A stretch of DNA of 64,000 bases. It comes from Blastocladiella emersonii ATCC 22665. Lineage: Eukaryota > Fungi > Blastocladiomycota. A model generated the notes under the pieces. It saw only the letters and a program-made list of their open reading frames with translations. It had not been told where the DNA came from and searched no databases. How positions within the stretch are numbered: position 1 is the first letter of the stretch; every line of letters begins with the position of its first letter. Below are positions 1-64,000 of the stretch, one piece after another. Location: positions 434,001-498,000 of the forward strand of contig JANHCV010000005.1 in NCBI GenBank assembly GCA_025594325.1. Reading direction: 5' to 3'. The position numbers were made by a program, and so were the translations under genes.

Positions 1-53
1 ACGCGTCTCCTCCCCGCCCGCAACTCCACGCAACGCAACGAACGATTGTCGCC

Positions 54-1839
54 ATGGCCGCCGCCGCCGTGCAGACCCCGATCCCCGCGGCCGAGCTGGC
101 CGACGTGCCGTCCGCGCCCGTCATCATGGCTTTCTCGTCGTACTACGACGACCTGTACCGCCAAGTCCGCGCCAAGACCATTCCGTGGGAGGTAGGCGGA
201 ACGACGCTCGGTTTATCGGACGCTCGGCTGACGCGGCGAACGTGTGTAACAAACAGGGCTACCAGCGCGCTTCCATGATCAGCGACAGCGACCTGGCCAT
301 GATCCAGGAGTACGACCGCCAGTCGGCGCCGCTCAAGCAGCAGCTGATCCAGACGGTAAGCGGACGCGGGCGGATCGCGCGGGCGACGGGTCGCTGACGC
401 CAAGCGTGCCGCGCATGTAGCAACCGGGCGCCTACATCCCGCTCCTCGTGCGCCTGCTGAGCGCGCTGCTGCGCGAGGACACGGTCCAGTACCTGCTCGC
501 CCTCATCGACGAGGTGCTCATGAGTACGATGCGCTTTCGCTGCGGGTTCGCTCCACCCGGCTGACGCGGCATCTCGCGTCTAGGCCACCCTGACGCGGCC
601 GCGCAGTTCCACAAGCTCTCGGTGCTCGACGCGTCGCTGCCCTACGCGCCGTTCCTCAAGTGCGTGCGCACAACCGGTTCGGCGGTACCGAAGCGAGACT
701 TACCTCCTCGCGCGCCGCGCCGCGTCTGTGTTTAGGCTCCTCGGCAAGGACGACCCCTTCACGTCGCTTGCCTCGGCCAAGATCGTCACGCTCCTCCTCT
801 GGTACGCTCAATCGCGAGCGTCGCGTCGCTTGCCACCACGTCGCGTACCGCCGATCCACTCACCGCGACACGTCCACGCAGCACGCAGAAGAGCACGGAC
901 CAGCCGACGGTCGACCTGGGTGTGCTGTTCGCGGCGCTCAACTCGAGCCTGCACAACCCGTCGCCGGACGTGGTGGACGCGACGGTGCAGCACCTGCAGA
1001 GTCTGCTGAGCGTGCCGAGTCTGCGCCTGCCCATTTACGACTACCAGGGCGGCAAGCTCGTGTCGGGTCTGCTCGACGTGCTGGTGGCGCAGGCGAGCCC
1101 GCAGCAGCAGTACCAGGTGATCTTCTGCCTGTGGCTGCTGTCGTTCGAGTCGGACGCGGCCAAGGAGATGGAGGGCAAGTTCCACGTGGTGACGCCGCTT
1201 ACGGACATTGCCAAGGGCGCCATCAAGGAGAAGGTGATCCGCGTGGTGCTGGCGCTGTTCCGCAACCTGTCGCAGCTGGCGCCGGCCGAGACGACCGTGT
1301 CGATGATCGGCAGCAAGCTGCTGCCCTTCCTCGACGTGCTCAAGCAGCGCAAGTTTGCCGACACGGAGGTGGCCGACGACATCGAGCACCTGCAGCTGCA
1401 CCTGCGCGAGTCGCTGCAGCGGCTGTCGTCGTTTGACGAGTACGTGGGCGAGGTGGTGTCGGGCAAGCTCGAGTGGTCACCCGCGCACGAGTCGGAGATC
1501 TTCTGGAAGCAGAACATTGCGCGGTTCGCGGACCGCGACAACGAGCTCGTCCGCGCGCTCGCCCGGCTCCTCGTCACGAGCAGCGACCCGATCGTGCTCC
1601 AGGTGGCCGCGCACGACCTCGGCCAGTACATCAAGCACCACCCGACGGGCAAGAAGCTGCTGCAGGATATCGGGGCCAAGCACCGGCTCATGGAGATGAT
1701 GACGCACGAGAACGCGGACGTGCGGTACCAGGCGCTCATGGCCGTGCAGAAGCTCGTGTCGCAGAGCTGGTACGTTTTCTTGGGTTGCGGCCATGGCCAG
1801 GCGCTGACCACTCCCGCTCGATTGTGTAGGACGACGTGA
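54..1839 (+). CDS. VMA13: V-type ATPase subunit H (multi-exon)
   Basis: Spliced reading YYDDLYRQVRAKTIPWE/GYQRASMIS ... LEWSPAHESEIFWKQN ... VAAHDLGQYIKHHPTGKKLLQDIGAKHRLMEMMTHENADVRYQALMAVQKL matches V-ATPase H N- and C-terminal domains. Several short GT-AG introns with CTGAC branch sites; last exon ends W-T-T-stop at 1839. Confidence 0.93.
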
Positions 1840-2819
1840 TCTCCTCCATCGTGTCGCGCGCGTGCGCTCCTCTCCCTTACCCTCTGATCCCCTGCTGTCT
1901 CGCTCGCTGAATTCGACCATTTCACGCAACATGCTCGTGTGGCGAAGGGGTGGGGCGGGTGTGTGGCGCAGCACCCAGGCCCTTGAGTCGGCCTTCTTGG
2001 CGCACTCGCCGTCGTCGCCAAGAACGAACTTCACTGTCGGCGAGTACCACGCCAGGAACTCAGAGAGAGAGGACTTGGCGGCGATCGGCTCGCTTGAGGG
2101 TGAGAAGAAACGTCTCCCAGCGAGCCAAACACGCGCGCGCCGCCGTGTCTCCACCCGCACGCGCTGCGCCGCGCCGCGTGTCTCCGGCCGCGACCACTTG
2201 CCCGAAGCGCGCACGCGTCGCGCGAGTCGCGTGTCGCGACGTGTGCCGGGCAGCCGCCGTCGCGCCGGGGCCCTCTCCTCCCTCCCTGAACCGCTGCACC
2301 GGGACCGACCCACGACCGTGCGAAGCGACGCCATCGACGACACGAAGCCCGTCCATCCACCCCGATCGCGCGCAAGGCTCCGAGCCAGCCAGCCACGCGT
2401 GCTCGCTAGATTTATAGACGACGACGGCCCGCGTCCCTGCACCGAGTGCGGTGCCTGACCGACGACGCCGAGCCGCAGCAGCCGCGAGTGGCCCACGCAG
2501 AAGCGCAGAAGAACGCCACGTCCGGGGGTCGCGCCTTCGCCTCACCTCCCTCGACCGATTCCGCTCCCGCTCCCCTCGCCAACCTACTCTGCGACGCATC
2601 GACCACCCACACCCACGCATCTTGCTGCACTCGATTGCGCGCGCCGACCCCGTCACCCGACCACCGACCGACCGCCGGCTGTGCTGAGCACGCCCGCCCG
2701 ACACCGCAGCAGCAGCAGCCGCGCCACTCGCCTGCTCGCTCCTCTACCCTCCCTCCCTCTGCGCACACTCCTCGAAAACCGTCCAAATCCTACCTACCCC
2801 CCGCACCTCGCCGCCCACC

Positions 2820-5800
2820 ATGCTCGGCACGCTGAGGCGAGGCAACTCCAAGGCCAACCTCGGGTCGCGCTTCATCCACATCAACGACGAGAAGAAGAAC
2901 GACGCGAGCAAGTTCATCCACAACGGCATCAGCACGGCCAAGTACAACGTCATCACGTTCCTGCCCAAGTTCCTGTTCGAGCAGTTCTCCAAGTATGCCA
3001 ACGTCTTCTTCCTGTTCACGGCCATCATCCAGCAGATCGACGACATCTCGCCCACGTCCAAGCTGACCACCATCATCCCGCTGACGGCCGTGCTGCTCGC
3101 CACCGCGGGCAAGGAGATGATGGAGGACTTCAAGCGCCACGCCGCCGACAACCAGGTCAACGCGCGCCAGGTCAAGGTGCTCGCCGGGTCGCGCTTCGTG
3201 GAGAAGCGCTGGGACCAGGTCAAGGTCGGCGACGTGCTGCGCGTCGACAACTCCGAGTTCTTTGCCGCCGACCTGATCCTGCTCGCCTCGTCCGAGCCCG
3301 ACGCCATCTGCTACATCGAGACCTCCAACCTCGACGGCGAGACCAACCTCAAGATCAAGCAGGGCCGCAAGGAGACGGCCGACCTGACCACGCCCGACGC
3401 CGTCGCGCGGCTCGGCGGCGTCGTCGAGTCGGAGCAGCCCAACAACTCGCTCTACACCTTCGACGGCACCATGCGCCTCTCGACGGGCGCCACGGTCCCG
3501 CTCGACCCGTCGCAGATCCTCCTGCGCGGCGCGCAGCTCCGCAACACGCCGTGGATCTACGGGCTGGTCGTGTTCACGGGGCACGAGTCCAAGCTCATGC
3601 GCAACGCGTCGGCCGCGCCCATCAAGCGCACCAACGTCGAGCGCATGACCAACGTCCAGATCGTGTTCCTGTTCGTGATCCTGCTCACGCTCGCGCTCGC
3701 GTGCTCGATCGGCACCTGGGCGCTCGAGGCCGGCGCCATGCCGTGGTTCATCCCGCCGTCCAACCGCGCCGCCGTCGTCGAGTTCATCCGCAACATCCTC
3801 ACCTTCATCATCCTCTTCAACAACCTGATCCCGATCTCGCTCATCGTCACCATGGAGGTCGTCAAGTACCAGCAGGCCCAGCTCATCAACGCCGACCTCG
3901 ACATGTACTACGAGCCCACCGACACGCCCGCCCTGTGCCGCACGTCCTCGCTCGTCGAGGAGCTCGGCCAGATCGAGTACATTTTCTCGGACAAGACGGG
4001 CACCCTCACCTGCAACGTCATGGAGTTCCGCCAGTGCATCATCGCCGGCAAGTGCTACTCGAACCAGCTGCCCGAGGGCAAGCGCAGCGGCGACCCCATG
4101 TCGGACGGCAGCACGCTCCCGCTGTACGACTTCAACACGCTGGCGCAGGACTTTTCGACCGAGTTCGGCGCGTACGTGCACGAGTTCTTCCTGTTCCTCG
4201 CGGCGTGCCACACGGTGATTCCCGAGGTCGACCCGGACGACATCAAGGGCGAGATCAAGTACCAGGCGGCGTCGCCCGACGAGGGCGCGCTGGTCGGCGG
4301 CGCGCGCGAGGTCGGCTACGTGTTCCACATGCGGCGGCCGACCACCATCACGGTCAACGTGCGCGGCCGCGACATGGAGATCGAGGTGCTCAACATCTGC
4401 GAGTTCAACTCGACGCGCAAGCGCATGTCGGCGGTCCTCCGGTTCCCCGACGGCACCATCAAGCTGTACTGCAAGGGCGCCGACACGGTCATCTTCGAGC
4501 GCCTCGACCACCGCGCCGGCGCTAACGCCTACGTCGATATCACCACCCAGGCCCTCGAGGAGTACGCGTCCGAGGGGCTCCGCACCCTGTGCATGGCCCA
4601 TCGCACCATCCCCGAGCAGGAGTACCGCGAGTGGGCCGAGATCTACGACCGCGCCGCGACCACGCTCGTCAACCGCGCCGACGAGCTCGACAAGGCCGCC
4701 GAGCTCATCGAGAAGAACCTCGTCCTCCTCGGCGCCACCGCCATCGAGGACAAGCTCCAGGACGGCGTCCCCGAGACGATCGCCACGCTGGCCATGGCCG
4801 GGATCAAGATCTGGTACGCTTTTCGTTCGCGATAGGAGCACGAACGGCACTGACCCGCGTCTCCGTGTCCGCGTCCAGGGTGCTCACGGGCGACCGGCAG
4901 GAGACGGCCATCAACATCGGCTACTCGTGCAAGCTGCTGACCGAGGACATGAACCTGCTGACCATCAACTACGACACGTACCCGGAGACCAAGATGGAGC
5001 TCGAGCGGCAGCTCAAGCAGGTGCGCGACCTGCGCGCGGGCGCCACGGCGGCCGGCGAGCAGAACGAGTCGCTCGCCCTCATCATCGACGGCCGCACGCT
5101 CGACTTCGCGCTCGAAAAGGACCTCGAGAAGACTTTCCTCGAGCTCGCGTGCAACTGCAAGGCCGTCATCTGCTGCCGCGTCTCGCCGCTCCAGAAGGCC
5201 CTTGTCGTCAAGCTCGTCAAGCGCCACCGCAACTCGCTGCTGCTCGCCATCGGTGACGGCGCGGTACGTTTTCTTCGAGGATTGGCCGGTTTGAGACGTG
5301 AGCTGACACTCGGAGCGCTCGTGTAGAACGACGTGTCCATGATCCAGGCGGCGCACGTCGGCGTCGGCATCAGCGGCATGGAGGGTCTGCAGGCGGCGCG
5401 CAGCGCCGACTTCGCCATCTCGCAGTTCCGGTACCTGCGCAAGCTGCTGCTTGTGCACGGGGCGTGGTCGTACCAGCGGCTGTCCAAGCTCATCCTCTAC
5501 TCGTTCTACAAGAACATTTGCCTGTACATGACGCAGTTCTGGGTACGTCTGGCTGCTGCGTTCGTGTTCCGATGGCGCGCGCGCGTGGGCTGACGTTTGA
5601 GTGCGGCATGTGTAGTTTGCCATCTACAACGGGTTCTCGGGGCAGACCATCTACGAGTCGTGGACCATCTCGTACTACAACGTGGCGTTCGCGGTGCTGC
5701 CGCCGCTCATCATCGGCATCTTCGACCAGTTTGCGAGCGCACGCATGCTCGACCGGTACCCGCAGATGTACATGCTCGGGCAGCGCGGCGAGTTCTTCAA

Positions 5801-6428
5801 CGTCAAGATCTTCTGGAGCTGGACGTTCAACGCGTTCTGGCACAGCGTGCTGCTGTACTTTGTGGCGATGCTCATCTTCAACGTGGACGCCATCTTCGCG
5901 ACGGGGTTCGTGGGCGGGCACTGGGCGCTCGGGTGCACGCTGTACACGGCGGTGCTGGCGACGGTGATCCTCAAGGCGGCGCTGATCACGGACCTGTGGA
6001 CCAAGTGGGCGTGGATGGCGACGTTCGGGTCGATCGGGCTCTGGATGGTGTTCCTGCCCGTGTACTCGCTGATCGCGCCGCGGCTGCGGTTCTCGGCCGA
6101 GCTGCTCGGCATGGAGATGCTGTACACGTCGCCCGTGTTCTGGTTCACGATCATCGTGCTCCCCGTGCTGTGCCTGACGCGCGACTTTGCGTGGAAGTAC
6201 TTCAAGCGCATGTACGCGACGCGGTCGTACCACATTGTCCAGGAGATCCAGAAGTTCAACATCCCCGACTACCGCCCGCGCATGGAGCGGTTCCGCCAGG
6301 CCGTCCACAAGGTGCGCATGATCCAGCGGCTCAAGCGCAACCGCGGGTTCGCCTTCTCGCAGAACGAGTCGGGCCAGGCCGACCTCATCCGCGTCTACGA
6401 CACGACCCGGAGAAAGCCGCGCGGGTGA
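2820..6428 (+). CDS. DRS2: P4-type phospholipid flippase, DRS2/ATP8A type (3 introns near 4815, 5265, 5543)
   Basis: [19 protein letters not shown] phosphorylation motif, [50 protein letters not shown], and the C-terminal GFAFS autoregulatory motif. Confidence 0.93.
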
Positions 6429-7146
6429 GCGCGTGGTCGTGGTCGCGGTCGTGGTCGGTGGTCGCGGCCGTGGTCGCTGTGGCCACGGTGGTTTCGTCCC
6501 GCACCCTCCCTCCCTTCCCTTTTGTGTTGTTCCCTCTCTCTGTTGTTCCCCTCCACCATTCACGTCCCGTTTTTCTCAAGTATTCGCGGTTCATTAGACG
6601 ACTCGTGCACTCTATCCCGGTGGCCGCGATGGACGCGATGAGCGCGATGCGCAGGCCGGCGCCACGTGCGCGGGGCTGCGGTTTAGGTTGCGTCGGGCGG
6701 GCAAGCCACCGCGACGCCACCCGCTCGCTTCGAAGGCCGCTGGCTGGGTGCTGAGGGAGGAGGCCCCACTCTCATCTCGGCAGAAGCATCGCTCGCACAG
6801 CGCAACGTAGCACACGCACCGCCGGCTCACGCAACTCGCCGCACTCGCTCGCGGAACCACGCACCGACCTCGCCGCGGGATCCTCGCGCTGCTGTCTCTC
6901 CGCCGCCGTCGCCGCCGAGCGCTGTGTCTCAGATTCGCCAGCCGCACTCGCACTCGCACCTCGGTCTCGCTCTGTTGCCCACCGACCTCGACGACGGCCG
7001 TAAGCGACCTGTGCCTGAGCCACCCGTCCTGCGCTTGCTCGAACCGGCCGGTCCATTGCGCCCGCTCGGCCGCCGCCACCCTTCGTCCGCCTCGCCGAAG
7101 CTATCATTAGACGCGCTGGCTCTCGCAAACCATTGAAGACACGAAG

Positions 7147-9743
7147 ATGGCGCACACCTCGTCGCCGCGCCGCCGAGAAGGCGCTCCGCGGAGACCCGTC
7201 TCGTCGCCACCGTCGTCGTCGCGGTTCGCCGTGCTGCTCGCCGCGCTGCTCGTCCTCGTCGCGCTCGTCGGCTCGGTTGCCGCCGGTACGTCACTCCGCG
7301 GCCCACTCAACAGGTCGCCGACCGACTCACGGCCCTCGAACCCGTAGACTGCTGCACGGCGATCGGCGTCGTGTCGGACGCGGCCACGCCGCAGCAGTTC
7401 ACGGTGCAGGTGATGGGCAAGGGCTCCGGGTTCTACGCCCTCAACAAGCGGTACGAGGTGCAGATCGTGTTCCCGTCGACCTTCTCGATACAGCCGCCCA
7501 TCGCCATGTACACGCTGTCGCAGGCCAACTGCACGCGCGCCGTCAACTCGGCCAACAACAACAACAACAACAACAACGCCTTCATGTGCAGCTACGCCTC
7601 CGACAACCCCGCCCACCCGACCGACTTCGGCGTCGAGTTCAAGGTCATCGTCCCGCCCGCCGCCCCCGGCCAGCCGGCCGCCCAGCCCGCGCCCACCTCG
7701 GTCGTCGTCAACACCGAAAAGTGCCCCGTCGTCAACGCCCTCGCCTCGTGCCCCGCCGCCGCCGACCCCGTCGCGCCCAGCGACAGGGATTCTGGGAGTG
7801 GGTCCGGCCTCAAGATCGACTCGATGATCAACCTCAGCTTCCTCGGCACCGTGCCGCTCTGGCTCGTCGTCATCGTCGGCCTCCTCCTCGCCGGCATGCT
7901 CATCGGCTTCCTCGGCGTCTGCTACCGCAACTACCGCGGCAACCCCGAGCGCCGCAACGGCGGGTCCGGGTCGGGGCCCGGCTCGCGCGGCGGGCCCGGC
8001 GGCAGCGGCAGCCCCAACTCGAGGTTCACGCCCACGCTGCCCACCTTCGTCGAGAACGACCGCCGCAAGGAAATGGATCCCGCCGACCCGTCGTGGTGGC
8101 GCCGCCATGCCGGGAATGGGGGCGGGGACCCGTCGTCGCGCACGGGCACTGGCTCCCGCACGCTCGTCGGCAGTATCGGGAACGGGAACAGCAACGGCAA
8201 CGGCGGCGGCAGCGCGAGCGGGATGCTCCCGTCGGCCGCGTCCGGGTCGACCAAGCGGCTCATTGAGCAGAAGGCCAACGGCGAGTGGGTCATGAACCAC
8301 CAGGGCTCGCCCGCGCGCCCGCTCGCCGCCAACGAGCTCTTCGACACCCGGTCCGACTCGACGCTCGACCCCGTCGACCAGGTCACCATCCCCGCCCACC
8401 TCCTCGGCACCTCGGGCGGTAAGTCGCTCAAGTCGCCGCCGACCGTCGCCACCCGCGCGCCCATCTCGCTCGACGACCCGTCCACGGGCACCTACAACTC
8501 GCCCCGGTCCACGCCAAACGTCAGCTCGTCGATCCCGCCCTCGGGCGCATCGTCGTTTGGCGCCGGCGGGATCTACGACGGCGGAAACGCCATCGCCATG
8601 TCGAACCTCGGCGGCGGCGGCGGTAGTCGCGGCGGCGCTCATGCCGGCGGCGAGCCCGAGGTCCTCGAGATCCCCTCGACGCGCCACCGCGGCACCGCCG
8701 GCCGGTCGGCCGCTGCCGCCGCGCCCCTCGCGGGCTCGCCCGCGTCGACGCTCTCGCTCAACAAGGCGTACAAGAAGGGCGCCGCCGGCGCGTCCCTGCA
8801 GCGCACGCCGAGCAACGGGTCCGGCCACCCGTCCACGCACTCGTCGGGCGGCGCCGCGCTCGCGGCCGTGCACGGCGCCGGCATGACGATGCACGTCCCG
8901 CTCAAGCACCGGCCGAGCGTTGCCGGCGGCCATGGGGCTGGTAACGCGGCGCCGCTCATCCAGCTCGACGCGCAGGAGCTCGAGATCCCCGCCACGGTGC
9001 GCCGGTCGCGCTCGTACAAGCGCGAGAAGGGCGCCGGGCCTTCCGCCTCGGCCGCTGCGCCCGTCGCGCCCGCGGCCGCCCCCGCGGCTGTTGGCGGAAA
9101 CAACCGCCTCGCGCCCGCGCCGTCGCTCCGCCGCACACCCTCGGCATCGCGCCGCGCCCCCGAAACCTCGGCCGCCGCCGTCGCCGCCGCCATCTCGCGG
9201 CCCGGCGTCGTGATCGGGTCCGACCCGCTCAACCCCGCGTACGCCGGCGAGTACGAGGACCCCAACGACCTCGCCGCCATGGGCATCAAGCCCAACTCGC
9301 CCGAAAAGGACGACCGCATCCGCAACTGGGCCGGCGTCATTGCCACCATCAAGACCGACACCATGGAGCGGCCCGCGGGCGCCGCGGCGGCCGCAGCGGC
9401 AGCCGAGGCCGACGACGAGGAGGAGGAGGACGAGCCGATCGGCGTCACGCTCACGCGCGGCGGGTCCGGGCTCGCGCGGAAAACGACGCGGGCAGCGGCG
9501 GCGGCTGCCGCGGCCGCGGCGAGCGACTCGGACGACGAGGCTCCGCTCGCGTTCACGATGCCCCGCGGCGGCGCGCCCGCGGGAGGAGCGGGAGCAGCGC
9601 AGGGTACGTCGTCCCGCGCGCGACCCGCGATGCTGCGCAGCGACGACGAGAGCGAGGAGGAGGACGTGCCATTGGCGGCCGTCGTCAACTCGATGCAGCG
9701 CGAAAGGCAGGTCGACGACGTGATCAACTCGTACATGCGGTGA
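7147..9743 (+). CDS. Single-pass membrane protein (signal peptide, small Cys-containing ectodomain, TM, long low-complexity tail), function unknown
   Basis: Hydrophobic N-terminal segment (FAVLLAALLVLVALVGSVAA), GT-AG intron about 7286-7347, then the 790-aa ORF with TM LWLVVIVGLLLAGMLIGFLGVCY followed by basic residues. Host-like codon usage; (AAC)n run near 7554-7578. Confidence 0.7.
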
Positions 9744-10125
9744 TCGGGTCGGATCGGACGCGGGTTTTGTGTAATCTTTGTTGTGTTTGTTTGTCCCTCT
9801 TGCTCTCTCGTCTCCTCTTCTCATAGGTTGTGTGTCACTATCGTATCGTCTACATCGGTTGTTATGGCAGCTTGCTGAGTTCGTGGTCGGAGCCGAGTTG
9901 GGATGGTGGTCCCGCCCATGGCCATGGACACAGTTGCGACCGCGGCCACGCTACGGCGGGTCGATTCATCAAGACCAGCGTCTGCCGGGGACAGAACCGA
10001 GTGTTGGGGTTTCGTTCAGCTTATGGACTGCCTGCTCCGTGACAACACGAAGTTCAAAGTGCACGCGGGAGGTCTTTGCGCGCGAGCGGACCCTGGCAGT
10101 TCCACGCGACGAGTCGTGATGCAAG

Positions 10126-11167
10126 TGTCGTATCCCTTAAGGGATACGACATGGGCTGACCCACTGCCACTCGGGCTGACCAATTGCTTACCCCGAGCGG
10201 TTGGCAGCAGTCACTCGGGGTAACCACGTGAGACCCCGTTGCTTACCCCGGGTGGTTAATAATATGTCGGATTCAAATGTCGGATTCCCTTAGGGAACAC
10301 GACACGCGGGCGGAGGCCGAAGGCCGAAGAAGGGCGGCGGCGGGCGGGGTCACGTGGGTCACGTGCAGATGAACGGCGCGTGGACACGGCTGCGAGTCGA
10401 TCTGCGAGTCGATCTGCGAGACAAGTCCGAGAGCAGATCCCTGAGCCCGTCCCTGACCAACCGCTCGGGCTGACCATTGCTTACCCCGAGCGGTCGGCGG
10501 CGGCCGGCGAGCGCAGCGAGACGAAGAGCAGCGCAGCTGCGGCTACCCACTGACAGAGTTCCCTGGTCTGGTCCCTGAGCACAGCTGCAAGTCGATCTGT
10601 TTGGTCGCGGCAATAGGCCCTTGAAGGCTCTTGGAATAATTCCACGAGAGGTCGGCGGTCAGTCCAAGAACGCAAGCAGCGACCCAGGTCGGCGACCACG
10701 GAGTCACTCCACGAGCCGGCCCACGACTTGGTCGGCGACTTGGTCGCGGCAATAGGCCCTTGAAGGCTCTCGGAATAATTCCACGAGAGGTCGGCGGTCA
10801 GTCCAAGAACGCAAGCAGCGACCCAGGTCGGCGACCAGCCCCTGACGGCTCTCGATGGCCGCCCCGAACTGGACCGGGTTGGAGCTCACTGGACCGGGTT
10901 CAAAGACAACCCGGTCCATGAAATTCGCTCGGGGTAAGCCATGGACCGGGTTGACCGGGTTGACCGGGTTGTTTTAAAGTAACAGTGTAGTGAAAAGGGG
11001 GGGAGGGACCGCTCCAGTGCCACTCTTCCCCCCCTTTCAAATCCCTAAAGGTCAATCGACCCCCTCAACCCGGTCCACCCGGTCCATGGCTTACCCCGAG
11101 CGAATTTCAATTGACTTGGTCCATTGAACCCGGTCCATGGCTTACGGCGAACGATTCAAAGGGCGGG
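10126..11167 (+). repeat. Left terminal inverted repeat
   Basis: Colinear reverse complement of 24928-25969 (paired coordinates sum to 36095 throughout, e.g. identical spurious ORFs 10704-10919 and 25176-25391); about six mismatches seen by eye. Confidence 0.95.
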
Positions 11168-11257
11168 AAACCTGGTCCAGGCTGCCGTGACCCGGTCGCT
11201 GCAAGTACAGTAAACAAAAGGTACAAAGTTGTATTCACAAAGGAGTCTCTGGACTCG

Positions 11258-13600
11258 TTACATCTCGTCTTCGGACAGCTCAACTGTGTACGGTCTGCAG
11301 TACTTGTAGATGCGAAGCTTGCGGCGATTCACGGTGCGACGCGTCACCTCGAAGAGCTCCTGCTTGTTGGCCGGGTTGACTTCGCGCTTGATGTACTCGC
11401 CGAACTTGGTCTGCGACATGGACGAGCGGCCAGGGAAGCGCTTCTCGGCGTACTTGCGGTAAAACTCGTAGAACGCGTCTGCCTCGAGCTCCTGCACGAC
11501 TTCGACCTGGCGCGTGTGGTCCAGGAGGTTGAGCGGGAAGCCGCCGTACTCCATGATGTCCATGGCCAGCGCGGGAACCGGCTCCAGTGCCGCCATGATG
11601 GCGTCGTTGCGGGCCTGGTTGCGCGGGAACTTGGACAGCGTCAGGTGCGAGAGGTCGAGGCGGAGGATGTAGGTAAAGATCTCGTCGGCGTGCTCCTTGA
11701 CAAACGCGTCGAGCTTGCCAAAGTAGTTCTCGTCCTGGCACTTGATGTTGGACATCTTGAGGACGAACTCGCGGCGACCAGTCTTGGTGAGTGGCAGCAC
11801 GTCGCAGTTGTTGGTTGCGATCATAAAGTTGTTGACGTTCTTGACCTCCTTGCGTTTCATGTACTTTTCGTTGACGATGAGCTTGTCCTCGGTGACCATG
11901 CTCTTGAGCTTGTCAAACGCGTTCTTGAGCTCGGCTGGCTTGCTGGAGGGCATCTTGTCAAACAGCACGAGCATCTTGTGGGCGATCTCCGAGTTGAACT
12001 CGCCCTGGAGCCACGTCGGCCCGTTGCTGATGGACACCGTGTTCTTGCGGCCGATAATGTACTGGGCCAGAAGGTGGTAGAACTTGCCCTTGCCCACGCC
12101 CTCGAGACCCGTCAGCAGCAGCATCACGCCATTGGCCTTGCCCGTGGTGAGCAGGCACTGGACCCACTTGAGGACATACGCGTACTCTTCCTCGTTGCCG
12201 CTGCAGACCACGTCGCGAATGTACTCGAGGTACATGGCAATTGACTCGGGCTCAATGTCGCGGCCAAGGTCCATGGCCGCAAACCCGTAGAACGCATTAA
12301 AGTAGTCGACCACGAGGCCGTTCTGGTGCGACGGCCCCCACTGCGGCTTGTGCATGTCAAAGATGAGCGCCTTGACCTGTGGAGCGTACTTGATGGCCCC
12401 CGTGCTGCACGCCTTCTTCACGTTGTCCTCGCCATTGGTGTCCCACGCGTCGGTCACGGTGCGGCGAAAGTACATCTCGCCGACCAGGTCCTTGCGGACA
12501 AACTCGCCCACGTACTTGATCACGGCCTCCTTCCACGACTGCTTGTCCTCGTCCACCTCGCGGCTGAGGTAGTGGGAGATGACCTTGCCGATCCAGTCGT
12601 CGTCGTAGTGCAGGTCACGCTCGAGCTGCACGGCAACAAACGCGGCCGGGTCCTCGCAAAAGTCGGGGAGCTTGCCCTTGTCCTTGGACTCAGGCACCGT
12701 GATCTCCTTCTTGTCCCACTCCACCTCGAAGCCCGTGTACTTGAGCGTGTTGGCGGACATCTTGGCGAGCAGCTCGGCGTTGATGCGGTCGTCCTTCTTG
12801 ACCATGAACCCGTCAAACACAAGCACGCTTGGCACAAGGTCGTTGGCGTGGGCAAAGTCAATGGCGCGCATCAGGAGGATTGACTCGACGGCCTGGAACA
12901 GGTTGGAGAGCACCGAGCCCTTGTTCATGGTCTTGTCTGCGCGAGGCTTGGACGCCTTGACGACGTGCGGAAAGTCCTTCTCAATCAGCTTGTACAGCAA
13001 GCCGTACAGCATGTGGTGGAAGGCCGCGAGCTCGGGGTGCACCGCGTCGCGGTCGACGAACTCGTTGAATAGCATCGAGAGGAACTCCTGCTTATCCCCG
13101 AGCCCCCACTTGGCCAGCGCGGCTGTGCGGTTGGCGAGGTACTGGTCAAAGACGCCGTGGCCAAGGTTGTAGTGCTGGCAGACGCCGCAGAGGATCGACG
13201 GCGCCGCGCCCTTCATGTCAAGGTCCTGGAGCACGCCCTTGGCCAGCGGGCTGCGGATGAGGTCCTTGCTGAAGCTCTGGAGCGACGGCGACGTGGCGTA
13301 GAGTTGGCCAAACTTCTTCTTGACCGAGGTCGACTGCGTGGTGAACGAGTACACAGTCTCCTTGCCATCGCCGTAGCTCGCCTTGGCCAGCGCCGCGTAG
13401 GCCTTGAGCTTCTTCTTGACCTCGGCGTCGATGCCCGAGTACCACGCGCAGAGCCCGTCGAGCACGTCCTTGTTGTAGTACTCGCGCAGCACAACCTGGC
13501 GCGAGTCCGTGAACATGGACTTGGTGTAGTCGAGGGTCTTGGCGATCTTGGTCAGCTGGGGCATGGCCGAGTAGTTACTGTTAAGCACAGAATAAAGCAT
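11258..13600 (-). CDS. TVpol-like (PolA-derived) primase fused to SF3/D5-like helicase
   Basis: N-terminal DLDMKGAAPSIL and VLVFDGFMV resemble TVpol motifs. C-terminal Walker A GLEGVGKG, Walker B region LVLFDK, motif C FMIATNN and GRREF. The real start may be the downstream ATG (MPQL) at 13564. Confidence 0.8.
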   Translation of the reverse strand: MLYSVLNSNYSAMPQLTKIAKTLDYTKSMFTDSRQVVLREYYNKDVLDGLCAWYSGIDAEVKKKLKAYAALAKASYGDGKETVYSFTTQSTSVKKKFGQLYATSPSLQSFSKDLIRSPLAKGVLQDLDMKGAAPSILCGVCQHYNLGHGVFDQYLANRTAALAKWGLGDKQEFLSMLFNEFVDRDAVHPELAAFHHMLYGLLYKLIEKDFPHVVKASKPRADKTMNKGSVLSNLFQAVESILLMRAIDFAHANDLVPSVLVFDGFMVKKDDRINAELLAKMSANTLKYTGFEVEWDKKEITVPESKDKGKLPDFCEDPAAFVAVQLERDLHYDDDWIGKVISHYLSREVDEDKQSWKEAVIKYVGEFVRKDLVGEMYFRRTVTDAWDTNGEDNVKKACSTGAIKYAPQVKALIFDMHKPQWGPSHQNGLVVDYFNAFYGFAAMDLGRDIEPESIAMYLEYIRDVVCSGNEEEYAYVLKWVQCLLTTGKANGVMLLLTGLEGVGKGKFYHLLAQYIIGRKNTVSISNGPTWLQGEFNSEIAHKMLVLFDKMPSSKPAELKNAFDKLKSMVTEDKLIVNEKYMKRKEVKNVNNFMIATNNCDVLPLTKTGRREFVLKMSNIKCQDENYFGKLDAFVKEHADEIFTYILRLDLSHLTLSKFPRNQARNDAIMAALEPVPALAMDIMEYGGFPLNLLDHTRQVEVVQELEADAFYEFYRKYAEKRFPGRSSMSQTKFGEYIKREVNPANKQELFEVTRRTVNRRKLRIYKYCRPYTVELSEDEM

Positions 13601-13728
13601 TTTACTTTGATGCGGAAAAACGCAGTCTGGGAGCAGGGGCGGGGCCGTGCTTTTGAAGCGCTGCGATTATCGCTATTGCTGCTGGCTGTGTCTGGGTACG
13701 TGTGCAGTTAGTCACTGCAAAAAGGTAT

Positions 13729-14202
13729 GGGGGTCAGGCGGGGGTCAGGCGGGGGTCAGGCGGGGGTCAGGCGGGGGTCAGGTGGGCGGTCAGGCGGGGG
13801 TCAGGCGGGGGTCAGGTGGGCGGTCAGGCGGGGGTCAGGTGGGCGGTCAGGCGGGGGTCAGGTGGGCGGTCAGGCGGGGGTCAGGCGGGGGTCAGGTCAA
13901 GGGTGCCAGGTCGGGGGGTCAGGTCAAGGGTGCCAGGTCGGGGGGTCAGGTCAAGGGCGCCAGGTCGGAGGTCAGGGTCGGAGGTCAGGGTCGGAGGTCA
14001 GGGTCGAAGGTCAGGGTCGAAGGTCAGGGTCGGAGGTCAGGGTCGGAGGTCAGGGTTGGAGGTCAGGGTCGGAGGTCAGGGTCAGAGGTCAGGGTCGGAG
14101 GTCAGGGTCGGAGGTCAGGGTCGGAGGGGGGGGGGTGCCTTGTTTGGCATGGCCCATGACTTGCCACCACCCTGACCCTGACCCTGACCCTGACCCTGAC
14201 CC
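13729..14202. repeat. G-rich nested tandem array (GGTCAG-based units of about 11, 23, 27 and 13 bp) followed by inverted (CCCTGA)5
   Basis: Units GGGGGTCAGGC, TCAGGTGGGCGGTCAGGCGGGGG, GGTCAGGTCAAGGGTGCCAGGTCGGGG and GGAGGTCAGGGTC read directly; (CCCTGA)5 at 14170-14199. Confidence 0.95.
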
Positions 14203-14284
14203 AGGCCCAGCTACCCAGAAAAAAGAACGTTGCGTTCAAACGCACTTGAGCCCATGGAGCCTTTTTGTTGACAGTCAGTAAACC

Positions 14285-15412
14285 ATGTCGCTCGAGTCTC
14301 TTGCCTCCCAGGTCGCTGTTGCCCTCGCTCAGCATGTTGCCGCAGACGTGGTGCAGCAAGTCATGGACAAGCTCCAGCCCGTATTTGGGTCTATTGACAA
14401 GCGCTTCAAGGACTTTGACGCGCGACTCAAGGCCATCGAGTCACATGACCCAGATCACGGCGCTGATCAGCAAGTCACTCCTGTGGAAGTCGACACCCCC
14501 AAGGTCAAGTTTGCCAAGCTGACCAAGGATGCCATCAAGGCATGTGTCAACGCGCCTGTGGTGGACAAGAACGGGGAGCAGGCCACGCTGAGCGACACGG
14601 ACAAGACCAAGACAACTCGCGTGCTCCTTGCATTTGCCAAGTTGGGCATGGATATCCACAACGTCGATGCCGTGTCCAAGGCCGTGGCCACGTACCGCGC
14701 GATCAAGGGGTCCAAGAACGTCCAGGGTCTGCAGGTCGAGACGCTCAAGGCCCTGGCCAAGTACTGCACCTGGAACGGGTGGACCGAACTCGGGGCCAAG
14801 TACACAGAGGCCAAGAAGCAGGACGCTGCTGACTTCCGCGACGCGCGCAAGGAACTTGAGTCTGGTGCGCTCCCAAGCCGTGACGCCATTTGCGCCGCTA
14901 TTGTTGATGCAAAGGGCTCGGGCACGGGGCTCCTGCGTCTGTACCTCCAAGTTGTGAGTGCGGTGCGCTCCGACCCTGCGTTCCTGACCACGAAGCCAAC
15001 CACTGGGTACCCGTACTACGACCCAGAGACCCAGATTCTGGCCGGCGATGTCATTGTCAAGACAGAGGGCTGTGGCTACAACTTCTCGCACACAGTTAGT
15101 GAGCCCAAGGTCGCCGCCGCTCTCAAGCGTATCCTTGCCCAGCGTCTCGCCGAAGGTCATGACTTTGTCTTCAACAACTACACCCTCGAGGAGCTCAAGG
15201 ACACCACGCTCTGCAAGAGGGTTAGCAGCACCTGGTGTACGTCGATTAGTTGGGCTGCAAAGACGGTCGGCTTTGAGGATGGCGGCGTGGCAGTGATCCG
15301 CCGTATCTCCACCAGTGAGAACTTTGCTGCGCAGCAAGCTATTGCCAAACGCGCGCACGAGATGGGTCACAGCGTCCCCATTGCGCTGACCTACTACATG
15401 ACGCCTCAGTAA
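14285..15412 (+). CDS. Tyrosine recombinase (PLV type)
   Basis: Catalytic-like residues in the expected order: R (SAVRSD), K (VKT), R (VIRRI), H and Y (MGHSVPIALTYY, Tyr at His+9). Confidence 0.75.
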   Translation: MSLESLASQVAVALAQHVAADVVQQVMDKLQPVFGSIDKRFKDFDARLKAIESHDPDHGADQQVTPVEVDTPKVKFAKLTKDAIKACVNAPVVDKNGEQATLSDTDKTKTTRVLLAFAKLGMDIHNVDAVSKAVATYRAIKGSKNVQGLQVETLKALAKYCTWNGWTELGAKYTEAKKQDAADFRDARKELESGALPSRDAICAAIVDAKGSGTGLLRLYLQVVSAVRSDPAFLTTKPTTGYPYYDPETQILAGDVIVKTEGCGYNFSHTVSEPKVAAALKRILAQRLAEGHDFVFNNYTLEELKDTTLCKRVSSTWCTSISWAAKTVGFEDGGVAVIRRISTSENFAAQQAIAKRAHEMGHSVPIALTYYMTPQ

Positions 15413-15440
15413 TCCTTTTGTCTCCGCCTTTGTTAATACA

Positions 15441-16553
15441 ATGTATGCCCACGAAGAGCCGCTCACAGACGCACAGCAAGCATTCCTGACAGACTTGTAC
15501 TACAAGCGCGGCCACGTAGGTGTTGGCATCCGTCAGCTCTTTGACATTGTGTCCAGAGAGAACACAGGGAAGCACATCTACCGCGCCCAGCTTGAGAGAT
15601 GGCTCGGCGAACAGTCTGTGTGGCAGCAGTACAAGCGCGCACCTCAGAAGCGCCGAGACATTCGAAGCATCAACTCAACAAGTCCTGGCCGCAACTTTCA
15701 GCTCGACCTCATTGACATGGGCGAAAATGGTACGTACAAGGGCTTCCGTTACATTCTTACGTGTGTCGACCTCGCGAGCAGGCGTGTGTTCCTCCAACCC
15801 ATCAAGACCAAGGACAAGACGCGGGAAGCATGGTCCAGCGTGGTCGCCAAGCACAGCCTTGCACCTGCCACGATCCAGACGGACAATGGGACCGAGTTCT
15901 TTGGCATAGAGGCCGGGACCGAGGCCAAGCACATCAAGGGCAAGGCAGGAGTGCCATACGGTCAAGGTGTTGTTGAACGCATGAACGGGACCATCCGCCG
16001 GATGCTCACACCGTGGCTGTCCATCCCGGGCAACAACGACTGGCCCAAGCACCTCGAGACCATTGAATCTGTGATCAACAGCAGCAAGTCGAGGGCCACA
16101 AGCAAGGCACCCAACGCGTTCCATGACATGCCCCGCGAAACGGCCAAGCAAGAGCTCAAGGAGATCCGAGCTGCCAAGGGCAAGCCCGAGGGCGACCCTC
16201 TGAGCGCGTTGTTGAAGGTAGGGACCCAGGTCCGAGTCTGCGAGCCGTACAAGACTGCCATGGAGGCCAAGGGGAAGCCGGTCTGGTCGACAACTGTGAG
16301 CCAGGTCCAGGTCGTGCGCAAGGGGTCGGGCGTAAGCAATCCGAGCTACAAGGTCCAAGGCCTCAAGGGCTTCTACCCTCGAAGCGATGTCCAGCCAGTC
16401 ACAGCGACCCAGGACCCGCCAACAAGGCAGCGCGTAGGTCCAGGTCTTCCAAGGCTCCCTGTTGCGCGCACCCCAGTCACGCCAAGGGAGCCCTCGACCC
16501 GGGTCAGGCGCGTCCCAGTCCGAGTCCAAGAAAAGTGGGACCGCGGGCTTTAG
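15441..16553 (+). CDS. DDE (rve) integrase of Maverick/Polinton type
   Basis: D (FQLDLIDM), D (IQTDNGTEF), E (VVERMNGTIRRML); N-terminal YYK..G...QL...WL..Q motif; C-terminal LKVGTQVRV...W...Y module. Confidence 0.92.
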   Translation: MYAHEEPLTDAQQAFLTDLYYKRGHVGVGIRQLFDIVSRENTGKHIYRAQLERWLGEQSVWQQYKRAPQKRRDIRSINSTSPGRNFQLDLIDMGENGTYKGFRYILTCVDLASRRVFLQPIKTKDKTREAWSSVVAKHSLAPATIQTDNGTEFFGIEAGTEAKHIKGKAGVPYGQGVVERMNGTIRRMLTPWLSIPGNNDWPKHLETIESVINSSKSRATSKAPNAFHDMPRETAKQELKEIRAAKGKPEGDPLSALLKVGTQVRVCEPYKTAMEAKGKPVWSTTVSQVQVVRKGSGVSNPSYKVQGLKGFYPRSDVQPVTATQDPPTRQRVGPGLPRLPVARTPVTPREPSTRVRRVPVRVQEKWDRGL

Positions 16554-18493
16554 AGCAGGGTCCAGTGGCTTTGAATGATGACCTGGCAGTCGTTGGCAAC
16601 TGCGACTGACGGGATCCAGATGAAAGAGTAGCTCTTGGCCGCGTCAAGGTACTCAATGCTCGAGAACTGAAGGAACTGGACATTGCCTTCAGCACGGCAC
16701 CCGGTGACAAGCGACACTGCAATCATGTCCGTCATATTGTACAGCGCAAAGTTCACAGTGTGGGCTCCAGGGAGCGCGCCGTTTGCGTAGTAGCCCTTTG
16801 CATGGACAAGGTAGTAGCCACTGACAGGGGGTTTGACGCATCCATTGATCACAGACGTGAACGCGCCCGCTGTGGACTGGAACGCAAAGGTGGCCGGGCC
16901 CGTTGATGCTGTGCCGCCAATGATCTTGCCGCCCGTGGTCACTCCGTTTGTAGAGCGGTGCTCGGCCTGAGCGACGTACCGGGTCGTGCCAGACCGCGAG
17001 TCAACGTACGCCTTGTTTGCCGCGTCGGTGCCTGCCACTGGAGCGAGGTCAAGGGTGAGCTGCCCTGTGAAGCGACCAGTGCCATTGACGCGGAACCTTT
17101 CTGTGCCAAGCGTCGCCGAGCCCACGACCACATTGCCGCCACCTGCCACAAGGGAGACCCCGCCCGTGGTTGCAGACGCAATCTCAATGTTACCCGCCGC
17201 TGTGCATGCCAGGTTGCTTCGCAGTACGCCTGCCTGCTTAAAGTCGACGTACGTCAATGTATTGGCAGCCGAGTCAAAGACAAGGTTCGCGCTTGTGGCA
17301 TTCCAGACCAGGACGTTGGGCACAGTCAGTTGCTTGCCAACTCCAAGACCACCAGCAATGGTGACTGCTCCAGTGCTTGATGTCAAACTGTCCGTCGTAT
17401 TTGCAAAGGCAAAGGCAGCGCCGAGTCCAAGGGTGGACTGGGGGAGCGTGCCAGTGACCGAGGCTGCGCTCACGGCCGTGACCTTGGCCGAGACGTCGGG
17501 GAGTCGTGCCAGGTCAATGGTCCCTGCAAGCTTGGCCGAGTCAATGCCAGATGCCAGCTTGGCGTTGGTCAGGGTCCCGTTGGCGATGCGGGCAGGGTCA
17601 AGGATCCCAGTGAGCTTGACCGCCGACACGTCCGCGACCTTGGCGTCTGTGACTGCGCCTGCTGCCAGGTGGGCTGTTCCAATGGACCCGACGTTGAGCT
17701 TGCCCCCATCAATGCCAGTTGCCAGCTTGGCGTTGGTCACGGCCGCGTCTGCCAGGACCAGGGAGCCGACCGTGCCCGCTGCCAGCTTGGACCCGTCGAT
17801 GCCAGCTGCCACCTTGGCGTTGGATACAGCACCGTCTGCCAGGGCTCCCGTCCCAATAGTCCCTGCAACGAGCTTGGACCCAGACACAGACGCGACCTTG
17901 GCATCTGTGACTGCCAGGTCAATGAGAGCCACTGTGCCGACTGTGCCTGCCACGAGCTTGGACCCAGACACGGACGCGACCTTGGCATCAGTCACTGAGC
18001 CGTCTGCCAGGACCGAGGTCCCAACTGTGCCTGCCACGAGCTTGGACCCAGACACGGACGCGACCTTGGCACCAGTCACTGAGCCGTCTGCCAGAACCGA
18101 GGTCCCAACGGCTGGGAGGTTGGACGCACTGAGTACGCCCACAACCTTGGACGCAGACACAGTGTCCAGCTGAGCATCAACGAGCTTGCCTGTGACCTGC
18201 CCTGCTGTAATTGTGGCGACCTTGTTGGCCGTGACGCTGGCTGGGAGCAGCTGTGCCGTGCCAACCGACTTGACATAGAGCCCTGCTGCGCCCACGCCAA
18301 GGGTCTGGTTGTTGACCTTGGCCGACACAGTGGTCCCTGAGACTGCCACGCCAGGGCCAGCAACAGGTGTGCCAACCGTGGCGTACACGGCACTGATGGC
18401 CGCGTCAACGTAGGCCTTGGACACGTCTGGGACCCCCGTGGTAGACACGGTCGGAGACGCAGTACTTGAGACGTTAAAGATATTCTTGACCAT
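16550..18493 (-). CDS. Fibre/spike-like virion protein with 28-aa repeats
   Basis: Repeats GTVGTSVLADGSVTDAKVASVSGSKLVA (84-bp DNA units at about 17870-18110) and PVAGTDAANKAYVD, a motif typical of viral tail fibres. Probable start MVKN at 18493, preceded by the element's TTAAAC motif. Confidence 0.7.
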   Translation of the reverse strand: MVKNIFNVSSTASPTVSTTGVPDVSKAYVDAAISAVYATVGTPVAGPGVAVSGTTVSAKVNNQTLGVGAAGLYVKSVGTAQLLPASVTANKVATITAGQVTGKLVDAQLDTVSASKVVGVLSASNLPAVGTSVLADGSVTGAKVASVSGSKLVAGTVGTSVLADGSVTDAKVASVSGSKLVAGTVGTVALIDLAVTDAKVASVSGSKLVAGTIGTGALADGAVSNAKVAAGIDGSKLAAGTVGSLVLADAAVTNAKLATGIDGGKLNVGSIGTAHLAAGAVTDAKVADVSAVKLTGILDPARIANGTLTNAKLASGIDSAKLAGTIDLARLPDVSAKVTAVSAASVTGTLPQSTLGLGAAFAFANTTDSLTSSTGAVTIAGGLGVGKQLTVPNVLVWNATSANLVFDSAANTLTYVDFKQAGVLRSNLACTAAGNIEIASATTGGVSLVAGGGNVVVGSATLGTERFRVNGTGRFTGQLTLDLAPVAGTDAANKAYVDSRSGTTRYVAQAEHRSTNGVTTGGKIIGGTASTGPATFAFQSTAGAFTSVINGCVKPPVSGYYLVHAKGYYANGALPGAHTVNFALYNMTDMIAVSLVTGCRAEGNVQFLQFSSIEYLDAAKSYSFIWIPSVAVANDCQVIIQSHWTLL

Positions 18494-18513
18494 GTTTAAC
18501 CTTAAGCAACAGA

Positions 18514-18765
18514 ATGATTTCCAGCGACCATGACCTGAGCCTGGACGAGTGGCGGGAGCACCTTGCCGGGACCATGCCCGTGCCAAGCAGCTGGTACAGC
18601 AAGAGCGACGAGGACAAGGCCAAGTGGCTACGGAAGCGCGACCGCAAGGCCAACCGGTACACGCACGTCGACAACGAGGCAGCGCGGGCAGAGCGGGTCA
18701 AGATCCGGATCTACAAGGCACTCAACGCCAAGCGCCGGGACCAGGGGGCAAATAGCACCGTCTGA
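18514..18765 (+). CDS. Small basic viral protein (83 aa), unknown
   Basis: Fills the gap between the fibre gene and the 571-aa gene; element-like codon usage; K/R-rich C-terminal half. Confidence 0.55.
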   Translation: MISSDHDLSLDEWREHLAGTMPVPSSWYSKSDEDKAKWLRKRDRKANRYTHVDNEAARAERVKIRIYKALNAKRRDQGANSTV

Positions 18766-18842
18766 GGGACAAAAGGCACCTGCCACGGGGAAAAAGGTAC
18801 CGACAGGGGGACGTTTTATTTTCGGTCCATACAGTAACCATC

Positions 18843-20558
18843 ATGGGCCGAAGAACAGTACCAGAACTACTCACAAGAGTGACCAAGGCAACTGACGGCC
18901 GCATCACGGCTGAGCGCCTTGCAGGGCAGAAGATCAAGGCAACCATTGATGGCCGCGAGTACACGTTCCCCAATGCCAAAGAGCTCCTCGACGTCTGGGT
19001 GCCTTACATCCTTGCCTTTGACTACAAGGTGACGCCCAAGAGCTATGCCAACGACTTTGGCCGCAAACGAGGCGACTCGCTGTTCTACCTCAAGCACCAG
19101 GACGGCGTCACTGGGTACGAGGTCAAGGACCTCCAGGAGCACGTCCAAGACACGCTTAAAGCGTGGGAAGAGCACCAGGCAACGGGCAAGGTCACTCGAG
19201 TCCCAGTCGCTCCACCAGCGGCAAGCCCCAGACCAGAGGCCCCCGAGTCGGCCACGGACAGCGACAGGGGCAGCAGCGAAGAGGAGCGCGACGAGCTGGC
19301 AGAAGAGATCTCGCGAGCCCTGGACGTCATTGACGAGGACGCTGTACCGGACCACTTGCTCCCCGTGCCCGTCCAGCCAGTCATGCCCGAGCAGTACCCG
19401 GTCGAGGCCGGCGACTATGTTGGTCAAGACATTGACGAGTACGGCGCCATGATCCCCGGCCAGTACCTGATCCAGAATGACAATGACGGCGGCAACGACC
19501 CGCCCCCAAGGCTTGACAACGGCACCCGCGACCTCGTGGTCATGCCACCAAGCTACGGCCCGGACGTGGCACAGCGGCAAGGCGTGTACAACGAGGGTCA
19601 CGTCCACCCGGCCATGGACGAGGCACGCATGATTGAGGGCTCCAAGGACTTGCAGGTCTACAACCCCGAGCGGGCGCTGACAACCACGGACGACATGGAG
19701 GTTGACGTTGTCCAGAACTTTCAACAGTTTAACCAGTTCGTGTACAACAGCTACACGCAGCAGAACACGCAGAACGTCGACATGCGGCAGTTCATCACCC
19801 AGTACGAGAACAACTACTACGAGCAGAACGTGGACATGCGGCAGCAGATCCTGGTCCGGTACAACAATGACCCAAACGTCATGGCCGCGCTCGAGCTCAT
19901 TGCCTCGCAGTTTGCCGGGTCCCAGGTCATGCAGTACCAGGCGTACCAGGCGCTCATCGAGCAGTCGGCGGCCGCTCAGGGACTGGCCATGGACGCATTT
20001 GCCAACCTCGCGTCCGGGATCGTGGACACGCTCCGAGCCAAACGCAACGACTTTGTCCGCCAGATTGACGCTGGCAACCGCGCGCTTGTGTCTGAGATTG
20101 CCACGGGCATGTCCTCTGCGCTCAGCAACCAGCAGGTGCTCATGAACCAGCTCGCAAGCGGCGTCCAGGGCGCGATCCAAGGGCAGACCCAGAGCAACGA
20201 GGCCATGACCAAGACGCTCCAAGACCTTGGGTCCAAGCTGGACACGATCCCTGCACCCCAAGTCATTGTCCAGCCTGCCGACACAAGCGGCCTCGAGGCC
20301 ATGATCAGGGAGCTGGCCGCGCAAAACAATTCTGGCGGTAGTTCTAAGAAGACCGACATGCTCCTCAAACAGATCCTCAAGCAACTGGGCTACAAGAAGC
20401 CGACCGACGCGAAGCTGTTCACAGACAAGCGGGCAGCGGGTAGCGGGCTGACAGCGCCCAAGATCCAGCGTCACCAGAAGATCCCTGAGCGGCCCGTCAA
20501 GCAGGTCTGTGAGACCCCAAGGCGCAGCGGCATTGTGCTTGACCTCGGCTGGGACTGA
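18843..20558 (+). CDS. Viral orphan protein (571 aa; acidic middle, Q/N-rich helical C-half)
   Basis: Long intronless ORF in the + strand cluster; preceded by T-rich tract and CAGTAACCATC-ATG; internal repeat QNVDMRQ twice. Confidence 0.8.
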   Translation: MGRRTVPELLTRVTKATDGRITAERLAGQKIKATIDGREYTFPNAKELLDVWVPYILAFDYKVTPKSYANDFGRKRGDSLFYLKHQDGVTGYEVKDLQEHVQDTLKAWEEHQATGKVTRVPVAPPAASPRPEAPESATDSDRGSSEEERDELAEEISRALDVIDEDAVPDHLLPVPVQPVMPEQYPVEAGDYVGQDIDEYGAMIPGQYLIQNDNDGGNDPPPRLDNGTRDLVVMPPSYGPDVAQRQGVYNEGHVHPAMDEARMIEGSKDLQVYNPERALTTTDDMEVDVVQNFQQFNQFVYNSYTQQNTQNVDMRQFITQYENNYYEQNVDMRQQILVRYNNDPNVMAALELIASQFAGSQVMQYQAYQALIEQSAAAQGLAMDAFANLASGIVDTLRAKRNDFVRQIDAGNRALVSEIATGMSSALSNQQVLMNQLASGVQGAIQGQTQSNEAMTKTLQDLGSKLDTIPAPQVIVQPADTSGLEAMIRELAAQNNSGGSSKKTDMLLKQILKQLGYKKPTDAKLFTDKRAAGSGLTAPKIQRHQKIPERPVKQVCETPRRSGIVLDLGWD

Positions 20559-20584
20559 CGCCCTTTTTTGTTGGCAGTCTTTAA

Positions 20585-21382
20585 ATGTACGACATTGTTG
20601 CCATTGACAACGGCTTTACGCGCAACAACGACGGCGAGCCGCTGCCGATCCCCAAGCACCCGTTCACCATGAACGTCATTGGCGCCAAGGGTCAGGGCAA
20701 GTCGACGCTGATCGCAAACATGGTCTGCTTCCCGCACTTTTACAAGGGCCAGTTCGACAACATCTGGGTCTTTAACCCGACGTTCCACGCCGACAACAAG
20801 TACGAGTACATTGCCAGTCAACCGATCCTGCGACCGCCCAAGAAGGAGCGCAACGTGCTGGACCCCCAGGAGCGCGACCCGGACCGGCTCAAGATCAAGC
20901 CAAGCTGCATCGTCACGGACCCCGAGCAGTTCATCCCGACCCTGCTCAAGATGCGCCAGGACCTGACCAAGACATTCGAAGAGTCTGGCAAGAAGGCGCT
21001 CCAGGACCAGCTGCTGATCATTGACGACGTGCTTGGGCTCAAGCTGCTGAGCCACAGAACGCTGACCAACTTTCTGTGCAACTCGCGGCACTTGAAGATC
21101 AGCTGCATCATTGGCGTCCAGCGGTGGTGTGCCCTGCCCAAGACTCTGCGCATCAATTGCAGCTACAGCGTCGTCTACCCAATCTATGACAAGACCGAGG
21201 TCCAGACGCTGCACAAGGAGATTGGGTCGCAGTTCGACCTCAAGGAGTTTGAGGCCATCATTGAACAGCTCTTTGACACGCGTACTGGCAACACGAAGCG
21301 ACGCTTCCTGGGCGTCAACAACCAGAACCCGCCCAAGTACCGGCTCGTAGACAGCTTCAGCGAGTGGATCGTGAAGCAGTAG
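20585..21382 (+). CDS. A32-like (FtsK/HerA superfamily) DNA packaging ATPase
   Basis: Walker A GAKGQGKS, Walker B LLIIDD, SRH motif and GVQ sensor in the A32 order. Confidence 0.93.
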   Translation: MYDIVAIDNGFTRNNDGEPLPIPKHPFTMNVIGAKGQGKSTLIANMVCFPHFYKGQFDNIWVFNPTFHADNKYEYIASQPILRPPKKERNVLDPQERDPDRLKIKPSCIVTDPEQFIPTLLKMRQDLTKTFEESGKKALQDQLLIIDDVLGLKLLSHRTLTNFLCNSRHLKISCIIGVQRWCALPKTLRINCSYSVVYPIYDKTEVQTLHKEIGSQFDLKEFEAIIEQLFDTRTGNTKRRFLGVNNQNPPKYRLVDSFSEWIVKQ

Positions 21383-21422
21383 ACTCTTGACTTTTTTTTG
21401 TTGCCGAGTCCTAAACTAAACC

Positions 21423-22643
21423 ATGTCCAGTACCAACGCCCAGTTCTCGCAGGTCCTGTCCAAGACTCTCCCTCCTGAGATGTCGTTCAACCTGCCCAAG
21501 GAGTCCGTCTATGCCGAGCGCCAGACCGTCCAGTTCACGGCTCAGGGCGGCCCCGAGTTTGCTCCTGGCAACAGCATCAGCGTCCTGCTCCCGCCGCGCG
21601 ACGACATGATGGACACGCACTGTACTTTCCTGCAGTTCTCGGCCAAGACCACGGACGCCAACGTCGCTTTCTGCGATGGTATCTTCAGCGTCATTGACTG
21701 TGTCCGCATCTACAGCGCGTCCGGTGCCCTACTCGAAGAGCTCCCGTACTACAACCTGCGTCAGCGCATCGAGGCCGACGTGACGGTCCCCCAGTACCTC
21801 AAGGACTCGTGTCTCGGCGTGGCACAGGGCTACTTTGCGTCTGGTGCGGACAAGTTCGCTGTCTCGTCCGGGCTGCACCGGTACATGCTGCCCATCAAGT
21901 CGGCCCTGCTGGCAAACCAGAAGCACCTCCCAATGAAGTACACGGGCGGCATCCGCGTTGAGTTCACCCTCGCACCTGGCAGTGACGCCTGCATTGTCAA
22001 GAACAATGCCATCCCGGGCTACACAGTCAAGGACGTCTGCATTGTCTCGGACCTGATCAAGCTCAACGACCAGCAGATCGCGGTCATGGACGCGGCCTTC
22101 AAGAAGCAGGGCCTCAAGCTCTTTGGCACGACCTACAACCACCACTTCCTGAACTACTCGGTGCCCAACTCGACGCTCAACATCTCGGACCGCTCGGCCT
22201 CACAGAAAGACATCCTGCTGTCGTTCCGCGACAATGCCGTGCTCAACGACAATGCCAAGGACTCGTTCCTTCGTGCCAAGACCATTACATCGTACCAGTT
22301 CAGCGTGGCCGGCCGACTCTTCCCTCAGCGACCCATCCGCTGTGACGACTACGCGTCTGAGGCGTTTGTTGAGCTGACCAATGCCTTCCATGGCCACGTC
22401 ATTGGCGCTGGCCTCACAGTTGACAAGTTCAACGCGCCGGCCGAGGGTACCTTTGTTGTCGGCCGTGACCTTGAGTCAAGTCGCACCGTGGTCAGCGGCG
22501 ACAAGTCTTGCAAGAGCCAGGCCGTGGACATGCAGGTGATCCTGACTTCAAGCGTGGCCCCGAACCAGCGCGTGGACGCCTTCATTGGCATCGACGTGGT
22601 CTACGAGTTCCTGCCAACCGGCGAGATCAACATCTACAAGTAA
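21423..22643 (+). CDS. Double-jelly-roll major capsid protein (PLV type)
   Basis: 406 aa; EFAPGNSISVLLP, SVIDCVRIYSASGALLEELPYYNL and YQFSVAGRLFPQRPI resemble PLV/Maverick MCP motifs; lies between the ATPase and penton genes. Confidence 0.85.
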   Translation: MSSTNAQFSQVLSKTLPPEMSFNLPKESVYAERQTVQFTAQGGPEFAPGNSISVLLPPRDDMMDTHCTFLQFSAKTTDANVAFCDGIFSVIDCVRIYSASGALLEELPYYNLRQRIEADVTVPQYLKDSCLGVAQGYFASGADKFAVSSGLHRYMLPIKSALLANQKHLPMKYTGGIRVEFTLAPGSDACIVKNNAIPGYTVKDVCIVSDLIKLNDQQIAVMDAAFKKQGLKLFGTTYNHHFLNYSVPNSTLNISDRSASQKDILLSFRDNAVLNDNAKDSFLRAKTITSYQFSVAGRLFPQRPIRCDDYASEAFVELTNAFHGHVIGAGLTVDKFNAPAEGTFVVGRDLESSRTVVSGDKSCKSQAVDMQVILTSSVAPNQRVDAFIGIDVVYEFLPTGEINIYK

Positions 22644-22685
22644 CGGCCCTGTCCTTTCTTTTCTTGCGTAGAGTTAAACCCCGCC

Positions 22686-22952
22686 ATGATCTTCCGTAAC
22701 CTCTGGACCAACTTTAGCAATGTGCTCGGCCAGGTCGGGTCCTTTGTCAACAAACACATGCCGACCGTCCTCAAAGGCGTCAAGACTGTGTCCAAGTTCT
22801 TTGAGCGGTCGCACAACCCCGCTGTGAGCTCCATTGCGCAGATGGTGACCAAGGGCGCCGACCTTGCCCAAGACATTCACACCTGGTACAACCGACCAAC
22901 AAGCGAGATCTTTGAGGCAGACGCTGACGACACGGGGACAGCTGTACAATAA
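22686..22952 (+). CDS. Small protein with N-terminal amphipathic helix (88 aa)
   Basis: IFRNLWTNFSNVLGQVGSFVNKHMPTVLKGVKTVSKFF; preceded by T-tract and TTAAAC motif; between MCP and penton. Confidence 0.7.
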   Translation: MIFRNLWTNFSNVLGQVGSFVNKHMPTVLKGVKTVSKFFERSHNPAVSSIAQMVTKGADLAQDIHTWYNRPTSEIFEADADDTGTAVQ

Positions 22953-22970
22953 ATTGTTGTCTTTGTTTAA

Positions 22971-23714
22971 ATGTCCGAGTACAAGACGCTGACCATCTGC
23001 AGCCGCGACCTCAAGAACGGCATCCTGTACCTACCACGACCCCTGTCCGTGCGCGGCGTCAAGGTCAACTCGGCGTACCTCTGCAACAGCTGGCACACGG
23101 TCAACTCCAAGGCCAACAAAGTGTACCTGACCCAGAGCCGTGGCGCGCTGACGTTCCCGGGCACCATCACCGTCCCTGATGGCAACTACACGGTCGAGAC
23201 GTTCACGGCCACGCTCAAGAGCCTGCTCAACAACGCGCCCTCAGCGTACCTCTGGCAGGGCACATGGGACGTCCAGGTTGACTCGACTACCCAGAAGATG
23301 CGCCTGGCCAACAACACGGTCGACTTTACAATTGGAACAGGGACGGCGTCGCTGAACGTCCACATGGGCTTTGTTGGAGCGTATGGCTACAGCAAGGTCC
23401 AGTACGCGTCGGCGCTGGTCAACATCTCGCCCATCAACCTGCTTCACGTCTACTCGCGCAACCTTGGCACCCGGCTCGCGGACAACATGTACAGCGCGTA
23501 CCCACAAGACAACGGCGTACTTTGTAGCATCCACGTCACGCAACCCTTTGGCAGCTGGTTCGAGCATCGACCACACATGGGCGACTACTTTCGCTTTGAC
23601 GCGCAGGGACAGGCCCAGCAGATTGACTGTATTGACATTGACGTGGTAGACGAGAACCTGCGCTCTGTCGACTTTCTTGGCCAACCCTTCTACGTCGAGC
23701 TCGCGTTCATCTGA
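22971..23714 (+). CDS. Minor capsid protein (penton, single jelly roll)
   Basis: NSWHTVN..N, ITVPDGNYTVETF...L..LL and IDIDVVDENLRSVDFLGQPFYVEL follow the penton pattern of PLVs and virophages. Confidence 0.85.
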   Translation: MSEYKTLTICSRDLKNGILYLPRPLSVRGVKVNSAYLCNSWHTVNSKANKVYLTQSRGALTFPGTITVPDGNYTVETFTATLKSLLNNAPSAYLWQGTWDVQVDSTTQKMRLANNTVDFTIGTGTASLNVHMGFVGAYGYSKVQYASALVNISPINLLHVYSRNLGTRLADNMYSAYPQDNGVLCSIHVTQPFGSWFEHRPHMGDYFRFDAQGQAQQIDCIDIDVVDENLRSVDFLGQPFYVELAFI

Positions 23715-23745
23715 CGTTGACTTTAATTGTTGTTGTACTGTAAAC

Positions 23746-23847
23746 ATGATCCTCGAGACGCTCCTTGTTGCCACCAACGCCCTGATCCTTGTAGCCAACC
23801 TGGCCATTGTTGGGTACACAAGCAAAGTATTCCACGCCGTAGAGTAA
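23746..23847 (+). CDS. 33-aa hydrophobic micro-ORF (below the ORF-track cutoff)
   Basis: MILETLLVATNALILVANLAIVGYTSKVFHAVE*; preceded by the same T-rich/TAAAC-ATG context as the other viral genes. Confidence 0.5.
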   Translation: MILETLLVATNALILVANLAIVGYTSKVFHAVE

Positions 23848-24343
23848 GCAACGACATGTGCTTTAAATTCTTTCTGCGAAGGCATAGTAAGACACAGGAC
23901 AATGAATACTGGCTCTACTGCATCAACGCCCCGCGCACCTTCCACGAGCATCCCTTGGACTGGCCGTCCGGGCCCCCAGTCAACAGCCAACTACACGGCC
24001 ATCCACGACGTGGCCCTGCCAGGTGCCAAGGTTGTGTACACTGTCTGCTTTGAATAGATCCTTCAAGTTAACTTGGTTAGCTACCTTGAAGCCTTTACTG
24101 GTCGCACTCAGACTACCCGGCGGTATGTGTACTTGTGCCCGCAGCACGGGTACACGACTTGGACCCACAGCAGCTCATTGTCATGGACCCAGCTGGGAGC
24201 ATCATAGTGATCGCATGGCGGCTTGGGCAGGGGGGCGATCTCTTTGATACAGCCTCGCATAGTTACAGTAGTCCAACAAAGTTTAAATTGACAAACGCAT
24301 TCAACGCACTTGGCATGACGTAGCAACGGGACACACTACGGCG

Positions 24344-25248
24344 TCGTGGACCCGACCAGGGCCCCTGCCCACTTTTTGAACAGCTCGCCGTAAGCCATGG
24401 ACCGGGTCACGGCAGCCTGGACCGGGTTTCCCGCCCTTTGAATCGTTCGCCGTAAGCCATGGACCGGGTTCAATGGACCAAGTCAATTGAAATTCGCTCG
24501 GGGTAAGCCATGGACCGGGTGGACCGGGTTGAGGGGGTCGATTGACCTTTAGGGATTTGAAAGGGGGGGAAGAGTGGCACTGGAGCGGTCCCTCCCCCCT
24601 TTTCACTACACTGTTACTTTAAAACAACCCGGTCAACCCGGTCAACCCGGTCCATGGCTTACCCCGAGCGAATTTCATGGACCGGGTTGTCTTTGAACCC
24701 GGTCCAGTGAGCTCCAACCCGGTCCAGTTCGGGGCGGCCATCGAGAGCCTTCAACGGCCAGTTTGCCGACCTTGGGTCGCCGACCAGTTGCAGCAGCGGC
24801 CGTGGAGCGAGCCGAGAACCATCGTGGACCCGACCAGGGCCCCTGCCCACTTTGAACCGTTCGCCGTAAGCCGTGGACCGGGTCGCCCGCCCTTTGAACC
24901 GTTCGCCGTAAGCCATGGACCGGGTCGCCCGCCCTTTGAACCGTTCGCCGTAAGCCATGGACCGGGTTCAATGGACCAAGTCAATTGAAATTCGCTCGGG
25001 GTAAGCCATGGACCGGGTGGACCGGGTTGAGGGGGTCGATTGACCTTTAGGGATTTGAAAGGGGGGGAAGAGTGGCACTGGAGCGGTCCCTCCCCCCCTT
25101 TTCACTACACTGTTACTTTAAAACAACCCGGTCAACCCGGTCAACCCGGTCCATGGCTTACCCCGAGCGAATTTCATGGACCGGGTTGTCTTTGAACCCG
25201 GTCCAGTGAGCTCCAACCCGGTCCAGTTCGGGGCGGCCATCGAGAGCC
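24344..25248 (+). repeat. Tandem duplication (period about 480-500 bp) of the inner TIR segment at the right end
   Basis: Units 24344-24749 and 24822-25248 both start TCGTGGACCCGACCAGGGCCCCTGCCCACTTT and end GGCCATCGAGAGCC. Confidence 0.9.
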
Positions 25249-25969
25249 GTCAGGGGCTGGTCGCCGACCTGGGTCGCTGCTTGCGTTCTTGGACTGACCG
25301 CCGACCTCTCGTGGAATTATTCCGAGAGCCTTCAAGGGCCTATTGCCGCGACCAAGTCGCCGACCAAGTCGTGGGCCGGCTCGTGGAGTGACTCCGTGGT
25401 CGCCGACCTGGGTCGCTGCTTGCGTTCTTGGACTGACCGCCGACCTCTCGTGGAATTATTCTAAGAGCCTTCAAGGGCCTATTGCCGCGACCAAACAGAT
25501 CGACTTGCAGCTGTGCTCAGGGACCAGACCAGGGAACTCTGTCAGTGGGTAGCCGCAGCTGCGCTGCTCTTCGTCTCGCTGCGCTCGCCGGCCGCCGCCG
25601 ACCGCTCGGGGTAAGCAATGGTCAGCCCGAGCGGTTGGTCAGGGACGGGCTCAGGGATCTGCTCTCGGACTTGTCTCGCAGATCGACTCGCAGATCGACT
25701 CGCAGCCGTGTCCACGCGCCGTTCATCTGCACGTGACCCACGTGACCCCGCCCGCCGCCGCCCTTCTTCGGCCTTCGGCCTCCGCCCGCGTGTCGTGTTC
25801 CCTAAGGGAATCCGACATTTGAATCCGACATATTATTAACCACCCGGGGTAAGCAACGGGGTCTCACGTGGTTACCCCAAGTGACTGCTGCCAACCGCTT
25901 GGGGTAAGCAATTGGTCAGCCCGAGTGGCAGTGGGTCAGCCTATGTCGTATCCCTTAAGGGATAGGACA
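24928..25969 (-). repeat. Right terminal inverted repeat
   Basis: Reverse complement of 10126-11167. Confidence 0.95.
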
Positions 25970-27046
25970 GCAAGGATTAAACAAGCAACACGACGCGAAC
26001 GATACATGCACCAAAAAAAAAACATCGCCGTCCTCGCGAGAGATCGGCCACTGATGCAGGGCACATAACCAGTCGCGTCGAAACGACAGCCGCGTCAACC
26101 TGGCCGCGTCCATCGCGAGTTTACTCGTGACGCCTTCCGCGCGACACAAGGACCTAGCCAAGGTATCGAGGGCTAAAGCCCTCTATTTTTCCCTAGGTGA
26201 CGTGCCCGGTAGGAGCGTGACGTGTCTCCCTGGCCCACGTGCGTCACCCACGTGTTTCACGCGTTTCACGGGATATAACCAACGCGTCCGAGTCTCCCAC
26301 CACCAAGCTCTCTCGCCTGCAGTCAATCGTGATAGTAACAAAAAAAAATCAAATATTGTGAATGAGAGGACAGCAACAACAAAAGAGGGAAACCGAGGAA
26401 GTGGAGAGAGGAACACGACGTCGTTCAGTTAACTGCGGCCGCCGCGGCGGCGGCGGCGCTTGGGGACCGCCTCAAACTCGTCCTCGTCGACGTCACCGCC
26501 CTCTTCGGCGGACATGGCGGCCGTGCGCTTGGGCGCGTCAGCGGGAACGGCCGTGGCCGACGCGACCTCGCGATCCGTCGTGCCCGCCTCCTTGATGATG
26601 GGCGCCGCGAGCGCGACTGTCGCACTTAAAGTCGACGGCGACGGCGACGCGGCTGACGAGCCGACCGGCGGCCCGGCGGGCTGTACGGCGGTCGAGAGCG
26701 TCGAGGTCGACGACGACGAGGCGACGGTCGCGTCGACCTGCGAACGGCGGGCTGCACGGCGGTCGAGGACGACACAACGACGCGTTGGTGATCTGCGGTG
26801 CAGCGGTCTGCACGGCCGTCGTCGAGGAGGACGACGAGGCGACGCCGTCGTTGAGCTCGCGCAGGATCCCCGCCATGCGCGTCGTGAACTTGGGGTCCGA
26901 GTCGCCCTCCTTGTCGGGCACGTCAAACACGAACCGCGGCTGGCGCACGGGCGAGGACAGCGTCAGCCCCGAGCGCCGCCATGCCCACGGTGACAACGAG
27001 GTGGTAGGGCAAGGAATCTGCAGCGAAGCGCAAGCGGTTCCTCGTC

Positions 27047-29219
27047 ATGAAGGCTGCGGACTCGCTCAACAACTTTGACCACGCGACTCGCGGCAAGGAG
27101 TGGACGGAGGCGGAGCAGCGCACCAAGCACACGCCCGCGTACGCGAGCCTCGCGCTGGTTTCGCTCAAGTTCAACCTGAACAAGGAGCAGCACCGCGCGT
27201 TCGTGCACTTCATCATGCCGCTCATCGCCTAGTTCATCGGCGGCGACAGCGGTATCGCCGAGGCCGCCGCGTCATCGGATCCAGGCGCGCTCGCGTCAGG
27301 CCGCGGCCGGCCAAACGCACCAGCTCTCGCCTCGCTTCCGCCCATGAGCAAGGATCGCTCGCCGATCATTCTCACCGGCTCGGGCGGCACGGGCAAGTCG
27401 CGCGTCATTGACGCGATCCGGTACTTTCTCGCGTCCTGGAACCGCGAAAAGTGCATGATGGTCGTGGCCATGACGGGCATTGCGGCCGCCAACATTGGCG
27501 TTACCACCATCCACGCCGCGTTCCAGCTCTCGCTCAAGGGGGAGACTCTCAGCCCCGACATCAAGCGCCTCCGCACCGACTCGGCTGTCGCCAGCGCGTG
27601 GCAAGGACGTCACGCCGTGACCATCGACGAGTTCTCCATGTGCGACGCAGCTGCTCGGACGGGTCGACGCGAGCCTTCGCGACCTGCGTCGGTGCGACGA
27701 GCCGTTTGGCGGCTGCATTGTCATGCTCGCCGGCGACCATTTGCAGCTTCGACCAGTGAACGGCACGGCGCTGTTCCAGCTACCCGAGGTGCTCGACAAT
27801 GCGCCAGACTCGTTCTTCGAGCGGCTGCTCGCGTACGACACCACGGGCGCGAAAAAAAAAAAAAAGCACTCGGGCCAGCTCGCGTACTGGCGTGCGCGAC
27901 GTGTCGTTCGACTCGTGCGCAGCAACCGGTTCGTCAACGGCCCATCACGGGGCAGGTGTCTCGACGCGTTCCGCCTCGACAAGGTCCCCGACGAGCTGCG
28001 CCGCCTGCTCGACTCGCGCACGACCGCTCGCCTGCGCCAGTCGAGCGACGACCAGGGCAACAACGAGCTCAAGAAGATCCGCCAGACGCGCGGGCTCACA
28101 GTCATTGCGCCCGACAACTACACGCGTCACACCTTCAACCTGCTGTACACGCGGCTCGCCGCTGCGGTCCCAGAACGCGTCGTGTTTCAGATCAAGGCCA
28201 GCATCACGCGCAAGAAGGAGCGAAACGGCGCAACCGTCCGCCTCCCGATTGGCGAAAGGGACCTGTTCCGTCTCGCCGAGGAGCCCCACTCGATCACTCG
28301 TTTGCCAACCATCCTCGAGGTCTTTGTCGGCATGGAAGTGCGCGTCAAGGTCAACCAGTGCGTCGAGAAGGGGTGCGCGAATGGCGCTATCGGCGTCGTG
28401 CACCACATCGACTGGTTTCCGGGCACGACGTTTACCGAGGCCGGCTCGCGCATGTACCGCCCATCGCGGGAGCCACATACTGTGTGGATCGACCTGCCCG
28501 ACGCGCCGCCTGGCCCTCGGTTTCCTGGCATGCCGGCCGATTGGCCAGACACGGTCATCCCGCTCGCCGTGCACTCGGACGACTTTCTCTACAAGGAGGG
28601 CGGTATGACGTCGCGCGAGCGAACCGAACTCAAGACACCCGAGTCCAGCGCACTGTGCGCCAAGATGGTCAAGAACGTCGATACTCACAAGCAGTACAAG
28701 GACCACGAAAAGGTCAAGATCAAGCAGTTCCCAATCGTGCCCGCCTTTGCGATGACGGTGCACGGGGTCCAAGGCGTGACCAAGAACGCCATCATCTTGA
28801 CGGATCCGTGCCCAGCTGGCTCGTCTGGATCCATCAACGGGTCGTCGCTGTACGTTGCGCTCTCGCGGCTCCGCGAGAGCGCGTTTCTGTGGGTTCTCCA
28901 TCCGATCCCGGACAGCGTGTACGACGCCATGGTCCCTGATCCGCAGGCCGTGGCCGAAGACTTGCGGCTCCAGGCGCTAGACGTGTTGACTGAGGGCGCG
29001 TTCGCTCACGGACAAACCGTTGCGCACAACCACCCCCGAGCCGCGGAGCTCTTTTGCCACGCGATGCAAGAGCACCGCCAGATCAAGAGCGACAAGGAGG
29101 CGAAGCAGAAGGCGCGCGACCCAGAGTACTCAAGGCGGTATCGCGAGCGTAAGCGCGAGCAGAAGCGCGCTCCAGAACTGCATGAGCAGCGGCGGAGCAA
29201 GAGGCTTCGCGAGATTTAG
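27047..29219 (+). pseudogene. Pif1-family helicase pseudogene (Helitron-like)
   Basis: LNKEQHRAF, in-frame TAG at 27230-27232, GSGGTGKS, TGIAAANIG, IDEFSM, then a frameshift near 27648 into FGG..VMLAGDHLQLRPV; later QFPIVPAFAMTVHGVQG and LYVALSR. Confidence 0.88.
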
Positions 29220-29225
29220 TGTAAG

Positions 29226-29385
29226 ATTTCATTTGTAGTGTAATAAAGTATGCTTAGCTGCTTTCAATTTTTTTGGTGTGTGATGGGAACAGAGATGCGA
29301 CTCCATTTCATTTGTAGTGTTATAAAGTACACTTATATGCTTTCAATTAATTTGGTGTGTGATGGGAACAGAGATGCGACTCCAT
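29226..29385 (+). repeat. Imperfect 79-bp tandem duplication
   Basis: ATTTCATTTGTAGTGT...TTTGGTGTGTGATGGGAACAGAGATGCGACTCCAT twice, starting at 29226 and 29305. Confidence 0.9.
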
Positions 29386-29678
29386 AATGACGCGCGACTG
29401 TCAGCGGTACAAAACCTCCCGCGTGTGCCGTGCTCCAACGTGGCGGAGGGCTTTAGCCCTCGATAGAAGACCAGACGCGAAGCGTCTAGGTGGTTCAAGT
29501 AAAATTACCGCTGTGAGCGGGTCGCGATAGCACGCCTTTGGTCGCGAGCCGCTCGAGACGACTCGCGGAAGAGACGCGTCGCGAAATCAGGTGATGTGGT
29601 CGTGACTGAGGCGCAGCTGATTTTTGCTCGTTGTGTCTCGCGGCTGCACGAGTCGGATCGCCCTCACTCCCCTCGCAA

Positions 29679-31522
29679 ATGGTCAAACCCACATCCCTAG
29701 ACAGGCAACTTATGGATACACGACCAGTGCTATCTATCCACACGATCCTCGAGGAGATCCTCGTCCGCGCCGTGTGGGCGCACGACGACCCCTACGACCT
29801 TGACGGACTCGCGCAGTATGCCTTCGTCCTACGCGAGCATGATGCTCCCCGCGTAGTGCGCGCCAACTTCCATTGCTCTCCGGAACTGTCAGTTGATGCC
29901 TCGCTCCTTTGCGGCCACATGTCGGCGCTCCACAAACGGCAACGACTGAGCTTGCCTCTGGCTTTGACGTATGATTGCTTCAAGGAGATCTCACAAGGCA
30001 ACGACCTTGCCGTTTTTGAGTGGATTCGCGATTCGGGTGTCGTAATCCCAGAGGGTAATTTTGCTTTCAGCGACCACGCTGACATCGCGCTCGGGGTACG
30101 GCGGCAATCATTCACGGGCATCGCCGGATCACGCTTAACACGGTGGATCATGTGTAGAGCCCCCGATCGACACCAGGCGTACCTGACGAGCAAATTCTTG
30201 CGAGCCTTGATGGAATCTCGAGCGGCCAGATCACCGAGCTGGATCTCCAGTACCAGATTATCACCAGGGACGGGATCCAGCTCCTCAACGACGCACTATC
30301 GAGCCCGAACCAGTGTCTCGAGTCTCTTCGTCTCGATTGCGCTTGCACGCTTGATATTCCGCGCTTCGTTGCCCTGCGCATTCCAAACACGCTTGTCAGC
30401 CTCAAGCTTGAGCCGTTGTGGTTCCCGCCACACACTAAACTCGATGCCTTTGATGGCCTGGTTTGGCCGTCACGGCTAGAGGAACTTTTCATTTCGGGTT
30501 GCCCCATGCTGCCGCGCGTTTACGCCGGGATCTTTTCTCGCTTTCCGCCTACGCTACATACTCTGGCCCTTTGCATGTGCAGCCTCGGTGACGCAGGACT
30601 GGTTAGCGTCCTTGTTGCACTTCCAGAAACGGTTCAGTTGCTCTCGCTTCGACAAGCTGACATCAGCAGCCGCGGGTTCAGCGATGCCAGCATGTACCTT
30701 CCTCCGCAGCTTCAATCGCTCGACTTGACCGACAACCTCAAATACAAGTCGGATTCTACCTGCGTTCAACAATGGGAACTTCCGACGACGCTTGTGTGCC
30801 TCAAAATGACCCGCTGCCGACTTGGCAACGTGGAGGCTCGAGCCCTGGCCTGCGCTCTGCCGCCAGGTCTCGAGTACCTTGATCTTGATAACTGCGGGCT
30901 CAGCGAAGACGACCTATCCGTCCTCGTTCGCTCCATGGCAAATTGCCAGCTCGCGACCATTAATATGTCCTACAACGAACTTAGTTACGAAACGCTCATG
31001 AACCTGGCGGACTCGTTTCTGCCATCGCTCGAGGTCCTTGCGCTTCGCGGCACAGGCATGAGCTGCGGAAAACTCAAATACCTTGCTGAACGCCTGCCGC
31101 GCTCGCTTCAAGAGCTTGACTTGGGCATTATTCGGCCAGTTGACCTGCACAATCTCCTAGACGGAGTCGCAGTCCTCACCGAGCATCTTCCGCCGCAACT
31201 CATCAAACTGTCCTTGGATCAAATCGGCCTGGTTGACGACTCGCTGATCGATCTCGTCCACGCGCTCCCCGTATCGCTTGAGTCACTCGTCCTCTCGAAT
31301 AATGACTTTACGGACGAAGGTGTCAGAGTGCTTGCAGAGTGGCTTCCTCCCAACCTCATGGAGCTCGAGCTCGTGGAGTGCGAATTAGTGACCGCGGACG
31401 GAAGAGACGCGCTTCGAAGCGCGGCATCGCCCACGCTACTTGAAGGACTGGAGCTGGACGACGACAGTGACGGAGACGATGATGACGAGGTTGACAACGA
31501 GTTGATGGAATTTGTTAACTAG
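29679..31522 (+). CDS. RNI-like LRR protein with ankyrin-like N-terminal module and acidic tail (paralog 1, one intron)
   Basis: N-terminus TILEEILVRAVWAHDD..DLDGLAQY; phase-0 intron (GTACGG...CTTAAC...TAG) restores the frame into LPxxLxxLxLxxNxL repeats; D/E-rich end. Confidence 0.8.
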
Positions 31523-34500
31523 AATGCTCAAGGTAATGGTATATGGTTGCCTGCTCGTAACTGCCGTATAGTGTTCGAATAGCCCGATCGAAAGGAGTTC
31601 GTTAGACGAAAGTACTTTCGAAACCCTAGTTTAGCCCCGATCGCGAAAAGGTAAGTTTCGCAGCGAACTCGAGGGACCCAGAAGTTCCAGCTGCGGCAAG
31701 GTTGAGGCAAGATAGCAAGTCATTTGCTCGCAGCGCTTTCCGTGAAAGGGAGTACAGGATCGGATGTCCGCCGTGGGCGCGAGGGGCATCCATCGACAAT
31801 CATCAGAGTAGAGGGAAGTAGCCGAGGTCGTCCGCCGTCAATGGGGGCGAGTTAAGTATGCTTCAGCTTCAGTCAAGTTGAGCTTCAGTCATCGGAAATC
31901 CGGGCCTTGCGAATTTGCGGCCAATTTACACGGTTTGGAGGCAAATTTTAAACCTGAGCAAATTTGCACCAAATTGAGCGGCGGCCCGCGGGTCGGCTAG
32001 GACAGCGAATTTGCAACCAATTGCCGCTCAATCTGCTGCGATTTGATGGCGGATTTGATGGCCAATTAGTGAGGCGAGCGATCCGGTTGGCGCGCAAATT
32101 GATGGCATATTCTCAAGATGGGGACTGCGTTTTGGTACAAATTTGCGAGTGTATTGCGTACAGGGAGATCTCAGATACAGGTCAGGTCGCCACCGCCGCG
32201 GGTCGCGCGGCATGCGAGTCGGAATCAACGCCCATGCGCGACGACGATGCACGACAAGCAGGTACCGGAGCGGACCGCGGACGCCGTCTCCGGTTCGCCG
32301 CCCGTGACCGACCGGACAGCACGCGCCTCGTGCTTGACGCGATCCGCGGTCAGCTCGCGGCACGATGCCGAGTACAGAAACCGGCCGGGCGAGATGGTGG
32401 TCAGAGATCGCTGCTACAAGCAACAAAGGTCCGAGAGCTCATGTGAGTCGCGCTGCGCCTCGAGCGGCGTGTGACGAGGGCGTACCGAGTCGTCTTAGGA
32501 ATCGGCAACCTACAGCTTGCGGATGCTGCGCATCAGTTGTTGATCCGTCGAGAGGTGGCGGTTCGATGGTGCAGCGAGAGACCAGTGGATCACGAGGGGC
32601 TACGAGGAGCAATGTGAGCGAGCATGTCAGTCGCGCACCAACTCTTGCGCAGCCACGAGAAGAGTCAAGCGTACCTGCGACTGGGACTTGGCCCACGTGG
32701 TGGGCGCGGCCGAACCGCTTGAGCGAGCCTGTCGGCGCTACTGGCGCGAGCGTGCAGCGTGAGTGCATGAGACACGCGGTGGTGGTGTGGCGGAGACGGC
32801 GTACCGTCGCGAGCGAGGCTGACTTAATGGTCCCAGGTCCATGTGTCAGCAAATGTCGAGTCCCTGGTGGCAGACGCGCGCCGGCGGCTACATGGGCACC
32901 GCACAGGTGTCAGCACCTTTGACGAGCGCGCACGCGGCTGGTAGCCCGGTGGGGTCCCCTTGCGCTGCGCCGTGCTGCGCCCGAGGAACGAGCGCGGCGG
33001 AGCCCGCGTACGACGGTGCGCACGCGCGGCAGCGACGACACCGCTGGTCTCACAGCGCGTCGTCGACGCGCCAGAGCTGAGTGTGAAGGGCACCACACCG
33101 GGCGCACCGCCACGGGAGCGCAACACGACGGTCGGCGCGATGGGAGCCAAGCGCGCGGCGGCGGGCGCGGCAGCGGGACGCGACGCGTACCTGTTGACGG
33201 TCGCCGCGTGGTTGCCGTGCGTCGAGATCGTAGTGTGCTTCGTTGGCGGACGGGTGATACATTGCAGCGAGTGGTGATGAGCAAGGGAGCGTGGACCGAC
33301 CGCGGCGCGGCGAAAGAGTCACTCGGCCGCCCGACGCGCGCTCGCGGCAAAGTCCACGCCAAGCTGTGTCACGTGCGCGTGACCGCACACGTGTTTTCGC
33401 GACGCGTCTCGCAGCCCGTCTCGCAACCCGCCGTGCCACGACTCTCGCTCAGTTTCGCTAGCCTTGAAACGCGCGGTTAAAAAAAAAAAAAGAAAACGAC
33501 TAGCTGCACTTGAAAGCAGGACTGCGAGGGGAGGAGGGAGGAGGGAGGAGGGAGGAACTGGCAGGGCACGGCGCGTTCCGGGTCGTGACGCGGCCGCGCG
33601 GTTACCCCCTTTGTTCTCGAGTCGATGAAAGCTTAGATGTTGGTTAGGCTTTGGAAGCGACGAGACCCTTGTCATGACAGTTCCTGGGGTCGCACCTCGC
33701 CGTTCCATTCCGCGCATTCGTGTCCACAGCGAGCGCCCACCGTTTCCTTCGTAAACAGGGGCCAAGAAGCGAGCCGGGTCTGATAACCGTGTCACAGTCG
33801 TACGGACAGACCAAGAGCGAGCTCATGCCTTCGGCTCTCTTGCCCGCGCGACGACAGGCGAATATTGCTGATGTGGCCGAACTCTGCTGTGTGAGAGCGA
33901 GTACCAAGCACATCGCAGCGGCCGGATCGCACCGCAGCTCACGCGAGGTTCTCAAGCGAGCCGCAAAGGGCATTCATCGCGTTTTGAGGGAATCTTGCGC
34001 CTGAACGAGCTCGCATGCCAAGCGTGAACGGACGCGGCCAACGTGACCCTGCGGTGGCGTCGGACGGTGGAGTTCACACGCCTGCCACAGCTCACTCAGT
34101 TGCTCCCTCCACCTTCCGGGCATATTTTACGTATGCTGCAGATAACACTTGATGTAATGTCTTAAACCCATGGACTTCTCTCAAATTGCGCTTAGTTTAT
34201 GTCTTCTTGCGCGATTCGAGCGCCGCGCCGAACCCGTAACACATGCATCGCCAGCCGCTGACGAGCCGCGCCTGTCGCTCCCAGCGCATCAGAAGTCATG
34301 TCCGCGTTTGATTTGACCGCCGGCAGCTTCAGCTAGTTGATAGGGCCGCTCGCCAAGTCGGAGACCCGCCCTTGAGTGACGAACAGAATGTCGCCTACTG
34401 ATCCATGACTCTACCATGAAGCTGGAAACGTTCACTTCGCGTTTCAACTCTAAAAGCGTCGCGTGGCAGATAGTGAAGCTCGATCACGCGGTGTTACATG

Positions 34501-36378
34501 TTCTACCAGCGTCAGAGGCAGCTTGAGCATGGCCGTTCCGCAACCCTGTGTTCAAGCAAAGGGATAGCACCATTCGCAACTCTCTGAAGTGGCCTTTGAT
34601 GCGTTCCAGGCGCTCAATCGCACCAACTGGATCGCATGCACCTCATTCAAGTCTGGAAAGATTTGCAACGTGCCGGTTCAGCGCCGTGGACGTGCTTCAC
34701 TGGTTGAGCGACCGTCCCGCGCGCTCTCGCAGAAGCGCTGACTTGTGAGCAAGCTAAGTACCAGGGCTCACCAGCTTTACTCGAGGCTGGCAATTGTTGT
34801 CCATTCGTGCTAGCGGAAGCGGTCCTTCACTCGCTCGCTCTCGTCAACTAGTACGAGTTAAACCAGCATGCGATCACGTTCAGACAGATGTTGGAGAACT
34901 CCGAACTCTTCTTGGCCGCTTGGCTTGCCGCGCCGGTAGGCGTCCATCTAAAAAGCTCGATCCGCAAGCGCAATCCGCAACAGCATGCGTACCGCAAACC
35001 CCTTCAGGCGAACACACGTTTCGCCCTCTGTAAACTGCAATCCCAGCCAGGAAACCAAGTTTATCTACCGAGGTAGAGGTAGTTGACCAGTTTGCCGCCA
35101 GGAGAAAGCCTGTTTACCCTCTGGATTGGATGATGTACTCGATTCGCGACCCCATGAATTCAAACAGTGTCTATCGTTTCCGTGCTCCTCTGAGCGCTGT
35201 GTATATTTCCGCGAGTCACATCCTTCACTCCGTTGCGCAGGAACGACTTTCGAGGTTAGCTTCTCGAATCAACCCCGGCGGTGTGTTAGCGTTGAGAATC
35301 CGATCGCCATTTTTTTCTCGACACCCGGCTTCCAACCACCCCAAAGCTTAATTAGCTCTTTTGTAGCTCCCACCACGATCAGTTCATCACCGTCAAGAAC
35401 AGCGCAATCGACTGAGCCGTTGTGGTGAAGAGTCCAACTTTCTCCAAGGGCAACTCTGACCACCGCGACCACCAGCGAAAAATCCCCCTGACCTCCCCCA
35501 TCACACTCAGGTATTGCATTGACCGGAAATCTTTGTTTGCGATTTCGACCCTCGCCCGACCCGGCCCAAGAATTGAGTGCAAATTTGCAGCTGGCCGCAC
35601 AATTTGTGATCCGCGATTTCCGATGCAGACGCGAAACAAGGGAGGGTCAAAATGCTTGCTGTTGCATGTTTCCAGTATCAGGCTCGCGGCGACAACATAG
35701 TAAAATTCGACCACAGTAAAATTCGACCACGCCGGCCCACTCCCCCAGTCATGGAATGGAATCCAAAGTCGGACGTCCTGGGCCATTGTGTTCTCGCCAC
35801 TCGATCTTTGCGGGGCTGTGTACTGTGAGCGCCGTCTCCCTCAAGGCACTGCGGTACGCGCCCGCCGCGTGCGGTGGTGCGAGACAACCAGACGCGTGAG
35901 ACATGCGCACGTGATAACGCGACGCGTCCAAATCGAACGTGTCCATTCAGAGCACCAAACCTAAATCACCTATCGCATCGTCCAACCCGGCGAACGGCAC
36001 TGCGCGAGTAATTCCATTCGCTCGCTCACTCCAGCGCTCGAGCACGTCAGCGCAACTAAACCTAACCCAAAACCTAAATCTAAACCTAAATCTAAAACCC
36101 TCGCGCTGTCCACCGATTGCATTCGTCTTTCACCGCTCAGCTTACGGTGGAGACAAGCCGACAACTCGGCCCACATTACGAGCTCCCGCTTCATCGCTGG
36201 CGGGTTGATCGGCGATTGATCGCACAAATGATCCGGGACAATTGTGCATTGCACACGCATCCGCCGACCAAGAGAATCGATCGTCCGTAGAGAGGGACGC
36301 GAATACGCCGAGTGAGAGTACCGACCATCCCGTCGCAACGAGGCTTGCACTTCTCGCTCCAAACCTAAATCAAAAGAA

Positions 36379-36449
36379 TGCGCGCACCGGGAATCGAACC
36401 CGGAGCTCTACCTTGGGAGGGTAGAATTTTACCATTAAACCATGCGTGC
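36379..36449 (-). tRNA. tRNA-Gly (CCC)
   Basis: Cloverleaf: anticodon stem CTACC/GGTAG with loop CTCCCAA, T-arm CCGGG-TTCGATT-CCCGG, discriminator A, downstream TTTT. One A3:C70 mismatch in the acceptor stem. Confidence 0.88.
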
Positions 36450-36822
36450 TTGCTTATCATCAAAGCAGCAGCGACAACAAACGTCGTCCCAGTGGCTGAA
36501 GGCCACACGTTCAAGTAGTGCACCGAATTCTCACAATCCGGGCATAGCGATCGCGTCGCGAACCACAACGACGACGCAAAAATCATGTGAGACGGACGGG
36601 TGGGAGTTCGGTTGGGTGGGCTTGCTCCAAGCGGCAGCGTTCAACCTCCCCCCTCCACTTCATGGTCACATGGGCAAGCTGTGCATTGCGCCACAACCGC
36701 GTGGCTGAATGCGTTGGCGAGGGCCGAAACCTGGCGCCAGGATTTCAGAAGGTCTCTATTGCTCCTCGCTGATAGACCGGCACATGGCAGCTGCCCACAT
36801 GTAACTTGCCGCAACGAAATCT

Positions 36823-38614
36823 ATGGAGCTCATGAAACACACACCGCGGTTGGACATCCACTTTATCATCGAGGCCATCCTGGTCGAGGCCGTCCTCCTT
36901 CACAGCAACCCCGACGACATCTTGGGCCTTGCGCAGTACTTTCGTGTTATGCGCGAGCATGAGATTCCCTCCGTGAGTCGTACCATCTTTGGAGTCGCCC
37001 CGAGCCTTTCTGTCAACAGCGCCTTGGCCCATGGCCGCATTCTCGTTCTTGAGAAGCGGCGCCAACTTGGCCTGTCGCTTACATTCACGAGCGATGCAGT
37101 CGAAGCTGCGGTCAAGTCTCGTCAACTTGCCGCCTTGGAATGGTTTCGCACCAGCAACATTCGAGTTCCTCTGGATATTAAACTGAATTCCTACGCTTGT
37201 CCAGCGCTCGGCGTCGGCTATCCCAAACGCAACCCCGAAGATTTCTACGCGATCGTTCGTATTAATTCCGAGCTTCAACTACCTGTGCACATCAACTCAT
37301 AGTTCGCCGGCTCTGTAGGAGTACGGAGACCCGCCCGTCCCGAACGCTACCATCCATGCCAGAGCCAACGGCATCTCGAATGGTCGACTCAAGTCGCTCT
37401 TCATCCAGGAGGAGCTTATTACCATGGATGGGCTTGCCGCGCTAAACGATGCGTTTGCGAGTTCGAGCTGCCAACTTGCCAAGCTAAAAATCAACTATTG
37501 TGTCTTCGACATGCAGCGGCTGCTCGCGCTTCGACTCCCCGACACGCTTAAGACGATTGAGCTCTGCGGCTACTGGTTCCAAAAGGTGATGCCGAGTGGC
37601 GCTTTCGATGCTTGGACTTGGCCTCCGCAGCTGGAAACGCTTGTCATGCTCCGCAGCACAACTTCTGCCCGTGCTATGGCTGCCCTCCTTGCCCCACTTC
37701 CAGCGACGCTTCGATCACTCGACCTGTCTGCCTGCAACCTTGGCGATGCGGGCCTGGCGCTAATCCTTCGCGCGCTTCCGCCGGGCATCACGTCCCTTCG
37801 AATCAGCCACACCGCGCTGACTGGCAGCGGCTTCGAGGTGGTTTCTTCGCTCCTTCCTCAACAGCTCGAGTACCTTGATGTCAGCGCAAACCAACTAGGC
37901 GAAATCAGCAACAATATTGAGCCAAGCTGGACTCTGCCTGAAACTTTGACTCGGCTTTGTTTGGACTGTTCCTTGACCACACCTGCAGCTATTCGTGCCC
38001 TTCTTGGTGCGCTTCAGCGCAACTGCGGAAACCTCGAAAGTATCTCACTCGCTGGCGCCAAGCTTGGACCGGCGCACCACAACCTCTCGAGTGTACTGCC
38101 TGCCACTCTCACGTCGCTCAAACTTGCAGGTACACATCTCTGCGCTAGTCACCTGGAGCACTACTTGGTCCGCTTGTCGTCAAGCCTGAAGTCGCTGGCG
38201 CTTTCCAACAACGTGGTCGAGCTTGATGTTGTCCAAGTGCTGGCAACGCGGATGCCTTCACACCTTGAATCGCTGGAGCTTGGCGACATGGACCTTTCCA
38301 ACGATGTGATGCCCATTTTCGTCCCTGTGCTTCCGAAGACCCTCAAGTACTTGAGCTTGGAGGGCAACCACATTGGTGACGAGGGCGCGATTCTGCTCGC
38401 TGCACATCTCCCGCCATGCCTCATCAGCCTTGAAATGAACGACACGGATATCGAAATTGATGGCGCAATCGCGCTTCACAGTGCTGCATCGGACGAGCTT
38501 CGGGCAGGGCTGGTCTTCCCAGACGAGTTAATCGAGGATCTCGACGGATTCGATGGTGAAGGTAGTGATGGGGAAGGTAGTGATGGCGAAGGTAGTGAGC
38601 AAGACGATGATTGA
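36823..38614 (+). CDS. RNI-like LRR protein, paralog 2 (one intron)
   Basis: FIIEAILVEAVLLHSNPDDILGLAQY N-terminus, intron about 37256-37318, LRRs, and acidic tail with a DGEGS repeat. Confidence 0.8.
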
Positions 38615-38768
38615 ACTGTACTTCTGTGCAGCCAATATATTTGCGAATTGTTCGCTGTTTTTCGATCTTGCAAGTGGCTTAAACTCACGTGAGTGGCGCG
38701 ACGCGTGCAAGCTCACACTCCCCCCACAAAAGCTGTCAAGGACCAATGAGACAGGCAGGCCATGACAT

Positions 38769-41700
38769 CTATTCCGTATCGACACGTCGGGCAAGCAACT
38801 CGGCCTCGTGCTGCGCGTACCACTCGCGCACCGCGTTGACGCGAGTCTCCTGCATCCCGGCCGGCGAGAACTTGAGCGGCAACCCGGACGCGCGCCACCA
38901 CTCGAGCAGGTTGACGTGCCCGCGCGCCGCAGCGTCGTTCATGGCCTGCTGCGAGTACTTGAGCTCGACGGCATCGCGGTGCTTGAGCCAGATCTCGAGG
39001 ACCGCGACGTGGCCGCGCCTGCTCGCGTTATCCATGGCGAACGCCGTGTACTTAAGCGGCAGCTTGTCGCGGTGCGCGAACCACCACTCGACCGACCGCG
39101 CGATCCCGCGGGTACACGCCTCGTCGAGCGCGGCCGTCGAGTACCTTGGCCGCAGCGCGCCACGGTGCGCGAACCACCAGTCGAGCGACGCGATGCACCC
39201 GCGGATGCTGGCCTCGTTGATGGCGTAGTTCGAGTACTCGGGCTTGAGCTCGCGGCGCCGCGCGAGCCACCAGTCGAGCACGGCCACGCGGCCCTCGGTG
39301 CTCGCCGCGTCGATGGTGCGGTTGTTGTACGTGAGCGCGAGCGAGTCGCGGTGCGAGTACCACCAGTCGAGCACGGCGAGGTGCCCGTTTTTGCTCGCAA
39401 AACGGAGCGCGTCCTTGGTGAACTTGAGCTCGCCCGGCGGGAAGTGTGCGAACCACCAGTCCAGGACGTGAACGTGGCCGTGCTCGCTGGCCAGGTCCAT
39501 GGCGCGCACCGAGTACTTGATGTCGAGCTCGTCAGCGTGCGCGAGCCACCAGTCGAGAACCGCGACGTGCCCGCTGCCGCTCGCCTCGTCCATGGCGGCC
39601 GCCGAGTGCACGACCTTGATGCCGCTGGAATGGCACCACTCGAGGACGGCGGTGCGGCCCTGCGCACTCGCCGCGTCCATGGCGGTGAGCGCCCGAACGT
39701 GCGACGACTGCGCGACGGGGACGTAGTACAGCAGGTCGACGACGTCAGAATCGGTCTCGTTCGTGGACGAGGAGACGGCGGCGAGATCGCGCGCGTGAAG
39801 CGGTACGGATAGTGTATGGCCAAGCGGTGCTACAGGTCGGGGGGAGGTGAGTTGTCGTCTTGGTTGCTGCCGATTGCAATAGGAACACGTACCGAGCGGC
39901 GAATCGACATCCGACGCAGCATCGAAGAAACGGCGACCGACGGCGGCTGACTTGCCGTGCGACAGCGAGAGCTGGACCAGTACCCGTGCAGCGGAACAGT
40001 CGTCGAGTTGCTGTCCGTTGGCGAGCGTCGACGACGAGACCCAGTACAGCGGCGGCGACTTGGTCGCGCAGCACAGGACGAGGAACTGGCGCGTCGGCAC
40101 GAGCCGCGCGGCCGCGGCGGACGACGCGGCGTCGCCGACAAAGTAGTACGCCTCGTCGAGCGTAGCGTCGTCGCCGTCGCCGTCGTCCTCGTCAGCGCCA
40201 AACGCGGACCCGATGTGAAACGCACCGTCGGTGCCGAGGCACCACGCGAGAAACCCGGGTCGGTGCGGCGTGCCGAGCAGCGGGACGGGCTGCCAGATGG
40301 AACCGGCGAGCTGGCGCGGGCGGATCCACCGCAGGTCCTTGTTGCACTGGATCGAGTCGCGCGCTGGGAGGAGCAGGTCGATCTTGATGTCGTGCGGGAG
40401 GAGCACGTCGGGTTTCGCGGACCCGTTGGTGCTCATGATCACGATACGACCGTCAGCGTCGAGCGACTTGGACGTGAAGTGCATGCACTCGTCGTCGCCG
40501 CCGCGGACCTGCACGACGCCGGGGAACACGTTGGTGCCCTCGTGGTACCGCGCGAAGACCGCAATACCGCTTGAGCGGCTCGATCGCGAGCTGATCTACG
40601 CGAAAGATGCGTGAGAACCGTAGTTAGCAGCGAATTAGGGAGAGCGTGCATCGCAGCGAGACGTACCTGGGCGGCGGACGGCGGTGGAAGCGAGCCGAGA
40701 TCCCAGTCGACCCAGCAGAGGATGTGGTGCGCGGGCTTGTCGACAGTCGAGGCGGTCGCTGTCGCGGCCTAAACGTAGGCGGGCACGATCGGAGTGAGTA
40801 ACACGCCCGCCGAGTCGCATCATGACAAGGAACCGTACGTGAACGAGCCAGTTGAAGTTGAGGGGCGGCGAGCTGCTTATGGACGAGGAGACGAGCGGGA
40901 GCACGACGGTGTCGGCCGAGCCCAATGCCGCGACGACCGCGGGGTCGCCGGCGGTCGTTCGCGCAAAGTAGAGGGTCCGGCCGCCGACTGCACCCGCGAC
41001 AACGGCGCCGCGCGGTGGCAGCACCGGAGCTCTGTCGCCGGCTGTCATTGGCGCATTCGGCCGCCACGCGGTGAGCGGGAACGGCCGCGTCGGCGTGAAC
41101 TCGAACAGGATGCCCGGCGCCGCCCCCACGTCGCAGAGGTCGCACTTGCCGTCGCCGTACCAGACGGCTGCGGCGCTCACGAGATCGCGCAGCGCCGACG
41201 CGCCCTGGGGGACCCACGCGTGCGTCGACTGCGCGAGCGCCTCGAGTGCGCCCGCCAGCTTGGTCCAGTCGTCGCCCGCGCTCGTGAGCGCCCACGGCAG
41301 GTGCTTGACGTCGACGAGCACGCGGTGCAGCGAGCGGTACTGCGGCTGCGAGTAGCGGATCTCCGTGGTCCAGTCCCACTCGAGATCGCGGTTGACCTTG
41401 GCGGCAAAGTCCTCGACGTCGAACAGGGCGCGCGGGACGAGCGCGGTTGTGTCGTTGCCCATGTTGCCGTTCGGGTGCGTCACCGCCTGCGAAGTGGCGA
41501 TCTGCACGAGGTCGCGCAGGACGGGCACGAGGCGGCGGAGCAGCAGGTCGAAGGCGTGGTCCTTGGGCAGCGTGTCGGCAGGGCGGTTCTTAAGCAGCTT
41601 GTACACCATACCGAGGCGCGAGACGATCGACTGCAGGCTACACGCAGTGATGGCGGTTTGTTAGCATTCGCGTCGCGCCATGAGTGAGTGGTGAATCACG

Positions 41701-43220
41701 TACAGCGCGTGCTCGGTGAAGGGTGCAAAGTACGAGACGAGACGAAAGTAGTCGAGCATTGACCAGTGCTCGACCGAGAAGAACGCGTTGACCTCGCCCG
41801 GAGAGATGGTCATCGTCTACAGAGAGACGCGCGCGACCATGGTGAGCGATTGCCTGTCGCTGCGACAAGACTGAGCGCACCTGGTCCTAGTCGAGGCCCT
41901 GGAGGAACGCCGAAAAGTGACCAATACGGCGGTTTAGGTCGGCCGTCGCGCGGCGCCCGAGCGTCTCCGTCGACACAACGACATCGAGCTCGTCGCGCAG
42001 ATGGTCAACTAGCACGTCGGCAAAGTCGCGGACCTTGACGCGCGCGCCCCACCCGGCGCGCAGCCACACGGAGCGGACGGCGGTGCACGAGATGAGCGAA
42101 AACATGGATCCGCGCTCGGTGAGCGCCGCGAGCATGGCCTTGACCTCGTCGATCGACTTGCCCTGCGCGTTCACCTTGGCAAGGATCGCGTCGAAGCCCT
42201 GCTCGAGGCGCACGTACGACGTGGCGAAGCTGGTGCGCAGGTCGGCGAGCACCTCGTCGCGGAACGTCTCGCCCACGGCGGCAGCGAGCCGTTGGGCGAC
42301 CAGTTTGGCGGCCGCTGGGTTCTTGACGAGCTTGTCGACGCCGCCGTGCTTGGCGATCTCGTCGGCGGCGAGGCGGTCCTCGGGCGACAGCGCGGCGGCG
42401 GCGTCGATTGGGTGCCACGGTCGCGTCACGTTGACGTTCACATTGACGGAGAGAAGGAGGGCGAGGCGCGCGAGCGTGTCCTTGAGCGCCTGGTCGTGGT
42501 CCTTGATCTTCTGGAGCACGTCGGCGGCGTAGATGCGGCGCTTGAGCCACGACATGGTGTCGTACTCGGTGAAGAGCACGGCGCACCGCTTGATGACCGA
42601 GAGCAGCGAGGCAAGGACCATCTCGGCGAGGTCGGCGACGCGGGTCCACTGGCCCGTCTCGTTAGCCGTGCGCATGACGCTCAGCGTGAAGACGGCGTGC
42701 TCGCGCAGGTCGGACATGGCGGCGATGTTAGCCTGCGCCTTTTGCTCGAACTCGATCAGGGTCTACAACGTGGCGATCGCGGGTCAGTTGGTCGCTCGAG
42801 CGGGTTATCCTGCGAGGCATGTCGTACGTTGAAGCACGCGAGCAGCGGACCCGCGACAGGGACCGTCTTGGCGAGGCCGGCGAGAAACTCGGAGACGAGC
42901 TTGCTGCCCGCAATGACGTCAAAGACCATGTCGGCGGACTCGACGGCGTCCTTGGCGCGGTTGTAGCCGGCGAGCGCGTTCGCGGAGAAGTCCTCGGCAT
43001 GAGGGTCCCGTAGCGCAGCACGCTGGTCTTGCGTGATGCTCAGACCATTCGTTGCGACGAGTTCATGGCTCGAGGGATGCGGTGGAGGAGGAGGGGGCGA
43101 TGCGGTGGTCGTCGCCGACCCGTGCCGGAAGAGGCACGCGAGGATCGAGCGTTTGTGCTTCCTTGGTGCAGCGGCGGGCGGCGGCGCCGAAGGCTTGGGC
43201 TCAGGATCCGACGTCGTCAT
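38769..43220 (-). pseudogene. Multi-exon gene: MLKL-NTD-like helical domain, EF-hand-like loop, C-terminal WW-type ankyrin-like repeats; in-frame TAG at 41887-41889
   Basis: Exons join across GT-AG introns (about 42828-42763, 41880-41817, 41700-41637). The C-terminus has about 8 repeats of AMDxASxxGHVxVLDWW. The stop lies 6 nt before a GTGCGC donor. Confidence 0.6.
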
Positions 43221-43765
43221 GGTTGCGTGCGTTCATTCAAAGGTGATGGCGGGGGGGGGGGGGGGGGAGCGAGAGAGAGGGAGCGAAGTCGCGAGGTTGC
43301 GAGGGGAGAGCGGGCGGACAGCTTGCACCGCGACTGCCGCAATCCGGTGCCCGCCAAGTCCCACGTGGGCGGCGCCGCACCTGCGACGAGCCCATGTGAT
43401 CAATCACATTGGCGCGTTGCACCAAGTCTTCGAGCGCTTCATCTGTTCCTTTGACCGAGCTCTGGAGCGGTCGAGCGGCGCTGAGGCGCCAGCGTGGCAC
43501 GACGCGTCGCGTCCACTTCTTGTCTCGCGGGCGGTCGTCACTTGTGTCCCAAGTCCAACAGCCTGCACGGGCGCGATATAATTGCCACAGGGACAACGAG
43601 ATCCAGAGAGAAAGCTTCGACCGAACGACGCGCAGCGCCGTAAATAGGCTCGTGAAGCAGTCAGCGCGCGCGTCTCACCTTCGCTCCCGAATCCGTGCGC
43701 AGCCATGTCTCGAACGCTCATAACCAAAGACCTGCTGCACATGCAACATGGCGCAACCGCTACCA

Positions 43766-45526
43766 TGAATCTAATAGAATCCACGCCGCGCGTGCGGCTC
43801 GATATTTCCTCGGTCGTCGAGGCAATCCTGGTCCGCGCCGTTCGCAGGCACTACGACTACGACGACCTTGCTGGTCTCGCGCAATTCTCTCGCGTGATGC
43901 CTGAGCGCGATATCGGCGCGGTGCACCGCCTCATCTTCATGATTTCACCGAGCCTCTCAGTCGACCAAGCCGTGCGCACTGGGCGCGTGCGTGTCCTCGA
44001 GAGGCGGCGCCAGCTGGGCCTGCCGCTGAATGTCTCGGACAAGGCAATTTCGGATGCTGTTCAAAACCACCTGCTTGCACCCTTGGAGTGGTACCGCGTT
44101 GCAGGAGTCCCAGTCCAATCGGATCCGTGGCACACCGAGGCACGCTTGGCGCTCGGACTTGGCGAGCGCGCTTCCAGTCGCGGGACCGAGAAGGTTCGTC
44201 GATCTTTTACGGCACGCCTCCGCATGTGAAGCGCGAACTGACGCGTACCCACCAAAGGATTCGAGCGGGACGCTTCCCGTTCCAAATGCGGCGATCTGTG
44301 CGAACGCGGCCGACCTGACCAGCGGCGAGCTCACCTCGCTCACTCTTAACGATGAGATAATCACCATGGACGGGGTGAATGAGCTCAACAAAGCGTTCGC
44401 TAGCCCGCAGTGCAGGCTCGCGACGTTCGAGATTACTTACTGCACGTACGATCTCGTCCGGCTGCTCGCAATCCGGTTCCCTTCATCGCTCTCGGAAATC
44501 AAGCTTAACGGCTACTGGTTCCAAAAGTCGCTGCCTCGTCACGCATTCGACGAGTGGCGGTGGCCGCGGCGACTCAAGTCGCTTTCAATCTCGGACAGCA
44601 TGGCGTCCCCGTACACGATGGCCGCTTTGCTCGAACATCTTCCCATGTCGCTCACGTCTCTCGACCTCTACGGGTGCAAGATCGGCGACGCTGGCCTGAC
44701 TCTCATTGTCCAAGCGCTCCCGCCGCACTTGACCTCGCTCAACATCGGCTTCACGGGAATGACTGGTGGCGGCTTTGAAGCCGTGTCTTCGTTTCTACCC
44801 CTCGGGCTTCGATCGTTGAATATCAGCGCCAACGAGCTCGGCGACGCGCCGGGCGTCCTCGAGCTCAACTGGAAGCTACCCACGTCGTTGACCGAGCTCA
44901 ACTTTGACTACTCGATTGAGACTCCGCGGGCGATGCGCGCGCTGATCCGCGCTCTCCAGGGTAACTGCTCGAATCTTCGCTCTCTCTACGTCTCCTACTA
45001 CCACTACGAGTCCAGCCAGCACAAGCTCGCCAGCATTCTCCCGCCTGAGTTGAACAAGCTCCACTTGTGTCGGAGCATGATTGGTCCGGCCGAGCTCGAC
45101 CACTACCTTTCGCGTTGCACGTCCTTGGAGTCGCTCAATCTGTACCGGAACCCTTGCCTCGGGTATGCCGGAATGTGTGCGCTTGCAACGCGGATGCCGC
45201 CGCGCCTCGTCGAGCTCGACCTCTCGCGCTTGGATCTCACAGACGAAATGCTGGTCGACGTGATCCCCGCGCTGCCCGCGACGCTTCGCGAGTTCTCGCT
45301 GAGCGAGAACGGTGTCACCGATGCGACGGCCTTCCTCCTTGCAAAACACCTCCCGCGCAGCCTCGCCAAGTTCGATATGGTCGACACGTGGATCCTTGGT
45401 CCGGGGTACGAGGCGCTGCACCGCGCGGGGTCACGCAAGTCGCGCGGCGTGCAGCTCGTCATTCGTGAGGCTGACGAGTTTGACGAGTCGGACGACGACG
45501 AGGAGGGATGGGAGGACGAAGAGTAG
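43766..45526 (+). CDS. RNI-like LRR protein, paralog 3 (one intron)
   Basis: VVEAILVRAVRRHYDYDDLAGLAQF N-terminus, intron about 44196-44258, LRRs, acidic tail DESDDDEEGWEDEE. Confidence 0.8.
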
Positions 45527-45945
45527 CAGTGTTAGGTTTTGTTCCGAGCATAACATCATTTTTACCCCCACGGTATACACGTGTTCGTGAGATGACAAAG
45601 TAAATGGGGGCCATCGATGACGCGACGCACATGCGCACGCGTTGCGCCACATCGAGGATTTCGAGTCGGATGTCGGGGATGGAACGGACGGTGGCGACGA
45701 GGGCTGGGATGATGATGAGTAATCGTCTAGTTTTTTTATCGCGAGTACAAACCGTTTCTGCTTTAGCGTCTACCTTCGAGAGAGGCGGACGAGCGAAGGC
45801 CAGCAACGACGCGGCCAGACCCCCCGACGCGGCGCACATGTGCACGTGCCGTCGGATTTAAGAGCAACACGGCCAACAGGTGTGTGACCGCAGCTCTCGT
45901 TCTCGGCCCGACCAGGCCGACCCATGAATTCGCACTCCGTGCAAC

Positions 45946-46740
45946 TTGATGCAAACTAAACCAGGAATCCAGTGGAGACGGTCCCGTGCTTGGGCATCCC
46001 ACGATCACCGAGGCCGCCCTGCTTGTGCCGTCTGCGCGCGACCGGACCCGGACGACGTCCACGGTTTCGTGCAGTTTACTCGCATCATGGCGCGAGGACG
46101 ACATCATGGTCGTGCGCCGTAGCGTCCTCTCACGGCACCTAACTTGTCGGCCGACTGCGACATGGTAAACGGTGCGAGCGGAGTACGGGTGGGGCCCGTG
46201 CCAAACGCGACCATCGACTCGATCGCTGCGGCCATGGCTTACCGCCAGATGCAGCTGCTTGTGCTTAAAAACCACATCATTATCGTGGACAGAATCCAGG
46301 TGTTCGGCGACGCGTTCGCCAGCCCCGCGTGCAAGCTTACGACATTCGGAATCGCAGCTTGCGCCTCCGATCCCACTCGGCTGCTCGCTTTCTGGTTCTC
46401 TCGGATGACACACGAATCACGCCCAACGGAGACTGTTTCGAAAGATGATGTTCCGCCCAACGCGTTCGACGGACATCGTTGCGCGATGCTGGTCAAGATG
46501 CTCCTCGCGACGCTGCGAGGGCAGACAAGCGGCGCCTGCGCGAAACGTGGTCATCGACGCAACGGCGATTCGTTCCTCGCGGAGAACTTGCCACGCAATC
46601 TCGTCAAGCTCGGTCTCAGTCAGCCGTGGGTCAGCGAGCCGGACGCGGAGATGTTGCGCTGCGCGGCGGGACATCGGCCGTCTAACGGCGGGCTAGTCGT
46701 CGAAGACCTTGACGAGCACGCCAAGGACGACGAAAAGTAG
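45946..46740 (+). pseudogene. Degenerate, internally deleted LRR paralog 4
   Basis: Frameshifted pieces ITEAALLV / PDDVHGFVQFTRIM / PVPNATI / FASPACKL / FLAENLPRNLVKL match the start and end of paralogs 1-3. Confidence 0.7.
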
Positions 46741-46979
46741 GTGGGCGAGTGAGCTACCAGCTTGGATAGAAATGCTCACCGCTGTTCGCCCGAGGCCCAA
46801 ACAGCCCGCTCAGCAGACGCGTCGCGTCGCGCTACTCCCATGTTCGCCCTTGCGGTCATTGATCACGACAGCGCGTCAGCGCCAGCTCGAGTCTCTCGTC
46901 GCGACCGAAAAGGGTGTGAACAGATACAACGGCTGACATGGTATTCAAAACAACTACCCCCCTCTCTCTCGCCTTCTCT

Positions 46980-49900
46980 TTACAGCGAGAACAGGAACCG
47001 GAAATCGTCCTCGGACAGCCGCGCGAGCGCGTTCGTGTCCTTGCCGACGGTGCTGTCGATGAGGGCCTTCTTCTTGCGCTGCAGCTCGAGGATTCGCTAC
47101 GATGCGTCAGGCGCGCGTGAGTCCAGCTGTTGCGCCACGTCAGCAGAGCGAAACATGACGTACGTCCTCGATACTGTCCTCGATGATGATGTGCGTGATG
47201 CGGATCGGGCGGTACTGGCCGAGTCGGTGGATCCGGTCCTACACGGCCGCGTCGCGTCAGCTTTCGCTCCTCAGCCCAAACCCACCGCCGCGCGCCCGCG
47301 ATACGTACGACGGCCTGGTCGCTGACGGACCCGTTCCACCACGGGTCCATGAGGAATACTTGGCTGGCCTCGGTGAGGTTGAGGGCGACGCCGCCGGCCT
47401 TGAGCGAGACGAGGAACACGGTGACGTGGGTGTCGGTCATGAAGGCGCGGATCACCGCGTCGCGCTGCTCGACCGTCATGCGCCCGTCGAGCTTGACGCA
47501 CTTGAACCCGGCGCGCCGCAGCCGCCAGTGGATCAGGTCGAGGAACGACACGAACTGCGAGAAGACGATCGATTTAATCGTGTGGTCTACGCGCGCCGCG
47601 GACGAGAAGAGTCAGTCAGCTTCGCGATGCGAGGGTGTGAGAGAGGTGAGCGAGCGGAACGGACCCTGGCGGCGCAGGTTGGTCAGCTCCTCGACGAGCG
47701 CCTCGATCTTGGTCGAGCTGCGCCAGTTGGCCATGTCGAGCTTGCCGACGATCGAGTTGGCCGCGGCGCGGGACGTGCGGGCCTTGGCCGTGACCTCGGC
47801 GGCCTCGGCGTCGAGGTCGATGACGAGCTTCGAGAAACACGTCGGGCACTGGAGGCCGGCGTCGGCGCCGACGTACCCGTCGACGTACTGGCGGATATCC
47901 TCGCGGCAGAAGGTGTGGTTGCACTTTGACGTGACGGGGTCCTCGGCCTCCTCGTGGCACAGGCCGCACACGGCGGCGGCGGCGGACGCGGGGGTGAGCA
48001 GCTCGCCGTTGGGGCCGCGCAGCTTGGACGTGACCATGCACGGGTGGTTGGCGGCCTGGCGCATGCGCGTGAGCAGCTCGAAGATGTTGGCGTAGTTGTT
48101 GAGCACGGTGCCGGCAGCGACGTAGGTCGCAAACTGCCGCTGCGTGTCCGAGTACAGCGACGCGTAGAAGTCGCGCTCCTCCTCGTTGAAGTAGTCGCGG
48201 CGGACGTGCACGTGGCGCGGCGGCAGGCCGAGGTCGTCGGCGCGCTCGAGCTTGGTGCGCCGCAGCATCATCATGTCGAGCAGCTTCTTGAACTTGTCAA
48301 AGGCCGCGAGCCCCGCCTCCTGCGCGCCGTAGTTCTGGATCGGCTTGAGGATCTCGGCGTTCCAGAAACAGAAGTGTTGCTACACGAGCGCGGGGTCGAG
48401 CGGTCGTGAGCCGCTGTTGCTCGCGAGCGCGTGCGGACCGCGACGTACCTGCGGCGTGTGGCCGCACTCCTTGCAGATGCGGCCGCCCTGGAAGCGCCAG
48501 GTGAGCGACTTGCACGGGCACTCGCGGCAGTAGTAGTGGGCGAACGGGTCGAGCTACACGCATTCGTCGCGACGTGGTTAGCAAGCCGCACGTGAAATTC
48601 CGATCAGGACCAGCGAACGTACGCCAAGGAAGCGGATGACCGAGTACATTTCGCCAACGCGGTTCTGAATGGGCGTGCCGGAGAGGGCCCACTTGAGGTT
48701 GGACTTGAGGGCGAAGGACGCGCGGGCCGTGTTGGTGGAGCGCTCCTTGATCGAGTGCGACTCGTCGAGGATGATGCGCTCCCAGTGGATCGAGTGGAGG
48801 GCCGAGGGCTCCTTGTACGTGTACTTTTGGCCGTCCTTGGTGCGCTTGTGGCCGTACTCCTGCTTGCGGAAGGCCGACTCGAGCAGGGCGTAGGAGGTGA
48901 TGATGATGTCGTACTTGCGCAGCTCGGCCTCCTCGTTGACGCGCTTCTGGCCGTGGAACAGCAGGACCGAGAACTTGGCCTCGTCCTTGACGTGCGCGGC
49001 AATCTCCTGCTCCCACTGCTTGACGGCGACGGTCGGCGCGATGATGAGGGTCGGCGTCTTGCGGTTGGTGAGCATCAGCGAGATCTGGAGCAGTCGGGGG
49101 CGGAGGGAGTGAGTTCAGAATCGTCGGACACGAGAAAGTGAAGCGTACCATGGAGATGGTCTTGCCCATGCCCATTTCGTCGGCGAGCAGGCCGCCGCCG
49201 TACTCGGTCTCCTGGCGGGTGAGCCAGCCGAGGCCCTCGAGCTGGTAGGGCAGCAGCTTGAGCTTGAGGTCGGCGGGCTGGTCCATGACGGGCGGCGGGT
49301 CGAGGACGCGGATGTCCTCCCACGCGGTGGCGAGCTCGGGGTGGTTGGCGATGGTCTTGCGCTCGGCCTTGTACGCCTGTTATTCGAAGAGGAGAGGAGT
49401 GAGTCGAGCGGATCATGGATGCGATCACACGAGGGGGAGAAGACGTACGCGCTTCTCGGCGGCCGTGAGGCCCACGAGATCCGGGTTCTGGGCGTCGGCG
49501 AGGCGCTCGGCCTTGTAGTCGGCGTACGTCTTCTTGGTGCGCACGGGGATATCAGGCTCGCCCGCGTCGCCGGGGACCATGGTCGCGGGCGTGGTCGAGG
49601 ACGAGGCCGCGCGAGACGGCGAAGCGGACCGGGACGCCGACGCGGCGGGCTTCTTGCGATTGGCGACGGTCTTGGCGACGGGCTCGTCCTCGGAGTCGTG
49701 GTGGGCGGGATCGAAGGCGTCCGAGTCCGAATCAGACGCCTCATCAGCCGCGTCGGACAGGAACTCGCCGTCGGAGTCGGACACGATGACGGCGGTCTGG
49801 GTCTCGGTCTTGCGGGCGCGTTTCGCCGGCGGTGGCGGGGCAGGGACCGGTGCGCGGGCCGCGCGCTTCGCGGGAGCGGCGGCGACGGCGGTCTTGGGCG

Positions 49901-50429
49901 CAGCAGCGGTAGCGGTCCGACGCGCGGGCTGGCGCTTCGGCGGCGGCGGCGGCGCGATCAGCTCGTCCTCCTCGTCGGAAGCGCCCGAGTCCGAGTCTGC
50001 ATCGTCGACGACGGGCGCAGGAGCAGCAGCAGCGGCAATCGACGCGAGCCCGGGCGTGCGCGCGCGGCTGCGCGTGACGCGGCCTGCCGGGGCGGCCGCC
50101 GACTCGGCGATCGCGCCGGCGAGGCCCGACGCCTGCTTCTTGGCGGCAGCGGCGGACGCAGCGAGGCGCGCGAGGCGCGGGGGCAGGCGCGGCGGGGCTG
50201 ACGCGAGAAAGTCGCTGTCGTCGCTGCTCGAGCTGAGGTCGTCGTCCTCGCCGTCGTTGGCGGCACGCACGGCCGGGGAGGCGGGCGCGGTGGAGGTGCC
50301 CTCGATGTCGACGGCCATGGACTCGTCGCTGTCGCTCGACGACGACGAGTCGCTCACGTCGACGACGACGGGCTTGGCCGCGGCGGCGGCGGCAGCGGCG
50401 CGGGTGCTGCGGCGGAGCGGCGGGGCCAT
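46980..50429 (-). CDS. RAD16: SNF2-family ATPase with RING finger, global-genome NER factor (multi-exon)
   Basis: [47 protein letters not shown]...CNHTFC...[30 protein letters not shown]...MDPWWN, ends DDFRFLFSL*. Confidence 0.9.
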
Positions 50430-50720
50430 GGCGGTGGATCGGGCGGGCGGATCGTTCGTTCGAGCGCGTCGTTCAGAGATGCATGGAGAGCGGGCGGGTG
50501 GCCGGAGGGAGGCGAGAGGGGGAGGCGAGACTCCGAGCGAGTCACTGCGGACTGGACTCGATCGCGGCGCGGCATCGCGTTTTTCGCGGCTGCATCCGCC
50601 CACGTGTGCGCCGCGTTTCGGTTCTGCCTCGAGGCGGGCTCGCCGCGCTCTTCACTCTCCCCAAAGCGGACCCCGCTCCATGGAACGCTGCCAGACAACT
50701 CGCTGCAACGCACTCGCACC

Positions 50721-51455
50721 ATGTCGGGCACCAACCCCGCCATGCCGCCCCCCGCGACGGGCGCCGCCGCCGACGACAAGCCGCGCGACGCACGCCTGAT
50801 CGAGCTGCTGCTCACGTCGGCCGGCATCCAGGACTGCGACGAGCAGGTCGTCCCGATGCTCCTCGAGTTCGCGCATCGCTACGTCTCGGACGTGCTCTCC
50901 GAGGCCATGCTGTTCGCCGAGCACGCCCACCGCGCCGACCTGTCCGTCGACGACGTCAAGCTCGCCGTCCAGAGCAAGGTCAACCACGCCTTCACCGCGC
51001 CCCCGCCAAAGGACTTTCTGCTCGAGCTCAGCCGCGAGAAGAACGCCATGCCGCTCCCGCTCATCCCCGAGCGCCCCGGCATCCGCCTCCCGCCCAAGCA
51101 GTACACGCTCACCGCCGTCAACTACACCATCCTGCCCAAGCCAGGCCGCCTCGAGGGCGAGATCGCTGCCCCCGCGCCCGCACCCGCGGCGGAGCCCGCA
51201 CGCCCCGCTCCCGGCGTCGCACACGCGTCGGCCGCCAACACCCCCGCCGGCTCGCGCGCCACCTCGCCGACGCTGTCCGCCCGGTCCGCTCCGCCCGTTC
51301 CCGCGACGGACGCGAGACAACCCGATACCACCTCGGCCGCCGGCGCACCACCCTCTGCTACCTCCTCGGCGCTCGGCGCTCCACCCGCACCTGTGACTGG
51401 GAACGGCGGCGACGAGACGGACGAGGAGATGGACGTCGACGCACCCCGGACATGA
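50721..51455 (+). CDS. TAF9: TFIID/SAGA subunit 9 (histone fold)
   Basis: PRDARLIELLL...VVPMLLEFAHRYVSDVL..A...AEHA...DDVKLAV...PPPKDFLLELSREKN..PLP...GIRLPP. Confidence 0.92.
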   Translation: MSGTNPAMPPPATGAAADDKPRDARLIELLLTSAGIQDCDEQVVPMLLEFAHRYVSDVLSEAMLFAEHAHRADLSVDDVKLAVQSKVNHAFTAPPPKDFLLELSREKNAMPLPLIPERPGIRLPPKQYTLTAVNYTILPKPGRLEGEIAAPAPAPAAEPARPAPGVAHASAANTPAGSRATSPTLSARSAPPVPATDARQPDTTSAAGAPPSATSSALGAPPAPVTGNGGDETDEEMDVDAPRT

Positions 51456-51786
51456 TCGATTGAATACACGCTGTAAACCTTGATTGGCGTGCTGAATCTG
51501 TCCCTGCGGGGTGCTTCGCGCGCGAACAAAGCAGTGTTGGCCGCTTCGCACGCCGGCTATGCAGTCTCGACTGAGGTGGCGTCGCATGGCTCCTTGATGC
51601 TCTGCTGATTCTCAAGTGGGAATGACGCGTCCTTGAAAGCGTGCTTGGGTCAGCAACCGGCCGACGCGCTCGCTGGTCGACGCGCCGTGGCAAGAGGCAA
51701 CGCGTCGGTCGTCCCTCCCTCGTCGACGCGACGCGCCACTTGACGAAAACTCACCATGTAACTTCAATACAGCACTCGAGATACCG

Positions 51787-54700
51787 TTGAGCGCTGGGCG
51801 ACCCGAACGACGCGTCGTCGTGGCGCACCGGCGGCTGCTGCCCACCGACGTCGCCCCTGCTCGCCCTCCGCGTACCCTACGCCGCCGTACGGACTGCAGT
51901 CCGTGCCGGGCCATGACAAGGCTCGCGTCGCGGATCGGCGATGCTGCGCCGGCCGTTGTCAAGGCTGCTGTTTTCGCAGTCGCTCAGACGTCGGTCCTCT
52001 GCCTCAACAAGAGGTGTGTTTCTCACTCCGCTGCCGCTCGGTTCGCTCCCGCTGCTGACTTCTCTGAACTCGGCGCGTAGCATTGCGGAGCCGTCATTCG
52101 CGCAAACATGGCAGTCGATGCAGATCTGCAAGATGCTCGCGCCGCTGCTCGACCAGCCCACCGTCAAAAAGGGCGTCAAGTTCGCCATCCTCAAGCTGCA
52201 CCAGGTCCTCGCTATGCTGCTCTCGCTCGCACCGCCCTACACGCCCACCTCGGTCCCTGTCTCGCTTGCGCGGGTGCCACCCGCCCGCCCGCGCAACAGA
52301 TCGGTCCCGAGCGCAACCGCGACCATCAACCTCCTCGTCCAGCTCGCCCGCGAGCGCCCGCAGTTCACCTCCGCCATCGCCAACGGCCTGCTCGCCGTCC
52401 TGCCGTCCGCGCAGGGCCGCGCCGATACCCTCGACCGCGCCTCGATTCTGCGCACCCTCAAGACGGCGCTGCTCGGTCTGACCAAGACCTCGGCCGCCAA
52501 CCTCGACCACGAGACCGCCGCGCGCGTCGCCGCTGCGTCCGAGGTCCTCGGCGCCAAGTGGCACGAGCTCGCCCATGTCGCCTCTGCCGCCTCGGCGACG
52601 ACTGCGCCCGCGGCGCCCGCACCGGCTCCTGCCGTGGTGGCTCCTCCAACTGCCACGGACCCGGCGGCTGCCCAGGCCGCGCTCGAGAAGCGGCTCGCCA
52701 TCGCCAACGCGATCCGCCAGACCATCGACCTCATGGCGCTCCCGCACCCGATCGTCGTCGAGATGATCGTCCAGTCGCTCCACAGCATCCCGCAGGACCA
52801 GATCGACTTTGCGATTGCCCGGTACCGCGAGCAGGTCCTCGCCGAGCCTGACACGCCGCCACCCGCTGCCGCCGCTACGGCTACCGCACTGCCGAACGGT
52901 GTCACGGGAGCCGACGAGGAGGACGAAGTGGTCGTGGACGGCGACGCCGATGCCGCGCTGAACCAGGCGCGCGGCGTGCTTCCTGCGTCAGGTGCGCGGT
53001 CCGGTTCCGCATCCGCCAACGCACCCGAGGCCGACTACTGGGACCTTCTCCTGCGCGTGCTCGAGGCCGACGCGCGGCTCGCCGACGACGGCGACATGGC
53101 ACAGGGCCCCGGCCGTAAGCCCCTACGCACCAACCGCGGCCGCGGCCTGTGGACCCGCGTCATGGCCGGGCTCATGCACCTCCTCGACCACACGGACGGC
53201 GACCGCAGCCGCCAGCTCCGCAACCGCCTCTCCGACTGGGCGTGCGCCGACTTCGTCCGCCGCGCCGAGCCGCTGCTCGCGTGGATCCTGCGCGACTGGC
53301 GCTGCGATCGCGCCGCCGCGGCCAAGTGGTACATTGCGATCCTCGACCGCGTGCTCGGCGGGACGTCCGCGCTCGACGACGGCAAGGACCTGACGCTCGT
53401 CCGGTTCGTCGCGGATATGCCGCCGTTCCCCACGTCGCTCCTCCGCGAACCCGCGAAAGACGGTAGCGATTTGGCCATGGACCAGGACGAGCCCGATCCC
53501 GTCGTCTCGCGGCTGCGCGCAGTGTGCGTCGCCGAAACGTCCGGTCCCGCGTTCCTCGCCGCGGTACGCACGCTCAAGGAGCTCGTCGGCATTGTGCCCG
53601 CTCGCCGCGAGCAGGCGTTCGTCGCGCTGCAGGCCGTCACGACGCACCGCACCAAGGCGAACCGCGCGCCCGCCATTATCGCGCTCAAGCGGTACTACCC
53701 GGCACACAAGACGCTCGGCCACCGCGTCCGCGCGCACGCCGTCGAGTCGATGCGCAAGCTCGCGAGCATGGCGCTCCCGACGCCCGCTGCCGTTCCGCCC
53801 ATGTCGGCCCCCGGTGTCGCCGCCGCCGCGGCAGCAGCAGCAGCGGCGGCGGCCGCAGCGCCCGTCGACCAGGACGAGCCCGAGCAGGGCGCCGTGGCGT
53901 CGGGCCCGCCGCCGTCGGCCGCCCAGGTCGAGCTCGAGTCGGTGGTCCTCGGGCAGTGCGAGCAGCTGTTTGCGCTGTGCGCGCGCGACCCAGCGCTCCT
54001 CGGCGAGGTCCTCAACACGTACGCCGAGCTCGCGGCGTCGCCCACGGTCCAGGTCATTGTCCGCACGCACATCGCGCCGCTCGTCCGCGCCATGGCCACG
54101 CAGCAGCACCAGAAGGTCCCCGGCACGCCGCCGCCCGGCCTGCTCGAGGTCCTCAAATCGTTCCCGCCCAGCGCCGAGACGCTCACGCTGCGGATCCTCG
54201 TGGTCCTCACGCAGTGCATCTACCCGCCGCCCGTGCTGGTGAATGCGGTCCGCGAGCTGCACGACGTGCGTAAGCTCGACGGGCGATTCCTGTTGCCGGT
54301 GCTCGGGCAGCTGGATCGGGTACGAATGTTTTCGCTGTTGCTACGCGAGTTCGCGAGACTGACGCACGAATCGCTCGCGTGCAGACGTACGTCATGGCGC
54401 ACCTCGGCGAGCTCATTGACCTACTCGACGGGTCCGATCAGAACAAGAAGGTGTTCAAGGAGGCGGTGCACCGCATCAGCGGCGGCGAGAAGCCCATGAT
54501 CCGCCCACGCGAGTTCTTTGTCGCGCTGCACCGCGACGAGTTTGCGGGTGATACCGTCCGCAAGACGATTGAGGGTTCGTGCTTTCCTGACCCGCCAACC
54601 AACTCGACACGAACTGACTCTCCGAACAACGATGTAGCGATCCACGTCTGCCTCGAGCACGCAACGCTCCTGACGCCGTCGATCGTCGGCGAGGCGCTCA

Positions 54701-55188
54701 TCGCCATGGCAGACCAGCCGACGTGGCCCAAGCTGCTGTTCCGCACCGTTCTCGACGTTTACGCGGCGCACAAGGCCGCGCTGCTGACGCCCGCCAAGCA
54801 CGTCATCCACCGCGTCGCCCTGCGCGGCGTGTGGGGCCACCCGCTGTGGGCCGGCTGGGTCCGCGCGTTCCAGGCCACGCTGCCGAGCTCCATGGCCATC
54901 GCCCTGACACTCAGCCCCGACGCCCTCAACAACGTGCTCGACCGCATCGCGCCCTCGCCCTGTTGGACGTGCTCATGGTGCGTCCGACTCGAGCCTCGAG
55001 GCGGCCCGCCACGTCGATTGAGGCGACGCCCGCGCCAGGCGCTCTCGCGCCAACGCCTGGGTCTGGATCGGGTCTCCCACCCAAGCTGTTGGCCGCCGGG
55101 CGGTGAAACGGCGGGAACGGGTCGCTGGGTAGCGCGACGCCCGTCCTTGCTTCGGGTGGAGTGGAACGATGAGGAAGATAGGGAATAA
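51787..55188 (+). CDS. Symplekin/Pta1-like 3'-end processing scaffold (multi-exon; both boundaries approximate)
   Basis: N-terminal D..PAVVKAAV HEAT-like segment; C-terminal PREFFVALH, LLFRTVL and VW...LWAGW motifs of the symplekin C domain. Confidence 0.7.
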
Positions 55189-55608
55189 AGTTGTTCCTCG
55201 TAAACGTGTTTGGCTCACGACTGCATGCGAAATTTGTCTCTCGCTTGGTCACGTGCAAATCAGATGATATCGCGACGCGTGCGGTTGAACGCGAGACGTT
55301 TCTTCAGCGTGCAATTGTCGCGAAATTTCTTGTGACGCGAGTGTTAATACAGCTTTTTCTATGCCGTACAAAACCCGGGACGAGTTGCGCGACAAGCCGG
55401 TGCGCGGAGCAATTGTCGCGACACTTGCCAACGCAAACAAAAGTACGAGCGAGATGGGAGACAAGCCAAGCTTTTACGCAATAAATGAGTTCACATTGAT
55501 CCTTTACCCAGGCAGGAAAAAACATGAGGGGAATGTCCAAAACACGCGGAACTTGGAGAGTCTAATATTCGTGCGAGGATCGAGAAGAAGTCGTAGTCGA
55601 CGACGGGC

Positions 55609-58383
55609 CATCACCAAACCGCGCCTGCCGAGGCCCCATGGATCCAGGGTGGATCCACCTCGAGCCTTCCAGTGCTGAATCAACGTCTCGATCAAGGCTT
55701 GATCCAGATTTTGCATGCTGGATCCACAATCATGAAAGGTGGATCCAGCCTTGACTGAGATGAGCTCGAATGAGCTTGGCGGCGACCTGGATCGAGACGT
55801 TGATCCACTTTCAACAATGTGGACCCACACCTTGATCCACGCGCCCTGGATCAACTTGTTGGAAAAGTAGTTCTGCGCGTTGATCAACGTCTAAATCCAA
55901 CTCGTGCGCAGGCGAAACCAGGAGCTGATCAACGGTGACCATGGTGATGTAGGAACTCATGCGAAAATGTATCGAAATGGTCTCAACGACCCAGCAAATC
56001 ATTTTAGGGAGCCGAACGCAACTAGACGTGTTCGTGCTGCTGCAAGGTGAGCTTGAGCCCGTCACCAAACGTCGTGTTCACGGTGGTCCACAAAGTCGAG
56101 CGAGTTGGCGAGCTGCGGCATCATGAGCAGCGTGAGGCTCGCAGCGTCTCGTGCGCGTTGATGAGGTACTCGGCGTACCCGCCCTGGTGCGCCGACGATG
56201 GCCGGTCCCCGTTCGGCGCGACGTGAAGGAAGGCCGATAGGGCCAAACGGGCACGATGTGGAACTCGCACGTAGGGCGGAGAGCTAACGTCTGTGCGGCG
56301 TAGAGACCCGGCACAACTACGCGAGGCCCCGTCTAGCAGAGGTGAAACTGCTTGAGAGCTGTGATATCAAGCCGAATGCTGTCCGTCCAACTCCAGGTCG
56401 ACGAGCCAGGTGCGCGGTTTGCGCTCGACCAAGCGCAACGGAGGGCAACGGCGCGCTCAACACCTCACATGCGACTCATAAAGCTTCAAGATGCGAGAGT
56501 CCTTGCGACCGCCGTAACGACCTTCTTCGCGAGGGTAGCGTTGCGACTTGGCTTGCCCGCCGACAAGGTCCCATCGACCAAGTTCGAACGCTCACGGCAC
56601 GGCCAAATGCTTGCAGCAAGTAATTCATGGATTAATCATAGAGTGCGACGTCGCAGTCCTGTCGCCGGGAGGAGAGAACTCTCCTAGGAGCAAAACGCGT
56701 TGAAACTAACGTCACGTGTGAGCGCGTTGCTCGTTTCGGCCGCGTTCGCTATTGCGGACTGGACACGTTGCGCAATTCGGGCCTCCCCCCGAATCCTGAA
56801 CGGCTGGGCGCGTCACGCGACGCGCCGGACCGCAACGCAAGCGACCTGCCACGCCTCTCGACGAGCGCCGAACTCGCGACTCCCTGCAAAGCGAGGGCCG
56901 AACTTTCAGGCCTCGCTTCCACGCGTCGGCCGCGTTCCGCGAGCGGCGACATGGGTGGCAGGTCGCGGCGGCGCCCGCAAGCTGGCGGCGGCGCAGGTCG
57001 CGTGGACGCGCCAGCCTTTCAGGATTCGGGGGGAGGCCTGAATTGCGCAACGTGTCCACTCTGCGCCGCGGCGGCTCGCGCTCCCTCGCTCCATCACCAA
57101 CAACCATGCTATCGACCCACTCGACACCCGCGACCTCGTGCAACCGCTTGCACCGTCATCCCTCGGCCTCCATGCATCTCGCGTCGACGCGTATCCGCCC
57201 GGCGCCACCACAGGCCCGCGCCGCACGGTGGCCCCCACGGTACGCGTCTCTCCGCTTCTTCTCGGCCGCTCTTCCCACGCGACGTGCATCCGGAGTCATG
57301 CATCAAGTCCGTCGACACGCCCTGCACACATCGACGGGACTCGCGCCCGCCGCACTCGATGTTCACGCCGCGTTCCCACGCCTACGGCACGCTCAAGTCC
57401 ACGCGGTACGGTGCTTCTCTTTCGCGTTGTCGGTGCGACTCGCGCTGCGTGCGGGCACCGCCGAGCTTCGAATCCCCAAGCATTCTCGCTCGTGTCGTCG
57501 GCCCGGGTCTCGGCGACGCAGCCCACGCGCTCGCGTCGACTGTACTCTTCGCCTGACCCTCTGCTCACTCGTCTCCGCTACGCGACCCGTAGCCTCGGTC
57601 TACCACGACAAGCTGCTGCGGCGCTCGCCCATCAACTGGTCGGCGTTGCTCTCAAGCACGCACCCGACGGCGTACTCGTTCATGATCGAGGTACGCGACT
57701 CGTCCTCGCCCATCACGGTCTCCGACATACGCAGATGATTCCCTCCTGTCTAGTTCATGGCGAGCAAGCTCACGAACCTGCCGTCGTGGCCAAAGGCGCC
57801 AGCTGCTGCGGGTTTGAGGACGGGTCCAAGGTGCACTCGAGGCGTCACGGTACGCGTTCATTGCCTCGCTGATGACCGACTCTGCGCTCACAATGATCTC
57901 TCCTCCGTCCGCATCGTAGGCCATATGCGGTTAGATTCCGCTCGCTCGTCATCAAGCTGGCCGCGAGGATCACCGGCACAGGGTTACCTCTCTCATCCTC
58001 CCTCATCCTCTTCCCCGCCGACGGTCTACCTGTATCGCACTCAATTCGCGGATAAATCGCGTGGTTTGAGACCTGGAATCATCGATGGGCCGCGATCTGG
58101 ATCCGGATATATTGAGCCGTGAGCGACGCCTTGATCCCTGGCGTGATCCACGCCGAGGCGAGGCGAATTCATTGCTGGATCAAGCTCTAGATCCACCTTG
58201 ACCAAAAGCTGGATCCATCTGAGAGCTCCGCACGGTTTGCGGGTGGATCCAGCTCGCCCAAGCTGGATCCACGCTTGATCCAGAAGAGTAATATCGGGAT
58301 CCACATTCCCCCGAGGTCCATCCAGTCCACGGCTGGATCCAGGGTGGATCCACTTCAAATGGCTGGGGCACGGTTTGGTGATG
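55609..58383. mobile_element. Non-autonomous TIR DNA transposon (CATCACCAAACCG ends, 2-bp GC duplication), possibly CMC/EnSpm-like
   Basis: CATCACCAAACCG at 55609 and its reverse complement ending 58383; GC on both flanks; many GGATCC-containing subterminal repeats. No transposase recognised. Confidence 0.6.
56761..57057. mobile_element. MITE, 297 bp, nested in the previous element
   Basis: About 55-bp imperfect TIRs beginning GGACACGTTGCGCAATTC; ACT on both flanks (56758-56760, 57058-57060). Confidence 0.75.
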
Positions 58384-58693
58384 GCCGCCGAACCACAATA
58401 GGAATCGCCCGAACCACGCGGTGCAGTTGCAGGCCACCACGGATGTGTCAGTCAAGCGACTCCCTCGCTGGTGTCTGTGAGCGTAGACCCGGCATCTGGG
58501 CCGTCTTGCGCTGGCGCGGAGCCGCTGGGATGCGAGGCAGGTTCCGTTGCCAAAGGAGGCGGCGGCGACGCTGGCTCGCGAGACGCGTCAATCGGGCTGG
58601 TTAGCGTGGCCTTGGAGCTGGTATTCAGACCGTCTTGCGTCACCGTTGAGCCGTTGGGAGGCGGAGCTTGAGGTGTGGCCGAAGAAGGCGATG

Positions 58694-58773
58694 CATCACC
58701 AAACCGCGCCTGCCGCGGCCCCATGGATCCAGGGTGGATCCACTTCAAATGGCCACGGCACGGTTTGGTGATG
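58694..58773. mobile_element. 80-bp minimal derivative of the CATCACC element
   Basis: Left end nearly identical to 55609 onward, right end like 58345-58383; TG on both flanks. Confidence 0.7.
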
Positions 58774-60310
58774 TGCCGCGGAGCTGTCGCCGACTTGTAT
58801 GATGCACTCGGGTTGCGGCGGAGCCTGGGTTTGCCCAGAGCCAAAAGATGGGCCAATGCTCGGAGTGCCAGACGATTTTTCGACTTGCCGAGGTGTGCGC
58901 CAAGCGACAGCTCGCGTACGTGCACTAAGAATTACATGGTGTAAGAACCCAATCAATCCAAAAACCCGGTGTGACGTACGTAACGCTGCTCGACGGTTCA
59001 TCCTCAGAACTCGTCCCGAAATCACCGTAGTTGTCGAGGGTCTACAAAAAAAAATCGGCTTCATCAAGCGACTGCAATTATGCCAGCTTGTTGGCAGGCG
59101 GTGTACACCGTACCTGGACAGGCATCGGCCGGGTCTGAAAGAGCTTGTAGAAGATGACAAGGGCCATGATGCTGATGAAGTGCATCACTCCGATCGAGCG
59201 GCTGAGTAGGTTCATGCCTACATCGACAATAATTTTCGCGTTCGTTGGCTTCCTCACTTCCGCGGCCCAGGACAGAACTGCCATCAATGACGTGGCCATG
59301 TACACAATCCACGAACAGACGCAGGCCACCCAAAGCACAAGAAGTATCACGAGCTGGCTGCACGTGGTGAGCATCAAGAGGCAGCAGCAGCACGTCCGGT
59401 TGGACTTTGCGCGAGGTCAGCGCAAGGCGCAAGCGGGAGCTTGAGGACGAGCAGGTAGGCTCGGGATGTCCTTGAGTCGGGCCTTGTTCAAGAGAGACGC
59501 GGTTCTACCTGACTTACAGAATCATCAACATCTCATTTTTCATGTTCCTAAACATGGTCACTAACGCGGCGGGCTTGGACGCAGCGGGAATCACAGCCAA
59601 CGCGCAGCGCAACAGTGCAGCGTCAATCAACAATGAGCGCGATAAGCGCGGTGAGCACAATGAGCGCGAGCTCGAACTGGATAACGACGTTCAACAAGCA
59701 GGTCAGCCAATCATCCAACATTGGCAGCACCAAGTCGCGCGCCATGATCTCCATGATCCTGCTCAGGCCGTTCCACGTCATCAACTAAGTGGTCCCGGCT
59801 TGCAGCAAGACGTGGCTGCAGACTCTTGATCACTTCAAGAACACGCTCAAGCAGGGCAGCGACCAGCTCTGGTGGATCAACAACTTCCGCGACTACGTGA
59901 ACGTGTTGCCTGGCAAGCTGACCGCCAATTCTGAGGCCAAAAATAGCGTGACGCCTGAGCAAGTCGACCTTTGATGTGCTGGCAGTACTGGCATGGGTAA
60001 CGACAACGAGGCTGACAGTGTAATCATGCCCGTTGACATCGCGCAGGAAGCTCACAGCAACGACGCGTTCGTGCACAAGATCCTGTTCATCATCTCCCAG
60101 AACGACCAGCACACGGCCATACTCTTCATGTCAGCAGTACACGACAGACTGCTTTCAAACTTGAACACGGCCGTGCCTGCTTTGCCACTTGAACTTTGCC
60201 AGCAGCTGCTCAAGGTTGACTCCAATCTGGCGTGGTTCGTGTAACTTGTCAACTACACTGACCTGGCCAGGAAGGCAGACGAGGATGCCCGTCGGTTTGC
60301 CACAGCACGT

Positions 60311-61150
60311 TTGGCGGAGCCACCTTGCGCTCAACTTGTTCAAGCAGACAGCGGTGCCGCACCACCGGCTGTCCATGCCCAGCTCGTGCAGCTGGAGCAG
60401 CAGCAGCTCGCTCCGCACCTTCCACCTACCTTCAAGGGCTCAACGTCAAGCAGCGCCGCGTCGCCAAAGCACATCAAGTTGACGCTCAATGCCATTGAAC
60501 GCCACAACGCCGACGTTGAGTAGCTCGACATGCTCCTCCACAGCGAGGTGGGTACGGGCAAGAGTCGCGTCATCAACTTGATTCGAAACATGTTCGTTGC
60601 CATTGACGAGATCTCCATGATTGGCGCCAAGCGCTTTGCCGCCATGCATTTGCGCCTTGCTGCGCTGTACCCGAGCTTGCGCGTCAAAACGCAAGGAGCG
60701 GCCAGCCGTCAGCAGAACTTGAACTGATGCCAACATCAGTCGCGACCAGTGGCTCGCCTTTGACTCGGTCTGCTTCCTCGTCCAGCAGATGCGGCAGTCT
60801 GGCGACGCGAGCTTCCTCAACGTGCTCCAGGACCAGCGCAACTGCATTGTCTCGCAGCGCGTGATCGAGTACCTCGGCCCGCGCTGAGCAGACGTTGTGC
60901 TGGGCCAGCACCCCAACCAGCTTGACGACTGAAGCGACCAGGTCCTCATCACGGCGCAGAACTTGGTGCGCAACGCGTGGAACTCTATGGCCGCCGCAAA
61001 GCACGCGCGTTGCCTCAGACTCCAACCTGACAAGGTCTTTGACCTCAAGTGCGTTGATCTCGTCCGCAAGCCCTACACAACTGGACCACTCTTTTGGCGG
61101 CACCTCGTTGTTGAGAGCAGCGGTCAGAGCGACAGCGACTGGCGCATGCT
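60311..61150 (+). pseudogene. Second, heavily decayed Pif1-like helicase relic
   Basis: EVGTGKSRVINLI, IDEISMIG and FLVQQMRQSGDASFLNVL, separated by stops, frameshifts and a deletion. Confidence 0.7.
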
Positions 61151-62042
61151 CAACTTAGCAAAACTGCTTCTTGTACATGAACTTATTGCGTGTACGGTGA
61201 GGTCACGAAATCCTCATCCTGCGCGATCCAGGTATCCAAGTCCTGAATCCAACGCACGCTCAACACTTACTTGCATAGTACGCATGACTGCAAGTTTGAT
61301 ACATCGTTGACGTGTTGACGTTCAGCCGGCTTGGCAGCCAGCCTAGTCGCCTACTGATGAGACAGTGGCTGCAACGCACACACCCCTAGTCAAAACGAGC
61401 ACTTGTAGTTCGCCTCAGCATTGTTTGGCGGACGCCTATTGGTATTCCTGAAACAGTTCAAGTTCACGTGACCGCGTTGCGCCACAGTCACCGAACGCGT
61501 GCGACCCCGCCCGCGTCACGCACGTCACGCGCACCGCGCCGATCTCCTTTGTCATCGCCGCGGACCGCCTCACCTCACCGAGCGACGCGTCGGCCCGCTC
61601 AAATCAGACGACGCGCCTCCGCATCCCCTCTCTCCCTTGTTTCTTTGACCAGTTGCTAGTATTAGCCACCACATACAGCCTGTTGCCCTCTCGTGAACCT
61701 CCTCACCGTCTCCTCTCGTGAGCCTTTTTACCGTCTCCTCTTGTGAACCTCTTCACCGCCTCGATCTTCTTCTCTGACAAGATCACGCGTCCATCGTGCC
61801 GAGCTTCCTCCCAGTTGAGTACGCTTCAACTGAAACATGAATGAACGGGGCCTCACTCCGCTGGTGTCTAACAAACTGATACTCTATTTTAGACCTTCGG
61901 ATCGCCCCGTGGAGCAATAACCAAGGAAGGCAAACCTTGAAATGAAGCCCAACTAAACACATTGACAGCGATCTGGGTCCAGGCTCAAAAATTCTAGTCC
62001 GTGACGTGGTCATTAGTGTGGTTTTGTGGAAATAGTCGAGGC

Positions 62043-62669
62043 TTACTTACCGCTGGCATGAGGTATGCGGCCGTGAACGCAGCAGGCATCGCGACGACTG
62101 GAGGGGGTGAATGCACTGACCGAGGGGCCAACCAAAAAGAGAACCACAATTGCTCCACCGCCAAGGAGAGTGATTATGTGCAACGCCCCATCCGAACTTA
62201 GGGCGGTGCTCATGGCCAGAATAGAGACAGTAATTGCCGCTGCAGCCAGATTGCGCGATAGTTCCAAAGCTGTGGGTGCCCATGGGTCAAATTCAGCAGC
62301 ATGGGTTTGTTCGCACAAGTGAGCATCGTTCCACGAGGCAGTAATCGAAATCTTGAGTGATTATGGAGGATATAATAGAATAACCGGACTTCCGGCGAGG
62401 CAAAGAAAAATCCCGCCACCACCAAGCAAAAAAGCAACGGCCACTAATGTGGAGCTTGACATGTGAACAAGCTTGACCAACAGCGCAGTACCCACGATAC
62501 TCGCTGCACCAACCATAGCCTGCACAATTTCAAGACCCGCATTGCAGTCAACGAGTGGGGAGAGCATTCTGCTGGCGTGGGGCATAGGGAAATCAAGGGC
62601 CAATTCGCGTGCAATAAAAGCGGAAAGGTGAAAAGGAAGAGAGGACAGCCATAAGACGAGCTCGAGCAC
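62043..62669 (-). pseudogene. Possible multi-pass membrane protein remnant with an in-frame TAA
   Basis: ORFs 62361-62669 and 62043-62318 share a frame, are hydrophobic and contain similar LLGGG motifs. Confidence 0.3.
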
Positions 62670-64000
62670 ATGCCTTCATTTTGTACTCAGCAGTAAGCCA
62701 ATAGCCAAGTGGCATTATTGTCAGGAGTTGGCTGCTGAGTTTCTCCCACCTGAAATTTGCCTCAAGCCGGCGTAATGGTTCATCAAAACATTCTGTTTTT
62801 CACGTGATGGTTCATTTCGTGCTCCATCCCCTGTCTCCAACGTCAGTCTCCAACTTCTGACTGACCAGCTCCAACTTTCTGGCCCTTGGGCTCCAGTCAC
62901 TCCCCGCATCGTCAACTCCTGCATTAAATGCAAATTCGTCCGTCAAAAAATAATGAGGGTTCTTTGTGCTCGAATTCGTGTGTGCGGAACGCTTGTCGCG
63001 CGAGCTTGAGCTACTGAGTGACTGCGCCACCCGCTGCGCCACACAACTGTGTCAATATGCTCTGGCCCCCTTGCACGGACTTTCCTGCTCCAGCTCCAGC
63101 TTCAGCTCCAGCTCCAACTTCTTCTTACCCTAGTCCTGGGACCTGTGCCTTCTGATTTGCAAGAATCATGTTACTCCCAGGCAGCGATGTTACTCCCAGG
63201 CAGCGAACCCCTCTTGTGGCTGATCGTACCATACATGTCGCAAACGGTGATGTCAAGTAGCTTCAGAACAGTGAACTTCAAGGCGGCCGCACACAGCCCA
63301 AGAACGCGCCCAGAAACTGGCCGACTGCACAAGCGAACCTACGTGAACGCGTTGCGCCACTTGGTCACTGTGGCGCATCCTGAAACAGTTCATTGATTTG
63401 ATCACTGGTACACCGTCCCTGGCTCTCAGCGAGCCGGCCGGCACATTTCCGTACAACATCACTGCTCGCTTGCTAGAGGACGCTGCAACAATCAAAATGT
63501 GGATGTGGATGTGGACGTGGGCGAAGCGGGCGGCGGCGGCGGCGCAGTGGATGTGGGCGACTTCACTTCGGGCAGGAGGCAACGGAGTTTGATGGGTGGG
63601 GACCGACTGCAGCACGGGCATATGTTGAGGAAGCGGCAACAAACGCGACGTGGAAAGCTTCCTGCGAGCGGGAAATGCAAGAGTGAGCTCAACGAATCAA
63701 GCTTGCAGATGAAGAGGTTTGACTGTACTCGTTCGTCGCACCAACGACGTTGACGAGTAATTTGAAGCCCCAGCGGCCAAGACGCGCGAGCGATTTGATG
63801 GCCGAGATGACGCCCAAAATGAGAAGGACCGTGAGGACGACCATGTTTGTGTCGTCAATCGCCCATGTCACAAACTGCGGCAGAAACATCACGCACTTGA
63901 TTCTAGCAACCAAGAAAGGGATGATGATATTGGCGGGAAGGAATGCGATGGCCAGAACCAAAAGCACTGCGAGAACACGCGCCAACGCATGAACGAAGTG

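Follow-up and report, generated by a model that had tools for sequence, protein, structure and literature searches.

The element at 10126–25969 of the window (the whole 64-kb stretch of Blastocladiella emersonii DNA analyzed) is probably a whole Polinton-like virus (PLV) provirus, one of at least 24 loci in this blastoclad, which was likely inserted by its rve integrase, has likely been silenced by host cytosine methylation and is decaying at TCG sites, with most copies, this one included, likely inactive. The original prediction was a PLV of complete structure within a fungal genome. Both the completeness and the fungal setting stand: close paralogues and nearest named relatives are B. emersonii records without exception, and a flanking P4-ATPase is matched best by yeast Drs2 (785 bits, with the next entry at 716). 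The insertion is not a lone one.

At 15,844 bp the element falls within the ~14–40 kb, bounded by terminal inverted repeats (TIRs), of integrated PLVs. Its ends are as exact as first described: the TIR arms (Table 1) are 99% alike, with 9 mismatches over 1,054 nt, and GCAAG lies flush with both as a 5-bp target-site duplication (TSD), a match expected by chance at TIR-defined ends about once in 1,000 cases by simple arithmetic. GC content is 59.7% in the element, 67.3% in the left flank and 61.7% in the right. No second copy of the element was found within the window.

Two features of the ends had been overlooked: both terminate in 26-bp palindromes, and the right one has a second copy of an inner-TIR segment. 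The left palindrome is the longest perfect one in the window, with a folding z of −6.4 and equal stability in none of 200 shuffles. At the right end, 24400–24780 is complementary to 10818–11197 at 97%.

Table 1. Features of the element and its borders, in window positions.
Feature	Position	Strand	Comment
TSD GCAAG, left copy	10121..10125		flush with element start
Left TIR	10126..11179		1,054 bp; begins TG; internal 98-bp direct repeat; ~250-bp imperfect palindrome at 10890-11137
Left terminal palindrome	10126..10151		perfect, 26 bp; predicted 11-bp hairpin
Replication protein, 780 aa	11258..13600	-	C-terminal SF3 (D5/NrS-1-like) helicase
G-rich tandem array	13706..14153		11-13-bp units; between divergent helicase and recombinase genes
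Tyrosine recombinase, 375 aa	14285..15412	+	Xer/lambda-Int-like core-binding domain
rve DDE integrase (retroviral-type), 370 aa	15441..16553	+	D89/D148/E179 present
Fibre-like protein, 647 aa	16550..18493	-	repeat-rich; Phage_Tail_Tip E 1e-8
Basic ORF, 83 aa	18514..18765	+	no Pfam/PHROG family match
ORF, 571 aa	18843..20558	+	no Pfam/PHROG family match
A32-like packaging ATPase, 265 aa	20585..21382	+	Pox_A32 (PF04665) E 1.5e-12
Major capsid protein (MCP), 406 aa	21423..22643	+	double-jelly-roll fold (predicted model)
ORF, 88 aa	22686..22952	+	retained in sister copies, there fused to penton in gene models
Probable minor capsid protein (penton), 247 aa	22971..23714	+	Atlas feature match and weak profile match
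Hydrophobic ORF, 33 codons	23746..23847	+	shared upstream motif in front
Additional copy of right-TIR inner part	24344..24780		matches 24822-25277
Right TIR	24916..25969		final letters CA
Right terminal palindrome	25944-25969		26 bp, one mismatch
TSD GCAAG, right copy	25970..25974		flush with element end

The ten ORFs, of 83–780 aa, are uninterrupted, as predicted, and together make up 73% of the element. The genes originally listed hold for the A32 ATPase, rve integrase, SF3 helicase, tyrosine recombinase and fibre match, and less firmly for the penton. At the replication end, the helicase matches DUF5906 (E 1.8e-17). The N-terminal domain of the same protein bears DLDM and FDGFM motifs, which we take to resemble the PolA/TV-Pol type; it has no PDB or Pfam match, and in Atlas features matches solely unnamed viral clusters (0.92–0.93). 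At Walker B the helicase has DK, compared with NE in the solved NrS-1 helicase (Lys in place of Glu), and the DK codons, GAC AAG, show the pattern left by CpG deamination; DK could, however, be common to the whole element family. The G-rich array is a possible origin or regulatory region.

Both types of integrase are present. The rve match (E 1.7e-6) is under the curated cut-off, and the D-to-E spacing is shorter than that of retroviral integrases. The tyrosine recombinase has no Pfam or PHROG match, and none by sequence search of solved structures, but R228, R340, H362, and Y371 are invariant in all seven aligned rows covering them (an eighth is truncated). Its structure model is poor (pLDDT 47.6), with no Foldseek match at E 0.001; VIA-align rows 1–20 are all tyrosine-recombinase-fold proteins or derivatives, which match its N-terminal core-binding domain, XerA scoring highest (Z 9.8, rmsd 2.4, 91 aligned). 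A protelomerase identity was considered because the element ends are palindromic: TelA chains are among the weak Foldseek rows (E 0.17–0.92), while XerA and integrase core-binding domains lead in VIA-align.

For the structural module, the MCP has no Pfam match, but its predicted model (pLDDT 61.6, pTM 0.63) agrees with the double jelly roll proposed at the outset: the top Foldseek matches are PBCV-1 capsid chains (E 5e-14), and in VIA-align, ranks 1–13 are taken up entirely by capsid or scaffold proteins with a double jelly roll (Z up to 17.5, for which rmsd is 4.5 with 321 aligned). The ATPase has intact Walker A, Walker B and RH motifs, and is homologous to ATPases of MCP-bearing IMG/VR contigs (best E 2.5e-13). 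The probable penton matches viral DUF5901-type clusters in Atlas features (0.98, 214–216 of 256); DUF5901 is presumably a penton family, although a literature search turned up no paper on it; with a profile of 18 candidate IMG/VR pentons it ranks first among 11 element proteins, but at E 0.017. A motif defined post hoc, after inspection of the ORFs concerned, TGTTG..TAAA(C)ATG, precedes six ORFs; the 33-codon ORF may encode a small membrane peptide.

An MCP profile retrieves 3,283 proteins at E ≤ 0.001. In a quick, midpoint-rooted tree of 46 rows, selected by hand from 150 profile hits and 8 further rows, the window MCP belongs to a 16-row clade (SH-aLRT 100) with AMAG_17996 of Allomyces macrogynus, the sole named protein among the MCP and ATPase relatives found apart from B. 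emersonii records, yet the two are only 27% identical. Gene neighborhoods of close relatives were found neither among viral contigs (ATPase and other queries) nor among metagenome contigs. A distant MCP (18% identity) leads to 22 IMG/VR loci; since these resemble the element in MCP and ATPase alone, and none has a perfect palindrome of ≥18 bp, they are uninformative on its ends.

The copies in the host genome were counted from protein-record locus tags, not DNA; the ends and TSD described above are those of the window copy. There are at least 24 loci on 12 contigs, all of B. emersonii; at 8 of the 24, a recombinase tag lies no more than eight genes from an ATPase or MCP tag. Such numbers could also indicate a DNA transposon family that copies itself within the genome, no longer forms capsids and carries its structural genes as passengers, as could the 96–99% identity of MCP records in the main subfamily and the altered Walker A, Walker B or RH motif in half of the sister ATPase records (7 of 14). 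We consider this unlikely: the structural module is the best preserved part (MCP subfamilies are 84–99% identical, recombinases 56–98%); coverage by public contigs (90% likeness) is deeper over the capsid genes than over the helicase, although depth is not copy number; and MCP relatives with 30–40% identity sit on short environmental contigs, as for a virus lineage.

The differences between copies are not evenly distributed: in protein records at least 93% identical (pairs below 93% were left out), 106 of 140 substitutions are CpG transitions. CpG-loss changes affect 87 of 370 possible sites, compared with 11 of 759 for other C/G transitions and 14 of 6,080 for transversions (Fisher p 1e-33). 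By context, TCG is changed at 51 of 91 sites, CCG at 16 of 62, ACG at 11 of 93, and GCG at 9 of 124; that is, 51/91 for TCG vs. 36/279 for the remaining CpG sites. Between public contigs and the element, 31 of the 38 differences listed are CpG transitions, with the window on the T side in 21 (from 40 of 717 rows). A degraded, unrelated helicase-bearing region at 58–64 kb shares the depletion of TCG and CCG (index 0.38), and the gene-rich left flank has an index of ~0.74. A multi-copy PIF1 region adjoining the element shows no TCG depletion (0.69), and some repeats therefore escape TCG loss. The TIRs are less depleted (0.61) than the element genes (0.32–0.51). The load is light, about 1–4% of residues as inferred from protein records.

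The CpG changes are likely due to host silencing; passive deamination of 5mC deposited by a TCG-preferring enzyme would fit as well as an active RIP-like process. In the literature found, a TpCpG mutation bias is reported for Pucciniomycotina only, as RIP-like C-to-T hypermutation in repeats (Horns et al., 2012, PMC3318451). Adintoviruses of Amoebidium are methylated polinton-like insertions silenced by 5mC and reactivatable by 5-azacytidine (PMC11244446). Both systems are in other phyla than B. emersonii, and the element's load is light by comparison. In favor of methylation, PMC13533422 describes it at CpG on part of a giant provirus of Allomyces; against it stand one Allomyces provirus without detectable CpG methylation and a review giving 6mA as the dominant mark in Blastocladiomycota (PMC13297926).

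Decay of this kind means that open reading frames overstate intactness: they are no proof of function, because few CpG deaminations create stops (21 of 1,914 possible in the element ORFs). That the window copy is fully competent, and can excise, replicate, and form virions alone or with a helper giant virus, therefore gains little from its ten open ORFs, an outcome expected under neutral decay with a probability of ~0.66 (a rough figure, assuming ~38 coding hits). The near-identical TIRs, the presence of the ATPase motifs, DDE triad and recombinase R-R-H-Y, and an MCP end branch of 0.003, the shortest of four B. emersonii-type rows, all agree with competence, but it is made improbable by the DK of the helicase Walker B and by CpG-type residues found in a minority of copies, two each in MCP and ATPase, one in the penton and several in the recombinase. 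These changes likely cripple the copy, and the earlier suggestion that it is possibly still mobile is doubtful for this copy given its many private CpG-type changes and its Walker B. Element copies may complement one another.

Classification depends on what accompanies the capsid genes. Neither Pfam nor PHROGs gives a PolB-family match for any element ORF, and the one large ORF for replication is the SF3 helicase fusion; nor does either give a protease match, the 571-aa ORF included. Without pPolB and without a recognized protease, the element is very probably a PLV rather than a Polinton or virophage; PLV features found are the double-jelly-roll MCP, A32-like ATPase, rve integrase, tyrosine recombinase and SF3 helicase. 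Maverick-Polintons (Polintoviricetes) share its TIRs, TSD, rve integrase, double-jelly-roll MCP, A32 ATPase and probably the penton, but the element differs from them in its SF3 helicase fusion and tyrosine recombinase, with no pPolB or cysteine protease recognized.

A fungal host is not new for PLVs, and the rarity first supposed for them there is only partly borne out. In 2021, Bellas and Sommaruga (PMC7805220) reported that Spizellomyces punctatus has an integrated PLV and A. macrogynus has PLV genes; in 2026, “numerous Chytrid fungal genomes” were said to contain PLV ATPases (10.64898/2026.06.19.733378). The Allomyces genes (MCP, ATPase, DNA helicase) are from the same host order, with ends, copy number and integrases not given in the accessible text of PMC7805220; AMAG_17996 may be one of the proteins reported there, although it has no match in one supplement. 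The S. punctatus group and chytrid PLVs, placed among Aquintoviricetes-type PLVs, are likewise integrated in zoosporic fungi, with a single MCP, mCP, and A32 ATPase; chitinase is present in 52% of the S. punctatus group, but none was recognized in the element.

Similar ends are described in 10.64898/2026.07.28.741278 for the endogenous virophages and subtype-4 PLVs of Halocafeteria seosinensis, which have TIR palindromes adjoining the TSD, associated with rve integrases and with replication genes other than pPolB, and dozens of copies per genome. Their palindromes are longer (52 nt in subtype 5, vs. 26 nt here), 5mC is absent on them whereas B. emersonii copies show strong CpG decay, and the rve and recombinase pair is described for the virophages “but not PLVs,” although the element, a PLV, has both. 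It is very unlikely that the element is instead an endogenous virophage (Lavidaviridae/Maveriviricetes) as in Cafeteria or Halocafeteria, even though these types can carry rve, tyrosine recombinase, a PolA-SF3 helicase and terminal palindromes, and the Sputnik (Z 13.7) and mavirus (Z 12.2) MCPs are in the fold list. Virophages encode a cysteine protease (PMC11161782), for which no ORF was recognized among the ten; the MCP has 406 aa, compared with ~500 for virophage chains; and the fold list places proteins of faustovirus, PBCV-1, ASFV and poxvirus above those chains, with five non-virophage chains at Z 15.1–17.5.

The junctions were compared with public contigs from four runs of one sample, which may be the window's own source and is not independent support. 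One contig spans the right junction, reaching 35 letters into the element with no differences; at the left, three reach 26 letters, where the bridging rule is 31. No empty-site joint is among the 15 of 26 joints listed. Repeat-rich ends are difficult to assemble and the left junction falls short of formal bridging, but it is extremely improbable that the element arose in assembly, or from a contaminant viral contig fused to fungal DNA: the TSD is clean at both ends, the right junction is bridged, the paralogues are on contigs of 1.07–2.84 Mb, and copy-specific CpG decay requires residence in a host genome.

If the element is a decaying PLV provirus, its gene content suggests a life cycle. A free linear genome would be copied by the polymerase-helicase fusion, whose polymerase part is putative; without a protein-primed polymerase, synthesis would be primed by the 26-nt terminal palindromes, folded back on themselves as modelled in 10.64898/2026.07.28.741278. 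A capsid of MCP and penton, bearing the fibre, would then be filled with the genome by the ATPase. On integration, the DDE integrase would attach the CA-3′ ends to host DNA cut with a 5-bp stagger, which would leave the TG..CA ends and the TSD; the tyrosine recombinase would then not be the maker of the junctions, but most likely resolves replication dimers at the palindrome or excises the element. The motif in front of six ORFs hints that they are expressed together late, perhaps through a giant virus acting as helper, the step we rank lowest; a giant virus of Blastocladiella has no mention in PMC13533422.

PLVs of zoosporic fungi have so far been single loci and gene matches; here there is a whole family in a culturable fungus. 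The B. emersonii genome paper does not mention it, and no literature on polintons in Blastocladiella was found, although supplements of 10.64898/2026.06.19.733378 and 10.1101/2025.04.19.649669 may list loci. What is added here is the 26-bp terminal palindromes, the two integrase types together, the shared upstream motif, and the TpCpG mutation bias. Three questions could be addressed with a single strain: whether dsDNA virions of the PLV group are released by fungi, from which none had been isolated according to a 2025 survey; whether terminal palindromes prime replication in PLVs lacking pPolB; and whether TCG-biased cytosine methylation or a RIP-like process acts against repeats in the 6mA-dominated early-diverging fungi. 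More speculatively, and with little confidence, B. emersonii could host reactivatable, hairpin-primed, two-integrase PLVs of a Blastocladiales capsid clade, with a giant helper (e.g., Mycodnaviridae) and a TpCpG-directed host methylation or RIP-like defence; this takes the family to be about 1% of the genome, and the TpCpG system to be undescribed outside Pucciniomycotina. If it is true, a culturable model fungus would be the source of the first small dsDNA fungal virus that can be isolated, and hairpin priming and virophage-type defence could be tested in B. emersonii.

The original prediction of a complete endogenous Polinton-like virus (PLV) in a fungal genome is borne out: the element is real and complete, with exact ends. 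It is 15,844 bp long, starts with TG and ends with CA, and is bordered on both sides by the direct repeat GCAAG, a target-site duplication (TSD). The two arms of its terminal inverted repeat (TIR; 1,054 nt each) differ by 9 mismatches, and ten unbroken ORFs of 83–780 aa cover 73% of it. Two features are additional to those first described. Bases 1–26 of the element make up a perfect palindrome (none in the window is longer), and its right end carries a copy with one mismatch; the palindrome is predicted to form an 11-bp hairpin, folding equally good being found in 0 of 200 shuffles. A ~440 bp piece of the inner TIR is also present in duplicate at the right end. In public contigs from one sample's runs, which may be the window's own source, the right junction is spanned and the left one is crossed by 26 letters; one loose contig end joins the same element terminus to another flank. 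Coordinates of these and other features are collected in the table.

Features of the window
Feature	Position	Remarks
PLV element	10126-25969	
TIR arms	10126-11179; 24916-25969	
Replication module	11258-15412	
G-rich array	13706-14153	11-13-bp units, 56% G, 33 G-runs, then several CCCTGA units
Multi-copy region	26100-29300	begins ~130-200 bp right of element
PIF1-like helicase, split across two frames	27233-28939; 27621-29219	Pfam PIF1 E 7.5e-12; 3.9e-5
Leucine-rich-repeat gene cluster	30158-45526	genes at 30506, 37424, 44030
Ankyrin-repeat gene, within cluster	38769-40484	93-bp units
Repeat pair, 53 bp	55609-55661; 58694-58746	96% alike
Nested inverted repeats	56754-57064	68 and 36 bp
Degraded region	58700-64000	many stops; helicase-like motif remnants near 60.6 kb

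The 406-aa protein has no match in Pfam or PHROG. Its model, built from 12 sequences (pLDDT 61.6), matches PBCV-1 capsid chains (Foldseek, E 5e-14) and a faustovirus protein (VIA-align, Z 17.5, rmsd 4.5, 321 aligned), and the best 13 rows of a wide structural search are all double-jelly-roll capsid or scaffold proteins, the fold predicted for a major capsid protein (MCP); its profile has 3,283 relatives at E<=0.001. The rest of the predicted gene set stands for the A32 ATPase (265 aa), the rve integrase (370 aa, with D89, D148, and E179 present), the NrS-1-like SF3 helicase at the C-terminal end of the 780-aa protein, and the 375-aa tyrosine recombinase, and less firmly for the penton, for which the 247-aa protein is a probable candidate by Atlas feature match, weak profile match, and gene position. 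The N-terminal domain of the 780-aa protein has motifs resembling those of PolA-type TV-Pol and may be of that kind. The recombinase model is poor (pLDDT 47.6); the top 20 VIA-align rows are all proteins with the tyrosine-recombinase fold, or derivatives of these (XerA, Z 9.8), and R228, R340, H362, and Y371 are invariant in seven of eight aligned rows, that is, in all that cover them. Neither a protein-primed polymerase (pPolB) nor a protease was recognised among the element's ORFs. The PLV characters tested were found, the penton as a probable candidate, and the pPolB expected of Polintons was not; the element is unlikely to be a virophage. Lying between the divergently oriented helicase and recombinase genes, the G-rich array might fold into G-quadruplexes or serve as an origin.

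Named Blastocladiella emersonii records account for seven of the best nine MCP matches (84–97% identity) and all seven recombinase matches (56–98%), and the penton is identical to one named record across 236 aligned residues. The flanking P4-ATPase has yeast Drs2 as its nearest solved structure. Locus tags of the listed protein records group into at least 24 loci on 12 contigs, a lower bound because 11 of 26 main-cluster members are absent from the listing. If all were full length, copies would total ~1% of the 34-Mb assembly (size from PMC9730499). The replication module looks more variable across copies than the capsid module: recombinases are 56–98% identical, and contig depth (90% likeness) is lower across the helicase. 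In several of the sister recombinases the initial ~66 residues are missing.

Beyond B. emersonii, the nearest MCPs are environmental proteins (30–40% identity). A fast maximum-likelihood tree (46 rows) places the window MCP and Allomyces macrogynus AMAG_17996 in one 16-row clade (SH-aLRT 100); its single named fungal row makes it only thinly supported as host-linked, and 11 of 16 rows have no known host. The view that such viruses are rarely described in fungi holds only in part: PLVs have been published from Spizellomyces and Allomyces (PMC7805220) and from numerous chytrids (10.64898/2026.06.19.733378). The fungal host is less surprising than was held. Double-stranded DNA viral regions are reported in 153 fungal assemblies (10.1101/2025.04.19.649669), and a 2023 protist survey left fungi out (PMC10120064). 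Related papers are PMC13297926, PMC11296320, PMC11161782, and PMC11244446. No literature on this PLV family in Blastocladiella was found, with limited coverage of subscription journals and preprint supplements.

The family was originally thought possibly still mobile; this copy, by its CpG losses and helicase Walker B, is likely defective. Protein records with 93% or more identity to the window's MCP, ATPase, recombinase, and penton yield 140 distinct substitutions, of which 87 are CpG losses in the sister copy and 19 are CpG losses in the window copy. Rates per possible site are 23.5% for CpG loss, 1.4% for other C/G transitions, and 0.2% for transversions. Losses favor a 5' T (TCG 51/91, CCG 16/62, ACG 11/93, GCG 9/124; T vs. 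other bases, p 2e-15), both strands alike, and 53 of the 87 are found in a single record, as expected of private losses. Among DNA-level contig differences (40 of 717 rows listed), 31 of 38 are CpG transitions, and in 21 of them the window has the T-side base; 11 of these 21 alter the residue, close to the 57% to be expected in the absence of selection. Composition agrees with this spectrum, CpG observed/expected being 0.90 in the element vs. 1.27–1.29 in the flanks. Catalytic motifs are altered in 7 of 14 sister ATPases, and Walker B of this copy's helicase is DK, compared with NE in NrS-1, the one sequence it was set against, by codons compatible with CpG decay. Stop codons are only 21 of 1,914 possible CpG-deamination outcomes in the element's ORFs, and open frames are therefore expected even in decaying copies. 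Sister MCP gene models (named B. emersonii records P0004, P0007, P0038) omit 19–21 residues; at this place the window carries two CGA codons, whose context is TCG-type or CpG, and gene prediction may have put spurious introns around stops created by deamination.

The mutation spectrum alone suggests host 5mC. Hypermutation at TpCpG has been described in Pucciniomycotina (PMC3318451), and a brief literature check, including the accessible text of a kingdom-wide RIP preprint, gave no report for blastoclads. The adjoining multi-copy PIF1 region, likely a Helitron-type element, is not TCG-depleted, unlike the PLV, which counts against a universal repeat-sensing process. The degraded region at the right of the window, with no Pfam match in six frames, is depleted in TCG and CCG as the PLV is (index 0.38, lower being more depleted); it is likely an older transposon decayed by the same process, and counts for a host-wide one. 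Elsewhere, the leucine-rich-repeat cluster is possibly a fast-evolving host defence locus, and the 53-bp repeat pair and nested inverted repeats are possibly small non-autonomous elements.

What is observed is the structure, the gene set, the capsid fold, the multiple copies, and their decay; the insertion and replication steps we infer. DDE (retroviral-type) integrases leave TG..CA ends and a 5-bp TSD as their footprint, so that rve, not the tyrosine recombinase, would have inserted this element. In an element without a protein-primed polymerase, the terminal palindromes may fold back and prime the putative polymerase-helicase. Fold-back was first put forward for Halocafeteria elements, where palindromes accompany non-pPolB replication genes and rve (10.64898/2026.07.28.741278), making the fungal element an independent case rather than a new idea. 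Our own, conjectural addition is that a closed hairpin nicked after CA, 13 nt beyond the tip, would produce a palindrome of exactly 26 bp with CA at its end. The recombinase might resolve dimers or excise the provirus; elsewhere such a pair has been interpreted as a division of targets, the host for one enzyme and a giant virus genome for the other (10.64898/2026.07.28.741278). Giant viruses occur in 30 of 58 Allomyces isolates (PMC13533422, whose accessible text names none for Blastocladiella). A motif defined post hoc, TGTTG..TAAA(C)ATG, lies upstream of six element ORFs, with 0 occurrences in 48 kb of flanking DNA. With its family size in a culturable model fungus, palindromic ends plus two integrases, and TCG-biased decay, the element offers a useful test system.

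Follow-up and report, generated by a model that had tools for sequence, protein, structure and literature searches.

Symmetric terminal palindromes in a polinton-like element family of blastocladiomycete fungi and their possible origin in fold-back ends

Results

Organization of the integrated element

The window that we analyzed is a 64-kb stretch of the genome of Blastocladiella emersonii ATCC 22665 (assembly GCA_025594325.1). It harbors an integrated element that we place at positions 10126-25969 (15,844 bp), because the tips of its inverted repeats are directly bounded by a 5-bp direct duplication, GCAAG. Judged from its sequence, the element is of the polinton-like-virus (PLV) type, with a capsid gene that is a candidate by position. 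Its GC content is about 0.59, as compared to 0.65-0.72 in the left flank, and its nine long ORFs are all open in this copy. The features are listed below, with the strand given for the genes.

10121-10125: left copy of the target-site duplication (TSD), GCAAG; other copies of the element carry different 5-bp TSDs
10126-25969: whole integrated element, bounded by the terminal inverted repeat (TIR) tips and the 5-bp TSD
10126-10151: left terminal 26-bp perfect palindrome (sequence, folding)
10126-11197: left inverted-repeat arm, about 1.07 kb, with many short dyads and a 21-nt motif (repeat analysis)
10278-10304: subterminal imperfect 27-bp palindrome with the half-site TGTCG-N3-5-CCCT; an extra half-site starts at 10265 (motif search)
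11258-13600, - strand: primase / D5-like superfamily-3 helicase, 780 aa (Pfam DUF5906, E = 1.8e-17; PHROG DNA primase, E = 3.7e-26)
13706-14153: G-rich tandem array of 11-13-nt units (repeat analysis)
14285-15412, + strand: 375-aa protein without a family; tyrosine-recombinase-like only as a lead (conserved residues, weak Foldseek matches)
15441-16553, + strand: retroviral-type (rve) integrase, 370 aa (Pfam rve, E = 1.7e-6)
16550-18586, - strand: fibre-like protein with 28-aa repeats, 678 aa (Pfam Phage_Tail_Tip, E = 9e-9; PHROG tail-fibre families; 84-nt DNA repeats)
18843-20558, + strand: 571-aa protein in the capsid-gene position, a candidate; copies annotated across the B. emersonii ATCC 22665 genome are 75-97% identical
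20585-21382, + strand: A32-type packaging ATPase, 265 aa (Pfam Pox_A32, E = 1.5e-12)
21423-22643, + strand: 406-aa conserved protein, 29% identical to the product of an Allomyces element
22971-23714, + strand: conserved 247-aa ORF, 31% identical to its Allomyces counterpart; the public gene model has 303 aa
24400-25969: right inverted-repeat arm, longer by a tandem duplication of about 498 bp (repeat analysis)
25791-25817: mirror copy of the subterminal imperfect palindrome (motif search)
25944-25969: right terminal palindrome with a private mismatch, G25965 (sequence, folding)
25970-25974: right copy of the TSD, GCAAG (sequence)

The integrase matches the HTLV-2, PFV, and HIV-1 integrase cores in the PDB, and its residues Asp89, Asp148, and Glu179 are invariant in 14 relatives. 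The DDE core, the TG...CA tips, and a short TSD of fixed length, which characterize rve-type elements, are all present. The products of 18843-20558 and 21423-22643, both considered as capsid candidates, matched no family and no PDB entry. Among the scanned ORFs of at least 184 aa, no family of protein-primed PolB was matched, in agreement with the original prediction, made from the letters of the window, that the element lacks this polymerase. A plain Polinton was rejected on this ground and on the length of the TSD, which is 5 bp rather than 6 bp in five elements.

Terminal palindromes of the window element

The left tip, TGTCGTATCCCTTAAGGGATACGACA, is a perfect 26-bp palindrome of the form TG...TTAA...CA, and the right tip is identical to it except for the G at position 25965; the sequence thereby confirms both observations with which the original prediction started. 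The inverted repeats 10126-11179 and 24916-25969, which span 1054 nt and are 99% complementary, have these two palindromes as their outermost bases. Each palindrome begins with TG, finishes with CA, and lies flush with a copy of GCAAG, so that the predicted arrangement of a full palindrome, TG..CA, and a TSD is found at both ends. When the whole window was searched for the 26-bp palindrome with up to three mismatches, only the two tips matched, and 100 shuffles yielded no match. A first-order Markov simulation predicts 0.01 perfect palindromes with 13-nt arms per window, and a chance origin was rejected on this basis. As single-stranded DNA, the left palindrome is predicted to fold into an 11-bp stem with a 4-nt loop (-10.8 kcal/mol, z = -7.1).

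Palindromes at the other copies in the genome

We compared the window element (L001) with eight fetched elements from the same genome (L002-L007, L031, and L032). The palindrome is present, with both halves, at all 16 of the termini within reach in the nine elements (14 of 14 in the eight further copies); copies without the outer half, which the original prediction had named as the observation that would speak against it, were not encountered among them. In five elements, intact and mutually different 5-bp TSDs are flush with the palindrome: GCAAG in the window, CTTAC in L002, AGAGA in L005, GTAAG in L007, and GAAAT in L031. Since the TSDs adjoining the palindrome differ between the elements, the outer half is part of the mobile unit rather than of the target. 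A host target sequence as the source of the outer half was ruled out in the same way, as the flanks and TSDs are different at every site.

Two elements depart from this pattern in their surroundings. The pentamers flanking L003 are CGCCG and CGGCG, and its arms and flanks are mirror copies. L006 has no duplication, its two arms agree over only 33 nt, and it is probably a recombinant.

Could the palindrome be an incidental footprint without function, left by snap-back repair at single-strand breaks during integration or produced by the assembly? Accidental annealing is listed as an alternative in a preprint on similar palindromes in Halocafeteria (bioRxiv 10.64898/2026.07.28.741278). In B. emersonii, however, the same 26 bp are found at 16 termini at different chromosomal sites, the palindrome is heritable within the variant classes described below and present in another genus, and chance would supply only 0.01 per window. 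We therefore regard an incidental footprint as highly improbable.

Symmetry of the tips

The original prediction had proposed to check whether the palindrome is invariant and flush with the TSD; it is flush with intact TSDs in five elements, and it occurs as three symmetric variants. The first, TGTCG..TTAA..CGACA, is found in five elements; the second, TGCCG..TTAA..CGGCA, in L005, L031, and L032; and the third, TGCCG..TATA..CGGCA, in L006. Each of the three variants is a perfect palindrome at both ends, and therefore every difference between the variants is a paired change. These paired changes amount to about two events, and the copies in one variant class are not independent of each other.

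Single-base departures from symmetry occur at the right end of the window element, on the left in L002, twice in L007 (at the centre of the left palindrome and at the final base of the right one), and in L003. The four events outside L003, whose arms are mirror copies, are each limited to one arm of one element. Being private to one arm, the departures postdate insertion, and the tips of the replicating lineages were perfect. Perfect dyad symmetry has thus been kept in every replicating lineage sampled. Moreover, the DNA just inside the palindrome cannot be aligned between the subfamilies, while the palindrome itself is identical at 22-24 of 26 positions. In a family that has a primase-helicase and an rve integrase, the palindrome at the ends is inherited and is conserved at the level of structure.

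One way to account for this symmetry is a pure protein-binding dyad: the palindrome would consist of two inverted sites for a dimeric protein of the element, such as the integrase or an end-binding factor, maintained by selection alone in an element with ordinary ends or a circular form and without any hairpin. We consider this explanation possible but somewhat unlikely. Paired changes at both half-sites and at both ends are expected from co-evolution with such a protein, and a dimeric protein reading both half-sites counts to that extent against a fold-back origin of the symmetry. In contrast, the change of the central TTAA to TATA is also symmetric, though the centres of such dyads are usually not read base by base. 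In addition, the binding dyad would put a second cleavable end, facing inward, beside the true one, an arrangement that to our knowledge is not usual among DDE elements.

A subterminal palindrome as an internal control

The half-site TGTCG-N3-5-CCCT recurs as an inverted pair 152 nt inside each arm, and the window contains nine matches to it, as compared to 1.8 expected. In the more general form TGYCG...CCCT, the half-site is a repeated motif of the element ends. The internal half-sites, which include the extra one, fit a plain binding-site reading and count in this respect against the fold-back explanation. However, the subterminal palindrome is asymmetric in the window element and in L007, with the same asymmetry in both arms, and this asymmetry has accordingly been inherited and tolerated, because it is common to both arms. 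In L003 the subterminal palindrome is perfect, and in the remaining copies it is different or absent. The internal pair of the same half-site thus drifts, while the terminal pair never does, a difference that protein binding by itself would not readily explain. Symmetry at the tips only is the pattern that templated symmetry, in which one arm is copied from the other, would give.

Relatives in Allomyces and in metagenomes

A HMMER scan with the integrase retrieved 566 proteins at E <= 1e-10, and the nearest named relatives are from Allomyces. An Allomyces arbusculus locus (L089) is syntenic with the window element, and the encoded proteins are 47% (primase-helicase), 39% (integrase), 32% (ATPase), 29% (ORF406), and 31% (ORF247) identical; the counterpart of the 375-aa protein is 27% identical over its C-terminal half. 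The TIRs of L089 are 367 bp long, and its right end is a 30-bp unit, TGTGGCGCCGACCTTGAGGTCGGCGCCACA, again of the form TG...CA and unrelated in sequence to the B. emersonii palindrome. This tip is predicted to form a perfect 13-bp stem with a 4-nt loop (-17.9 kcal/mol), in which the asymmetric bases lie only in the loop. The left tip has the same sequence with three substitutions, the right end being the better-preserved copy, and no clean TSD was seen at this locus. At both ends, the top strand carries the loop in one and the same orientation, which could reflect either flip/flop or CpG decay that occurred independently, and we give this observation no weight. Against the binding dyad, Allomyces keeps the structure and not the sequence of the tip, and confines its asymmetry to the predicted loop.

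A more distant relative is a 20.5-kb metagenomic scaffold (L090; scaffold_1708 of sample SAMEA7614283), which encodes a Prim-Pol/D5 primase-helicase, an integrase about 30% identical to that of the window, and a weak match to the A32 ATPase. The scaffold starts with a 1152-nt fold-back that is 100% identical, and the centre of the fold-back falls in a 52-bp unit with TGTCG at its start and CGACA at its end; the first CA from the centre is 26 nt out. That TGTCG is common to so distant a relative is expected of an integrase recognition sequence, in favor of the binding dyad. As assembled, the fold-back has an appearance compatible with read-through of a hairpin end or with a replicated head-to-head junction. 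It may also be an artefact of a de Bruijn assembler, because blunt ends with the full 52-bp palindrome hold every k-mer of the fold-back at k <= 53, and some assemblers hand low-k contigs on to higher k. The contig thus proves that a third lineage has a TGTCG...CGACA palindrome at its terminus, and is compatible with a hairpin without proving one.

Further relatives are short. Integrase relatives were found at 56 metagenomic loci, on contigs too short to reach the ends, and two IMG/VR relatives (L008 and L009) have a TIR on a contig that stops short of any tip, one of them being chimeric within the primase gene. The palindrome, searched for exactly and in degenerate form, had no match in IMG/VR or the JGI metagenomes, searches of IMG/VR with the capsid candidate and the primase-helicase gave no relatives, and the virus represented by L090 was not found in IMG/VR.

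The 375-aa protein

The gene for the 375-aa protein adjoins the integrase gene, and this arrangement is syntenic in Allomyces. In a further explanation, the palindrome is a telomere-resolution site: the 375-aa protein, as a divergent protelomerase-like tyrosine recombinase, would cut around the centre of the palindrome, seal the hairpins, and release a hairpin-ended genome from replicated junctions or from an integrated copy, and the integrase would later restore the full palindrome on integration. Arg228, Lys259, Arg339, His362, and Tyr371 are invariant among the homologues of the protein down to 22% overall identity, including the Allomyces one, and the spacing Arg339-23-His362-9-Tyr371 equals that of two annotated Vibrio phage tyrosine recombinases. 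The predicted secondary structure consists of helices, a three-stranded sheet, and helices. Weak Foldseek matches recur to XerA, the TelA protelomerase, IntI, Cre, the Tn1549 Int, and topoisomerase IB. However, these matches have probabilities of at most 0.23, and the two AlphaFold runs were of low confidence (pLDDT 40 and 48, the latter for the model with the predicted sheet). Searches of the 375-aa protein against Pfam, PHROGs, NCBIfam, PDB sequences and profiles, and phages (by tblastn) gave nothing significant, and hhalign against the two phage recombinases gave no match. Moreover, the protein lacks the histidine that the HxxR motif usually has, 7 residues are inserted into the 23-residue spacer of the Allomyces homologue, and no homologue was detected in L090, which is itself palindrome-tipped; the gene beside the L090 integrase is not a detectable homologue. 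We treat the tyrosine-recombinase-like character predicted for this protein as a lead only, and the telomere-resolution explanation as quite improbable.

Discussion

A fold-back stage as the best explanation

The material that we examined consists of integrated copies and one assembled metagenomic contig, and an extrachromosomal form of the window element did not appear in it. From these sequences, we propose that the 26-bp palindrome is a terminal functional module of an integrating polinton-like element family of blastocladiomycete fungi, and that its symmetry may come from a fold-back (hairpin) stage. We rate the chances of this proposal as about even. It develops the original prediction, which took the palindromes for footprints of hairpin telomeres opened by the integrase. 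The placement of the palindrome in the mobile unit, its position flush with the TSD, its TG and CA borders, and the presence of an rve integrase with no protein-primed polymerase detected support that reading in part, in which the covalently closed hairpin and the nick by the integrase are hypothetical. The hairpin reading is plausible but unproven.

Several observations favor a fold-back stage. First, paired substitutions keep the symmetry in the three variants, and the deviations are private to one arm. Second, the internal look-alike may be asymmetric, and the asymmetry in Allomyces is confined to the predicted 4-nt loop. Finally, the L090 contig turns at the centre of a TGTCG...CGACA unit.

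How would such an end replicate and integrate? The outer TG/CA would be joined to the target by the rve integrase, with ...CGACA-3' on the bottom strand as the reactive terminus. In a linear extrachromosomal form, the 26-nt palindromic 3' end would snap back, and would either be continuous with the complementary strand or prime it. Such a fold-back would solve end replication for an element with a primase-helicase and without a protein-primed polymerase. The stem of the hairpin would have the sequence of a normal end, with the element's own body in place of the flanking DNA. Because the stem would equal a normal end and the body would equal the flank, a nick 3' of CA would be an ordinary DDE end-processing reaction. 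This nick at the base of the stem would regenerate CA-3'OH, and strand transfer followed by gap repair would leave the full palindrome and the 5-bp TSD. The nick may be the work of the integrase, the 375-aa protein, or a helper enzyme, and the hairpin may be no more than a transient primer; rve integrases are not known to open hairpins, which counts against a nick by the integrase.

A more specific version assigns two functions to one enzyme. The rve DDE integrase would double as the terminal-resolution enzyme, nicking a covalently closed 13-bp hairpin at its base, 3' of CA, and integrating with the same 3'-OH. We regard this version as tentative and unlikely. If it were true, the full palindrome beside the TSD would be an unfolded telomere, and a single enzyme would connect end replication, genome maturation, and integration in the primase-helicase PLVs.

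The question addressed here is how PLVs and virophages without a protein-primed polymerase replicate their linear ends, and how integrated copies return to being virus genomes. The perfectly symmetric tip makes the question of the ends answerable from existing reads, namely by whether molecules turn at the centre of the palindrome. The literature describes giant viruses of zoosporic fungi, Allomyces among them, and a helper-virus context for the present elements is therefore conceivable.

Comparison with known systems

The elements resemble the replicons that use protelomerases (phages N15 and PY54, Borrelia with ResT, and Agrobacterium with TelA) in their short perfect palindrome, whose centre is the would-be apex. 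The replicated junction of these replicons, one palindrome between inverted bodies, also resembles the L090 contig. However, they show neither integration by a DDE integrase nor a full palindrome flanked by a TSD, and a protelomerase in the present elements is only a weak lead.

Poxviruses, asfarviruses, chloroviruses, and the rolling-hairpin ends of parvoviruses share with the window element long TIRs with tip-adjacent repeats. In these viruses, a terminal fold-back answers end replication, and the hairpin is nicked at its base during terminal resolution. In contrast to the perfect B. emersonii palindromes, the poxvirus-type and parvovirus hairpins have imperfect (flip/flop) pairing and a larger size; their resolution depends on a RuvC-like resolvase or an HUH Rep, for both of which no match was found among the large ORFs of the window element, and rve integration does not occur.

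With Polintons/Mavericks and mavirus-type virophages, the window element has in common the rve integrase, the TIRs, the A32-type ATPase, and a TSD of 5-6 bp. Polintons have a protein-primed PolB and a 6-bp TSD, whereas the window element has a primase-helicase, a 5-bp TSD, TG...CA tips, and the terminal palindrome.

The closest counterparts are the endogenous virophages (subtypes 1, 2, 5, and 6) and the subtype 4 PLV of Halocafeteria seosinensis, in which terminal palindromes lie at the TIR extremity, adjacent to the TSD, in association with non-pPolB replication genes and rve integrases (bioRxiv 10.64898/2026.07.28.741278). This preprint of July 2026 overtakes the original prediction on one point, namely that the arrangement was undescribed in PLVs. 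The B. emersonii elements likewise carry their palindrome at the TIR extremity beside the TSD, together with a non-pPolB replication gene and an rve integrase; their host is a blastocladiomycete fungus, in contrast to the stramenopile Halocafeteria. The palindrome of the Halocafeteria subtype 5 virophage, the only one for which a length is given, is 52 nt long (bioRxiv 10.64898/2026.07.28.741278), as compared to 26 in B. emersonii, 30 in Allomyces, and 52 in L090. In the model of the preprint, replication that follows excision is primed by a hairpin arising from the palindromes (bioRxiv 10.64898/2026.07.28.741278); integrase nicking at CA is not proposed there, and evidence from paired substitutions or private mutations is not reported. 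The present analysis adds two arguments absent from the preprint, the deviations private to one arm and the asymmetric control palindrome 152 nt inside each arm. Our literature search found no further description of the terminal-palindrome arrangement and no account of it in elements of Blastocladiella or Allomyces. Within the searchable literature, the window element is the first palindrome-tipped element in fungi, of a kind already described elsewhere. Palindrome-tipped elements now extend to zoosporic fungi, and the tip structure is kept across two fungal genera, a metagenomic relative, and, according to the literature, stramenopile virophages.

Host surroundings of the insertion

The host gene upstream of the element encodes a phospholipid-translocating P-type ATPase, which according to the public gene model ends approximately 380 bp before the left terminus (window 9743-10125), and the insertion is therefore intergenic. 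On the other side of the element, the host sequence contains a 26-bp near-palindrome (window 28857-28882) that is rich in GC, has a single mismatch at its centre and bears no relation to the element. A 79-bp AT-rich unit follows in two tandem copies with 91% identity (window 29226-29383), and these copies are located at the start of a lower-GC stretch spanning about 28 to 38 kb of the window.

Genes and repeats within the element

The left part of the element is arranged in the following manner.

11258-13600 (-), primase-helicase ORF
13706-14153, G-rich tandem array (about 450 bp)
14285-15412 (+), ORF for a 375-aa protein
15441-16553 (+), rve integrase ORF

In the 375-aa protein, the residues R-K-R-H-Y are invariant, with a spacing like that of the tyrosine recombinases, and the database searches with this protein gave no significant match. 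Its gene is syntenic in Allomyces, where it also adjoins the integrase gene. The primase-helicase and integrase ORFs are both open in the window copy (locus L001, 2685-5027 and 6868-7980, respectively); the public gene models of this copy include neither of them, and no called gene is on record for the integrase product. The G-rich array separates the gene for the primase-helicase from the ORF of the 375-aa protein and consists of 11-13-nt units resembling GGGGGTCAGGC.

Inverted-repeat arms

The two arms of the window copy contain the following structures.

10919-11109, large imperfect internal palindrome (56-nt arms, 91%)
24418-25257, tandem duplication of about 498 bp in the right arm

The duplicated segments, 24418-24758 and 24916-25257, are 98% identical, and this duplication explains why the arms are unequal in length (about 1.07 kb for the left arm, 1.57 kb for the right arm). 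A large imperfect internal palindrome also occurs in an inverted-repeat arm of L003, another copy in the same genome (1005-1293; 289 nt, 86%). In addition, a 21-nt motif resembling CGCTCGGGGTAAGC.ATGG is present in 12 copies within the arms. The internal palindromes and the motif copies are candidate origin or binding elements.

Other copies and a metagenomic relative

In L003, the host flanks (1-552 and 17563-18114) are mutual reverse complements over at least 552 bp with one mismatch, a lower bound set by the left end of the locus. The flank and the terminal inverted repeat (TIR) together thus form an inverted duplication around the element, which could have arisen by a real rearrangement of the fold-back type at the long TIRs or through an assembly error.

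The metagenomic scaffold L090, which carries an integrase relative, opens with a fold-back palindrome of 1152 nt (1-1152) with 100% identity, and the centre of this palindrome falls within a 52-bp TGTCG...CGACA unit. Read-through of a hairpin or junction is one explanation of this structure, and an artefact of low-k assembly is the other.

In another copy of the same genome, L006 (448-17043), the palindrome is a TATA-centred variant, the arms match each other over the first 33 nt only, and a matching TSD is absent. This copy probably arose by recombination between two elements.

Follow-up and report, generated by a model that had tools for sequence, protein, structure and literature searches.

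What does a tyrosine recombinase (YR) do in a provirus whose ends bear the signature of the DDE (rve) integrase encoded directly beside it? For how Polinton-like viruses (PLVs) as well as virophages exit from the chromosome, and how they copy their ends with no protein primer, the locus analysed here provides a compact test case with a 26-bp candidate site, two adjacent enzymes and about 20 copies in one culturable fungus, Blastocladiella emersonii. A preliminary description had proposed a division of labour, with the integrase making the insertion and the recombinase possibly acting as a telomere resolvase that converts terminal palindromes to hairpins. We analysed the whole stretch of 64,000 bp (the window) and consider a division of labour between the two enzymes plausible, while hairpin formation is unsupported for the reasons given below. 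In the literature searched we found nothing on Blastocladiella polintons or endogenous capsid-bearing viruses (the large PLV surveys may list the element in their supplementary tables), nothing linking a protelomerase with a polinton, and, in the parts of the literature covered, no biochemical test of PLV or virophage tyrosine recombinases.

Structure of the provirus and its ends

The provirus spans positions 10126-25969 (15,844 bp; Table 1) and is multi-copy in B. emersonii, where its paralogs are annotated as proteins of the fungus. The A32 ATPase and a genome of this length bounded by terminal inverted repeats (TIRs) agree with what is described for PLVs (14-40 kb with TIRs), and the element is probably a Polinton-like provirus. 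It starts with TG, finishes with CA and is flanked on either side by the same 5 bp, which confirms the rve signature pointed out in the preliminary description.

Table 1 Features of the provirus and its flanks (positions refer to the window).
Feature	Position	Strand	Remarks
Left target-site duplication (TSD) GCAAG	10121..10125	+	identical to 25970-25974
Left TIR	10126..11179	+	1,054 bp; 99%; 9 mismatches vs right copy
Left terminal palindrome	10126..10151		perfect 26 bp, TG...CA, symmetric 6-bp core CTTAAG
Degenerate internal palindrome copy	10278..10304		27 nt; 11/13 positions pair; mirror copy 25791-25817
Replicase, 780 aa	11258..13600	-	C-terminal SF3 helicase; N-terminal PolA-like (TVpol) domain probable
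G-rich tandem repeats, 11-13 nt	13706..14153	+	between the genes for replicase and recombinase, which diverge
Tyrosine recombinase, 375 aa (core ~305 aa)	14285..15412	+	predicted catalytic R228, K259, R339, H362, Y371; Ala336 at His-II
rve (DDE) integrase, 370 aa	15441..16553	+	D89/D148/E179; D-to-E gap 31
Repetitive fibre-like protein, up to 678 aa	16550..18586	-	PF09327, E 9.4e-9
571-aa protein, function unassigned	18843..20558	+	no significant family match
A32-like packaging ATPase	20585..21382	+	PF04665, E 1.5e-12
Putative major capsid protein, 406 aa	21423..22643	+	size and place beside ATPase
88-aa ORF and 247-aa putative minor capsid protein	22686..23714	+	capsid role inferred
Right TIR	24916..25969	-	preceded by partial tandem copy of inner part (24400-24915)
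Right terminal palindrome	25944..25969		one mismatch, in outer arm
Right TSD GCAAG	25970..25974	+	identical to left copy

The 26-bp terminal palindrome of the preliminary description is indeed present at both ends. Its left copy, a candidate recombination site and fold-back end, is the longest perfect palindrome within the window, in which 0.002 palindromes of such length are expected by chance, and folds into an 11-bp stem at its 3' end (-16.6 kcal/mol for a 60-mer). At its outer edge (10122-10126), 13 other contigs of DNA run X1 join foreign flanks, from which we conclude that insertions keep the whole palindrome. The element reaches 7-22 times the depth of the flank contig in X1, a depth ratio that does not equal copy number. 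Strand-switch joints were seen neither at the terminus in four DNA runs of one sample nor elsewhere over the element among the joints listed, both times in contigs, which drop rare forms.

The replicase matches PF19263 (E 1.8e-17) and primase PHROGs (E 3.7e-26), and its Walker B motif reads DK in this copy. Its N-terminus resembles (atlas 0.84) a cluster in which 44% of members carry PF00476, which we use as a lead only; the PolA-like (TVpol) reading draws in part on sequence motifs. Likewise, we take the 406-aa protein to be the major capsid protein partly on the basis of sequence motifs. It belongs to a cluster of 26 members with two further relatives at 37-39%, and neither it nor the 247-aa protein matched a profile or a solved structure. 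In a PLV one expects a double jelly-roll major capsid protein of PLV type, a penton protein and no maturation protease. The 88-aa and 247-aa ORFs form one 303-aa gene model in the annotation of sister copies, and no protease family was found among the 11 ORFs scanned with Pfam.

The integrase and the chromosomal insertion

As stated before, both enzyme genes are intact and adjacent: their ORFs are open, co-directional and 28 bp apart. One sister-family gene model (P0043) fuses recombinase and integrase, which indicates that the adjacency recurs. The integrase matches PF00665 with an E-value of 1.7e-6 and 28.7 bits, under the cut-off of 32.6, and combines a DDE triad with TG..CA ends and a short TSD (5 bp). 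It is likely that the rve integrase made the chromosomal insertion. Given ends with the rve signature, this insertion is very unlikely to be the work of the recombinase, in agreement with the preliminary description. The closest rve integrase found in IMG/VR (31%) is located on two virophage contigs (L001/L002), the 27 other IMG/VR integrase loci being weak matches (E 3e-5 or worse).

Fold, catalytic residues and family of the recombinase

Sequence searches with the recombinase against Pfam, PHROG, NCBIfam and PDB gave no meaningful match, and 1.84 billion representatives yielded no more than 4 proteins. Its relationship to tyrosine recombinases was borne out by the predicted fold (AF2 model, pLDDT 76.5), which shows the core-binding and catalytic domains known from lambda-Int, Xer and Cre and in which the C-terminal 30 residues, including H362 and Y371, have low confidence. 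The best VIA-align matches were XerA (Z 10.2, rmsd 3.8, 146 residues aligned), XerH (Z 9.7, rmsd 6.0, 242 aligned) and Cre (Z 9.4, rmsd 6.8, 242 aligned), with similar matches in a second run; these Z-scores are middling, yet the top ranks are recombinases and topoisomerases IB. An earlier model (8 sequences, pLDDT 47.6) had left XerA (E 0.12) and TelA (E 0.17) inseparable. The best viral fold models are giant-virus recombinases, such as A0A076FML9 of the Aureococcus virus (E 2.7e-4, TMq 0.53). In the atlas, the protein lies at 0.98 to Preplasmiviricota clusters of 287-291 aa, with 178-186 of 256 features in common; one matched viral cluster carries PF00589 on 16% of its members. Taken together, fold and atlas matches fit the profile of OLV11-like YRs (about 290-330 aa, Preplasmiviricota/giant-virus affinity).

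Among 18 full-length paralogs, down to 57% identity, K259, R339, H362 and Y371 are kept throughout and R228 in 16. The His-II position is occupied by Ala (12) or Gln (6) in these paralogs and by A, Q or R across the viral family, while an LRH motif is present in the relative P0050. From R339 to H362 the gap is 23 and from H362 to Y371 it is 9, as in canonical YRs; relatives have 23-27 and 9. On the predicted fold and the conserved R-K-x-R-H-Y set, we conclude that the 375-aa protein belongs to the tyrosine-recombinase superfamily. PF00589 itself matches, weakly, 2 of 17 members.

Of the 22 named recombinase loci, 15 have a capsid gene no more than 7 locus tags away, which makes the recombinase a stable part of the element family's gene set. 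The copies carry several recombinase subfamilies, in identity classes of 98, 85, 65, 57 and 39%. Beyond the fungus, related elements with DNA context were recovered neither through the recombinase (IMG/VR, metagenomes) nor through the capsid protein or ATPase, and the terminal palindrome pattern gave 0 matches in IMG/VR.

Strand exchange at the palindromes as a possible cycle

We tentatively propose, as a reading that may well be wrong but that we prefer, that the rve integrase inserts the provirus and that the YR excises and resolves it by Cre/Xer-like strand exchange at the terminal palindromes. The recombinase would synapse both 26-bp palindromes, each representing a symmetric 10-6-10 core-type site, and excision would yield a circle in which a single palindrome separates both TIRs, while at the vacated locus another would stay behind as a scar, flanked by the TSDs. 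Such an exchange would also split head-to-head replication dimers into monomers without hairpins, and inversion, as the alternative outcome, would be harmless, because the ends are inverted repeats. Replication would be carried out by the TVpol-helicase, possibly with the folded-back end as primer. For insertion, the integrase would nick both strands of the palindrome junction after CA (CATG stands at the left palindrome's inner edge), whereby each end would gain the whole palindrome as a 3' overhang; insertion with a 5-bp stagger and fill-in would then give palindrome and TSD at both ends, as observed.

Published work on parts of such viruses is consistent with this cycle: YRs are reported to accompany PolA/AEP replicases (10.64898/2026.10.13.758929), an end module of inverted repeat, primase-helicase and YR has been proposed (PMC11296320), and excision by a PLV YR has been suggested (10.1101/2025.10.09.676808). 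On the other hand, a palindrome-bearing PLV subtype of Halocafeteria belongs to a group reported without the YR and rve pair, so the palindrome's use may be limited to the replicase and the integrase. The low model confidence around H362 and Y371 also counts against the cycle, as do the divergent recombinase of one sister locus and the published default for virophages, both described below.

Alternative roles of the recombinase

The published default for virophages with both enzymes is integration into a giant virus, proposed for mid-GC EMALEs (PMC8547959) and for Halocafeteria virophages (10.64898/2026.07.28.741278). Transferred to this locus, the recombinase would integrate the virus into a giant helper virus, the rve integrase would serve the fungal chromosome, and the palindromes would serve only replication, as self-priming fold-backs, and the integrase. 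The OLV11-like YR of PgVV is tied to integration into PgV (PMC4642659), Blastocladiomycota are infected by giant viruses of the Mycodnaviridae (PMC13533422), and giant-virus YRs are the closest viral folds to this recombinase. However, integration into a helper stands as a proposal in the cited papers, our literature search found no helper virus for Blastocladiella, and the recombinase gene sits in the replicase-side end module. We therefore rate this role as rather unlikely, though worth keeping in mind.

Alternatively, the recombinase could travel with the replicase module as an exchangeable passenger or act away from the ends, for example in concatemer processing for packaging or in transcription regulation. 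Proteins of the YR fold with such other roles include VLF-1 and SroF/MrpR, and VIA-align indeed matched both SroF (Z 9.3) and MrpR (Z 6.5). Swapping is apparent between copies with near-identical capsids, as one sister locus encodes a capsid protein 98% identical to the present one and a recombinase only 39% identical, and in the model of Barth et al. a module of YR and primase-helicase invades the ends, after which rve is lost (PMC11296320). Against this, the catalytic residues are retained throughout all subfamilies, down to 25% identity, and many loci keep both enzymes; this speaks for selection on catalysis and leaves a passenger or remote role unlikely.

As a telomere resolvase in the sense of the preliminary description, the recombinase would make its cuts in the palindrome at CTTAAG, 6 bp from each other, and seal hairpins, which would free the provirus and resolve replication dimers. 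Later opening of the hairpin by the integrase after CA would likewise give each end a full palindrome again. The comparison with protelomerases on the one side and Cre/XerD on the other, suggested at the time, affirmed the fold. VIA-align was led by XerA, XerH and Cre, and in both runs the 50 entries listed, down to Z 5.5 and 6.7, included no protelomerase. In Foldseek, which matched TelA and TelK, TelA ranked fifth (E 0.016, TMq 0.34), close behind XerA and Cre, all with E > 0.001. The viral fold library placed a 509-aa VHML protein, which we take to be the protelomerase of VHML, at rank 37 (E 0.13) and a ResT/TelK-domain protein of EhV-86 at rank 49 (E 0.22), far under the giant-virus YRs. 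No telomere-resolvase Pfam family was found in 17 members at E <= 1, a weak null because PF00589 itself matches so few of them.

The absence of the His of HxxR was correctly noted (Ala336), but the parallel to protelomerases is looser than claimed. TelK carries Lys at the His-II position and a His-to-Tyr gap of 9, so that in spacing only the gap from Arg-II to His-III separates the recombinase from TelK. TelA (Y363) and ResT have Tyr at His-II (PMC3558466), which is absent in 18 of 18 paralogs, and the spacing in TelA (R366/H394/Y405) is 28/11. Moreover, TelA D398 and ResT D328, four residues after His-III, are needed for hairpin formation (PMC12270096), whereas 0 of 24 family proteins have Asp or Glu at this position, with TelA and ResT as references. 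The activities are close, as single substitutions in TelA swap hairpin formation and recombination (PMC12270096), the self-complementary 6-bp core of the candidate site matches the 6-bp stagger of all protelomerases (PMC3558466), and eukaryotic viruses with telomere resolvases exist among the phaeoviruses (PMC13236599). Yet palindromic ends occur in PLVs reported without the pair of enzymes (10.64898/2026.07.28.741278), and hairpin excision would presumably leave a broken host chromosome with hairpin ends. From this we conclude that a hairpin telomere resolvase is very unlikely. It would have arisen independently from the viral YR stock and imply a linear hairpin-ended genome opened by rve after CA, which is just as improbable; if true, the terminal palindromes would be left like giant P-nucleotides, and a new replication-integration cycle for PLVs could explain palindromic ends in many of them.

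Comparison with known systems

The protelomerases TelA, TelK, TelN and ResT (PMC3558466, PMC12270096, PMC13221069) share chemistry and fold family with the recombinase, have a palindromic target with a symmetric 6-bp core, like its candidate site, and differ from it in the His-II residue, the motif spacing and the hairpin-driving Asp. Phaeoviruses combine an internal palindrome with a separate YR for integration (PMC13236599), in contrast to the terminal palindromes and rve integrase found here.

In the virophage contigs L001/L002, a YR-like ORF (P0010) with Lys at His-II likewise lies directly beside the rve integrase, with convergent gene orientation, unlike here, and Sputnik-type capsid proteins; the virophage capsid families matching L001 gave no match to our capsid candidate. 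P0010 counts as a YR by its motifs only, and no similarity between it and this recombinase could be detected. Inverted ends, but no long palindrome, were seen in the virophage record behind L001, an uninformative result as the record is rated 76% complete.

The PgVV/Gezel-14T OLV11-like YR also neighbours a TVpol-SF3 helicase, in a PLV bounded by TIRs (PMC4642659; 10.1101/2022.07.28.501842). An OLV11-like YR is reported for the Aureococcus virus, and a protein of the same virus is among our top fold matches, an agreement at the level of the virus. PLVs with OLV11-like YRs are generally reported without rve, unlike here.

Mid-GC EMALEs of Cafeteria burkhardae are likewise endogenous, with TIRs, TSDs that mostly measure 3-5 bp, pPolB replaced by a long primase/helicase, and both YR and rve (PMC8547959). 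They differ in being virophages that encode a protease and a mavirus-type capsid, whereas Pfam revealed neither a protease nor a virophage capsid in the present element, whose host is a fungus. In Halocafeteria seosinensis elements, terminal palindromes likewise adjoin the TSD and go together with non-pPolB replicases and with certain rve integrases; rve and YR occur jointly in some elements, and hairpin priming has been proposed (10.64898/2026.07.28.741278). There, both enzymes are reported in virophages only, not in PLVs, the palindrome depicted measures 52 nt, and a YR role at the palindrome is not among the proposals found in the preprint (10.64898/2026.07.28.741278). In cryptophyte-centred PLV sets (n = 8,300), 12 elements combine rve and YR, always via nested retrotransposons (PMC12220804). 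The pair is thus already known in virophages and reported as essentially absent in PLVs, and the Blastocladiella element seems to represent a PLV whose pair of YR and rve is intrinsic, a feature so far reported mainly for virophages.

Termini and gene content of the element

The element, most likely a Polinton-like provirus, spans 15,844 bp with 1,054-bp terminal inverted repeats (TIRs) showing nine mismatches between the copies, ends in TG..CA and is flanked on both sides by GCAAG, i.e. by a 5-bp duplication. The left terminus is a perfect 26-bp palindrome (chance expectation 0.002 in the window), and the copy at the right end has one mismatch. Since these ends bear the signature of retroviral-type (rve) integrases, and since Polinton-like viruses (PLVs) with a tyrosine recombinase (YR) alone mostly lack target-site duplications, according to an excerpt of PMC12220804, the element was very likely inserted by rve and not by the recombinase, as the preliminary description had stated. 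The two enzyme genes, which it called adjacent and intact, are indeed real, open reading frames separated by 28 bp.

Further genes of the element specify a fibre-like protein, an A32 ATPase and an SF3 helicase whose N-terminus is probably PolA-like. Two proteins are putative capsid proteins, for which no match to any profile or solved structure was obtained, and no protease family was found among the 11 scanned ORFs. Every close homologue carries a Blastocladiella emersonii annotation, which makes this free-living zoosporic fungus very likely the host. Each TIR contains, some 150 bp in, a degenerate second palindrome copy and a direct half-site, possibly accessory binding sites for recombinase or integrase, and a tandem duplication of the inner part of the right TIR lengthens the right end relative to the left.

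This provirus copy may be decaying. Compared with most paralogs, its recombinase has C or W in place of R at CpG codons, the element is CpG-depleted (observed/expected 0.91 vs 1.27-1.29 in the flanks), and the helicase Walker B motif has DK where DE is usual, which may be a copy-specific inactivating change. In the neighbourhood we noted a PIF1-like ORF just beyond the element, possibly part of another mobile element, a repeat-gene cluster downstream of the provirus and a repeat structure that is possibly a small transposon. A loose contig end in the sequencing run X4, resembling part of a loxP site, is most likely a non-biological library linker.

Coordinates of features in the window
Feature	Position	Remarks
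Provirus	10126-25969	
Recombinase ORF	14285-15412	375 aa
rve integrase ORF	15441-16553	370 aa
Degenerate palindrome and half-site, left TIR	10265-10304	
Degenerate palindrome and half-site, right TIR	25791-25830	
Tandem duplication, right TIR	24400-24915	period ~499 bp
Helicase Walker B	11954-11956	minus strand
X1 junctions	10122-10126	outer edge of palindrome
X1 shared flank bases	10122-10125	
X4 loose contig end	17633	
PIF1-like helicase ORF	27344-28939	E 7.5e-12
LRR/FNIP-repeat and ankyrin-repeat genes	30416-45526	
53-bp direct repeats	55609-58746	~3 kb apart, inverted repeats in between

Fold and catalytic residues of the recombinase

Sequence searches with the recombinase gave no match. 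A structure model was built from 17 sequences (pLDDT 76.5, last 30 residues poorly predicted), and its best matches among solved structures were XerA (Z 10.2, rmsd 3.8, 146 aligned), XerH (Z 9.7, rmsd 6.0, 242 aligned) and Cre (Z 9.4, rmsd 6.8, 242 aligned). A second structural comparison run gave similar matches, and Foldseek returned XerA (E 0.008), Cre (0.011) and TelA (0.016), none of them significant. The five viral-model matches at E ≤ 0.001 comprise one unnamed entry and four giant-virus proteins, two of which bear the name integrase or Tyr recombinase; a VHML phage protein, presumably the VHML protelomerase, ranked 37th and an EhV-86 protein with a ResT/TelK domain 49th. In a language-model atlas the recombinase was placed at 0.98 with Preplasmiviricota clusters of ~290 aa.

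K259, R339, H362 and Y371 are invariant in all 18 full-length paralogs and R228 is present in 16 of them, one truncated model without the domain being left out of these counts. The catalytic residues are also kept in the distant relative P0050 (25%), which has an LRH motif. The protein is apparently an active tyrosine recombinase of the type that is widespread among PLVs, virophages and giant viruses.

Related copies in the host

At least 15 of the 22 named recombinase loci lie within seven locus tags of a capsid gene, a count based on 15 of the main capsid cluster's 26 members. The adjacency of recombinase and integrase recurs, since the gene model of a divergent copy (P0043) fuses the two. 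All four sequencing runs derive from one sample. In X1, at least 13 of the 64 contigs covering the terminus switch to other flanks at the outer edge of the palindrome, which indicates that insertions retain the complete palindrome; in X4, two contigs have a palindrome with an altered outer arm, one of them backed by a diverged TIR. Four flank bases are common with this insertion in two of the 13 other X1 junction contigs and three in two, possibly reflecting a target preference or an alignment-extension effect.

Possible roles of the recombinase

We tentatively propose, at somewhat less than even confidence, that the recombinase swaps strands between the terminal palindromes and that the integrase then inserts the palindrome junction. 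Exchange between the two palindromes would yield a circle in which a single palindrome separates the TIRs, would leave another in the chromosome as a scar, and would likewise resolve head-to-head dimers without hairpins; the symmetric site would be directionless, and inversion of the TIR-bound element would change nothing. The integrase would nick both strands after CA at the edges of the circle's lone palindrome (the inner palindrome edge reads CATG in the left copy and CATA in the right copy of the element), leaving the whole palindrome on each end as a 3' overhang able to fold back, and insertion with fill-in would restore two palindromes and the 5-bp duplication.

The genomic context favours an end-acting recombinase, because YRs track PolA/AEP replicases (excerpt of bioRxiv 10.64898/2026.10.13.758929) and the recombinase gene adjoins the replicase gene, as in the end-module model, which places the YR gene there (PMC11296320, in part). 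Against the strand-exchange cycle count that no scar or circle junction was seen and that at one sister locus (P0053 and P0014, separated by five locus tags) the capsid protein matches that of the element at 98% identity and the recombinase at only 39%, a pairing that appears to be module swapping among related copies. That the recombinase instead integrates the virus into a giant helper virus is unlikely, and that it is a passenger, or acts away from the ends, is rather improbable.

The preliminary description proposed a hairpin telomere resolvase acting on the terminal palindromes, which, if true, would be of much greater interest. The end geometry equally fits the strand-exchange cycle and a hairpin-ended genome, so the ends by themselves do not decide between them. 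The symmetric 6-bp core of the palindrome suits the stagger of 6 bp with which protelomerases cut, the structural search leaves room for these enzymes, hairpin formation and recombination are separated by few mutations, and phaeoviruses encode telomere resolvases (PMC13236599, in part). However, the missing His, which the preliminary description had called non-diagnostic although it is also seen in protelomerases, gives no indication either way: the residue at this His-II position is Ala or Gln in paralogs, Arg in P0050, Lys in a YR-like protein of a virophage, and in TelA and ResT it is Tyr (excerpt of PMC3558466). The distance from Arg-II to His-III is 23 and from there to Tyr 9, compared to 28 and 11 in TelA, and the residue at His-III+4 is acidic in none of 24 family proteins; it matches TelA D398 and ResT D328, which drive hairpin formation and whose loss suppresses hairpins and permits recombination (excerpt of PMC12270096). 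In Halocafeteria, moreover, terminal palindromes occur in one PLV subtype as well as in four subtypes of virophages, and YR together with rve is confined to the virophages of that host (2026 preprint, in part); a terminal palindrome thus does not necessarily require the two enzymes. On balance, we consider a telomere resolvase very improbable.

Comparison with known systems

The combination of YR and rve is shared with mid-GC EMALEs, for which it has been described (PMC8547959, in part), and with the Halocafeteria virophages. The IMG/VR virophage contigs L001 and L002 also carry both, the YR being recognised by motif; of the rve integrases in IMG/VR, the one nearest to that of the element lies in the metagenomic virophage L001 (L001:9995-12125), and a YR-like ORF on the opposite strand overlaps its end. 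In a set of 8,300 PLVs, the pair occurs only via nested retrotransposons, according to the same excerpt of PMC12220804, and one preprint, that on Halocafeteria, describes terminal palindromes. Literature searches covering passages, listings and abstracts found no publication on this provirus family of a blastoclad fungus. Here, YR, rve and terminal palindromes are combined in a probable PLV of such a fungus.
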